A DNA stretch of 64,000 nucleotides, from positions 1,612,001 through 1,676,000 of the forward strand of contig CM030336.1 in NCBI GenBank assembly GCA_017654855.1, in the 5' to 3' direction. A program made the translations under genes and the position numbers. Positions 1-64,000 of this stretch are shown one piece after another (position 1 is the first letter of the stretch; the number at the start of each line of letters is the position of its first letter). This DNA is from Podospora anserina. Taxonomy: Eukaryota. Under the pieces are notes generated by a model. That model was given only the letters and a program-made list of their open reading frames with translations. It had not been told where the DNA came from and searched no databases.

Positions 1-550
1 AACGTCGGCGGCGGGTACGTTCTCGCGGTGGGCATGCTGCCACTGACATTGCTATCGCCCGTCCTGCGGGAGCGAGACCCCAGAATGCGGGAGCGGAGGG
101 ATGAAAAGAAGGCTGATTCGCTGAGGACGTTGCTCCAGAGACCCGGGAGGGCGGGTGTGCAGGCCACGATGACGGTGCCAAAGACTTCCATGTAGCTGTT
201 TGTTGATGTTAGTGATTTCTGTTTGTTGGGAGGCACGGGTGGGGGGAAAGACATGCGCTGTGATGGCTACATTGCCGCCGTCCCAGATGGGATCGATGGT
301 GTAGTAGGATACCCTGACTCTGTAGACCAGACCGACGACGCTGGTGACCACGACGCTGTGTGTTGTCCAATTCAGTAAATATACATGCGCCCTCCAAGTC
401 CGAGGTACCAAGTGCCCACTTACAGGAACCCAACCAAAAACACAACCAGCAAACCCTTCTTCTTGGGCCGACTCAACGTCAACCCGGCGATGATGGGGAA
501 GGGCATGATGAAAAGGGCCAGATCGGCCACCACGGCGCAGACATTGACTG
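1..550 (-). pseudogene. PTH11-like (rhodopsin-domain) integral membrane protein, 3' part only; 5' part apparently missing; runs off the window start
   Basis: Spliced minus-strand reading gives VNVCAVVADLALFIMPFPIIAGLTLSRPKKKGLLVVFLVGFL / VVVTSVVGLVYRVRVSYYTIDPIWDGGNVAITA / YMEVFGTVIVACTPALPGLW, matching the last TM helices of PTH11-like proteins. Introns lie at ~356-423 (GTAAGT) and 196-256 (GC-AG, with CTAAC branch site). There is an in-frame TAG just upstream, and the next gene starts at 785, leaving no room for the N-terminal helices. Confidence 0.6.
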
Positions 551-784
551 TCTGCTTGTCTGCTTGCAGCCCCTACAAACAGCTAACCGCTCGTGGCTTT
601 CCCCCGCCTCCCCTCCTGCCGCTCGGTGCATATCAAGACTCGTGTTTCGCCCGTCTTTAGCTTTGCTTGCCTCCTTGCCCACACCTCCAATACCTATCTT
701 TTCCTTCCTTCCTTCCTGCCTACCAGAGATCGACAAAAAACTAAACCCTTTCCAAGAAATCCGCGCCTCCGCTGGCAAATCACA

Positions 785-1180
785 ATGTCGTATCCTTTCT
801 CTCTACGCCACATCCCCGCGCTTATTCTCGCCGCCAGCAGCACCTTTGGCGGCATCTGGCCAATCTTCAACGCCGAGGGGGCCATGCTCGAGTTTGGCTT
901 CCCTCCCAACGTCGCCCAAGCACCCGAGACAAAGCCTGTCATGGTTCAAGGCCAGTCTCGCACCACCATCATCGGTCTTGTCGCCTTCCTCTTTTACTTT
1001 AGGGGGAAATTCGCCGAGTTGGACACCATCATGACGGTGTATGGGTTTTATGCTGGCATTCTCGACACGTATATCGTCTACAAGGGGGGCAACCCCAGCT
1101 GGGCGCTCTTCCGTCTTGCGGCGTCGTGGGTCTTTGGTTTCTGCGGGATCGCGGGGTTAACTGCTTCCTCCCTGTCTTGA
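785..1180 (+). CDS. Small multi-pass membrane protein, DUF4267-like (131 aa)
   Basis: Single exon from ATG 785 (MSYPFSLRHIPAL...) with about four hydrophobic helices. The AMLEFGFP and GILDTYIVYKGG segments resemble fungal DUF4267 proteins. Confidence 0.7.
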   Translation: MSYPFSLRHIPALILAASSTFGGIWPIFNAEGAMLEFGFPPNVAQAPETKPVMVQGQSRTTIIGLVAFLFYFRGKFAELDTIMTVYGFYAGILDTYIVYKGGNPSWALFRLAASWVFGFCGIAGLTASSLS

Positions 1181-1879
1181 GCTGGGTGTATCTTGGGTGT
1201 GTTCGTTGTGTTCGTGGCTTGGCGACACCTCTTGTTTCGGTCTAGATTATCAGATATCAAAAATAAGGCGGCTTCTTCGGCCTCGGTTTCACATTGTTGG
1301 GCTGTTGGTTCCTATGCGCAGAGACGCGGGCTGTCAGGCAGTCAACAGTCTGACTTGTGTGGATGGGGGCAGGGTCCTCTGATTTGATATCCAGTATGTG
1401 TTTTATATTAACACCCGGGGCACTGTACGTGTGCTACCAGCTCAGCCTGGCCACGCTACCACACCCCCCTTCATGCAAGGTAAACGTCCCGACGTGCATG
1501 CAACCCCCCTGGGACGCCTGGAAAGCGACACACTGTGTCGACTTGAACCTGTCATCAGCTTGTCGTTTGTTTGAGCGATGATCTCCCAACGCAACATCCG
1601 AACAGTTGGTTCGCATTTTTTATGACTTGTCAAGGCAGCCTGGCCCAACCGACAGACATTTTATTTTTCTTTCCACCTTCACCCCTTCCCCCCCACCATT
1701 CTCCTCCTCTCATTCCCTCAATCCTCCTCCCCTCCCACATCTGCCGGGGTTGTAACATGTACGGACTAGCTCAAACGGCTTTTTGAACGCCGTACCCGCT
1801 TGATCCTTCTCCGTCCTCTGTCTCGACTTCACCTCTTTCTTACAGTCAGCTCCATTATCACCAGAGCTCACACCAAATC

Positions 1880-3667
1880 ATGGCGGCTCCCCTAGGCCCA
1901 ACAGCCTCCCCCGCCGACCCAGGCTCCCTCCTCCAAACCCCCTCCCACCACGACACCGCCGAGAAGACCTCCCCCACAGTAGTCAAAGAAGCGGACAAGT
2001 TCACCCACTCCCTCCGCATCTGGCTCGTCTTCCTCGTCCTCTGCCTCCTCTCCTTCATCTCCGCCATCGACGCAACAATCATCACCACCTCCCTCCCGAC
2101 GATAACCCACTCCCTCAACCACGGCTCCCCGGCTTCCAGCAATGACTACGTCTGGATAGCCAACACCTACCTCTTCGCCTCCACCGCCCCCCAGCCCTTC
2201 TTCGGGCAGATATCCAACATTTTCGGCCGTCGCAACCCGATGCTCGTCTCCATCGCCTTGTTCGCCCTCGGGTCAGGCATCGCCGGTGGAGCGAGCAGCG
2301 TTGCCATGCTCATCGCGGGAAGAACAGTCCAAGGGCTCGGAACGGGGGGGTTGTACGTCCTGAGCGATATCATCATCTGTGACATGATCCCCCCCAGGCA
2401 TCGAGGGCCGTATCTAAGTGCTGTCTTGAGCACCGCTGCTATTGGGACCACCATCGGCCCCATCATAGGAGGTGCGTTGGCGAGGGCGGATTGGAGGTGG
2501 ATCTTCTGGCTCAACCTGCCTGTTTCTGCTGTTGGGTTCGTTGTTGTTTTGTTGCTTCTCCGGGTGAGGTATCAGAGTTTGGGGTGGGGGGAGGTGGTGA
2601 GACGGGTTGATTGGGTGGGCAACGGGCTGTTTATACCCAGTATGGTCAGCCTGTTCTTTGGGCTTATCATGGGGGGCACGAGGGGTTACCCTTGGAAGAG
2701 CGAAAAGATTGTTGTTCCGATAGTGATGGGTGTGGCTGGGTGGGTGGCGTTTCATGTTCATCAGTCCGCTGAGGGGAAGAGGTGGGGTCCTGTTGAGCCG
2801 AGCATGCCGATGAGGTTGTTTAAACATAGGACATCGGCGGCCGGGTTTGTGATTATCTTTTTCGGGGGTGTGGTGCTGCAGGCGATTAGCTATTTTCTGC
2901 CCGTGTACTTCCAGGGTGTGCTCGGGGTGAGCCCGTTGACGGCGGGGGTGTACTTTTTGCCGTTTGCGCTGGCGATCATCCCTCTGGGGGGGATGACGGG
3001 GTTTTTCATGTCAAAGACGGGGTTGTATATCCCTCTGCATTTTGTCGGGTTTGCCTTCAGCGCGATCGGGGTTGGGTTGTTCTCGTTGCTCAGCGAGAAC
3101 TCGAGCACGGGGACGTGGGTTGGGTTTCAGATTTTGGCTTCGGCGGGAACGGCTGTCATCTTTACCGCCACGCTTCCATCGACGCTGGCACCGCTGCAGG
3201 AGAAGGATGTCGGCGTCGCTACGGGGACGTACAGCTTTGTGAGGTCGTTTGGCCTGGTGTGGGGCGTCACGATGGCGAGTATCGTCTTCAACGGGCAGTT
3301 CAACACACGGCTGGAGAGCAACACAGTGTTGAGCCGGGAGCTCAAGTCTTTCCTGGCGGATGGAGCCGCGTACGCTTTCGTGTCTGCCTCGGAGGCGGAG
3401 GGCGGGATCCGGTCGTTGCCAGCTGACATCCGGAGCGCGCTGATCGGGATTTACGTCCACGCTCTCAATGCGGTCTGGTATGTCATTGTTGGCATGGCCG
3501 GTCTAGGCTTCCTTGCCACGTTTGTTGAGAAGCATGTGCCACTTCGAAAGGAGCACGAAACGGAGTTTGGGCTGGTGAGCAAGGGTGAAAGCTCTTCTGA
3601 TGATGCAGCTGAAAAGGGTCAGACACCACGGCCTGCCAGCGATGGGGAGGCGAGGACAAAGCAGTAG
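1880..3667 (+). CDS. MFS drug:H+ antiporter, 14-TMS (DHA2) type
   Basis: 595-aa intronless ORF with DHA2 motifs FISAIDATIITTSLP, GQISNIFGRR, GRTVQGLG, IGPIIGGAL, WRWIFWLNLP and about 14 hydrophobic segments. Confidence 0.92.
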   Translation: MAAPLGPTASPADPGSLLQTPSHHDTAEKTSPTVVKEADKFTHSLRIWLVFLVLCLLSFISAIDATIITTSLPTITHSLNHGSPASSNDYVWIANTYLFASTAPQPFFGQISNIFGRRNPMLVSIALFALGSGIAGGASSVAMLIAGRTVQGLGTGGLYVLSDIIICDMIPPRHRGPYLSAVLSTAAIGTTIGPIIGGALARADWRWIFWLNLPVSAVGFVVVLLLLRVRYQSLGWGEVVRRVDWVGNGLFIPSMVSLFFGLIMGGTRGYPWKSEKIVVPIVMGVAGWVAFHVHQSAEGKRWGPVEPSMPMRLFKHRTSAAGFVIIFFGGVVLQAISYFLPVYFQGVLGVSPLTAGVYFLPFALAIIPLGGMTGFFMSKTGLYIPLHFVGFAFSAIGVGLFSLLSENSSTGTWVGFQILASAGTAVIFTATLPSTLAPLQEKDVGVATGTYSFVRSFGLVWGVTMASIVFNGQFNTRLESNTVLSRELKSFLADGAAYAFVSASEAEGGIRSLPADIRSALIGIYVHALNAVWYVIVGMAGLGFLATFVEKHVPLRKEHETEFGLVSKGESSSDDAAEKGQTPRPASDGEARTKQ

Positions 3668-3961
3668 GCCTCCCGTGAGTATAAGATTGATCCGGCGAGG
3701 GTTATGGAGATTTGAAGGGCCGAGTCGGGTAAAGACCGGTTCCCATTTCATGAGTGTCAGAACATCTACATCAATTAATAGTCAAACACGTCATATCCCG
3801 AAACCCTTATCCAGATCCCATCCACATGCTTCGAAACTTTCCATCGTCACAACTAAACACCGCAAAGTCAGTAGAAACCAAGAGACCAATGTTGCAAAAC
3901 TAAAGAACGCTAACCCATTACATATCCAATTTTCGACGTGCTTTTCCATCAATCCATCCAA

Positions 3962-4052
3962 GGCCGTGTGGTGTAGTGGTAGCATACTTGCTTTGGGAAC
4001 TTCCTCTCATTGCTGTTGCAAGTGGTCCCAGGTTCGAGCCCTGGCTCGGCCC
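3962..4052 (+). tRNA. tRNA-Pro (TGG) with ~19-nt intron
   Basis: GGCCGTG/CTCGGCC acceptor stem, A-box TGGTGTAGTGG, anticodon stem CTTGC/GCAAG around TT-TGG-G with an intervening sequence, T-loop GGTTCGAGCC, and a downstream T-run. Confidence 0.9.
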
Positions 4053-4540
4053 CATCCTTTTGACATTTTTGCTAAACCAGTCTGTCGACCATGCCAATGT
4101 TTTCTTCCCCAGGGCAATCGTGTATGTATTTTCTCCTCCCGAATCTCTGAACTTTTCAGCCCTCTCCCGCTATGCTGCTAGCCTTTGAGTAAGCTTCTTT
4201 GGTTGCCCCGAACACGTATTTCTAGACTTCCAAGTAGGGCAGCTAAACCACCGTGTGCACTTAAAAGGGACCGAGTATTTCCTAAACGCTTTTTTAGATA
4301 TAAAAGTTACCATTTAGCTGAGAAGAACCTATGGAGTTATATGACTAAAAGGGGGTAAACAAGAACCAAAAGACCAAGCCTTCCAAACAATCTGTTTCCC
4401 TCAACTTTGCCTCCCATCAGCCGTCCCCGGGTATCTCATTCACAACCATATATCCCAAAGACCAAAACTCACCATTCCATGACGGCAAAAAAAAAAAATT
4501 CACCCCTATCCCACAAGACATAACAACCCCCTGCTCAACC

Positions 4541-7500
4541 TCAGTTCCTCCTCCCCGTCCACTCCAAAGCCCCACTACTCCCACTCCCATTCCCACCCCC
4601 CCCTCCCTGCTGACCCTGCCATCCCAACGGCACATACAAACTCGAATCCGAAAACCTACTGCTCTGCTGCTGCTGCTGCTGCTGCTGCTCAACCCCCCTC
4701 GGGTAGTGCCCCACATCAGCCAAACTAACCTCCATCCCACTCCCGAGCTCAAACCTCTCCTCCCCCTTCTCCACCTCATAAACCCCCAAGCTCCCCTTAT
4801 CATCCCCCACAACCAACATCCCCCCATCCGGCGAAAACTCAAACACCGTCACCTTGTGCAAATCCTCAAACTGGCCCCCAAACCCCGCCAGATGGTTGTG
4901 GTTGTTCTTGTTCTTTTTCCCTTTAACCGCATCAGGCCACTTCCAAATCTCCTCCGCCGTCTCAACCTCAATAATCACAAACTGCCCCGCGTTCGCATCA
5001 CAATAAGCGACATACTTGCAGTTGGGGGAGATACAAGCCTGAACATTAGGAATCGCGAATATCCTCGTCGAGTTGGTAGGCAAGTCCCAGACGACAACAA
5101 ACCGTTCCGGTGCCGGGAGTGGTTGTCGGCGATATTTCCCCCCCGGAACGGCAACGTCGGTGTGGTTGGCCGGTATCCAAATCGACACCGCCAATGACCC
5201 ACACGCGATGAGCGAGGCTGGAAGGGCGGTCTGCAAGGCGGGGTATTCCGGTATGTGGACTCTGTACGGCTTGTGGCGGTCTTCATCCTCGAGCGACGTC
5301 ACCGTCGCGTTGGGGGTTCGAGCGCGGAGCTTGTGGTCAGAGGTCGGTTTCATGAGCCACGCGATCAGTATCGTCGCGTGAGCTCTGGGGGCGTCACCCG
5401 GTCGTGGTCCGGCTGCTGCGACCAAAAAAGGGGAGTCGGACGAGAAGGCCAGCTCGGGGAACTTGGGGACAAAGGGGAGTTCGGCCTTGAGGAGCTCAAT
5501 CGAGTGGGTTGAGTCCTCCCAGAAGGGTCTCTTGGCGGAGGGGTGTCTTGCGAGGAAGAAGCGGTCGATTCGGTCGCCTTTGGGGCGGTAGACTACGAGT
5601 GGTGCGTAGTCGGTGTGGTAAGCGTCCCGCTTGGAGGCTGCCCACCGGTGGGCTTCGTCGATGGTCTGGACCTTTTTGGCAGAGGTGCCGCCTTTGGCAA
5701 AGTTCCATATTTCGAGGGTGAGCCCAAAGTGGGTTGTGATACCTATGAGGGTGGCGTTTTCCGACAAGATTGCGTGACTGCGGATGAAGTACTCTCTGGA
5801 TCGAACCTGTGGTTGCACATAAGACGTGATTTTGATGGTGCTATGCAGCGCGCTTTTGGCGATGGCCCAGATCTTGACGGTCTTGGGATCATGTTTGGTG
5901 GCTACAAATATATTTGCTGGTGAAGTGTCAATATGCAGGATCCGAGTGGACTTGGCCTTATCTGTCAGATGGCGAGCGGGGGTGACCTCGATTCGACCCT
6001 GATGCCCACTGTGTTTTGCCGGCGGTTGTATGACGAGTTGGCTTGCGAATCCAATACTGGGGGCGATGATGCTGGGACTGTTGGTGCTTGGAGGCATGAG
6101 GCCGGGAGAGACAAGACTGGGTGACGCCAACCCAGGCGACCACTGCGATCTGGGCGTCGGACTTCGACGGTACTCGGGTGGCGGTGAAAAGGGAGGTGAC
6201 TGGTGATATGGTGACATGGCACTGACCATGGATGGGCCCGGAGATGGCCGCCGAGGACTCGAAGTGTCGGAACGAACTGCCGACACCTCGCTGATACCAG
6301 ACATGATGCGGTTAAACGAGAATGAGGTACGAGGGCTTTCTCGTCCCGACTGTGGACTTTCACTCGGGGCAACCGATATTTGACGGGATCGCTCGGTTTC
6401 TGGATAACCCTGGGAGGCCTGGACAGGCTCAGACCAACGCTCTGAGGAGAAGGTGGGAGACTCGGGCTCGAGATAACCCCCCGAGCCGAGAGGCTCAGAC
6501 TTGGTGGACGGGGAATCTTCGTGACTCCAGGCTGATCTTGCCAGGGGCGGTGGAAGATTGATCTCTCTCGGCGGGACTGGCGTCGAAGTGCCGGAGCGTC
6601 CTGGTAGCGTGGGCGATTCGGGCAGAGGCCGTGGAGGCACTGTTGGAGGTGCTTGTGCCGGCGGGACTGGAGGGACTGGTGGCACATCTGGCAATGGCTC
6701 ATGATCTTCAGGGCGCTTCACCGTGATGGAGTCCGGTTGGCCACTGTAATAAGAAAAGGCATTGGTTCGAGACGATGTCCATTTGTCGGCGTCCTCATGT
6801 GGCATTGGCGCCCTGGCATTGGAAGCTGAACTTGCTCCTGCCGGCTCATCGTTGGTCCTGTGCTTCGTTGCTGGTACGTGCGTTTTCTGAGACAAACGGA
6901 CTGCTTCAAGGTTCTGTTCAATTCCCGGCGTGTCGTGGTTCGTGACATCTCCCGTTGTTCTGGCCATTGTTAGTTTATCTCTGCAAGGTAGGTGGTGTTC
7001 TCTTCGACGGCTTACACGGTATCTTCTGACCCGGACCTCTCGCGTGCCGCCTGTGACTTCTTCTCATAGGACCGAACGCAGTTGGTAACAGCATCCAGAT
7101 ACAGGTCAAGAACTTCGCTGGTGTCCGGGTCATGCTTTTCGTTAGACAGAGTTTTGGCTCGCAATCGCTCAACCTCGCCCTTGACATTTTCTTTGATGGT
7201 GTTTGATTCAGAGGCACTGCTTTGTTGGGATGGGTCTCTTCAGGACAAAATTAACATGAACACCTTGGAAATTCGGCGGACGAAGAAGACTGGCCACTTA
7301 CAAGCTCAAGATATCTAAGGCAAGTCCCAGTACCTCACGAAATAATCCTATATCGTCACGGCACTGTCCGATCTGCGCTCGTCCGGCTTGATTCCAGTCT
7401 GTTGCATTCCGGCATTGGGTGAGGATTGAATCGATGCGTATCAGCGTATTCCCACAGCTTTCCAGCAGCAGCAGCATTTGCGCCTGCAATAACAAAGGAA

Positions 7501-7690
7501 TAGAAGGCTCATCTCGAAGCAGCTCCAGCAAAAGCCTGAGGTCGGACAGCTCGCGGGTGACAGCAGAGAGATCGGAATGGGAGGCTCGTACAGACCGGAT
7601 GAAGCGTGTGAGGATGGCCGATGTCGATGAGATGCCTGAGAGGAGATACTCGATTGGACGAGAGGCCGAGTGTTTCCGGGGTTGCTCCAT
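4541..7690 (-). CDS. Protein with N-terminal HeLo-like (fungal STAND N-terminal) domain, Pro/Ser-rich middle and C-terminal WD40-like beta-propeller
   Basis: ORF 7298-7690 (FIRSVRASHSDLSAVTRELSDLRLLLELL...ESCGNTL...LGLALD) resembles Helo_like_N. It ends at a GTAAGT donor (~7301). A middle exon (~7243-7016) is followed by a GTAAGC donor, CTAAC branch site and CAG acceptor (~6961) joining the 808-aa ORF, which has WD-like ends (TVKIW, LEIWNF, VVVWDL, FSPDGGMLVVGDDKGSLGVYEV). Confidence 0.7.
4664..4687. repeat. (CTG)8 microsatellite encoding poly-Gln
   Basis: Eight CTG units, read as Q8 near the C-terminus of the minus-strand ORF. Confidence 0.9.
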
Positions 7691-8319
7691 GATGCAGGAT
7701 GGGACGAGCCTAAAGCCAGGGACCGATGGAGCGGGAGTACTGTCACAATCTATCCCACTCCGTCGTTCCGGTGCCAGCTGTCCGGTATATAGCCGTTAGG
7801 TATATCCAGGGAGGTGGTGAACTGTTCCGCCGGAGGTTAGACGGGAAAGCACTAGATAATATGTTGTCAGAGTAATGTTACTCTCTGGATATCTTTCCCT
7901 TGCACCAGCTAAGGTTGCGATTCATTGTCCCCGCAGCTGGAGGTGAGAGGTGAGAGGTGAGACAAAAAGACAGATTAACGACATGATCTTCAAGGCGGGG
8001 GGCCGCCGGTGCCGCCTTTATTCCACCTACCCTCTTCCCACGGCATGCACAGGCAGACAAAGGCAGGCGTCGCTGCCATTGGCGTACACCAGCTGCGCTT
8101 GTCTCGTTCGGGGTCAGGGAATGCCGCTCTGTGGCGCTCGAGCTGTCGAAGCCAGAAAAGCCAGCGAGGGAGGGGTCGTCGAGCTTCGTCTCGATTCGCG
8201 GGTCTGCCATGTGGCCGACAGGATTGCATGTCTCACGCTGACTGTGCATTGTGATAATAACAAGGCAAACAAAAGGAACGAACGGGACTGAAAAGATATC
8301 TACCTAGCTAACATTGTAT

Positions 8320-9070
8320 AGGTACCATTTAGGCCGCATTTCTCGATCCATCTCAACTTCCGGCCATTCCATTTGTGTCCGTCCGAGCAGTCCCGAAAAC
8401 ATGATCAATTCATTTGCTCCTTGCGGCGCGAAGCAACCTCTTTTGTTTCGTATCCAGCGCCTTTTCTTCCGAGATCTCCCACGCGGTTTACAAATCAACA
8501 TGTATTCGTCAACTAGGTGGGGATACTGTTAGATGAACGGTCCCCAATGGCTTGAGTGGCGAGAAATTCACGTACCCTCGGCGCGATTTGAAACGAATAC
8601 ACCTATGTCGACGTTTCCCTCGGGCATATAGCGCCAGCTGAAAGCCCGCTCCTTCTCCCACTCGTTGAGCTCCCAAAATTCTCTCCAGGGTCGTGGAGCG
8701 CCAAAGCCGGAATTCCACGTCAATAGACTGTGCGTGTGTTCCAAGTCTCCGTATAAATACAAGAGGAGATAGCGACGAGCGTGGAGGTACCGGCTAGGTG
8801 GGTTTCCCTCGAGTTGGTTGGGACCGAGCTGTTTGCGTATCTACTTACTTGGGATCTGCCAGTGCTTCTTACATGTGAGGGCAAAGAGCATCGCGCTGTG
8901 AGGCAGGAGGTGGGAAGCGATGTTGAGTAGAAGCTCGACAGGCAGTCGCATGATGAGTGAAGACTCGGAGTCGATATCCATCATCGTTTCGGGGGTCATA
9001 TTCGACGTTTCGAGGCCAGTATCCGCCGTTGAAAGGGCAGCATTCATCGTTTTGGCGCGACCATCCATCG
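8320..9070 (-). pseudogene. Degenerate F-box protein gene
   Basis: F-box-like motif SLIMRLPVELLLNIASHLLPHSAMLFALTCK followed by a TAG at 8841. Downstream reading is broken into short ORFs in different frames. Confidence 0.5.
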
Positions 9071-9893
9071 TTCCTATGCTGCTGCCATTGGAGGGTGTGG
9101 TGAGGGTGGGCTTGGGTGAATGGTTGAGAAACAGAATCAATTTTTACAGTGGCTTACATAGGAGAAAGCTTAGCTGCCGTCTCCCAGGTAGGTTTTGCTC
9201 ACGAGTCACATGCCCTATAACATGACTTCATGGCGTCAAGCCACAAAACCTTCATCTAGCCACCGGCCCAGCCTGCGCGCTCCGGACAGTATGATAGGAA
9301 ACTCCAGTGAGATCAAGGAAGACATCGTTGCGTGAAGGCAAACGCTTCCTGTGTTACCTAATAGGCCTTTAGAGGGCTTCCACGGATCCAGAGAGACTTT
9401 TTAGGAACCCCATCATTGGGCCAGGGCCATGAATGGAAAAGGAGGTGATAGTTCCAGGGGCATTCCAATGAAGGCATGCATATAAAGTCAGCTTCGCCTG
9501 GACTACCTCGCTCGATCTGCAAAAGATTGAGCATGCAGATTCGATCATGAACATGGATTGATTCCAAAACCCATAAGCAGATATAACAATTATGTAGCGG
9601 AGCATCTGCAGGAAAGAAAAGCAAAAAAGAACATCTCCCCTCGACCGGAATCGAGCCGGTGACCTTTCGGTATCAATAAATTCCTTTACAGCCGAACGTG
9701 ATAGCCAACTACACCACAAGGGGTTATCTAATTTGTTGGCTCCAAAGGCCGGAAGTGGGGCCTATCATGCACCCCCGTCCACAATATCAAACTGCAAGTA
9801 TCGTTGAATCAGAGCACAATTCTGGCCGCAAAACAGCAAAGGCTGCAAACCACAGCAACCGCGAGAGCGAAAGTGTCCACCCAGTCATATCAA

Positions 9894-11104
9894 TCACCCA
9901 TTCACCCCCCAAACCCTTCTCAGCCAGCCCCCTAACTCCTCCATCACCAACTCCGTCTTCTCCTCCGCATCCTTAACCACCTCCTCCTCCCAACCCATCT
10001 CCTCCCTCACCTCCCTATGCTCAAACCCGGCCCCAACCCCCGGCACAAGCACCCACTTCACCCTCCCCTCCTCAAACCAAAACCTCTCGTCCTCTTTCTC
10101 CAACCTTTTCTTAACCCCCCCTTCCGAGTTTATCTCCCTCCTGCTTACCTCCCCCTTCCCCACCAACCTCCTAGCCAAACCCTCATTCTCCCCAGCCAAC
10201 CCATCCCCCTCCCCAGCAATAAACCCCCTAAACCCCTCCCCACCCCGCGCATAAAAAGGACTAACCAACCCGTCCCTCAAGTCAACCCCATAAGGCACAT
10301 ACCCCCACCTCCACGCCCCCTCCTCCCCACCGCCCGCCGCAAGATCCAGCCAACCCCCCCAACTGACCACCACTCCCGGGCAACACTCCTCCCTCTTCAC
10401 CCCTTCAAGCAGCGTCACCGCCATCGCTAAATTCCCCCCCGCACCGAAACCCAGTATCCCCACCCGTCCCTTCTTCTTATCGTCGTCCACCCCCCTTGGA
10501 GACGTTCTGTCTATAGGAAGACTCTCATCCCCCAACGCATCGACCAGCAAAGCCTCCACGTCGTGCACCGGTGCGGGAAACACCGAAGCAGGGGCTTTGG
10601 AGTAGTTCAGCGCTATCACCAAGACGTGGTATTTATCCGCAAATGTCCGGTTGAACTCGTCGTCATCTCTCGGAGTGCCCAGGACAAAAGGCGCGGCGGC
10701 GGAGCCGTGGACTGTGAAGAGAGTTGGGAGGGTGGAGGGGGAGGTTAGGTCGTAGGAGGAGGGGAAGAAGATACTGCATAACCCAACAGTAAATATCAGC
10801 AAATTCCATGGCATCGGATAGATGGGAAACAGGGAGAGGGGCGGGGGGTTGGGCAGGGCACATACCGGACAGGCAAATCAGGCCTGCACTCATAACTCTT
10901 CACTATATCCGGCCTCGTCGACGGCGGGTAAAAGTACTCCTTCCACTCCCTGAGCCAGGCCGAAGGAAAAGCTAGCGATTTCGCCGTGTAGATTCGGGAG
11001 AGGCGGGTTATCCTCGAGAGGAAAGGGGGTGGTTCGTGGGTCAATGCTCTACTCGTCGTCGCGGTGGTGTCATTCTGTCCTGACGCTGGCGCAGAGTTGT
11101 CCAT
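9894..11104 (-). CDS. HSL-family alpha/beta-hydrolase (Abhydrolase_3) homolog, probably catalytically inactive
   Basis: Exon 1 starts at ATG 11104, with an intron at 10774-10865 (GTATGT...CAG). Motifs are TLFTVHGS, ALNYSKAP...FPAPVHDV, GILGFGAGGNLA and LVSPFY. Confidence 0.75.
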
Positions 11105-12144
11105 TTCTTTCTGCAAGTGCTATCGCGCAAAAATATCTCGATCGCGGGGTATCATAGGTCTCCTTCTTGTTCGTGCGCGGGCGTCGTCAAGTATTCGGGG
11201 TTAGGTCCAGGTAGGTAGAGCAAGTTGGGGTAGGTCGTGTTATAACATCTACAAGATAATCAAGTTCCAACGATCCAAGACAGGAGAAACGAATCGCACG
11301 ACAAGATCTCAAACACTGTCCCGCGCCCCTCAAACCAGCTCAGGGTGGCGGGGAGGGGCAATCACATCGCCTCCAAAGACATTCGACTCACCCAACCCAA
11401 CCCGGATCACCTATCCGAAATAAAAGTTGGGCGCATGGATAGCCCAAGGTCGATAAAGACTCCCAGACATGCTGAACAGATCGGGAGACACGTAGTTTCA
11501 GCTGATATAGTGCCCGGCGCAAAACATTCCAAGTCTGCAAAGTCATGCGACAAGCAAGTTGAGATGCAAGGCACCCACCCAACCGTGCGCGGGGCAGTCT
11601 TGGCCACTCAACTCAACTGACAGCAAACCAACCAACCCTCAAGACTCGCACGTACTTCTGTAGCTCTGCTTATCCCAGTTGGAGTCACAATCATGAGGAA
11701 TCAACAGCCCAAAAGGCCAAACACCAAAGCATCTCGTCTCTGCAAAGAGCTGTGAACTGGAAAAGAAGACTTAATAAAGCCCATGTTCGAAATCCAGGAA
11801 CGCGCGCCAAGAACCCCACCGTCGATCACCGCCCACCGGCCCGCGGCTCCACTCCACATCCACATGCCCACTTCCAAAAGGCCTGGCGAGGCGAGCCTGG
11901 CCAGAACACCACCCGACATGATGACATAAAAACAAACATCAATTCCACTACAAATACAAGTACGTGCTCAAAAAGATCGCAAACTCCATCCTCCATCCTC
12001 CGTCGTCACTCAACTCATCACAACTGACCACCTGCAGGGTACCTCTTGTATGCCATGCCCCCCTCCCCCATGCTACCGTTCATGCATGCACCCATCACTC
12101 GTCCCAAAATGCAAGCATCATCATACCTGGTATATCCCCTTGAC

Positions 12145-15100
12145 CTAATGCACTCCCGGTCCCTTATGCACAATGATCTCCTCCCCACCCACATCATCGT
12201 CGTCCGGGTCCTCGATACTCGTTCTCCTCTTCGCCTCTACCGCCCTGTTGATCTTCTGCCCATCCTCTCCAATGACGCCCTCATCCTCTTCCTTGCCAAG
12301 TTCCACCGGCTCCTCGGTGATGGCATTGGCAGGAGAAGATGACGACGTCGACGTCCCCGGCTCGCCCTCTGTCATCTTCTCTTGCTCCTTCTCCTTGTTC
12401 GCACCGAAGCCTTGACCCCCAAAAGGCCACAAGCTGCCAAACGAGCTCTTGGCAGCACTGGGGTGAAGAGCCATGGGCTTGACAAGAATCTTCTCCCTGG
12501 CTGGATCGATCCCGCTGACCATGGCTCCCGACGACTGAACCTCGGGCATGGCGAAATCACCAAACTCCTCGTCGTCAATGTCGTCTTCGTGGACGGCATC
12601 ATCCGAATCGTCAGTGTCATCCCGCCCGTCGCCGAAGCGTTCCTTCTCTTGATTCTCATTATCGCCTTGTCTCCTGCTTGAACTGCGACCGCCAACGACA
12701 CCTCTCCACCACGAACCTCTGTTCCACGCCGAGCTGCTTGCGCCTCCCTCGTCCTCGGCATTGTCGAGGTTGTCCTCGTCGCTGCTATTGTCCTCGTCAT
12801 CACCGTCATCGGCAAACGGGTTGCGCAGTCGCTCGCTTGCTGACAGGCTGGGAAGGGTGAAGGCATCCGAAGTCCCGTCGTCCGTGTTGGACGAGCTTCC
12901 TTCCTGCCCGCCATTCTCCGCAGCCGCAGCCGCATTCCGCTTGGCTAGGCGAGCCGCCAGCTGCATACGGGCTCTAGACGGCATAATGTTGAGAGGTGGT
13001 GGAGGTGGCGGCGGTGGCGGGATCGATGGCGGGTTCAAGGAATTGGACGAGTTGGCATTCAACGGATCGGTATACGCACGAAACTGAAAGCCAAGCCAGG
13101 GTTAGCACTTTGTCTGCAAAAGGTTGTGATGGCAACACAGGGGAGAAGGGCCGTATTGGTTTGGACAGGTAGGTCTGGAAAAGTGGAAAAGGAACCCTCA
13201 ACATGGCTCAAAGGCAAACGGTATGGAAATGGAAGGGGGGACCGACTCGCGCCACTTGTATGCCAAAGAAAAATAAGGATAGGAGAACCGGAGAGCCAAA
13301 AGACTTTTGGAAACCATAGTACCGGGGAACCCCGCTCGTCTAGCGCTTGCTCAAAATGCCTTGTAATCCTCTGTCAAGAAAAAAAAAGATGCAAATATCG
13401 CCAAAGAACCCCTTGATACCCAACTCTTTTCCACTATTCCTTCCCAATCACTCTGACGTGTCCATGGATTCATCAAGCCCTCGGGTGCGGGCGTCGATCA
13501 TGCTCTGGATGAATAGACTGAGAGCCTTGTCGTCTTCTGTGCATGGGTTGGGCCCATCCCGACTGTCTAGCACGTGGTCGTATGGAGGATCACGGCTTCC
13601 GGTGTCGTCTGGAACGTCCCTCGCCACAGACCCATGTTGCCTGATATCCCCAAAGCCCAGGGCCTCGTTGTGGGCAGCCTCTTCTTCGTCAAACGCCGAT
13701 GTGTTAGGACTGGTAGTTTGGTCGTCGCTCTCATGCCCTTCCCCGTAATCTGACCCTTCCGAGTCACTCGACTCGGCCCGTGCACCGAATCGGTAGCCGC
13801 CTCTCAGAGAATCCCCATACCCCCACGGCACCTCGGTGATGCTAGAACGGTCCTCTGGAGGATCAAGCAACCCACTTGGGAGAAAATACTGCACACTAAC
13901 AAAATCTTCACCAACCTCGTTATTGACATCCTCCTCGCTCTCTTGCTCCTCGTCCTCATCTTCATCGCTCGAGCTGCCGAAACCGCTCATCATGGTACCA
14001 CTGCTGATCCCAAACGGCGAGACACCGGCACCGGACCCGCCACCCAAGTCTGACCCGCCACCCAGGCCAGCCTCGGCAAGAGTGTTGGAGTTGTTTCCCC
14101 CCAGCCCGATTGAGCTCAGTCCGTTGAGGCCGACGCCCACCAAACTAGACTGGGCGGCCCGGTTGCTCATAGCAACCTCGGGCCTGACCCCTCCAAGAAT
14201 GGCATTATCACGCTCGCGAGTTTCAGCAAGCGCGCCCTCAACGTAGCTGATCCAATCCTGCGCCATGACCTTGTCCAAGACAACCTCGCTGAGCAGCTCG
14301 GGGGGGTGACGCTCCGTGAACTTGACCACTTCCTCGGCGATCAGCGTCAAATGGCCCATGTAACCCATGCGTGTCTTGTGTTGGGCCTGCGACTCTTCAC
14401 TGGCGAGCTGACCGTTGATGATTTGGTTGGTGATGTCGGCAGCCTCGAAGAGACTGATGGCCAGCGTTGGGTTGAAACCGCGATCCATAGGGCCGTTGAA
14501 CACCTGCTGCACGATATCGTAGACAACATTGTGAAGGAAGTTGTTCCAAGGGTACTTGAAGAAGAACCGAAGGATGGTGGGCACCACTTCCTGACGAACA
14601 AACTGCATCTTGAGATAGTCGCCGACCACCGGCCGGGGGGCGGTTGAGGCTCCCTCAGCAGGAGTGGCGCTGTCGCTGGCGGGGGCAATGATGATGGAAA
14701 TTTCCCCCGTGGTCTCATTGGCGTTGGCGCCGGCAGGTGAATCCTCAGCAGCTTCGGCCTTTGGTGGCGATGGCGATGGCTCTGACGTTTGCTCAGTCTT
14801 ATCTTTGGCCTCATCACCCTTGGCAGTAGCACTGGAAAATAAAGGAGCCGGCGTGTCACCAGGGTGGGGAGACAACGTATCGGCAGCATCAAGAGCCTTG
14901 GGGACGGAGGACTCGGTGCTCAACGCAGGCAATTCCGCCGTGGAGATTTCCTTGCTCTTGTCCGAAGTTTGCGGCTCTTTTTCGTCAGTCACTGGTTTGG
15001 GTGGGCTCTGTTGATCCTTGCTTGCACCAGTTTGAGCTGCCTTTTTGGTGGGCGACAGAGGCGCGACGACCAGATCAGGATCCTCGAAGGCCGGTGGTGA

Positions 15101-16741
15101 CTCCGCTCTCTTTTCCGCGTCAAGATCCTTAAAGTTCAGCCTTGGTGAACTGAGTGGCTCATCAACAAAGTCCGCGTCGTCCTTTTCAAGCATGGAAAAT
15201 GTTGGGGCTTGGGTAGGCGCAGGGGCATCCGGGAGCTCCAAAACATCGTCCGAGGTGTCATGGCTCACTTCCTCAAACCCATCGTCATCGGCAGATATGT
15301 TCATGACCTCAAGCTTCCGCCTCTCCTCAGCAGGCGATGACTGCGACGTGCGCATCGTCAGATCCTCGGTCGATGATGGCGTTTCATCAACCCCACGAGC
15401 AGGGATCAAACGGCCCTCTTCTCTCAACCGTTGTCGCTGAGCGTCACGGGCAGCAATAAACTGCTCAGAACCAACCTCGTTCAAGAGGCCCATGTTACTG
15501 CAGTGCAAAAGTTCTGCCATTAGCTCGCAGGTCTTGAAGCGATCAAAGCCAAGGGGTTCGATCTTATCGCCGAAAGTGGAGGAAAGACGTTCTTTTTGTG
15601 CCGTCGAGTTCATGATCAGGCTCATGAAATCTGGAACGTGGTCGGCAAAGAGGCGAAGAAGGGTTCCGAGATAAATGGGGTCGCGACACGACGGAGGAGC
15701 GTTGGCGTCGACGCCTTCGGGATCATAGTCCGAGTTGTTTTTGCGAATGACCTCAATGATGATGCCGACACCGCACGTGAGTGGGTTGCCACCCCCCAGC
15801 ATGTACTGGATCAACTGTTCGACACAAGGGCGGGAGACCAGCTGTCTTGTCAGCTCGTTCGGACCGATACACGTCTGTTCGTTTTGGGAAGCGTTGGCTG
15901 AGACAGTGATGATGGCTTTGATGAAGTCGGCGGCCGATGTTTGGGTGGCCCAGCTGTGCTCTGGTCCGAGGAAGGAGAGAAGAGTTGGCATCACGTTCTG
16001 GGTATATAGCCACTGCAGAAAGGTCACTGTCAGTCATTTCCCTCCCCTCGCGAGCTTGACATGTCATACCTCAACAACGCCTTGGCCGCTCTCTGTGCGC
16101 TCCAAGCTGATGATCTTCAACAGCAGATCCATGATCATGGGGCAGTCCACATGTCTCAAAATATCGGCAATGGCTCCCTCAAACGACTTGAGAAGGTCCA
16201 GCATTTCTTCCGTCTTTTTATCGAAGAGAGACTCGTTTACTTTGGTGAAGTAGCTGGCCTGCAAAGGATCGAGCGGCGTCGGCCTCTTGAGGAACTCCCA
16301 GAAATTCCGGAGGAGGGGTCTGCTTTCCATAAGAGCCTCGTGGATAGAGTAGTTGTCTGAGGACAGTATTTCGGCCGCCACGAAGGCGCATCGATTGCGC
16401 TTCTTTTCATTTTCCTCCTGGCCGCTGGGCTCGGTCGCTCGTGATGACGACCGAGACCTGGTGGTGGGAAAAACAGGTGGCCTTCCGATCTCGTCATCCT
16501 CTTGCTCCTCCTCCTCATCGGCATCTGGCGCCGCGACAGGTTTGAGCTTTGGCGCTACTACATATTGAAGAAGCTTCTCAAGCACCTGCTGCTCGCGCAG
16601 GTATTCAACGAGTTTGGGATTGTGCTGCTTAAGCTCTTGGATGAGGTCGCTTTCATCGAGAAGCTCCTCTAGTTGAAAGGACTCTTTCTCGAGGATCGTA
16701 TCGATGGCCGAGACATTGTAACCGCCGAACCTCCAAAACAT
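12145..16741 (-). CDS. SIT4/PP6 phosphatase-associated protein (SAPS family; Sap155/185/190, Ekc1-like)
   Basis: Starts MFWRFGGY; contains SAPS motifs IIIEVIRKNNSDYD, LGFDRFKTCELMAELLHCSNM, FFKYPWNNFLHNVVYD, GYMGHLTLIAEE. Introns at 16013-16069 and 13084-13915 join ...EDVNNE to FRAYTDPL... Confidence 0.92.
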
Positions 16742-18054
16742 GGTGGCTGTTGGCTCCAAGGCAGGTTGTGATGTGTTGTGATCAAGTGGGGTGTCGCGCA
16801 AAAGGGGCCGAGGGAAGCGATGCGTGCCCAATCGGCAGGCGGCTGTGTGTATTTCTGGTGTCCGAGAAAGCTGCAGCGACAGAAAAAGCGCAGCGAAAAC
16901 GGACGGGTATCTTAATGTCTAGTATCTGACGAAGAAGGAGAGGGTTAGCTTGCTGGCTGCCCTGGCCAAGATAATCGGGGAGGTGTTTGCCGAAGCCTCG
17001 TGGTGGGGTGGACAAACAACAGCACAATGTGCGATGCGAAGTCCAAGCGGGTAGGGTGTCGCAGCATGTGAAGAGGAGGCCTTGGCTAGAGTGTGTCCTA
17101 TACACCACCCGGCGATATGATGTAGCTTGCTGGTGAGAGGACTAGGTGGACAAGTGGTGGTGGCCCAAAGCCGGCGCCGGAAGACACGAGGAGGGGAAGA
17201 TTGGGGGACAGGAGTTGGAGGCCCAAACGTACAGAAATTTCCTTGAATGCAAATAATGGTACAGGGGACGAGGTAGCCGACGTTCGGGAAGAAAGGGGTT
17301 CTATTGTAATCAGCGTCGCCGGCTCCTGCGGCTGGGCTTCTGTGAGGTTTGTGTCGTCGGTTGATGCGATGGGAAGCTCTTGAATGTGTCGAAATGAGAA
17401 ATGAGGTCGACCCAGCGGTTGTCCCCCTCCCTAGGGTGCCTGCGGCTGCCCGCCCACCGCCCAGCCAGCCAAGGACGCGCTGAGAGGGTGGGTTGAAAGG
17501 CTCTGATTGGCCAGAAACAGCTCCATCAGCGGCACCTGCAAGAAAGACGCTTGGACCAGCTCCAACACCGGTTAGACCTCGACATCCAGATTGGCACGTG
17601 GTGAGCGTCATGTAGGCATTTCCATCCTGCATGACATATGGCTCCAGGGCGCCTACCAGGCCCAGACACTCGTTCATGTATGTACAAGAGAACAACGACC
17701 ACTTCCAACATGCCACGTTTTGATGTTTGCGAGCCTGGGAGCTCAAGGTGGTGAGTGCAGTTTCATCATCTCGACCCCCACGGCCTGGACACTTCGAACG
17801 CTCGGGCCATGTTTCGCGAGTCTCCCACCTCAACTTGTCACAAAAATGAAATATCGCCTCTAGACGTCATCAGATGATCAAGTACTACCTCGCCGTGAAA
17901 GCCTGGTCTAGTTGAAGTCGATCACTTGGCTTCATCTGCCGCGCACCCGTCATGGCAAATGCCTCTGACTGCTATCCGCCTGTCACCTAGAGCAGTTGTC
18001 ATCGAGCAGTATCATGAAAAAGGCATAACTGACAAGCCAGCATAGCATCGATGC

Positions 18055-19602
18055 TTACTCAAATGTCAACAAGACTGCCTCACTATCCCGAACCGACAAT
18101 TTTCCTCGCGCTTCCAAACTTTCTTCAGCCACTTGGCCCACAGCAACACCATTCTTAAACGACTGCCCAGCCCACGTCACCTTGGCAGCGTCTTTCTCAT
18201 CCACTGATGGAGCAGTCATACGCTTAACCGTCGCCCCTCTATGAGCCCCTAAATCCAACACAACCTCCCCTCTTTGCTCCTGCTGTCCAGCATAATACAG
18301 CTTCAAATTCAAGGCCACAATCTTGGTCACCCTCGTACCAGCAGCATCAAATATCGCATACGCCGAAAACTCCCTCTCTGCAATCCCCCGGGGCGTCTTT
18401 AGCGCAGCAATCCTCCCCCCTTCACTCAGTGCCTCCACCACCAGCAGCTGACTGACAAACACCGGTAACACCCTCGCCTCGCCCCTCTTGGTCGAGTTGA
18501 TCGGGTACAACAACGAATAGCTGCTAAATCCCGGCGTCCCATCATCTCCAGGTGTGTTCAGCTGCTGGTTACTCTGGAACACCAACGTTGCCCCCTGGTG
18601 CAAGTGCACGCTTGTCGCGTTTCTCACGGCGTATATTAGCTCCACGTCTGCCGTCCACAGCGCCTGTGCAAACGAGTCTGATACTCCTGGTTTTCCGCTA
18701 CAAGCAATCGAGTTGAACTCCCCGATCACCCACTCACCCTTTTGCTGCATGGCTAGCTTGGCAGAAGGATAGATTTCATGGTCGGCGTAGCGGAGTAGGT
18801 CAGTGTGGTTGAGGATGTTCGGGATTGTAGCCAATCGCTCACGAGCGGGGTCACAAGTTGCAAACGCGTACGAGTGGATGGAGTACTGCGAGACTTGGCC
18901 GGTGTTGTTGATGCCGGCCGGGATGAGGTCTGCTGGACGGACCTTGAGAGGGGTGATGTCGGTTGTTGCGCTTGATGCCCACCATTTTCCGCTGCTGTGG
19001 CCAGTCCGGTTGCCACCCAGAGCACTGTTGATCTGATTAACAAAGGAGAGCCATTGATCGACGTAAGCCTTCGTGCTTCCCTGCCAGCGAGAGGTGGGAT
19101 AGTTTGTGGGCTCGTTGCCTAGCTCATAGTGGATGATCTTGTCTTTCTGGAGGTTGTAGGATGCGAGGGCAAGGTCTCTGGCTATGGGGACAGAGTTGTT
19201 GCCAAAGTTGAGAGTAGAGACGAACGTGGTGCCCTCGGGGAAGTTGTCCCAGGAGCGGTAGAAGGCTGGCCCGATGGTGGTTCGGTAGATGCCTCCTTTG
19301 CTGTTCTCAGTGCGGACAACAGATGTTTTCTGGGAAGGGTCAAATATCATGCTGTCCATCGTGATGCCTCCCGCCCTGATGATGGGACGAGCACCGCGCT
19401 CGTGGAGGTGGTTGAGGAGGGTGTACGTCAGGTTGCGGGGGGCGTCTGGTTCGCCGAAGAACTCGACCCAGAAGGCCGGCTCGAAGGAGTAGCTGACGAA
19501 CTGCGGCACATGTGACTGCGAGATTGAAGATGCGGGAACAAGGCTTAGTGAGGTATTCACTGCTGACGCCCCTGCCAGCAATGATGCTGCAGTTATTTTC
19601 AT
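18055..19602 (-). CDS. Secreted glycoside hydrolase family 79 (beta-glucuronidase-like)
   Basis: Signal-like start MKITAASLLAGASA; motifs FVSYSFE, IRAGGIT, YELGNEP (acid/base), WVIGEFNSIACSGKPGVSDSFAQALW (nucleophile), and a C-terminal VTWAGQSF domain. Confidence 0.88.
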   Translation of the reverse strand: MKITAASLLAGASAVNTSLSLVPASSISQSHVPQFVSYSFEPAFWVEFFGEPDAPRNLTYTLLNHLHERGARPIIRAGGITMDSMIFDPSQKTSVVRTENSKGGIYRTTIGPAFYRSWDNFPEGTTFVSTLNFGNNSVPIARDLALASYNLQKDKIIHYELGNEPTNYPTSRWQGSTKAYVDQWLSFVNQINSALGGNRTGHSSGKWWASSATTDITPLKVRPADLIPAGINNTGQVSQYSIHSYAFATCDPARERLATIPNILNHTDLLRYADHEIYPSAKLAMQQKGEWVIGEFNSIACSGKPGVSDSFAQALWTADVELIYAVRNATSVHLHQGATLVFQSNQQLNTPGDDGTPGFSSYSLLYPINSTKRGEARVLPVFVSQLLVVEALSEGGRIAALKTPRGIAEREFSAYAIFDAAGTRVTKIVALNLKLYYAGQQEQRGEVVLDLGAHRGATVKRMTAPSVDEKDAAKVTWAGQSFKNGVAVGQVAEESLEARGKLSVRDSEAVLLTFE

Positions 19603-20952
19603 GGACGTGATCATGGGGTTGACGAGCTGTAGGGATAACCACACAAGTGTGATGGCTTAGAACATCCGAGTAAATTCATCCATAGGTGCCTACCCGTCTC
19701 CTCATATATCTGCCTTTCCCTGGAGGGGCCCTGGCAAGCGCTCGGTTAAGATTGATGGACTTCATTTTTCCTTATTTCCCATGATGCGGGGTCCTCTTCC
19801 CACTCTGCGCGGAGATGATCCGGGTATGTTGCGATTGCAACCTTCTCCAAGTGCGAGATGCCATCATGGCCATCTTTTCAAAGGGCAGCACGATATGTTG
19901 GGATTCCTCGTTACCCTGTGCCTCCTCTTATAACCTGAATCATGGGGTTTTAAACTGGCTTATCTGGGCTCTAATCTACCCACCTCGCTCAGAATTCAAG
20001 CTTTGCTCACCGTCCTCATGGTTAGGTAGTTTGGGTCGCTCATGATCTATTCACCGTGCCGACGGCTTCCTTACTCGCTGCTGGCAGCACTCTTGTCTTA
20101 GTGTATCTGGGATGATACGTTTTTCCCTTCCTTGAAGTTTCAAGTTCGAGACAAACAGTCATAGTCAATGTACTGGTGTCCCACACTTTCTTACAGGGTA
20201 CAGTTCCCGACATGTGGGCAAGACAGTGGAACACTTTTTTCTTCCGGGTGAAAAAAAGGCGGCGTACCCAGCGGGTGTGCCCAACTGTTTCAATACCCGT
20301 CGGCAATATTTCTATTATCCAGGAGGAAAATCGCCGTTAACAACGGAGACTGGACTATGAACGTCGAGGCCATTGAGGCAACAGTTCAAGTTGCAATGAC
20401 CAACTACCACTCTCCGCCACCTCAGCCACACACCCAAGATTACACATATGTGGCTGTGAATGAGGAAATTCTGAAGAGCAAGAGCGGAGGGCAGGCAAGA
20501 CTGGAATGTGGGGTTTGGTACTAGACTGGGAGAAAATGGCAAGGCCGTTAATGGCCCAGCTGATGACTCCCACCATGGCCCCCGAGCTTCCGCTCAACCG
20601 ACCTAGCAGACACATCTCCAGCTAAGTGTGGTCCGGCTCGGCCGTATGCCCCCAAGTAAATTGGGTGCTTGTGGAGAGACAGATGTAAGACCGGGACAAA
20701 CCTTCCCGCTAATACAACCTTGGTCTGCATGTTGATCTTTGCCAAGGTACAAGGATACCTACCTATCGTTCGTTACTCACACCCCCCTAGCCACGCAACC
20801 CACCCGATCACCATAGCATCTCGACCTGCAAGTGACACAGGTACACGTCTTACCCCGAGGCTAGTCAGTGGACATAATTAGCAGTGTTTGGCATCCTCGC
20901 CCGTCTTTCCAGCCTTCTCCTCTACCAGCACGACAAACGAAAAACAGCAAGA

Positions 20953-23130
20953 ATGATGGACACCAAGGTTCTCTCGCGAGATGATATTGACAACGAAACA
21001 CTCGAGATCATAGCCGAAGCGTGCCAGATTTCGACGAAGGATATTGAGGACATCTACAGTTGCGTACATCAACAACTCGACCATGTCAGCCACAGCCAGC
21101 CGGGCCGATCCGAATGGTTTCAAATCGTGCTCTCCTTTGATGAGGGGATAGAGCTTGAACGGTGGTGCAGGGCTCTGCAGAGAGTCGTGAGGGCTAACGC
21201 CGTGTTGCGCACGAGATTGGTTCAATGTCGGGGGCTGGGAGTGTTACAGGTGGTCATCAAGGAGGACCACGCCACAGAACACCTCTCTGGAGACGTTGAG
21301 GAATATTTGAGAGATGACCAGGCTCGACGGATGGACTTTGGGGTCCCTCTTCTGCGCTCAGCCTTCATCGGCAGGAGCTTTGTTCTGACCATTCACCACG
21401 CCATTATGGACTACTGGTCGTTAACCACGCTAGTTCAGCAGGACATCGTCATGGCCTTCCTCGGGGAAGCACCTCCGGAAAGACCTCAGTTCAAAGAGTT
21501 CGTGGCTCACTGCCTCGCCATCGACGAAGGAGCCGCCAAGGCCTTTTGGGCCTCCCGCTTTGATAGCCGCCGTCTTCCCGTCATCTTCCCGCCTGTTGCA
21601 CCTGGGCATACACCCTACCCCAGCCAAGCCGTGGAGAAAGAAATCGTCTTGACACACCAGCTGGGCCCCGGAAGCATCTCCCCAACACACGTCCCCACCT
21701 TCGCCGAGGCCGCTTGGGCACTTACAGAGGCCACTTACGCCGACAGCGACAGCATCTCGTACGGATTTGTCCTTTCTGGACGCTCCCCGACGCTTGGCGG
21801 CCTCGAATCAACCCTGGGACCGATGCACGTCGAGGTGCCCATGCAAGTCAACCTCAACATCCAACAGCGCAAGGGCATGACGGTGGAGCAACTCGTGAAG
21901 GACAGGGCAGCCTCGCTGCGTCAACTCCAAGCACACCCCGCACTCCAGTACGGCTTGACCAACATCTCTCTTGTGAACGAAGCGGCCCAGGTCTCGTCCA
22001 AATTCCAGACGCTTTTCAACATCATCCCCGCGCTACCTCCGAAGTTCTCCGCCGCGTCTGACGCACCAGCCCCGATACGGATGGATCGTGTGCTTTGGCA
22101 GGCGCGGACGCTACCGGCCTTGATACTACGCTGCAAACTGGAGTCGATCAACCGAGATGGAGCAACGCAGGGTCCTGGGGCGACTAGGATTTTGCTCAAG
22201 ACTTTGTACGACCCCGCAGTCCTCCCTGAACGGCAGCTACATCGCATTCTGAATCAGTTTGAGCATACACTTCGCGTGCTGGCCGAGGTTCCTCTGACCT
22301 CCAGATTGGACAGGCTTCCGCTCTTCAACAAGCATGATTTGGGTGAAGTGATGCGCTGGAATCATGATGGAGCGCTGAGAAACGGAAGGTCCATCGATGC
22401 CGCCTTGGGCGCATTGTTTCCAGGAATCCCCTCGGGTCGCTGCAAAGTTTGGTTGGCAAGCCTGCAGAATCCCAACGAACTTGCGCCGATTGGGAGCGTA
22501 GGACAGCTTTGGCTGGAAGGCCCGGAGCTTTCTTCCGCTTCCTCTCCCTACCTCTTGTCAACCTTGCAACAGCAAGTTCCTCCGTGGGTGTTATCCTCTG
22601 ACAGCCACCACCCACAACCCACCGGACTGTTCATTCGCACAGGGTATCTCGCCAAGTATATCGAGACAGGCAGCGGGGAAGATAACGAGCTGTGCGTCGT
22701 GGGACGGCAAGAGAACCGGGTCAAGATCAACAATCAAACGGTTCAGTTAGAGGAGGTCGAGGGCTTGATTATGCACCATGACGATGTCCAAGACGCTGCC
22801 GTTTTCACCAAAATCGCTGCCGGGCGCACGCAACTCGTCGCAATGGTTGTGCCAAGATGCACCGTGACCCCTGGCGATACGGACTCGGACTCATCATCAG
22901 ACACGGAGGCCATTTTTGCGGGGGAGATAAAGGAGATGAGGGGTCAGCAGCTGCTTCTGGACTCGGTTCGTCGCCATGCGGGTGAGGGTTTCTCTTCTGA
23001 AAGACACAAGATCCCGACAGTCTGGCATGCCATTGAACAATTTCCATATCTCGAAGAAGGCAGCGGAATCAGTGGGTTGCATACAGTCGACCGGGAAGCT
23101 CTTCGCAGGTGGTTGAAACTGCGGCGTTGA
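20953..23130 (+). CDS. NRPS-derived protein: intact condensation domain plus internally deleted, degenerate adenylation domain; no T domain
   Basis: C-domain motifs IEDIYSC, LRTRLV, TIHHAIMDYWS, ISYGFVLSGR, LGP...VP, FQTLFNI. The sequence then jumps from the WN start of an A domain directly to late A motifs (LAPIGSVGQLWLEGP, FIRTGYL, GRQENRVKINNQTVQLEEVE, VDREAL). Confidence 0.85.
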   Translation: MMDTKVLSRDDIDNETLEIIAEACQISTKDIEDIYSCVHQQLDHVSHSQPGRSEWFQIVLSFDEGIELERWCRALQRVVRANAVLRTRLVQCRGLGVLQVVIKEDHATEHLSGDVEEYLRDDQARRMDFGVPLLRSAFIGRSFVLTIHHAIMDYWSLTTLVQQDIVMAFLGEAPPERPQFKEFVAHCLAIDEGAAKAFWASRFDSRRLPVIFPPVAPGHTPYPSQAVEKEIVLTHQLGPGSISPTHVPTFAEAAWALTEATYADSDSISYGFVLSGRSPTLGGLESTLGPMHVEVPMQVNLNIQQRKGMTVEQLVKDRAASLRQLQAHPALQYGLTNISLVNEAAQVSSKFQTLFNIIPALPPKFSAASDAPAPIRMDRVLWQARTLPALILRCKLESINRDGATQGPGATRILLKTLYDPAVLPERQLHRILNQFEHTLRVLAEVPLTSRLDRLPLFNKHDLGEVMRWNHDGALRNGRSIDAALGALFPGIPSGRCKVWLASLQNPNELAPIGSVGQLWLEGPELSSASSPYLLSTLQQQVPPWVLSSDSHHPQPTGLFIRTGYLAKYIETGSGEDNELCVVGRQENRVKINNQTVQLEEVEGLIMHHDDVQDAAVFTKIAAGRTQLVAMVVPRCTVTPGDTDSDSSSDTEAIFAGEIKEMRGQQLLLDSVRRHAGEGFSSERHKIPTVWHAIEQFPYLEEGSGISGLHTVDREALRRWLKLRR

Positions 23131-24689
23131 TTGGACCCCGTGTTACTCGCAGTTACAAGCATTGGCAACGGTTGAATCAAGTAGTGATCAGCAACGATAC
23201 AGCCATGTCCCCTATCTACAAGTGATTTTACCTCAGGAACTACCAATCATGTGTGGGCGATAGCTGACGCAAAGGATCGGACACCTGCTGTTGAAGAACA
23301 TCCCGACATACCGACCGACATACCGATAAAGTAGCATCCTACTGTCTGGTCACCGAAGGGGTTTTGCCCAGGTCTTGTCTGGTGGTAATATTGGAAAGCT
23401 TTTGCATGGAAACATATCGATGCGAATCCGAGAAGACAAGAACCGGGTAAACCATCTAACCGCGTCATATCAAAACTTTGGGCGGTTTGAGTTGCCCGGA
23501 CCCGAGTACGACCCATGGACGCAGGAATAGATTACAGCCAATCTCATTTGGCGCTCTGCCCAGCCGCCCTTCTAGAAGACAAGGAAACCTTTGTACACAT
23601 TGATGGTTCCCCGCAGGCGGGGTGTAACCCTCCCGTACATTGGCCAAGATGATTACATATATGTTTTTTTCTTGGGCCATGTACTCGGCAGTGTTACTGG
23701 GTGTGTCTGGCACTCCCAGATGACAAAGGCCACTGCAATTGATTTGGCTGAGTGGTAGGGGACTGTTGGATATCAATGGACTTTTGCTGCTACCGCTTGA
23801 AGGGGTTCGCTTGACAGACATTGCATGCGTGTCTCAACCAACACGCCCGGGCTCTTTCTACCATGATTCGCAGACGGACCCCAAATGGGGACCCGGAGGC
23901 GGGCGCTGGGATGGATGGAAGAGATAAGATGCTTACGTCTTGGCTTGTTGGTGAACGTGATCCCAGTAACTTGTTTCCGGGGAAAGGTCAAGGTGCGGGT
24001 TGGATGGGGCGGAGGTACGGCATGGCGAGTTATGACACCATTATGCTGTTGTTGTCTCAGGGTATCTAGAACCGGCAAGCCGTGTAAGTCCTATTCCCAC
24101 CACATTCTGCCCGAAGGGTGACATGCTGATCCGACAATTCCGCATGGCTTGAAGCATGGTATTTTTTATTTCACCCCCCCGGCATCAGGGACAAAAGGTT
24201 GCCCGAGCTGATGGTTTTTTTTTTTGGTGATACCTACCGGTTCAAGGATGGGCGCAATCAATGTTTCGGTTGACGACATGGGTCAAAGGATGCAGAGTGC
24301 AGGAAGATATTGAGAATGCCAATGCTGGGCATTCGTGGGGAATTATCAATATCAATTCGTGGGGTACTGGGGTATGGTATGTTTCTGTCTCGAGGCGAAG
24401 GCCGTCTCACTTTCTAGGTACCTACCCAAGGTAGTGATCCCTTCCAGCTCACACATCACTAGGTACTGGGCTTTTACTGATGCTGCTCGACCGTCACAGA
24501 GTTCATCCGAGACGCCAAAGGTGCGTAAGCACATCCACTTGATTGGGCTGGGCGGCGCATGGTTGCTACCTATCCTATCTAAAGGTAAGGTACCTTGATC
24601 CTGTGTGTCTCCTTCCTGTGGGGAGTTTGGTCCCTGACTATCAAGGCTCTGGGAACGACATCTCGAGGAACAGACGTGGTATAAAGAAG

Positions 24690-24697
24690 TATATAAA
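24690..24697 (+). promoter_or_regulatory. Probable TATA box of the PKS gene
   Basis: TATATAAA about 140 nt upstream of ATG 24839, followed by a pyrimidine-rich leader. Confidence 0.45.
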
Positions 24698-24838
24698 TTC
24701 GTCTTGGGCCGCTTTGACTTTCACCCTGATCTCTATCATCATCAAACCGCCCCCCCCCCTCCCTCCATCCACTTGTTCCTACTCTCCATCACCCCAACCA
24801 ACCCTCAACGGTACACACACCCTTCTCTCTAACAAAAC

Positions 24839-27800
24839 ATGGCACCCTTCAACGACCCAACCCCCATCGCCATCGTAGGCCTGTCCTACCGCGCCCCAGG
24901 CGTGGGCCGCAAGGGGTTGTACGACTACCTCTCCCAAGCCAAATCCGCCTGGAGCACCATGCCCCCCACCCGCTTCGACCAGCAGGCCTTCCACACCCCC
25001 GGCCTCGACAAGCCCGGCTGCTTCAAGGTCAACGGCGCCCACTTCCTCCCGGACGACATCTACCAGTTCGACGCCGCCTTCTTCAACATGAGGGCCGAAG
25101 AGGCAAAGAACTCGGACCCTCAGCACAGGATGATGCTCGAGTGCGCGCTCGAGGCGGCCGAGAACGCGGGCCAGTCCCTGCTGGACATTGCGGGAAAAAA
25201 CATTGGCGTTTTTGTCGCTTGCGGCTCGCAAGAGTACGCCCACCGCGTGGCGGAGGATCTGGCCAAGACGACTGCTTGGACCGCGACGGGGATTGCGGCG
25301 TGCATGTTTGCCAATAGGCTGAGTTACTTTTTCGATGTGCACGGCCCGAGCGTGGCTATTGAGGCGGCGTGCGCGAGTAGTTGTTATGCTACGCATCAGG
25401 CTTGCCAGGCGCTGAGGAATGGGGAGTGTGAGGCTGCTTTTGTGGGGGCTTCGGCTATTTGTTTTAGTCCCAACTTGTGGATTACGTTGGAGAAGATGGG
25501 GGCGCTGTCGGCCGAGGGGAAGAGCTTTTCTTATGATCACAAGGCTGCTGGGTTTGGGCGGGGTGAGGGGGGTGCTTGTCTGTTGATTAAGAGGCTTGAT
25601 GATGCGGTGAGGGATGGCGATCCTATTCATGCTGTTATTAGGGGGTCTGCTTGCAATCACTGTGGGAGGTCGGAGGGGATTACTATGCCGAGTCGGATAT
25701 CGCAGGAGCGGTTGTTGGTCAAGGTGCATGAGGCTGCTGGGCTTAGCCCGGGGGAGACGCCTGTTGTTGAGGGCCATGGGACTGGTACGCCTGCCGGGTG
25801 AGTTTTTTTCTTTTTGTTTTTCTTTTTCCTGTGGCCCCACAATAAATTCAGGGGCTGGAAAGGGGGAATGGTCTGACATGACAAGAAACTAATCTGGATA
25901 TTTTCAGTGACCCCATCGAGGCTGGCGCATTCGCCGCCATCTTGGCCAAGGACAGGACAGAAGCAAACCCCCTGTACATTGGATCGATCAAGTCCAACTT
26001 TGGGTGAGTGCTGCATTCAGGTGATTTCAAGTTTGAACTTCACTCTGACCAATTTCCAGTCATCTAGAAGGGGCAAGCGGTATTCTGGGCATGGTCAAGG
26101 CTATCCTTATGGTCAAACACGGCATCATCCTTCCCACCGCTGGCTTCGAGGAGATGAACAAGCGCATCGAAGGGAAGGAAAAGATGCGTGTCATTGGAGA
26201 CAAACCAATGGCCTGGCCCGAAAATGAGCTCAGAAGAGCACTGGTGACCAACTTTGGTATGCGTTTTCTTCCATTCTCATCACTCGTGGGGAGAGGAAAC
26301 AATGTGCTGACAGATTCAAGGGTTTGGTGGTAGTAACTCTGCAGTCTTGCTTGAGCAACCTCCTGTGTCGCCTGCGCTGACTGGCCACCTGGCTTTGAGG
26401 GCTTATACCAATGGCCATGCTGCCAATGGCGTCAATGGGCATGCCAATCGTACCAACGGTGTCAATGGCCATCACCATGTCAATGGCAACGGCATCAATG
26501 GCCACAGCACGAACGGGACCAACGGTGTCAACGGCCACCACCACGCTCCAAACCGGCTGTTTGTTCTGTCAGCCAAGACAGACAAGAGTCTCAATGCCTA
26601 CCTGTCTTCGTTTGTCGAGTTCCTTGGGGACGAGAACCCCACGCCCGACTGGTCTACTGTCCGCGTCGACGACGCCGACTTTACCAAGAATCTCAGCTAC
26701 ACTCTCGGCCAGCGCCGCACACATCATCCATACCGTGTCGCCGTCGTCGCCAACTCGGTCGATGGCCTGAAAGAGAAGCTCTCCTCCAAAAAGCCCGCCA
26801 GAGCCAAGCAAGACCGCGTCGTCGCCTTTTGCTTCACCGGCCAAGGCGCCCAATATGCCCAGATGGCTTCGGGATTGCGTCATTACAAGGTCTTCGCCGA
26901 CGCCCTTGACCAAGCCGAGGACCTTCTCACCTCCATGGGGGCGACGTGGTCCTTGACCGAGGAGCTCGGCAAGGATGCTTCCGTCTCCCGCGTTGACGAT
27001 GCCGAGATCAGCCAGCCGGCGTGCACTGCTGTCCAGCTCGCTCTTGTCGAGCTGCTCAGGAGCTGGGGAGTCACACCCAAAGCTGTCACCGGGCACTCTA
27101 GCGGCGAAATGGCGGCCGCGTACACGGCCGGGCTCATCTCCTTCACGGCTGCTGTTGCTACCGCCTACTATCGCGGCCAGGCTGCGTCGCAGCTGGCGTC
27201 CAAGGGAGGTGTTGGTGCCATGCTGGCTCTGGGAGTTGGCTTTGAGGAAGCCTCCAAGCTCATTCGAGATCACGCGGGTGACGCCTATGCGACTGTTGGT
27301 GCTATCAACAGTCCCAATAGCGTGACCGTGTCGGGCGATATGGCTGCCATTGAGGCCATCCACAAGGCCGTGGACGAGCAAGGCTTGTTTGTTCGCCGGC
27401 TCAAGGTCAGCCTGGCGTACCACTCTCGTCATATGGAGGAGGTGGCCGATTGGTACCGCGCGGCGATCCAGCCCTACTACGAGGATGAGTTTGTCGTTGT
27501 CGAGAACGATGACAGTAAGCCGGCCTTTGTTTCCTCGGTCACTGGCCGGGTCGAAACTGTGATTGACTCATCGTACTGGGTCAACAACCTTGTCCGACCT
27601 GTTCGGTTTTCTGATGCCATCACCAAGCTGTTCTCCCAACAGGAGGATGTCAAGACCGGCCGGACACCTAATGTCATTGTCGAGATTGGCCCGCACGCAG
27701 CCTTGAAGAACCCCATCAAGCGCACGGTCGAGGATCTCTCCCTCAAGTCCTTCTCTTACCTCCCTTCTTTGGTCAGGAAGGTAGACGGCAGCCAGGCGCT

Positions 27801-30800
27801 GCTGGACCTTGCAAGCGGCTTGTTCACCTCTGGCATCCCTACCGATCTCGGTGCCGTCAACCAAACCGACAAGACCAACGCCCAGGTCCTCACCGACCTC
27901 CCAGCCTACGCGTGGGACAAGTCAACCAGCTACGAGATCATGCCCCGCCACACCCACGAGCTCATGTTCCCAGGCGAGCCCTTCCACCCCCTCCTAGGCC
28001 GCAAAGCCGCCTCCAGCGGCAACGCCAACGGCCAGGAGCGCACATACCGCTCCCTCTTCAGCCTAGACGACATCCCCTGGATCCGCGACCACAACGTCTC
28101 TGGTGTCGTCATCTTCCCCATGACAGGCTACCTCGGCTGCGCGATCGAGGCCCTCCGGCGCGCCGTCGCCCCCGGCACCCCCGTAGAGGCGTTTGTGCTG
28201 AGGGACATCCACGTCGTCCGCAGCTTACAAGTCGAGGAAGAACAAAACGTCGATCTCCTCACCAAGGTCAAGCCCACTTCTACGGGTACAGCCAGTTACT
28301 CTCCCACCTCGTGGTCGTTCGAGGTGCAGATCCTGCACAGCGATACCAACTCCTGGGCTACGCACTGCTACGGCAAGATCGAAGCCGAGACCGTCCCGCT
28401 TCCTACCGAGAGCCCGGCTACAAAAGAGTCTCTTTTGTTGCTGCACCGCGCTGAGGCGACCCCGCTGGAGGAGCACGACCCCGGTGTTGTCTACGCGGCA
28501 GATGGTCTCCAGGGCACCCTCTACGGCCCGTCCTTCCGGAACACCACCCGCTACCGCAAGGGGGAGAAGTTCACAGTCATTGATCAAAAGCTTCGCGACT
28601 TGGGACCAGAGGTTGATCTGCTGAGCAAGTACGGCTCCCCTTACACGGCCGATCCGCCAACGCTCGATGGGTTTCTGCAGGGTGGTGGGTCGTTCAGCGA
28701 GATTGACTGGAAGAGGCTGGCGCTGATGCCCAACCATGTGAACCGCTTGAGGGTGTCGAACCATATCGCTCTTGGGAAAGAGTCGGAGCGGATCGAGACT
28801 GTGACGAGGCTGCTCGAGCACGACGCCAAGGGAGGGAGGATGCTGATGAGCGTGGCTGCGTTTGTGGTCGATGACAAGAGCGGCAAGCGGGAGCCGATTG
28901 TCGAGTGGGAAACCGTCACGTTCCGCGCGCTGCAGTCGGGTGATGACGAGGATGAGCTACCGGAAAACGGCCTGCCCGTCAACTGGCGGTTCGAGCTGCT
29001 TGCTCGGCTCGACTTGCTGCCCAAGGAGGAGCAGCTCAGGCGGTTTGCTCCCCAGAGGATCAGCGAGGAGGAGATGGAGGGCGGGCGGGACTTGCACGCG
29101 GCTGCGTGTTGGTTCGTGGACCAGGCGCTCGTCGAGACGGCTGGGGATGACGAGTCGGCTATCCCGAGTCATTTGGTCAAGTTCAAGAAGTGGGCCAGGA
29201 GGATTGTGGATGCCGAAGGGCCAGAGATTGAGGATCCGGTCGGGCTGGTGAGGAGGGTCGAGGCTATCAGCGCCCAGGGGGAGTTGCTCTGCGCTATTGG
29301 GAAGCAGCTAGTGCCGATTCTGAGGAACGAGGTGCAGCCGCTGGAGGTGATGCTCAAGGATGGGTTGCTGACTCGGCACTACGAGGCTGATGTTTCAAAC
29401 GCCTACTTTAGTCAGCTGGTTGGGGAGCTGGTGTACGACCTCAGCAACCTGGAGCCCAACATGAGGATCTTGGAGATTGGTGCCGGCACGGCGGGCACGA
29501 CGCTGCCGATTCTCCAGGAGTTGTCCAAGGACCGGGAGGAGGGCGCGTTCTTGAGTTATACCTTCACCGATATCTCGAGCGGCTTCTTTGAGAACGCCCG
29601 CAACGGCAAGCTGAAGAGGTGGTCGGATTTGAACCGCATCTCGTATGAAAAGTTGGACATCAGTCGGGATCCGGTCGAGCAGGGGTTCGAATTGGGCGAG
29701 TACGATTTGATCGTTGCGGCAAACGTGCTGCATGCGACGGCCAACATGATCACCACCATGAAGAATGTGAGGAGCTTGCTGAAGCCGAGAGGCAAGGTCA
29801 TCCTGCTCGAGGCCAACAGGCACGCGCCCATCACGCTGCCGTTTGCGCTGCTGCCGGGTTGGTGGTATGCCGAGGATGACTACCGTGACCGGGAGTCGGG
29901 ACCGCTGCTTGCGCTGGAGAGCTGGAACAGGCTTCTCGTCGACACTGGTTTCACCGGAGTTGATGTGCTGTATCAAGATCACCCTGGCAAGCCGGAGCAG
30001 ATGTTGAGTGCTTTCATGTCGAGCAGGATCGGCAAGGTCGTCGACGACGACGACAAGATTCAGATCACGGTTGCCGGTCCCCTCATGGATGACGACGAGC
30101 TCGACTATGCCCAGCTTGTTGCCGACGCCATCACGGAAGAATTTGGTCTGGTCACGACAATCAAGCCTTTCCTCGAGGTTGACGCCGAGGGTGAGGATGC
30201 CCATGTCGTCGTCATTGACTCTCCCCGCCACAGTCTTCTCAAGGAGGTAGACGAGGACACCTTTAACGCCATCAAGAGTCTTGCGATTCACAACAAGGGC
30301 ATGCTTTGGATTGTTCCCGAGCAAGACCAGGCGGCGCCGGTTCCCGAGGTTCACTCCATCAAGGGTATCCTGAGGACTGTCCGGTTGGAGAGTGAGCCCA
30401 AGCACATCCTCATGATGGAGGGGATCCCTTGCACGGCCGAGAGAGCTGATGGCATTGATGCCATCCTCAAGGTTGTCAGGGTGCTTGCGGATCCCGAGGT
30501 CAACGCGCTAGAGGATCGGGATTATCTCTTCCGTGATGGACTCATCCACCAGCGGCGCATGCGCCCGCTGAAGGAGCTCAAGGAGCAGTTCGGTATCGAG
30601 CAAGGTGTTGCCATCAGATCGGTACAAAACATCTGGTCTGGCGACAGCGGCTTGGAGATGACGATGGAGTCGGCTGGGAGCCCTGAGTCGATCTACTTCA
30701 GGCGCACCGATGTTCTTCAGGCACCGCTGGCCAACGACGAGGTCGTCGTCAAGACCGAGGCGGCAGGGCTGAGCTACCGCGACCTCAATCTCGTGTTTGG

Positions 30801-32805
30801 GTCTATTCCCTGGGCTCCTCCTGGTTTCGACGGGGTTGGCACTGTTGTCAAGACTGGCGATCAGGTGGCGCACCTGAGAGAGGGAGACAGAGTGTTCTTC
30901 TTGTCACTCGAGGGCAGCGGGTTGGCCACGTACAAGAAACTTCCCTCGTGGCACGCTGCTCGGGTGCCCGCTGGCCTCAGCAGCATCGAGGCTGCCACCC
31001 TGCCGCTTGCTTACACCATGGCTGTGGCCGCTCTTGTCCACACAGCCCGTCTCAGAAAGAACGAGTCGGTCCTCATCCACTCCGCCGCCGGTGCTGTCGG
31101 CCAGGCCGCCATTGTCATCGCTCAGCACATCGGTGCCCGCATCTTCGTCACGGCTGGCACCGAGGCCAAGAGGGCCTTCCTGCACGAAACCTACGACATC
31201 CCCAAGGAACAAATCTTTCCCAGCCGCACCCCACAGTTCAGGGACAGCATCCTCTGCGCCACGGCCAGCAAGGGAGTGGACGTCATCATCAACTCTCTCA
31301 CTGGCGAACTCTTGCAAGAAACATGGTCTCTCATGGCCGCCTTTGGCCGCTTCGTCGAGATCAACAAGAAGGACGCCTTTCAGAACACCAACCTCTCCAT
31401 GAAAGCCTTTGAACGGAACGCCACCTTCAGCACCGTCGACCTCCGCGCTTTGCACCAACACCGCCCGGATGACCTGAGAGATGTCATTGGGGAGGTCGTC
31501 AGCTTGCTGCAAAAGGGAGTCGTGGTTCCTATCCACCCCGTGACCGAGGTCCCCGTCTCTCAGTTTGCCGACGGTCTTCGCAAGCTCAAGACTGGTGATA
31601 CCACGGGAAAGATTGTCGTTACTTTTGGCAAGGAGGAGAAGGTGCTTGCCGAGAGCGCGCTTAGGCCGTCACCTCCTGCCAGGTTGGACCCCAACTCGAC
31701 TTACCTTGTGACTGGTGGCACGAGAGGTATAGGTCTTGGGCTGGCGGACTGGATGGTGGAGCACGCTGGGGCCAAGAATGTGGTTGTGCTTGGGCGCAGT
31801 GGCCCGGAGGGAGCTGAGGTGCGAAAGGTGCTGAAGAAGTATGCCGAGTCGGAGAATGTGAGGTTCAGGGCGTATGCTTGTGATGTTGGGTCGAGGGAGT
31901 CGCTGGAGGATGTTGTGGCGGCGATGAGGGAGGAGGGTTTGCCCCCGGTAAAGGGTGTTGTGCACAGCGCTTTGGTGCTGAATGACAAGCTGATGCTGAA
32001 TGCCACGTATGACGACTGGAAGTACATCACTGGCCCGAGGGTCCAAGGAGCTTGGAACCTGCACGAGTTGCTGCCCAAGCTGGACTTCTTTATTGCACTT
32101 TCGAGTTTCTTGGGTGACGGTGGGAATCCAGGTCAGAGCATTTACGCTGGCACGGCCTCGTTCTACGACGCCTTCTCTCAGTTCCGCGTCGAGCAAGGTC
32201 ACCACACTGTGTCCATCTCCCTCCCCGTCGTCTTGGGCGTGGGTTATGTTGCGGACCACGGCATAGCTGAGAAACTCCAAATCACCCTCGGTGGCACGAT
32301 CCGCATGCAGGATATCGTCACTCTTGTCGCGAGCGCCATCAGCCAGGGCCGCGACTCTCCCTTCATCAGCCCCGAGGGCAAGGCCGTCGCGTACAAGCTC
32401 CACGTCCACGGCAAGCCGCTGCATGACATCCCTTGGAAGTATTCGCACCCAATTCTTCTCAAAGACCGCCTGCACACAGACCTGACGGGCGGCGATGCCG
32501 AGAACCAGAATGCTGCCAGTGCGGCATCTACTGCCTCTTGGACCACGGCTTCTGACCCGCAGGTTGGCTTGACCGAGGCGCTGATTACCAAGGTGTCGGC
32601 CATGACCATGATTGCGAGGGACGAGGTTGAACCTGACGCGCCGCTGAGCTCGCACGGGCTGGACTCTCTGGTGTCGGTTGAGCTGAGGAACTGGATCAGG
32701 AGGGAGACGGCGGTTGAGCTAGCTTTGACAACGATTACGCAGGCGGCGAGTCTGAGGGCGTTGGCGACGCATATTTTGGCAACGAGGGCTCTGGTTGCAA
32801 AGTAA
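24839..32805 (+). CDS. Highly reducing iterative type I polyketide synthase (KS-AT-DH-cMT-ER-KR-ACP)
   Basis: Introns at 25798-25907, 26004-26059 and 26257-26320 restore one frame. KS: DPQHR, EAACASS, EGHGTGT, GHLEGASG, NFGFGGSN. AT: GQGAQ, GHSSG, YHS. DH: WIRDHNVSGVVIFP. cMT: ILEIGAGTAGT. ER: LIHSAAGAVGQAA. KR: TGGTRGIG and GQSIYAG. ACP: GLDSL. Confidence 0.95.
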
Positions 32806-33823
32806 GGATGGTTTTGACAGTGGTGGGGGGGAGGGAGGGGTTTCTTCAACGTGGTGGCAGGTTTGAGGGGTATCATGGCGTTTGTTGTGTTCTGAGGCGT
32901 TCTCGTTAGATTGGCGTTTTTGGTTTGCCTTTTTTGGGCTACTTCTTGCAAAGTTTGAGCTCGGTCTTTTTTTTTATCACGATGTTGAGGCATATTGGCT
33001 TTGACATGGACAGAACAGAGAACAATGAATGATTGCCACAACTATTGGATGCTGTAAATGGTGACATGGTGAAGGGTGGCCAAGACTTTGACATTCATTT
33101 ATGCCTCGCCAGTAAGTACTTGCATAATCCTCCCCCGCTCTCTACTTCTCTCGTTCTCGTTCTCATTCTCGCCCTTGCTCTCTAGGTGCCTCTGCCTGCC
33201 CCTTTCTCTCTCAATTCGACGCAGGAGTACATCCGGGACCCCATGCGGTTCCGTCGGTGGCCGTCGCTGCGCGGTATTTGCTCCTGCTGCTCATATCTCT
33301 GTGAATATTCAAACCATTACTCCGGATTTCACCCTCTTTCCTGCAACACCTCCCCTTCCTCCTCACCAACCTCGCCTCCCGTTCCAATTCCCTCGCCAAC
33401 TCCTCCCTAAACCCCTCTAGCTCCTCCGCTGTGTAAACCTCCCCCCCCCCTCCATTTCCATCCCTCCTCCGCCGGAAACCCCGCAAGTTGGAGCTCACAC
33501 ACCCCATTTTTTCGCTCGTTTGGAGGTGCCCTTCGACTTTGTTACTGGAATGTTACCTGCACATTCCTACAACTGCAAAAAAAAAAAAAACCAAAAAAAA
33601 AACTGTGGTTAATGAAAATCGTCATCTTGGTGGGGTTTGTGGGCTTTTACGGGCTTCCAAAAGGCCGAAAATATAAATTCGTCTGATGCGTGGTTATTTT
33701 CGAGCTGTTACGGGGTGTGGGGACCATTTTGTGGGCGGGGGAAGGGATGGAAGAGGGAGGGAGGGCGTTTGGGGGTTGATGTTTTCGTGATGTTGGGTGC
33801 ATGGGTGTCTGTGGTGTTTTGGG

Positions 33824-33874
33824 GGGATGGGAATGAAAAGGGGATGGGAATGAAAAGGGGATGGGAATGAAAAG
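33824..33874. repeat. 17-bp minisatellite, three exact copies (GGGATGGGAATGAAAAG)
   Basis: Direct tandem copies start at 33824, 33841 and 33858. Confidence 0.85.
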
Positions 33875-34558
33875 GGGGTGGACCGTGCACGGTAAGAGTG
33901 TTAACGTCAGGGTTTTGGGAGTCGAGAGGGGTGCCGGGGGATGGTGACGGGTTTGTTTTTGCGGGTGGTAACATTGGAGACGTAAATAAATTGATTTTGG
34001 GTGTTTGATCGTGGGGCGGGGAATGTGAAGCCGATGTGGGAACGGCTTCATCCACAATGGTGGTGCAGGGCAACCGAAGTAAATAAACATGGCGGTTTTT
34101 GAGATTTGAAGATTTCACCAAGATTTTGTAAATAAAGTCTGAGGCTCATCCGACCATGTTTTCTGTCGGTCTGACGTTTTATGGTCCATTTTGAGGAGGG
34201 ATTAAGCTGATGAGTTCAGATACCCAGACATCATTCTGAACATCATCAGCCTCGTTAATATTTCCAGTAGTTGCTGAAGCCTTCGACCATGCGGCAGAAG
34301 GTACACTTCGACTGCTTGGGAGATTCTTGGTGGCGGAATCCACGGGTACGTCGAAAGACTCGTTTCTGCCCATGACGTTGTACCATGTGAGGAGAGAACA
34401 ACTGTCCGCAAGAGGTTTGAGAATCCAGTATGTACAATTCTATTATCTATGCCCACTACATCTTCAATATCTATGAATGTACCAGCGTGTTCCGTGCCCA
34501 AGTTCCATGTATACCATGTGCCAGTTGGTCTCCCCGAAACGCCCCATCACCAGGTAGT

Positions 34559-35581
34559 TTACTCCATGTGGGCAGTCAGATCCACGACCGCAACGCCGCG
34601 TTTGAGGGCTGATGCCGCCGCGGCGTCAGTGGCGCTGGCCGTGTCGTTGCTGGCAAGGGTGCCATTGGCAGCAAGGGTGCCGTTGTTGGGAGGGGTAATG
34701 ACAACTCCGGCGTCAGCTCCGGCACCAACATTCCCGCTGTTCATGCCGCTATCAGCCCCAGCTCCGGCATTAGCATCAGCGCCGGCATTAGCATCTGCTC
34801 CGGCTCCGGCATTGGCATCTGCTCCGGCTCCGGCATTGGCATCTGTCCCAGCGTTGGCATTTGCTCCAGCACCAGCGTTCCCATCAGACCCAGCATTCGC
34901 ATCAGCTCCTGCATTGGCTCCAGTTCCGGCGTTAGCATCAGCACCAGCATTGGCATCAGCACCACCGTTGGCGCCTCCTCCCTGGCCATTACCATTGCCA
35001 TTACCACCACCACCACCACCACCCATGTTGCCCTTCCCCTTTCCACGCCCATTATCATCATCATCGAAACCATCATCCGCATCCGCATCATTGCCCTTCC
35101 CCTTGCCATTACCGTTGCCATTGCCATTTCCATTGCCGTTACCATTGCCGTTGCCGTTGCCATTGCCGTTGCCATTGCTGTTGCCATTGCCATTGCCATT
35201 GCCATTGCCGTTGCCGTTACCATTGTCGTCATCATCACCGTCGTCGTTCTTCCCCTTTCCTCCACGGGCCTTGACACGGGTAGCTTTGGTCTGGCTTCTC
35301 TTCGTTGCGCTGCGAGGAGCAGTAGCCTTGCCAACACCCCTGGCACGAAGGACCCGGGCATATTGAGGGGCAGGGACAGCGTTTGCAACCGGGATGGCTG
35401 CTCCTGCTACTAGGGCTCCCTGATGTCTGGTTAGCTTTTTGACGGGGAAAAAGGGGGAAACAGAAATGCTTACTGCATAACGAAGTGTGATGGCCCTTGT
35501 GTCAACACCAGTGAAGCCGGCGACAGATGCGGCGGCGAGGAGACCGCCGGCGAGGGCTTGAGCGAGGGTGGGGGCGTGCAT
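34559..35581 (-). CDS. Secreted low-complexity Gly/Asn/Ala-rich repeat protein
   Basis: Signal peptide MHAPTLAQALAGGLLAAASVAG; probable in-frame intron at ~35421-35473 (GTAAGC...CTAAC...CAG); an (NG)n tract and GADANA-type repeats. The 3' end is uncertain. Confidence 0.65.
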   Translation of the reverse strand: MHAPTLAQALAGGLLAAASVAGFTGVDTRAITLRYAVSISVSPFFPVKKLTRHQGALVAGAAIPVANAVPAPQYARVLRARGVGKATAPRSATKRSQTKATRVKARGGKGKNDDGDDDDNGNGNGNGNGNGNGNSNGNGNGNGNGNGNGNGNGNGNGNGKGKGNDADADDGFDDDDNGRGKGKGNMGGGGGGGNGNGNGQGGGANGGADANAGADANAGTGANAGADANAGSDGNAGAGANANAGTDANAGAGADANAGAGADANAGADANAGAGADSGMNSGNVGAGADAGVVITPPNNGTLAANGTLASNDTASATDAAAASALKRGVAVVDLTAHME

Positions 35582-36464
35582 GTTTATAGGAGTGTGGATG
35601 TGGAAAGAGAACGGTAAATCTTGAATGGTGCGTGAAAAGAATGAGAGACGGCACAGCCGAAAGGAGCGAAAGATCTATGAAGGGTTTGAAGGAAGGACTA
35701 GAAGTGAAGATGACTGCCTGAGTATCCTGAAGAGGAGAACGAAAACGGGGACAGAATCTTGGACGAGGCTGTCATTTATAGCAAGATCATTGTGGTACTT
35801 TAGATGCAGGATGCGATCTCGGACTTTTCCCCATGCTGGCCGCTGTTGCAAAAGGGGGGCATCAATCGGGGTCGAAAATCGGGATCATCTCAAGTTTACT
35901 GACAGCAAATGCAAAGCCACTGGACTTGATATCGGGCTTGTGTGACGAAGAAGGATCCAGTCGGTGTTGCGGCGGAAACTTGGATCGGGAAGATGGGCTG
36001 GATATCTTGAAGTGATGAACGTCTGGAGGCTGCATATTGCCGGCCGCATTTGGCGGAGAGACGGCTCCCAGTCTTTGGATCTCAGATGGAACGATCGAGA
36101 CTGTGGCACATTGGGCCTGTGGTGGTGACCTGCGAGGAACAGATGGCAGGGGGCGGATGTTGTGCCTGCTGCGCCGTTGGGGTGCGTCTTGATGAAGCCT
36201 CGCTCGTCAGAACCACCCCGCCAGATCTTGTGTTTCTGCTGGGCCGCGGGTTGCTGGCGAGGAGACACAGGGCCGGTGACCGGGCCGCATTTCATGATCT
36301 GCGTCTTGGCCTGCGGCGGGAGATCTGTGTCCTTGCGGTCAGAAAGCTTGTATGTGATGGGGTCGTCTGGGTTTCACTGCCATCCTGTGGCCAGAATCGA
36401 GTTAAGCCACATGCTCGGTGTTGAAAGGAGTTGGATGACGTAGTTACAGGCCTTATCTAATGTT

Positions 36465-38076
<1,612 letters not shown>

Positions 38077-39598
38077 TCAAGTGAGAAGCTGAAGGGTGCA
38101 ATCATTCCAGCATAAATACCCCCTGGGATTTTATGTCTGTCCAATATACACTACAGTATGGGGTCCTGACTATTACACCCCGTTCATCTATCAAACCTGC
38201 ATAAGCGCGCGGTCACAATTCCCTTGATACGAGCCCAAAGTTGGGAACAGGCATTACCTCGTCAACTCCTGGTAGCACTCGCACCCCAAAACCAACACCT
38301 CTGACCATTCTGCGCCTTGTCCGTTGCGCCATCAGGCATGGCGCTACTCACCGGCTATTTCCCCAGGTTCTGGGCACTTTATCCATATTCCCACGTGTGC
38401 CTTGCATCTATTTCTACTTCGGCTATTTACCCATGGGCCGGTCGTCCTTGATGCAGCATGTTTGCGGGGATCTGTGGGAAAAGCTACTTTGTGATTGTAA
38501 TTCTCCGGTTGGCGGAATATTTCTATTTCGTCTCTATAGCAGTCTCTTCTTTATGTTGAGCGATGAGTGGAGGGAATCAATTCAAGTTTTTTGAAGAAGC
38601 AATATTAATCTCTACTGGCCAATCCAAGTTCAAGATTGACATACGAAGATCGGACCAAGGGGATTCAAAGATCAGATGAGTCGAATACCTAGTTATCTCG
38701 ATTCTATCCAAGCATTGCTGCACTCCTCCGGATATGGGTTGAGGTACACGGGTAGATTTGAAGACTTATTATCTTACTTCAAGTTCCTTTCTGTGATCCT
38801 GAGCCTGGACAGGCTGGCAGAGGCTTGGAAGTGTTTTGTGCCACCTGCATCCGTGCAACAGAGCTATGGCGTCATTTCACCAGACTCTTTGCCACTTGAT
38901 CAGACGACATAGTTCTGAAACGCCATCCCAAAGATTCCCAAAACCTCATCTCTTCGCCGAGAGGGATATCCTAGCCTCATGAGAACAAAAAGACAGACAC
39001 TGTCACAAGGATGTCAAGATACAATCCCGGCCTTGAAACCACACACTCGGGTCACCATCACACACTGACTCGCCACGAGACACCGGAACCGGTCTTCGAT
39101 CTGACATCCTGGGTAGCATTTCTACCGAAGCCAGCGCCGGAACAGGTCAACATCGACTTCGATTTCAACGGTCCCCCGATCATGTCGCCCCGGACTCGAC
39201 AATGAACCGAAGGCCTTGGGCACCCCCTGCCAGCTCAAACCCTTCTTAGCTCCCGTCAGATCAACTCCACCATGGGACCGTATTCGTGCAATCACACCAC
39301 TATATCTTGATGTTTCCCCTTTTCCTTGTTCCTGTTTCTTTTTCTGGCAAAGACAACCATCTTTCTTCACCAACCCCTTTTTCCTTTTTCCTTCCTCTCT
39401 TCATTTTTGTCGGTAAAGCTCCGGGCAGAACTTTGGCCGACTCTCTTTTTCTCCTCATCCCCGTTCGCTCTTCTTCTTCCTCCCGGTCAAGGCTGAGGCC
39501 TTGCCCTCGTTTGTGATACCCCTATCTTCCCACCGGTCGACACCGCGCCTCTCGTTCACTGTCCACTCTTCTCCTGCTCACCACAAAAAAACACCATC

Positions 39599-40827
39599 AT
39601 GTACCCCCTTTCTACCCAAAACACCCTCCTGCCGCTGGCGGCCTTCCTTCTCCCTTCCCTGGTCTCCGCCCACGGTGTCATCCTCGCCGCCCAAGGCGAG
39701 GCCGATTCCCCCCCTTCCGTCGGCTTCATGGTCAACGACGCCATCGCCCGCAACTGCACCTCCATCAACCCCTGCCAGATGGACACAACCATCATCCGCG
39801 ACGCCGAAATCGCCGCCGGCACCGTCAACTCCTGCGGCCGCACCAAGCTCAACGGCAACATCGACGTCGGCACCGTGACCGAAAACGCACTCGCCGAAGG
39901 CGCCGTCACGGCCGTGAGACAAGGATCCAGCGTCGACGTGACGATCCACCAGGTCAACGCCGACGGCGCAGGACCTTACACCTGCGACTTGGACGAAGGG
40001 TCCAACTCGGGAATCATGTCCCACGAGCTGGTCGTGAGCAACAATATCCCTGGACAGAATGGACTTAGTCAGGCTGCTGAGCAGGAGTTCACCATCACGG
40101 TGACCATGCCGGATGATATGAAGTGCATCGGTGGTTCGACGGGGAACGTGTGTACGGTTAGGTGCAGGAATGCTGCTCAGGCGGGGCCTTTTGGAGGTTT
40201 GATTTCCCCCCCTTTTCCCACCCACTTCTGTCCAGCTCTCATAGGTACTGACACTGTCATGAAGGATGCTTCGCGGTCCAACAAATCGACGTTGAGCCCG
40301 CTATCAACACCGCCAAGGACATCACCACAGCCGACACGCTCGAAGCAGCCCAGTTTCAGACCTCGGCTAACCAAGCCGCCTTTGCCGCCGCTGTTGATGC
40401 CAACGCCAAGGCTGGCTCTTCGGAGCAGGAACAAAACCTCGCTGCTGTCGAGGCTATCCTTGCGCTGAGCACCGTTTCTGCCGAGTTTCCTACTTTGACT
40501 CCGACGATCAACACGGAGAGGATTGTGCCTACGGGTACGGGTGGTGCGCAGCCTACTGCTGCTTTGGGCAGTACTCCGTTCCCTGTTGAGAATGGTGACG
40601 GCAACAACGGAAATGGCAACGGGAACACCGGCAACGACAATCCCGACGCTGGCGTGAATCCATTCCCTGTTGAGGATGGCAATGGCAATGACAACGGTAA
40701 CGGCAACGGCAACGGCGGTGGTAGCGGCAGAGGCAGAGGCAGGGGCGGCCGCAACAGGAATCAAAAGAGATACCACACCGTCGAGGAGCTCCTCAAGCGG
40801 TTCGTCCTCCCCGATGATGGCAACTAA
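39599..40827 (+). CDS. Secreted Egh16/GAS1-like (DUF3129) protein
   Basis: Signal peptide then HGVILAAQG; family motifs CQMDTTIIRD, CGRT, GNID, HQVNADGAGPYTC, CTVRCRN. An intron at 40197-40264 gives GPFGGCFAVQQ. Confidence 0.88.
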
Positions 40828-41092
40828 GGGTCTCGCAACTGGGCTGGCTCCAGGGATTGAGGAAAAGAGCTTCATCTTATTTCCCCTATCATACCCCCTT
40901 GCCTAGACTATAGTAACGACATATGCACCATGGCTAGAGTACATAAGCAAGTAGTTAGTTAGCCTTCAATGAAACCACCCCAGCAACGAAAAGCTTATAT
41001 CCCACCCGTGAGTTCCTCAACTCCAAAAAAAAAAACTCCGCGTTTACATTCTTCCCCCCCCGCCCCCACCACCTACCTCCCCAACATCCTCT

Positions 41093-41782
41093 TCACCCTT
41101 CCATTCTCGTTCTCCTCCTCCACCACCCCGGCAATCTACCCACCTCCCCCTCGCCCGACGGATCCGTATCAGTCATCAACGGCGGCCTCACATAAACCGA
41201 ATACCACCCTTCCTCCCCCTGCCCCAAAACATCATACATCCCAACATACTCCCCAACATAAATATACATCCACCCCACATCCTCCCCTTGCTCGCCCGTC
41301 TTTCCATCCTCCCACAACATCCCCTCCTCCTTCTTGCCATCACCTCCTTCCTCCTCGGCCGGCACCCACCCCCGCTTGACAACCGGCATCAACATCCTCC
41401 CCCTATCCATCGACTCAAGACAGATGTCATCCGCCGTGAGACAGTACTCCCACCTTGATGATCCCTCAGGAACAGCTTGTTCCGACGACACCCACTTGTC
41501 GAAATGGCTTCTTACCGCGTGGGTGTCCAGCCCGGCGTATTTCTCCGAGTCGGAGAATATCGGTTGGGAGTGGGATCTGGCGAGGGAGGGGAGGCGGTAG
41601 ATTTCTCTTAGGGTGGACCTGACGTTTGTTTGGAGGAGGGAGAGGAAGGTTGGCCAGGCGGTTGGGGAAAGGGGCGAGTGAGTGGTGCGGTAGATGGGGA
41701 GGCCCCAGGGGGAGGTGGGGTGGTGGGTGAGCTGGTTTCGGAGGGTTTCCAGGCCGGGAGGGTGAGGGGAGGAGGAGGTCAT
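41093..41782 (-). CDS. Conserved fungal hypothetical protein
   Basis: Likely start MTSSSP; WGLPIYRTT, VRSHFDKW, CLTADDICLES and VGWMY segments are typical of a widespread uncharacterised ascomycete family. Confidence 0.55.
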   Translation of the reverse strand: MTSSSPHPPGLETLRNQLTHHPTSPWGLPIYRTTHSPLSPTAWPTFLSLLQTNVRSTLREIYRLPSLARSHSQPIFSDSEKYAGLDTHAVRSHFDKWVSSEQAVPEGSSRWEYCLTADDICLESMDRGRMLMPVVKRGWVPAEEEGGDGKKEEGMLWEDGKTGEQGEDVGWMYIYVGEYVGMYDVLGQGEEGWYSVYVRPPLMTDTDPSGEGEVGRLPGWWRRRTRMEG

Positions 41783-42407
41783 CTTTCTGGATGGTGGGGG
41801 GGAGGGATGGTTTCTGATGATGAGGGTTGATGTGCGGAGAGGGTTCGGACGCTTGGGTGGGAGGTTGAGGACAATGGCATGAGAGGGGAGGGTATATCGT
41901 TTTGAGAAGTTCATTGGAATGAATGGTAGGGATGACCTGAAGATGTCGTGTGCGGTTCTTGACGGTGAGGTGAATGAGAGGCACGCAAGAACCGGGGGCT
42001 CACTCGGGCAAAGTTTGATGGGTGAGGTACCTAATGCATTGGTTGTCCCAGCTCTGTGCTTATTTCTCATGGTCCGATCTGGCTAATCACAGGGCTGTAA
42101 CACTCGAGAGCGCAGGCTTTGCGCGCTGGGAAACGGGTCGATATTAAGGGAGGGGCGGTAGTGCCATCTTCTCTGGCGTTTTAAGCTGCAGTACGACACG
42201 CGAGGTAAGGCTTCCAGTGATGATTACCATCGAACGACCGGAATAATCGTACACCACCAAGGCGCGTTTGATTCAGGTTTGCTCACAAGTACCTACCTAC
42301 CTTCCTCCAAGAGAAACACGAACTACTTACCAAGGCTATATAGACCGGCCATCAATCACACGCCGCCCAGCACCACACCCCAATGATCCCCACCTGGCTT
42401 CTTCCGA

Positions 42408-45400
42408 CTAATCCTGGACTGGAATATCATAATGGAAAACCAGCTTCCCTAGCTTCGGATCCATCAGCTTATTCAGCTCTGTCGCCGTGTTATAGAGCTC
42501 TTTGGCTGCCTCATTAGTAACAAGGTTTGCCCCCTAGCCCGGTCCCAGGTTCGAGCTGATTTCCCGAAGCTGATACAGCATATACTCGGTTGCTATTGTT
42601 GTCATGCGCGAAGACACGGCAGCTTCGTGCTGGCGCCAGACTTCGAGGGCGCCTGTCAAGCCCATGAAAGACTCGAGCAGTTGGAACTCGCGGGCAAGGG
42701 CGGCGCGGGTTATCTCCCAAGACAGGGCAAGATCGTTAGAGTTCATGTAAGAGAAAACGCCAAAGGTCTGAGGGAATGAGCAACGGATCAGTGGTTGCCT
42801 CTTCATGTTGATTTCTCTTCATGTAGTGTGGGACACTGAAGGGCCTGGGTTTTCCCAGACCCACACCGGTTTGCTCTTGGGGCTGGATTTTCTTACTGTT
42901 TTCTTCTTAACCAACAACCAACTACTGTAATACTAATTTGTTTACCATTTTCTGGCCAATTTTGGCCTCATTTTCGCAGCCAGTGACTTTCCTAGGTCAC
43001 CAGCCCTACATGTAGCTACCTTTTGCATGACCCCCAAGATCTTCTGGGCTGCTTGCATGTCGGAAGTTGTCATCACCTGTCGCATCAAGGATTGAAACAC
43101 GGCGGGGGCCATTGGCTTGTTCCCGAGCACCAACGCCATTTTGATCTTGTTCATGTCGTTGGGGAGGACAGACATGCCGGTTCGGAAAGCTGTTGATCCC
43201 ATGATGGTGAACATGCGGTCGTTCGGTGTCACTGGTGGAGTCCACCCCTTGACGTCTGTGACAATGGCGCCGAGCTGTGGCAGGTGGATGTTCTCCGGAT
43301 ATGCCTTGTGCCACACATCCAGGAGGACTTGCGGATTGAGCTCGCCAGAGGTCAAGCCTGTCCGGGCCCAAGCTGGTATGATTGAGAACTGACTGTGTTT
43401 TAGTTCGACAATGCTCAGCGGAAACTTATCGGGCGTCCTTCGGCACAGAACTTACATCAAGCAAATGTTCAGCGTCATATCTCAGCTTTCCGGCAAGTGC
43501 AGGCAGGCTGTCTGGCTTCCACCACTGGGCCACCGTGCCAGCGCAAACGTCCTTGGCCATCCCAAAGCCGGCCTTCAACCTCAGCGTCTCGGATCCGGAA
43601 CCTTCAAAAGTCCCCGGGCCGGTTCTGTACTTCATGGATTTCATTACCAGATTCCCAGCGCCCTTGATGCCAGCCGCACTGGAACCTGCCAGTGTTTTGA
43701 CCGCGACTGTCATTGACCTTCGGACTCCAAAGCTTGAGGGGGCTCTTGCTTCGAGTCCCACGCCTGTATGATCCGAGAGCGTGTCGTCGACCTCGTCATC
43801 GCTCTCGCTCAGGGGCTCGGGACCGTAGGCGTACCAGGTCTGACCGCGAACCGCGGATGAGCCCGCAGCAATAGCACGGCTGGTCACGGTCAACGTGTCT
43901 CTACTGGGCCCATCTCCGTTAGGATAATCGGCACCATCATCCGTTTCACCTTCGTCTGGGTCCGAACACCCCCCACCATCCAGAACAGAGCGAATCTTGG
44001 AATTGCATTCAGCAACCGGGTTCAGTGACTCTTCGTTCACTTCACAGCAGAGAGCTCTCTTTCGCCACCCTTGTTATGAAGGCCCATTGTCAGCAATGCT
44101 GTCGTGGCTCGGAGGGTTTCTTCAGCACGAGACGCAAGACTCACAATTGCAAGGGTAATCGGCATCCCCATAGTCGTTCGTAGCCAGGAAGATCTCATGT
44201 CTCTCGCAGTTAGGAACCGCACAGTCCTTGCTCCCTACCCAATGGCACTTCTTGCAGGGAACTGGCTTGTTCTTGGGACAGCAGTAGTCGTTGCCCACCG
44301 TCCTCCCCCAGCGCTTATGAAGAGATGAAGGAAGGGTGATGGAACCATTCCGCTTCTTGAGCGACTCATCGTACTTCCAGCACTTTTCATGAATGTCGAT
44401 GGCGTAAGCGACCTTTTCCTCGTCGGCCTTGCAGTGCTTGCCGCTGCGGCTTTTGTGTCAGTTGGCACCAGACACAGGCACCTAAAGGGAAATGGAGATT
44501 TCTCGGAAAGGAACGAGCATACCATGCTTCAGTCCAGTTAGGTAGTCAGTTCCCATCCCAAACCAGACTCCCAAAACGGTTGGCTTGGTTTTGCGTGAGA
44601 GAGAACTCAGGCTCACCTTCTTGGCCTTGCAGCCATGAGCATCATACCCAACAAGCTCTTTCGTCGTCTTCAACTCCAGCGCCCCCTTGTAAGCTGTGAT
44701 ATCCTCCTCAATCTTGTCCAGCATCTCACAGCCTTGCCCCAGAAACGAACTGGTATCGGTGATGACCTTTTCCATGTCATTCACCTGCTCCAGGCTCCCT
44801 CGCTTCCCAAGCTTTTCATTGCCCGTCAAGGCCTTGTGCGCGTTGTTGTCATAGTCACCGAGATCTGACGCCCAGATCAGCGAACCGGACAGTTCGAGGC
44901 TGTCAGCCCATTTGACCTTTTGCGCAAATGTCTCCCTGTCGTCGAACGAGATCCACTGGTCGTTGTCCCAGGAGAAGTACTTGACGGCGGCCTCTCTGTC
45001 GTGAATCACTTGGATGGTACGCTTCTTCTTGTTTTGCTTGGCGACGATGTCTTGGACCTCGTGGTGGGCAAGGTCTTTTCGGTACGTAGTAGGCAGGGGG
45101 TTTTGTTAGCTTGGTCTATCTATGTTGGTTCAACCTTGATGACAACTCATACCCGCTTGTACCGGTGCAGACACCTTTCTCGGCACCACCTTTGAAGGGG
45201 CAGCCAGGTTTCGTGCAGGAGGGATTTGGGAGCGTGAAGGCTCGGCCGTAGAATCCGAAACCGAGCGCGACTTGGGGATGGGGGGATGTTGACTCTCCAA
45301 AGCAGCTCGCAGGCAAGCTTGATCTCGGTCAGGTTGGTGTGCCCCTGAACAATATTCCCGCCGTGGAGCGTGATGTCAGCAAGCAAACAGCTATCCGCCT

Positions 45401-47140
45401 CGCACAAACCAATGCGGAAACAGGAAAGCGACTCGGCTTACATCGGATTGTCTCCATCCCACACTCCATGCAGGTCATACGACATCAGATTCAACCAATC
45501 GGCATACTTCATCAAGCCTGGCAGGTCGAACCACTTCAAGTACCAGTACGAAGAAGGGGCAGTAAAGGTGAGGCCCAGCCTTCTACCTGACTTGTCAAAT
45601 GCCTCTCGTAGCGTCTTGAACAGCTCGACATAGTTCTTGGTGTCATCCGGCTTGCCCCCGCGGTCTGGTGCGCCTGGGTACTCCCTTTCAGATGTTAATG
45701 CTTTTCATCTCGACATGTGAACCACAAGCTTACCAGTCAAGATCAGCACCGTCAAAGCCGTACCGATTCATGAGCTTGAGTAAGGCACGCGCAAATTTCT
45801 GACGGTTGGCAGCAGTTCGGGCAATGTTGCCAAACACGGGCTGTGTTGCTGTGCCATTATCGCTGAATGTCCACTGTCGTTCGTCAGCTCATTAGACACA
45901 CGTTACTGCTGTGGGGGTACGAAGGTCAAGACTTGCTCCGCCGATGGACACATATATCCGAAGCGAGGGTTTGATGCCCTTCAAGTCGACAACATCCTGA
46001 AAGGTCTTCGCCGGTGTCTGTGCATCCATAGTGGTGATTTCGAAACTGGAAGGGTCGATGTAGGCGAAGGCATAGTTGATGTGTGTCAAGCCGTCAACTG
46101 TGATGGGCATCTGTTGTCAACTGTGTGGTCAAACACAGCACTCGGCACGGCGACGAGCTTACCTGGTAAATCACGAGCGTTTGTCTGGTGGCATTTTGAT
46201 CTGTCGTTCCATGCCTCCCAGTATCCAATGACTTCAGATGTCAGCATGTTCTGCGTAGGTGTCCCCACGGAGCCATTGCATGATGTGTGAAAAGTAAAAG
46301 AGTACCAACCTTTACTAAGCTAAGCGTCTTCCCACCGCCGCCCCCCCGGGGGTGCAGGATGTTCGATACAATTGGACTGACAGCCAGTAGTGCAGAACTC
46401 TGAGAAACAAGTCAACAACCAGTTACTCCGTAGTGAGCTTGTGTTATTTGGCTCTTGTAAGGAGACATACCTGAAGTCGTGCCGCAAAATCCATGCTGTG
46501 AACAGCTGGTAGCACAAAATGATCATCATTAGCCAACACACCTGAGTGACAGCCACGGTCAGCACGATGGAAACCTTCTCACCAGGTGTTCAAGGGGCAT
46601 GTCGTCCCTGGGATTTTGGAATATTTTCCACACTCGGCAGTAGCATCGCAGTTGCTCGAACAGCCAGAACCGCAGTACGTTGGCCCATAGCCGCAGAAGC
46701 CATCTTTTCCGTAGCCATTCCCAGGCCTCATGATCCCCTACAAGCAGCTAGGGTTCAGCGACAAATGCCTGACATCAGTTAACACGACACTGCCGTCATG
46801 TCCTGGCTGGCTTCACACACATACAGGCATCGGGTAAGCCACGCCCGTTTTTTCTTGATCGATGTGGGTGAGAGAATGCTCATGCTGATATGTCGCTTCA
46901 CTCAGCGATGCAAGCTTTCAGCTCTTAGAAGATTGGCAGCTTCGAGAACTATGTGATTCTTCCTGCAGAAAAGAGCTTGGCAATCTGCGCAACTCAATCA
47001 AGCCGGCTTGTACCGCGAAACAAGATCTTGTAGTCCCTGGGGGTGCGGCGGTATTGCTTATCCAGGTAGGTCTCAGGGTGTTTTCGCCATTCCGTCGTGC
47101 CCAACCAGATTTGCATGTAAATCTCTAACAGCTTTCTCAG
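42408..47140 (-). pseudogene. GH18 subgroup-C (killer-toxin alpha-like) chitinase with CBM18 modules, disrupted
   Basis: Hevein-like GFCGYGPTYCGSGCSSNC...CPLNTCCSQHGFCGT; GH18 core THINYAFA, SIGGW, FDGADLDW/EYP, MSYDLHG, GFYGR, WISFDD, IWASD. Lesions include a +1 base at ~45275, a G-run shift plus 5-bp duplication at 46315-46345, an in-frame TAG at 42534-42536, and no identifiable start or signal peptide. Confidence 0.85.
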
Positions 47141-47147
47141 TCTCAAT

Positions 47148-49320
47148 CTTTGCCGACCGTTATCTTTATGCAGTCGAGGCGGGATGTGTGAAGGATCCGT
47201 AAGACTTACCTCCCTCGAGTTTTCCAGGCTCCCCTTAGAAGAAAGGCTAACATCATGCCTCTTAGTGCCAGTGGTCAATACTGCGACGCCATCGTGGCCA
47301 CCTGGAAGAACCGTGATAACTACACGGACGCCCAGAAATGTTCCGACTGTGAACTCGGCCTGGGTAAGGCGCAGCTCTCGTCCCCCTTCGGATACGACGC
47401 CGAAGCGGCGGCAGGCTTCTCTTCCTTGACCCAGAGCTGCAAAAAGACCGGGTACAACTACGCGACCCCCACCTCATACGCTCTCAACTCCGCTGGGACG
47501 GCACCGCCGCCGCAGCGCACCCGTAGCACAGGGACTCAATACGTCGTCAAGGCTGGCGATACTTGTCGGACCATCGCGGGACTGGCCGGGGTTGGATCCT
47601 ACCAGCTGATCAACGAGAATGGCCTCGACCTTAGCTGCAATCTTTTGCCGCCTGCGGGTGAGTCCATCTGCATACCGGAGAAATGCGAGACGTTCGAGTT
47701 GGTGGTGGATCAAACCTGCGACGACATAATGAAGGAGTATGGCATGACCAAGGCGCAATTTGCTGGCCTGGAATCCCTTCATCAACCCGTCGTGCAGGCA
47801 TCTTGGAGACTGGAGAGGCTGGTTTCTTTGCGCCAGGTAAATGGCAATTCAGCTCAATTTTCAGCCTGACACGGGTGAGTGCTGACGCTGGCAAGCTCAC
47901 CGAGCGGTACTGTCCCGGTTCAAGAGGGAGATGCGGTCACCACCGACGCCCCTCTGCCGACAAATCACCATCCTGATTCGAACAAGCACTGCGGTCAGTG
48001 GTATGTTGTAAGTACCATGGCTGCCCTGCTGGTTAATGTCAAAGATGGCACAGTTGCAGGATAAACACTGACATAGGTACTCCCCAGGTCCAACCTGATG
48101 AATATTGTCAGATGATATCCCTCAAGTTCAGCATTTCCGTTGATGGCTTCTACTTTCTCAACCCAAATCTCGACAAAAACTGCACCAATTTGTGGAAAGA
48201 CACAGCCTACTGTGTCAAACCGGTCGGAAACATCGTGACGTACCCAGGCTACAAGACATCGACTGCCACCACCAGCTTCACTCGCCCAACCCCACAGCCC
48301 ACAGCATCGGCGGCACCTATCCCCATACCTACTCTACACCCCAAAGCGCCGGGGACAGTGAATGAATGTTTTCTTCACAGGAATGCCTGGGAAAGCTCCT
48401 TCATGGCAAATAATCCACTTTTCGCGGGCGGCAACAACTGCACCTCGTGGGCCAGTGTCGGCGACGTCACTATCCAACAACTTTTGGAGTGGAACCCCAG
48501 TTTGTCCGCAACCAAGTGCGAGTTCAAGCCCGGATCAAGCTACTGTGTGCGGAAGTGGGAAACAGAACGTACGCTCTTCCCGAGCCCTCTATTCCAAAAC
48601 TTTGCTTCATGGGTAAACAGCAACTAACAAGCAGAACCAACCCAGCACCTCAACCAGAACCGCCCCACGATTATTGCCTCCCAGCTGACCCTTCACGAAT
48701 CCCAGACACAACCCTCCAGCCCAAAGATTGCAGCTGTTACTTTGGTCTGCGGGCACAAGACAAATGTGTGTGGAAAACTCCCCCTCCAATTCCCTCCACC
48801 ATGAAAACATCAACTGACACGAAGACCAGCCTTCTTCAACTGTACCCAATTCCCACTCAACTTCGACATCACCCTCTCCACTGTCCTCACCCTCAACCCA
48901 TGGCTTGGCTCCACCCCCACGACCTGCAACCAAAACCTCTGGACCCGTATGAACATGGATGGCTTCATCCAACTGTGTGTCGAGCGAGCTGGCACCGGCA
49001 CTCCCTCCCCCGCCACGACAAGCAAAGCCTCCATCTCTACTCCCACCAAGCCACCCACCTCAACGCAGAGACCAACCACCACCCCATCAAGCATCACAAA
49101 ACCACCCGCCTCAACAGCAGCCCCGAACCCCCCAGCGCCAACCCAACCAGGTGCTAACCCCTCCTGCAAGAAATGGCACGTCGTTGTAGGTGGAGACGGC
49201 TGCTGGGCAATCTCCAACCAGTACGGCATCGCCCTGGAGGATTTCTACAAGTGGAACCCCGGCGTGGGGAGCGATTGCGGTGCGCTGTGGAAAGATTGAG
49301 CCGTTTGCGTTGGGGTTTGA
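47148..49320 (+). pseudogene. Multi-LysM protein (about six fungal LysM modules), disrupted
   Basis: LysM modules include YVVKAGDTC...ICIP, LNPNLDKNCTNLW...YCV, LEWNPSL...YCV, and WHVVVGGDGCWAI...FYKWNPGVGSDC. There is a frameshift at ~47760 (AQF/LAWNP), a premature TGA at 49297-49299 before AVCVGV*, and no 5' end. Confidence 0.82.
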
Positions 49321-50026
49321 AAAGCAGGTTTGTTCAGTTGCGTGCCTGTTTTCATCGGCAGGTTCTCTCACAAACGGGTTCGACGGATGGTATGGATACC
49401 AGCAGACGCTTTTCATGCTTCTACCTCTTGCACCCAGCTACGTTCAATGCTGCTCCAATACCTCATGCCCAGTGTGTGAGCACCTAAGCGATGAAGAGCA
49501 CCGGTGAAAACCAGCATGTAATAATCACCCACCCCCCCCCTTCCTCCTCCCACACGTCCTTGCATCATGTCCTCTCTCCTCAGTCCTCAAAAGCATCCAG
49601 GCCAAATTGTGCAACCCCCACAACTCCCAACACCTCGGTCTCCCCGCGCCTTTTTCTGCAACCAAATCTGCAACCCCTTTCCCAAACCACAAAGCCCGAA
49701 ACCCCCCCGCAAAAGGGCCACGCCGCACACTCCGCCCGCCCGCCTCTGCTACACACGACTGAAACTCTCCCCAACCAAATGCGGTCCTCAAACATCAAAC
49801 AAAGGTTTTTACCCTTTTTGTTGTCCATCTTTCATTATCCAAGCCCTTGTGCTGGGTAGGTGTCTTGAGAGACATGCCTGACTTTCCCAGACAAGACTGG
49901 CAACTCCATACGCACTGCAAGAACAAGAACAATCCCAGAGGGACACAAAAGCAAAACATGGGAAAAGTGTGTTACTACTGTAATGTGGCGAGGGCGTGGA
50001 AAAGAAAAACATGCAAAAGAAGAATA

Positions 50027-50098
50027 TGCGGCCATCGGGAATCGAACCCGACTCTAATGCTTGGAAGGCATTAATGCTAACCACTACACCATGGCCGC
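50027..50098 (-). tRNA. tRNA-Gly (TCC)
   Basis: Minus strand reads GCGGCCATGGTGTAGTGGTTAGCATTAATGCCTTCCAAGCATTAGAGTCGGGTTCGATTCCCGATGGCCGCA, a full cloverleaf with anticodon TCC. Confidence 0.95.
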
Positions 50099-51263
50099 TG
50101 ACCTTGTTGCGTTTACGTCGCTCAAACACAGGCCCCAACACTGGGCGCCTGGCTTGGCAGAACAGTAAAGCTCCATATCCCGTCCAGTTCCAGGCACAAT
50201 GGAATAGACAATTGTCCAAAGTCGTCAGAAAATCATTCCAAGCATCAAACGCATCAACATACTAAGCATCAAGAAAACCATTTCCGAGTTCAAATCCAAA
50301 TCCGTGTATTTCATCCCTTGTATGTATGTATCCCCTTGTCTATCCCCATGCTTTGCTTTCCATAACCCCCTCAAACCGCCCAACCCCCCCGAATCCCAAC
50401 CCCCTAACCCTCCCCCCCCCAAGAAAAAACGCCATATATGCATCCCATCTACCCTGCTCCAATCCAAGTCCTATGATGATAAAAGAAAAGCGGTAACAGA
50501 AATCTGGAAACGTGAGTAGTGACCTGTGGAAAAAGAAAAAGAAGGTGAGAAAAACCACCTGCGAGGAAAAGTAAGTGAAAGAAATCCCAAACAGGTAGGT
50601 GGTTGGATGAGCAACCCGGTGACAAACGCTGGAGAGAGGAAAACGGATAAAAGACGTGAGAGATCAACATTGTCGAGTGAGTGAAAAAGAAAGCTGTTGC
50701 TGTGACAAAAAGACCTAAAAGGAGTAAATGAAAGACTTGAAGAATAAAAAAAGAAAGCGAGTGACAGGGGTATTAAAATATCCTAGAAAAATGCCCCCCT
50801 TGTTATGTAAATCAACGAGTGAATTGAGTACTTTTGAATGAGTGTTCTGTTGTTCGAGTACCGGCAATACCATTGTGGATGTGGCCAAGTATTTCTTTCG
50901 GGGTCTGCGGAATGGGTTGTTTGCAGTGCCAAATGTTGGCAAGGAGCGTCGTGAGCGAAGCGTCTGGTGAGACAAGAATGTCGCTAGTAAGGTGCCAGGT
51001 ATTAAATGTTGTAAAGCGTTGTTGTCCCCTGATTGAGTTTCGGGCCGAGTGAGTGATTGTGTAAAGGGTAAATGAATGATGTAAAGCCAAGTGAGATGGG
51101 TTGCTGAAAGACCGACGCCGGTGATGGTTGAACCGAAAAGTGAGCGAAAGCAGTAAATGCCGAAAGCTCCCCTCAGAGGGTCAAGACTTGTCTGACCCGA
51201 AAAGCAAAAGACCACCAATGATGAAAGGCAGAAGAAAAGGAACATCCGGGTGTTGTCGATCCT

Positions 51264-51743
51264 TTACTTGCCGGCGTTGCCAACGCTGCCGGCCCCAATC
51301 TGTCCCGTCTGCTGAAGCTTCACCAGGTTGGGTGCAGCAACACCTGGGCAGCCCGACCCCTTGGCACCGTTTAAGCTCTGCAAGACCTGGATCATGGCAG
51401 TGCCGCGCCTCTTCTGAGTCTCGATCGAAGTATCGGAGGCATCGTTGAACTCCCCAAGAGAGATGGGAATTGGCACACTGGGGTCCGGGAAGAAGCCCTG
51501 GCTGAGGCCCTGGGAGAGCTTGCCGAGGAAGTCTGGGTCGTTGGGAGCAGGTGGGCAGTCGCAGGGGATGAGCTTCTGGTTGGCGCCGACACAGCTTCCG
51601 ACTTGGATGGTGTCCCGGCCATCACCGGCCTTGACACCAAAGTCCTGAGGAATGACGGCCGGGTTGACGCCGCCTTGGCGAGGGACGTGGACCAGGGCAG
51701 AGGCCGAGGCGGCGAGGAGGGAGAGAACAAAAGTGGCCTGCAT
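51264..51743 (-). CDS. Small secreted cysteine-containing protein (159 aa)
   Basis: Signal peptide MQATFVLSLLAASASA; four Cys in C...IPCDCPP...GCP; C-biased codon usage typical of real genes here. Confidence 0.8.
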   Translation of the reverse strand: MQATFVLSLLAASASALVHVPRQGGVNPAVIPQDFGVKAGDGRDTIQVGSCVGANQKLIPCDCPPAPNDPDFLGKLSQGLSQGFFPDPSVPIPISLGEFNDASDTSIETQKRRGTAMIQVLQSLNGAKGSGCPGVAAPNLVKLQQTGQIGAGSVGNAGK

Positions 51744-53981
51744 TTTGAGAGAGTGAAGTGGTTGTCGTCGAGACTGTTTGTAAATTGGTAGTGGCTGTAA
51801 AAAGGGAATGGCAAGGGTCCGGCCCAAGAATCAGAAGACGATGGTGAATGGAAGGAAAGACTGCGACCCGAAGATCTTGGTGTTGTGAATGAGTGCCGAG
51901 TGCTGGATGGTGATGTGAGAGAGGTTTGGATTTGAGACGGGATGACCTCCGATATATGTAGTGATCCGAAGTCAAGCTCCGAATGTGTGTTGACTGGGTG
52001 TGATGTCCCCCAAGATCAGGATGATGGATGGCCGGCCGTGGGTGACGGTGGCAAACGAAACGGCGCATCGCATCCTGTCCCGGGTTTTCGTCCCTCAAAG
52101 AGGGTGAGTCGATTGGGCCAGACGGCCTCGAAGTGGTGCAAAAGGGCGTATGCAGTGGAATCATTGAGTGCCGGTGCTGGGCGGTTATCGGAAATCCGGG
52201 CGATTTGCAACAGAAGAAGGGAAGAATCTGGAATACCACTCTCTAACGGTTTGCGGTCTCTTGCAGCGGCGTGGAACCGCGGACAGCCAGAAAGTCGGTT
52301 CAATGCAGGCCGCAGCCCGTTGTGGCCGGCCTTGTTCAAGTGCTCGGATTGGCTGCCCTCTGTGCCCGGTGCAGCGGCTGTTGAAGGGGTGGCCAAGCCC
52401 CGGGGCCGTCGCCGCGACACCCAATTCCCGGGTATCCACTCGGTCCCGGCACTGGCTGATGAAACGATTGAAAGAACGCTGCATGAAACATTTGGGAAAG
52501 GTTTGTCCAAGCAAATGCAGAATGGAGAGGTGATTGGTGAAGGAATGAAGCGCGATTCAAGACGCCGGCACTTGCCAGAGGAGATGGGAATGTGTGAGCA
52601 GTGCATTGGGACACCCCAGGCTCAGATTTTGATATCATCATATTTGCCACGGCACACTATGCTCGGCGGGCTCAAATTCTGGTGTCATCATTGCTCGCCG
52701 CACACCTTTCCCTATTTTCGCTTGCCTTTCGAGGCGGCAAGCTCTCAATGTGATGCTTGCCTTTCAAGGCGACAAGTTTGTCGGTCTGCTTCGTAACGTC
52801 CCTACTACTAGACAATGACGGCGGTCAAAACCTATACATTACGGCGCCGCACCCTTGTGGAGGTACCGATTGCACACAGCCTTCTGGAAGGCAAGCCTAA
52901 GGGGTAAAAGATTGGTGTGAGGGAATGAGGCGAGATGGGTGGGATTTATACCTACTAGAAAACTGTGTTCTGCCACCTGCAGCTTGCAGCAGGCAGCCAT
53001 CAGTCGGTAGTAGAGACAACGGCGACGGCCAAAGTCGCTTGGCGACTGACTCTGTTCTGTGACGGTGACGCACTCTTGTGAAGGTACCAGCAGCATCACA
53101 CCCTTGGGCATATGGAAGGAAGAAAGGGAAATTTAGTTCAAGGGCCGAGAGAGCATCAGTGGACTAATATACCTCAGGTCTGCAGCGATTGCCCCACTTT
53201 GAGTTGAAGAGCTTCCATGTTGTTAGGGTGTGGCTTCCTTCTATTGACGGCCATAACAGATAGCGTAGGCGTCTGCCTAGGAGGCTTGGATGGTTAGGTT
53301 CTTCATGTCAAACCTTTTCAGTGCCAGACATACCCAGGTGCCAAATGCCACCATCACAGGTCCTAATCCTATCCATGTCTTTCCCAGGTCGTTTTTCTCC
53401 GCGGTGACGACAAACCAGCCCGGAAATCATGGCACGAGGGGAAGTCCCATCCACAAGCCAAGGACACCAAATGGAAAGCACACAGATCAATTCTCATGAT
53501 CGAAAAAAACTTGAGCCTCATCAGAGGCTTCAGAAAATATCAGCCCATCTTGAGGATTGCAACATTGCCCTCCCGTCCAACAACGACACCTGAGGCAAGA
53601 GGTCAGTTCCTGGAAGGCACACAACACAGCTCTTCCACAAACAACAAGCAGCTAAGCAGGATCAGGACGCTTTAGTCCAGTGTACCTGAACCCAAACGAA
53701 AAATGGCATAAGAAGCAGGCAAAATACTGCACAAATGTTAGGTGTATGCATGTGGATAAAATACAAGAGTGCTTCTATATATGTTGAAACTCTCCCAAGG
53801 CGAGCAACTCCATCCAAACTACTGACATGTCAGGAAAAAGATCCTTTACGCGACGTAATGTTGGCCTGACAGGATAACACGGTGCTCAGGGGCTCACCCT
53901 TCCTGCCCCTTTCTTCTCGGCGGACAGCAGGGAAGCCGACTTGGACTCTATTTTCGCACCCAAACCTCAACAAATCAACAA

Positions 53982-54055
53982 GGTTTCGTGGTGTAGTTGG
54001 TTATCACGTCAGTCTAACACACTGAAGGTCTCCAGTTCGAGCCTGGACGAAATCA
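53982..54055 (+). tRNA. tRNA-Val (AAC)
   Basis: GGTTTCG/CGAAATC acceptor stem, TCAGT-CT-AAC-AC-ACTGA anticodon arm, and GTTCGAG T-loop. Confidence 0.95.
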
Positions 54056-54280
54056 ATAACCTTTCATTTTTTGCTCGTCTCCAGTCTCCACCACGGCGAC
54101 AGGGGATCGATCCCCTTTTTGGGACACGAGACAGAACTCAGAATTCTTTTCTACAGACCTTTGAACATGAAAGGGCCAGTCATTCACTACTTGGGGTATC
54201 AAGAGAAACAGAGCACCAAGGCCGAAATGCATGCATAACTTAAATCTTCATAACTACCGCATAATTCCTATCTCACAATA

Positions 54281-56019
54281 TCATCTTGAACATTGGATCC
54301 CTGTCATCACCGCTACCCGCATGATGATCGTACTTCCCTCTCGCCTTGTCCTTGTTGATCTTGATGCACCAAAAGACGTTTGTGAGAATCCTGTGGCCCC
54401 GTTAGCTTCACTCTCCACACCGACAAAGATCTCCAGCGACTCACGCAAGCCACGCATAAACCAACAGCCCCAAGATGATGCTATGTCCTTTGTGGTACAA
54501 CGGCCCGTCAACGCTCGGATACGCAAAAGTCGCCACAAAGCCTCCACAGTTGGCAACCGCCAGCTGCAGCGCCGAAGTTGTTGCCCTTTTGTAGTGACCA
54601 GCCGAGTTATTCGAGTTCCAGACGAGAATACACGGCACGCTGCTGTACATCCCGACAGCCATGAGACAGGTCATGCCGAACCGGACATTGGGAGACGGGA
54701 CGTTGCCGATGACCGCGTAGCCAACGATGGCGATGAGAAGAGTGAAGAGCATGATGACACCCCGGAGCTTGAGACGGTCCGAGGCAAAAGCTACGGCGAC
54801 CGTGACTGGCGTGGCCACGGCGTAGGGAATCACGGACCACAGCTGACTCTCGTTGGCGTTGGATGTGATTTTGAGGTCGTTGATAATCGTTGGGAGGAAC
54901 AGGCCGAAGCTGTAAAGTCCCGATAGGATGGCAAAGTAGGCAGTGGCTGTGAGCCAGACCTGGAGGTTGAGGATGCCGCGGCGCACTTCGGACCACTTGA
55001 ATTTCTCTTCGCGTTCCAAGACGGGGCTGTTGACATGTCAGCATCACCTCACAGAAGCATTATAACATGCCCAGGTTTACTTGAACCTCTCGTCACCACC
55101 GGCAGCTCCGATCTTCCCTTGCAGCCTCAGCTGCGCAAAGTCCCTCTCCTCTTGTGTCAGGTAGGACGCAGTGGCAACACTCGTCGGCAAGAAAAAGTAC
55201 GCAATCACGCCGGCGACAACCGTCTGCCCATCTCATCAGCAGACAGACTCCATCAAACATCCGCAACAAAACTCACAATGACCCCCTCCATGATGAAGAT
55301 CCACCTCCACCCCTCAAGCCCACCCCTAGGCCCGATCGCGGATAGACCCCTTGCCAGGAGACCTGATTCTCTGTCAGCCGCATCCCTTCCACCTCCTTTC
55401 GACCCGCAGGAAAAAGCAACTCACCCCCAAAAGCGCCCGACAAACTAGCGGCCGTATAAAAAACACCAATCCTCACCGCCATCTCCTGCCGCGTGTACAA
55501 CCCCGACAGATACAGCACCATCCCCGGGAGCAACCCCCCCTCCGCCAACCCCAACACTGCCCTCACGGCGAAAAACGAGCCAAAGCTCCTTACAAACCCC
55601 AGACACATCGTTACAATCCCCCAAACCACCGTCAGAAGCGGCAGCCAAACCCGGGGCGTTATCTTCTTGAGAAGAAGATTAGAAGGCAGCTCAGATGCGA
55701 TGTAAGTGGCGTAAAAGACGGCAAGACCCCGGTTGTACTGCGTGTTGGAGATGGCAAGGTCCTTCTCGAGACCAATGATCTTGGCGTTGCCGACGTTGGT
55801 GCGGTCGAGGAAGGAGCAGAGGAAGAGGAGGGAGAGGATGGGGAGGATGCGGGTGTCCATCTTGAGGAGGACGCGCTTGGTGAGGCGGGCTTCGTCTTCC
55901 GGGGAGAAGGGGGTGGCGACGTCCTCGCGTTTGGCGGTTTCGGGGCCGCCGGTGGAGAGGTGGTCGCTGTCGCTTTTCTCGAGCGCGGCGGTGCCCGCGA
56001 TTGGGCGTGGTGTTGTCAT
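54281..56019 (-). CDS. MFS anion:cation symporter (allantoate/nicotinate permease, Tna1/Dal5-like)
   Basis: Motifs KMDTRILP, FLDRTNVGNA, ELPSNLLLK, LGLAEGGLLPG, SGAFGG, GWRWIF, SFGLFLPTII, NNSAGHYKRA. About four introns (near 55365-55423, 55230-55275, 55030-55080, 54395-54444). Confidence 0.9.
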
Positions 56020-57205
56020 CTTTACCGGGTCGTCTCTGTTGAGTGTACTGTGGCACACAGGCGACACGATGGCCCGTGAGATGTTCTTGGGTGAACTCGA
56101 TCCGAGTAGAGGTCAAGGCTAGAGCAGCTTTGATACCAGGCTCGTGACACAATACGTCCGGGGCATGGGCAGGGTGAGGTGATATGCAACCTGACCTGCC
56201 TTTTCCCATGGGGCTGCCCTCTCCTGACGTTGTTACAGCGCCCCCACACTTTCCTCTCGCGCTGTCTCGCCGAATTGGTGTTATCAATTTTTGATCTGCA
56301 TGTATTCGCCCGAGACCGTACCATTGACCGTGGTACAGCATCCTGGTGTCTCACTCAGCGCCAGTGACCTGATCACTCGATGGCCATTGAGGGCCTACAG
56401 ACTACCCGCGCGCCGATAGCAACGGTGACGCTGAGATTGGCGTGGTGTCGCATAGTTCCCAGATTCATGAGATCATGATGACTCTCAAAGTTTCCGAGTC
56501 TTGATTCGGGATGTCTAGTTTATACATGGACAAGAGATTGTCAATGAGAGACGTTCGAGAAGAACGGTTATTCCCGGCTTGGTATTTTCCAGCGGGTTAC
56601 AGTGGGGCGTCGTCCTCCCCACAGCGCATCGACCGCTAATCGGCGGGGAAGTGCCGGACCGGCCGCTGGATCTGAACCTCACCACAGCTCCTGGGTGTCA
56701 GTCACCAAAGACATCAAAAAAAAAAAGCGACAAGAACAAGATATCTTGGCATCTTCACATGCTTCCATTCCATCTCATCAGTAAGCCACAATGAGATCCA
56801 AGCCGATGCTCGATGCCGAACTCCGACCCCCCATCGACGTTGAGTGAGGAGACGCCCGAAATTTGCTTCCTCCCGGCGCCCAAATCTATCTCCGACCACC
56901 TCGGCCCTTTCCGACCCCCCCATGTTCTGGTGACGTAGAACACCACTTGGCGCAGCCCAAACGGAAGGGACCTGTTGATTGCAAGATCGGATGGCAGATT
57001 TGCATGCCTGCCTGTCGCGCCCGCATCCGCGCCGCGCCGGCCGGGTGGGTTGGACGACGCTGTGTTTTGGTAGTCGACCTTCCCTTTGCCACGGCGTTGA
57101 GACGGCGAATGCTTTAAGACCAAAGGGATTGTTTTGTGTTTATTTGCGGTTGCGGTACCGGTCGTTGAGTCTTGATTGCTTTTGTGCCGGAGGCATTGAA
57201 GCAAG

Positions 57206-58995
57206 ATGAGGAACTTGGCCAGTGTTGTTGGACGGCGCGCCGTTGCGCTTTCTTCGAGGGGATCGTGTGCAAGACAGCTTCAGTCGAGCTTGCGGATCGA
57301 GACGACGACACCAACCTCACAGCAAAATATTACCATCAACTACGCCCAGAGCAGGGTTTTTTCTCACACGCGACCGTGGAGGAGAGAGATTCCGGTTTCT
57401 GAGCCCAAAAGAGGAGGCTCCAAGGTGTGGGCGTCAGCAGATGAAGCCGTAGCCGACATCAAGAGCGGCTCCGTCCTGCTCAGTGCTGGATTTGGCCTTT
57501 GCGGTGTAGCTTGTAAGCCCCCTTGTCCTAACCATCAAGACAAGCCCCTGACTGACTCCGCCCCCCCTTTAGCAACCCTCATCGCCGCCATCCGCCGCCG
57601 CGGCCCCGAATCCCTCCACTCCCTCACCGCAGTCTCCAACAACGCCGGCTCCGAAGGTCGCGGCGGCCTCGCCCTCCTCACCGAAAACGGCCAAATCGAC
57701 CGCATGATCATGTCGTACCTCGGCGCCAACAAAAAGCTCGAAAAGCAATACCTCACGGGCCAGATCGCCGTCGAGCTCTGCCCCCAGGGCACCATCGCCG
57801 AAAGAATCCGCGCCGCCGGCTCGGGCATCCCGGCCTTCTTCACCCCCACCGGAGGCAACACCCTCATTCAATCCGGCTCCCTCCCGACCCGGTACTCCCC
57901 TGACGGAACCGTGGTCGAGTTTTCCGCCCCGCGAGAAACCCGCATCTTCAACGGCAAAGCCTACCTGATGGAAACCGCCCTCCCCGGCGACGTGGCCATC
58001 CTCCGCGCCTGGAAAGTCGACAAGGCCGGCAACTGCGTTTTTCGTCACACGACCAAAACTTTTGCCCCCTTAATGGCAAAGGCTGCCAGGCTTGCCATTG
58101 TGGAAGCGGAAAATATTGTTGAGGTTGGGGAGCTCGACCCGAGCGAGGTTAATCTCCCGGGCATATACATTGACCGGATCGTCCCAGCGACCGAACGTCC
58201 CCAAGTAGAAATTGTCAAGACCCGCTCCCCACAGGAATTCTCCTCGTCGCCTCCAAAAGAGGAAGCACCCGCTCAGGCGAAAAGAAACCGCATCGCCCGC
58301 CGCGCCGCCAAAGAGCTCAAACCAGGCTTCTACGTCAACCTCGGCGTCGGCATCCCCACCCTCGCGCCTTCTTTCCTTCCTCCGGGGCAGGAAGTCTGGA
58401 TTCAGTCGGAGAATGGCATCCTCGGCATGGGGGAATACCCCCTCCCGGAAGAGGTCGATCCTGACATTATCAACGCCGGGAAGGAAACCACCACCCTCGT
58501 CCCCGGCGCCTCGACGTTTGACTCGAGCGAGAGCTTTTCCATGATCAGGGGGGGACACGTGGATGTTTCCATCTTGGGGGCGCTGCAGGTGAGTGCGGGG
58601 GGGGATTTGGCGAACTATATGATACCGGGCAAGGTGTTCAAGGGGATGGGGGGGGCGATGGATTTGGTGAGCAATCCGGAGGGGACAAAGATCGTGGTCG
58701 CGACGGAGCATACGGCCAAGGACGGGACGAGCAAGATTGTGGCGGTTTGCGGGCTGCCGGTTACGGGGAGGGCGGTGGTGAGCACGGTTATCACTGATCT
58801 GGTGAGTTGATTCTCGTCGTACCGGCGATGAAGTGATGCTGACTAAAGAGGGACAAATAGGCGGTTTTCCAGGTCGACAGGAAGAAGGGGACGCTCACGC
58901 TGACGGAGATCGCGCCGGGGGTGGATGTCGAGGAGGTGAGGAGAAAGACCGATGCGGGCTTTGCGGTGGCGGAGGAGTTGATTGTCATGGAGTAG
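57206..58995 (+). CDS. Mitochondrial succinyl-CoA:3-oxoacid CoA-transferase (SCOT/OXCT family, fused alpha-beta)
   Basis: Arg/Ser-rich presequence; motifs GFGLCG, SNNAG, PQGTIAERIRA, NLGVGIP, catalytic QSENG, GMGGAMDLV. Introns at 57513-57572 and 58802-58860. Confidence 0.93.
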
Positions 58996-59107
58996 GTGAG
59001 AGGCGGGAAGCATGATGGCCGGGCGTTGTTTTGTCATTGTCATTCATGAACATGTATATACCATACCGTCTTTTTGCAATAAATACATATCAAACCTCTT
59101 GTCTCTC

Positions 59108-60247
59108 TCACAACTTGGACTCCCTCCCCCTCCCGCTCCCGCTCCCGCTCCCGCTCCCCGTCCCGCCCTGCAGCTCCTCCTCCATCTCCTCCGCCACATT
59201 CCCAACCTCGCTCACCTCCCCATCCAGCCTCGTATCATCCTCCACCCCGTCCTCCTGGTCCTGGTCCTGGTCAACCTCCCGCTCCCAACCGGCAAACCCC
59301 CCACCCCCGATCGCCCTCGCGATTTTGTCAACGCTCTCCAAAATCCACTCACACCCCTCATCCCCCGCCAACCGTTCCATCCCCTCCCTCTCCTCCTCGT
59401 CCTCAAACTCCTCCCTGTGCAACCCCTGCTCCACAGCCTTCCTCAACCCGTAAACATGGCTCAACACCTGCGGCCCAACCCCCCTCTGCGCTCTCAAACA
59501 CGCAATCGCCACAAGACTGGTCAGGCACCGCCCCAACCTCGCCTGTCTCGGCACCCCGCCCTCCACATGCCTCGGTGGATCGGCGAGTAACATGGCGTAG
59601 TGACCCTGGAGGATATACCCCGGCAGATCGGGATGTGCCAGTGCAAGCTTTTGGGTTAGTTTCCCGTGATGGGGTGTGTAGATTGACTTCCAGAGCGCGT
59701 TTCCCCTGCTTATCGTATTGTTGATGTTTGAGGTAGTGACGGTTCGTGATGGGACCGAGGAAAGGGAGCTGGACCAGGGGTTTACCTCCAGGTCTGAGCG
59801 AAAGGCGTTGAGGCAGTTGATTGTGCGGGGGATTCCATTGAAGGAGATGCATTTGAGGCCGACTTCGCGGATCAGTTCGGCGAGGAGGAGGGGGGTGAGG
59901 GGGGGGGTGAGGGAGGGGAGGGTTGGGTGGGGGGTTAGGGAGGAGGAGGTGGAGTGGAGGTGGGAGAGGGAGGAGGGGGAGTTGAGCGTGAAGGTTGTTG
60001 CTGCCTGCGGACAGGGAGGAAGGGTTAGTGAAAAGAAGGGAAACGGGAGGGGAGGGAAACGAACAGCTATGGTTATCCAGGGACGTTCGCCGTATTTGCG
60101 CGATTTGGCTTCGCGGGAGAGGCGCTGGTAGATGTTTCTTATTTGGGGGGGGGCCGGGGTTGTGGCTGGGGAGGCGAAGGGGGCGTTGATTAGTTTTTTG
60201 AGGGAGGGCCTTAGGGAGCTAAGGTCTTTGAGTTTGGTTTCGGCCAT
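59108..60247 (-). CDS. AhpD/carboxymuconolactone-decarboxylase-like fold protein (Pxp2-like) with C-terminal PTS1 (SKL)
   Basis: Motifs REVGLKCISFNGIPRTINCL, RGNALWKSIY, HPDLP, TSLVAIACLRAQ, QVLSHVYGL; ends in ESKL; probable in-frame intron at ~60005-60064. Confidence 0.75.
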   Translation of the reverse strand: MAETKLKDLSSLRPSLKKLINAPFASPATTPAPPQIRNIYQRLSREAKSRKYGERPWITIAVRFPPLPFPFFSLTLPPCPQAATTFTLNSPSSLSHLHSTSSSLTPHPTLPSLTPPLTPLLLAELIREVGLKCISFNGIPRTINCLNAFRSDLEVNPWSSSLSSVPSRTVTTSNINNTISRGNALWKSIYTPHHGKLTQKLALAHPDLPGYILQGHYAMLLADPPRHVEGGVPRQARLGRCLTSLVAIACLRAQRGVGPQVLSHVYGLRKAVEQGLHREEFEDEEEREGMERLAGDEGCEWILESVDKIARAIGGGGFAGWEREVDQDQDQEDGVEDDTRLDGEVSEVGNVAEEMEEELQGGTGSGSGSGSGRGRESKL

Positions 60248-61326
60248 GAGATATCTGAGGGGGTGGGTTTCTAGCGGTGGTGGCGGCGGTGGTGCTTGTT
60301 GCTGCTGCGTTGGTGCTGACTATCGTTGTTCGAGCTTGTTTACAGGTGAAAGAAGCGGCGATGTTTGAGGGACATCACCAATTGGAAAACAGTGGTGGTT
60401 TTGTTTGTCGTTTGGTGGAGCGTCGTCAAGTGGTGGAAGTGGTGGTGGAAGTGGTGGAGTCGATGATGATGCGCGCGCGACGAAAGATCACTGGGGAGGT
60501 TCCCGCAGCTGGAATGGAGCGATGTGATTGGTGCGCAAAAGCTGGGAATTGGAGTTCGTCGCAATGCCCGCTTGTCCGCCAAGGGCTTCTCCAGCAGGGG
60601 GAAACAGCCGCTTCTAGCGGGGATGAGCTCGGGGGTTGTTTTGAGTGCCGATGCGGGCACTCTCTCAACCAGCAAAACTCACTTACTCATCGACCCTCAA
60701 CCACACGAGGCCTGTCACTATCAAGACCGCTTTCCTTTCATGAGCTACAACACGTGTCTTTCACCGTCCCTGTACCTATTTATCATCACCCCTCAATTCT
60801 AGCTGCCGAGGTCAGACATCCCCGCCGCACATTGATCTACCCGCGAGTTGGTGTGGGCCGAGAAAGTTGCAAATTCCCATCCCATCAGCCCATCATCGTC
60901 TTCTTTGCCATGATGGGAGATCTGTTCTTGTGTGACCCGACTATCCCGAGCGGCGGTTGTGTTCCAGATCCATGGGAACGTGGATCTGGAACTGCCCGTC
61001 CTTTATACCAACCAAGATATTGCCAGCATAATTCCATCATATTTCCATCTCAAAGAATAATGGGACCTGCTTGCCTTGGACAAGGTACCCATGGTGTGTA
61101 GTGAGTCTCTGGTCGGCCATATTTTGCGCCTGAAACGCCCGTGGACTCAGGCTGGCTGTAGTGACCCGGGCCCAAACGTCCCTCTCCCCCAAGCTGTGTC
61201 TATTCGGGGTGTTCCGAGTTGTCCTTCTCCTCATGTTTGTCTCTTTTGCAACATGGTGCTCCCAGGCATCCAGTCCTGAGGTCTAGTGATATCTCTTTTG
61301 CCATCTTGCTATCAACCCCAGCGAAA

Positions 61327-62588
61327 ATGAGTGGGCAGAAAGGAACCAAGCAACCCTTCTGGCTCGGGTGAGTTCATAGCTGCTCGTGCACGGAAGACAG
61401 TATTGACAAGCAGGTGCAGCGGAGCCGCTGCCTCCATGGCAGTATGCTTCAGTGAGTGGACACCCCTGATCGCTATGAGAGAAGCATGCAGTTCGTATCG
61501 CTTGTTGAGTGCTGACCCTGGCCCCAGCCCACCCCCTGGATCTCACAAAATAGTATGTTGACGTGAACCCCCGCTCCGATCGCTCGAGAGATATGTGCAA
61601 CATGTTAACACTCAATCCCGTCCAGCCGCATGCAGGTCCTCCATACCCGAGCACCCATGCTCTCGACCCTGTACCGGTTCGCTGTTCGTGATGGTGAGAC
61701 GTCTTGGTGTGGTGTGTTCAGCCAGCTATGCTGAGGCTGATGGCACGTAGGAATACCTTCACTGTGGTCCGGCCTTTCCGCTTCGGTTCTCCGACAATCG
61801 ACATACTCGACAGCCAGGTTCGGTTTGTATACCATCCTGTCCCGCCAGATGCAAAAGCGGTCCGGTGGTGCCAAGCCATCCACCACATCCACCATAGCGT
61901 GTGCCGGTGTGGCCGGCGGGCTCGCTGGCGTGGTGGGGAATCCGACAGAGGTTGTTCTCGTCCGAATGTGTGCCGACGCCGCCAAACCACCGGCAGAGCG
62001 CTTTCTCTACTCGGACGCCGTGACCGCCCTCGTCCGGATCGCGAGAGAGGAAGGCGTCAAAGTGTTTGGGAGGGGGCTGTCTGCCAATATCGTCAGGAGT
62101 GTCCTCATGAGTGAGTTGAGCACCCCAGACAATGCCCGCAAGCTGTTTGCTGACCTCGAACAAGACGTGTCCCAGATCGCACCGTAAGCCATCGCCAAGC
62201 CCCGTAGCAACCTCCCGCGCTGACGATGCGTGACTACCTTAGATATGCGGCCGCTAAAAAAACTATCCTCACCCGCACCCGGCTGAAAGACGACATCGGA
62301 ACACACGCCCTGGCATCTCTCTTCGCCGGAACAGCTGCCACGACAGCGTGCGCACCGGCCGATGTGCTGAAGAGCAGAATCCAAAGCGCTACCAAGGGCT
62401 CAACCGTCCTGCAGGTTGCGCGTGACGGCCTGAGGCAAGAAGGGCCAATGTTCCTCATGAAGGGGTGGACGCCAGCCTGGCTCCGCCTGACACCTCACAC
62501 CGTCCTCACATTCGTCATCATGGAAAAGCTCTCCGAGCTCGTCAGCATGACGGCAGCCACCCCGGTGCCGGCTCGAGCAACCGCTTGA
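61327..62588 (+). CDS. Mitochondrial dicarboxylate carrier (DIC1-like, SLC25)
   Basis: Multi-exon: MSGQKGTKQPFWLG / GAAASMAVCF / HPLDLTK / ...GNPTEVVLVRM...PADVLKSR, KGWTPAWLRLTPHT. Three PX[DE]XX[KR] carrier signatures are present. Confidence 0.85.
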
Positions 62589-62594
62589 CCCGTT

Positions 62595-64000
62595 TCAAGT
62601 ACCAAAGTCCGGTAGGTTTGACCAGTTCAACCAATCCAACGCCGCCGCGTCGTCCCAGGGATACATGTTGAGGGCTGGGTCAAACTCGTTATTGACCCTG
62701 CTGAGTGCCTCGACGATTTGATCATCCGACATGGACGAGAACTGGATTGGCTCGGACCAGATGGGCGGTTCCAGGAAGCCGGAAACAACCGGGTTGGGTG
62801 GTATGGCGTCCGTCATACTAAAGCTGCCGCGGGCGTGATTGTGGTTATTGGCGTCACTGTGTCTCGCATACGGTGCTGTGGCTTGGTGTTGTTGCGTGGG
62901 AGGTTCCGATTGGTGGTGACCGGTCCGGGGGCGAGGGGCGGTCTCGTTTGCTGATAGCGCCGCTTTTTTGACAATGCATCTGAGATATTTTCCGTACAAT
63001 GCCGACATGCCATCTCGATGCTTTGTTGCCGAGCCGATGCGTTCGAGGACCTCTGCTGTTTCCTCAATGAGGGCTCGGACGCTTGGTGCCAGGTTGGAAT
63101 TGCCCGGCAGCTGGCCGCTGAGACGAAGAGCAAAGCACGCGGCGAACGAGATCATGATGGCTGTGTTGTTGGGCATGCTGGACAGTTGGCTCTCGCCCTG
63201 GATTGCAGCTCGCATGACGTTGAGCGCAGATGAGAGGCCGGCCGCATGGAAAAAGTGGCGCACTTCGGTGGGAGCCGTCGGGTGGTTGATGACGCTGCTG
63301 TAGATGGAAAGCCTGGTATGGGTCACCAGGATTTGCACATATGGCGGCAGTCGATGCTCTGCCGCTTGGTCAGCAAACAGCGGTTCTGGGCTGCGCATGA
63401 AACCTTCAGACATACGCGGCCCGGTGCCGATTGAGATGCCCCATTTAGCATGCCATTCGTCAAAGAATTTGTCAACGGTCATTTGGATCCTGCTGCAAGG
63501 TCAGCCATGTGTGTGAGCGGTAACAGTTCGAGAAGGGGCTCACGAGGTGGCAATAATCCCGCCCCCGGTTCTTCCATCCCGAGAGCCATCACAGACCGCC
63601 CTGATAGACGCAAATAAATCATCCTGCGCCTGTCAGCAACAAACCTCGACCATTTCCACGGACACGCCGGATAAGCTCACCAAATCTCTCCTCAGCACCG
63701 CCATGGAAACAAGATGCCCATCCATCGTGTCTGCAATATTTGACAAATGCCACTGGTCACACCCCTTGAGGATGGGCGTGATGGGAACCGTGTAGCACCG
63801 ACCTCTTGCCAAACACATGCCTCTTTCCAAGACGAAAAGGGCAATCCAGCACCGTTCCCTTCTTCTCAGCAGCCGTCTGCCATACTCGCTGTTCGGATCC
63901 ACCTCCGAGAACCCGTCCAGCGAAAGCGCCACCTTGGGGTCGATGCAGTCTGCTCTCGGAACTTGCATCGGCATACTTCCCATGCCTTGGCCGTTTACGC
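62595..64000 (-). CDS. Fungal-specific transcription factor (Zn2Cys6 class, middle/C-terminal region); 5' end outside the window
   Basis: RRRERCWIALFVLERGMCLARGR and DGHLVSMAVLRRDL match the fungal TF middle-homology region. Two introns (~63625-63679, ~63490-63542). The zinc cluster itself is not visible. Confidence 0.75.

Follow-up and report, generated by a model that had tools for sequence, protein, structure and literature searches.

A two-gene HR-PKS locus of Podospora anserina in which a truncated NRPS probably serves as the hydrolytic release partner

The locus described here comprises an HR-PKS of the PMA clade (Pa_5_3750) and, upstream on the same strand, a truncated NRPS gene (Pa_5_3740 by gene order and annotation), the product of which, C-deltaA, retains a C domain, has lost the core of its A domain and carries no T domain. 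Judged by the linkage of their homologs in other genomes, the HR-PKS gene and the C gene form a conserved pair. By analogy with the acr pathway, the C domain would accept the finished chain from the ACP of the PKS and release it to water, a reading to which we assign a probability of about 0.63; the predicted product is a methylated polyhydroxy acid with an unreduced tail. Both genes are located in the window, i.e., the whole stretch of 64,000 nucleotides that was analysed (C6:1612001-1676000 of a 36-Mb fungal genome).

The C-deltaA gene occupies positions 20953-23130 of the plus strand and, as the sequence-only reading of this DNA had stated, represents an uninterrupted ORF of 725 codons (counted from ATG) with an intact HHxxxD motif. 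No intron is evident, because a single contig from a run presumed to be RNA bridges 20776-23565 without a gap (the presumed-RNA contigs served only for the junctions that they bridge). The Condensation domain (21049-22287) was matched by Pfam at aa 33-357 of the 725-aa protein (E 1.2e-17), and its fold runs on to about aa 445; the active-site motif is HHAIMD (21394-21411, aa 148-153). The C domain is followed by the start of an A domain, by 22 residues at the deletion junction (22357-22425), and by a remnant (22426-23127, about aa 492-725) that matches the A6-A10 region of A domains, with eroded motifs and no A10 lysine. The counterpart of the 22 residues amounts to about 317 residues in full-length relatives (317 in Aplosporella P0009), i.e., about 295 residues of the A core, including the A3 P-loop, are gone. 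Pfam matched neither AMP-binding nor PP-binding in the 725-aa protein, which lacks, therefore, the functional A and T domains of a canonical NRPS module. The partner had been called a stand-alone condensation enzyme; this holds for its C domain with HHAIMD, but the protein is not a C domain alone, since it also carries the A-domain remnant. The AlphaFold model of the protein (mean pLDDT 78, pTM 0.81) matches NRPS C-A structures. An annotation artefact as the source of the deletion was excluded for the window and for the metagenomic locus L049 (see below) by the continuous frame in the DNA; the deletions in Amylocarpus and Apiospora are those of NCBI-annotated models.

The close family of this protein includes 57 of the 60 C homologs listed: 41 members possess the A core, 14 display an internal deletion, and two stop before the core. 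HHxxxD is retained in 55 of the 57, the T domain (PF00550) is listed for none of them, and the A-domain motifs are frequently eroded in the full-length members, too. In the C-domain trees, which are quick trees, the deleted forms are scattered over separate positions, and the monophyly of 12 deleted forms was rejected (p-AU 1.7e-7, for a quick tree of 34 selected rows with the constraint run after the first tree had been seen); judging from these trees, the A-core deletion appears to have arisen independently in several lineages. The family as a whole (support 100) is nested among starter C domains found at the N-terminus of complete NRPSs, its sister being a C-A-T-C protein. This position supports the origin of the C protein from an NRPS, more exactly from a starter module, in line with the earlier view that the partner had been carved from an NRPS. 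The nearest full NRPS relatives (e.g., P0441 and P0508; 33-43% identity to the window C domain) open with a starter C domain in the order C-A-T-C... They have kept both the A and the T domain and are able to join an acyl group to an amino acid, whereas the window protein keeps neither domain. Four further species of Podosporaceae retain an intact frame (711-726 aa), with the conservation reaching 88-92% in the C domain, 75-87% in the A remnant, and 92-95% in the PKS. Since the C domain is conserved better than the A remnant and nearly as well as the PKS, this pattern speaks for a functional gene and against a relic.

The PKS gene (24839-32805, plus strand) starts 1.7 kb past the stop of the C gene, and its exons are located at 24839-25797, 25908-26003, 26060-26256, and 26321-32805. 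This three-intron model gives 2578 aa, the length also found in four orthologs from the Podospora complex; for introns 2 and 3, the presumed-RNA contigs bridge GT..AG junctions, while intron 1 was deduced from the frame and the 2578-aa orthologs. The protein is 100% identical to PODANS_5_3750 over 2538 aligned residues. The transcribed intergenic stretch at 23840-24838 (plus strand), harboring three GT..AG introns, probably serves the PKS gene as a long 5' leader. The domain order is KS-AT-DH-cMT-ER-KR-ACP, with a SAM-binding motif of the clade type in the C-methyltransferase domain (29470-29796); the ACP (32578-32775) is the last domain, followed by no TE, R or C domain, so the gene had correctly been described as a complete HR-PKS without a release domain. 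The cis-ER domain (30733-31620) displays altered motifs common to PKSs with a trans-ER in the cluster and, by comparison of motifs only, unlike those of three other PKS ER segments in the genome; the cis-ER of the window PKS is probably inactive.

The arrangement differs from that in TwmB, the PKS-C fusion of wortmanamide synthesis that forms amides: here, the C domain is encoded by a separate gene upstream and the PKS stops at the ACP. No KS-fused C forms were found among the 146 checked of 150 listed representative matches. Fum14, which esterifies tricarballylate, and TwmB are likewise C domains acting on a polyketide, but as models for the locus they are not the nearest ones, AcrA and AcrC being closer (see below).

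In the PKS phylogeny (FastTree, the AT to KR region, 53-54 of 120 listed homologs plus the window PKS and two outgroups), the window PKS belongs to a 40-row clade (support 100) together with ACRTS2 and the SNOG_04868 cluster. It shares 55% identity over the full length with ACRTS2, the ACR-toxin PKS of Alternaria alternata, and 57% with the Plenodomus PKS. In both the PKS and the C trees, Podosporaceae cluster with Madurella and with proteins of one further shared contig. The PMA clade, including phialotides, was reportedly treated by Takino et al. in 2021. According to the available part of PMC4205913, SNOG_04868 is 90% identical to the phomenoic acid PKS2, and via the SNOG_04868 cluster the phomenoic acid cluster of Leptosphaeria maculans (PKS2) falls into one clade with the window PKS. 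The phomenoic acid and PMA-clade clusters possess trans-ER, RTA1, P450, and TF genes, which were not found in the window.

Specifically, among the 111 stop-to-stop ORFs of ≥100 aa scanned with Pfam (of 237 in the window), none gave a trans-ER, RTA1, P450 or transcription factor match, and no accessory gene emerged when cluster-type queries of the same four types were run against the entire window by tblastn. On the upstream side, the neighbours are genes for GH79 and for the housekeeping protein SAPS; downstream, there are genes for a low-complexity secreted-type protein, GH30, and Egh16-like proteins. The statement that no accessory gene is adjacent stands for P450 and TF genes, but an alpha/beta hydrolase is present 10 kb upstream (9894-10877), past the GH79 and SAPS genes. 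The best trans-ER match in the genome (C2:1043438-1044451) shows 57-59% identity to cluster trans-ERs. A displaced AcrB on this contig was ruled out: the gene resides among housekeeping genes and groups (support 100, in a tree of 63 of the listed reductase homologs) with orthologs unlinked to this PKS, not with cluster trans-ERs. Single cluster-type queries against the genome gave the best matches at C6:2434615 for RTA1 (42%) and at C8:364202 for P450 (38%), both ruled out as members of a split cluster by the lack of cluster partners in their neighbourhoods; the single cluster TF query had no match. Thus, the sequence search found no cluster-type trans-ER in the genome.

In other genomes, homologs of the PKS and of the C protein occur at adjacent accessions (Apiosordaria backusii, Cercophora samala, Triangularia setosa, T. 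verruculosa, and Aplosporella) or adjacent locus tags (Monosporascus), and in Amylocarpus, Metarhizium acridum, Ustilaginoidea, and Xylaria palmicola, they are 3-6 accessions or tags apart. The co-occurrence of the two genes, proposed as a check on their pairing, was thereby confirmed in six genomes by adjacency and in four more at a short distance. Among the matches listed, at least 22 of 34 C homologs (the subset of 56 situated on contigs ≥20 kb) share an apparent contig with a clade PKS (at least 18) or a trans-ER-type reductase (at least 12); no linkage appears among the matches listed for the other 12, which is no proof of absence, since the lists consist of cluster representatives. One member of the linked reductase family is a Pseudophialophora protein designated in UniRef as trans-acting enoylreductase; according to the reference list of PMC11791885, this is a genus of phialotide producers. 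A metagenome scan yielded five loci from 140 candidate stretches, the informative ones being L049 and L050, near-identical to each other; in prokaryote genomes, none of 13 pattern matches was confirmed. Locus L049 unites PKS, RTA1, P450, trans-ER, C-deltaA, and TF genes, i.e., the acr gene set, and its C-deltaA carries the same deletion in a continuous frame within a complete cluster. The present state with two genes is derived, having arisen by reduction from a larger cluster; the notion of a minimal two-gene pathway agrees with the lack of accessory genes found in the window, but has to be amended in this respect.

The closest characterised parallel is the acr cluster, responsible for acrophialocinol in Acrophialophora levis, where AcrA alone gave no product, whereas AcrA with the truncated C-A NRPS AcrC gave compound 3, proposed to be a terminally unsaturated congener and shunt product (PMC11791885). 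The trans-ER AcrB leads to compound 4, elucidated as a free acid, and AcrD (RTA1) gives self-resistance (PMC11791885). Hydrolytic release by AcrC was proposed by the authors from co-expression, with reference to Takino et al. 2021, and nitrogen is absent from the acr products characterised (PMC11791885). AcrA has the same domain order as the window PKS, a similar size (2539 vs. 2578 aa), and no release domain, and it is linked to a T-less C-A protein which, by termini and size, represents the same family as the window protein. The AcrC ends encoded by the primers match this family (the C-terminal KTLKN is found in P0045 and P0047, and a similar N-terminus in P0038; the C domain of the window is 42% identical to P0045), and the primer-encoded ends of AcrB match members of the linked reductase family. 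Hence, C-deltaA of the window is most likely an AcrC ortholog, as suggested by short termini, size, architecture, and cluster context. At the same time, AcrC has 1015 aa with a full A domain, whereas the window protein has 725 aa without the A core, which all the characterised cases considered keep. The acr cluster also adds the trans-ER AcrB, the RTA1 protein AcrD, the P450 AcrE, the dioxygenase AcrF, an MFS, and a TF; the trans-ER, RTA1, P450, and TF types were not found in the window. The pathway had been taken for an unexplored one with an unknown product type, a view that finds no support in this form, as the same pair has been characterised in the PMA clade as AcrA with AcrC (PMC11791885). 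With the offloading of an HR-PKS by a trans-acting truncated NRPS already published, the release logic is not new.

Following this analogy, the PMA-clade HR-PKS would build a methyl-branched, polyhydroxy, unsaturated fatty-acid-like chain, and the C domain of C-deltaA, descending from an acyl-accepting NRPS starter C domain, would take this chain off the PKS ACP. Possessing neither a T domain nor a working A domain, C-deltaA would pass the chain to water, giving a free acid. As the searches gave no cluster-type trans-ER, the tail of the chain is expected to stay unsaturated, like that of acr compound 3; from the similarity of the cis-ER motifs to those of trans-ER-linked relatives, we also infer a reductase-free, unsaturated product. 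Trans-acting release, favoured by the sequence-only reading, is indeed the most likely route in view of the requirement of AcrA for AcrC (PMC11791885). The acceptor, thought to be an amine or an alcohol, is a different matter: as stated, this was unsupported, and an acid is more probable than either an amide or an ester, since the elucidated acr products are free acids and their hydrolytic release has been proposed (PMC11791885).

In the available part of PMC4835503, Pa_5_3740 is annotated with Condensation and AMP-binding within a listed secondary-metabolite cluster; both Pa_5_3740 and Pa_5_3750 are up during vegetative incompatibility, while upon bacterial challenge the PKS is up, with no change listed for the C gene. 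Co-regulation is, therefore, only partial, and the anticipated co-expression holds for incompatibility but not for the response to bacteria. A literature search for the locus tags Pa_5_3740 and Pa_5_3750 found no functional study, and the available text and supplement of PMC9864250 do not contain them. Likewise, no study of the locus product or of the A-core deletion was found, although these may be described in subscription journals, which were outside the coverage.

Other fates of the chain have been considered as well. Its transfer to an alcohol, either a polyol, e.g., arabitol or mannitol, or the chain's own hydroxyl, giving an ester or lactone, is unlikely but conceivable because polyol esters occur among the PMA-type products: roselipins and cladionol A, assigned to the PMA clade in PMC11791885, are arabitol esters, and the TMC-151 compounds are mannitol esters (available part of PMC5884252). 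The ancestor was a starter C domain forming acyl bonds, and a Clonostachys PKS is situated near the window PKS in the tree (8-row group, support 92), whereas the AcrC-dependent products are free acids (PMC11791885). Moreover, there is no Clonostachys protein among the 60 C homologs listed, so the Clonostachys esters may need another enzyme. The joining of the chain to an amine or amino acid, yielding a lipid amide, would agree with the intact HHxxxD, with the position of the family within the starter C domains that open complete C-A-T NRPSs, and with the chemistry of TwmB. It is nevertheless highly improbable for a protein with no T domain and a deleted A core, the acr products being nitrogen-free (PMC11791885).

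There is also little probability that C-deltaA persists without a catalytic role from a cluster in decay, the PKS of which would be self-releasing, e.g., via pyrone or lactone formation. The loss of the accessory genes and of the A core is what such decay would produce, and ACRTS2 from the same clade gives ACR toxins upon heterologous expression of the PKS, according to the title of a paper cited in PMC11791885. Still, the frame is intact throughout the other four Podosporaceae, their C domain is conserved above the A remnant and near the PKS level, HHxxxD is retained, and the same deletion is present inside the complete cluster of L049. Finally, the pathway might exceed two genes, being completed by unlinked enzymes elsewhere in the genome, for which the reductase on C2 and the RTA1 and P450 matches on C6 and C8 would be the candidates. 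We regard this as improbable, too, given the housekeeping surroundings and PKS-unlinked orthologs of the reductase, the lack of cluster partners near the other two, and the TF query that matched nothing; such a pathway would be compatible with the hydrolytic release step.

As compared to the known pair, the locus differs in two respects: it is reduced to two genes, and the partner lacks most of its A domain. It provides a minimal version of natural origin in a model fungus amenable to genetics, where one can ask if the C domain alone releases the chain and which nucleophile it uses. The P. anserina PKS thereby gains a specific product prediction within a compound class that has antifungal members. 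In a broader and rather doubtful version, the retention of the A remnant after repeated independent loss of the A core would mean that it serves a stand-alone C-domain release enzyme, derived from an NRPS starter module, as a scaffold for docking or stabilisation, jointly with a cluster pared to two genes and an unsaturated chain as the true end product, possibly a polyol ester, induced in non-self encounters. If true, the end product of Podosporaceae would be a reductase-independent unsaturated chain, which is a shunt product elsewhere.

In the contigs assembled from runs guessed to be RNA, and used for what they bridge, three GT..AG introns on the forward strand (window positions about 24084–24154, 24431–24499 and 24585–24645) suggest that the intergenic stretch 23840–24838 (+) gives the HR-PKS transcript an extended, spliced 5′ leader that includes about 20 upstream ATGs. 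Contig cover also runs on from the C gene, beyond its stop, up to 23992. The PKS start in the named P. anserina record lies 40 residues downstream of that in the window model (24839–24958), and the four orthologs of 2578 aa likewise start 40 residues ahead of the named record. At 31795 and 33149, contigs end loosely, both sites being common to three runs.

The PKS is adjoined downstream by a gene with one spliced intron (34559–35674, −) for a Gly/Asn/Ala-rich low-complexity protein of secreted type, which by gene order is Pa_5_3760, recorded as raised against bacteria in supplementary tables of PMC4835503. Farther on, Pfam matches reveal an Egh16-like domain gene (39497–40468, +) and a GH18 chitinase fragment facing LysM-containing ORFs (44482–49299). 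Upstream, they mark an alpha/beta hydrolase (9894–10877, −) 10 kb and a TRI12-like MFS transporter (1787–3667, +) 17 kb from the pair, both separated from it by GH79 and SAPS genes.

An unclustered MDR reductase is encoded among housekeeping genes on another contig of this genome (G000:C2:1043438–1044451; L047:435–1493), and its P. anserina copy forms a long branch in the tree. Since the trans-ERs of the PMA clusters (those of the HR-PKS clade that includes the phomenoic acid PKS) share about 60% identity with this reductase, the cluster trans-ER seems, judging from sequence, to be a close relative of a household oxidoreductase.
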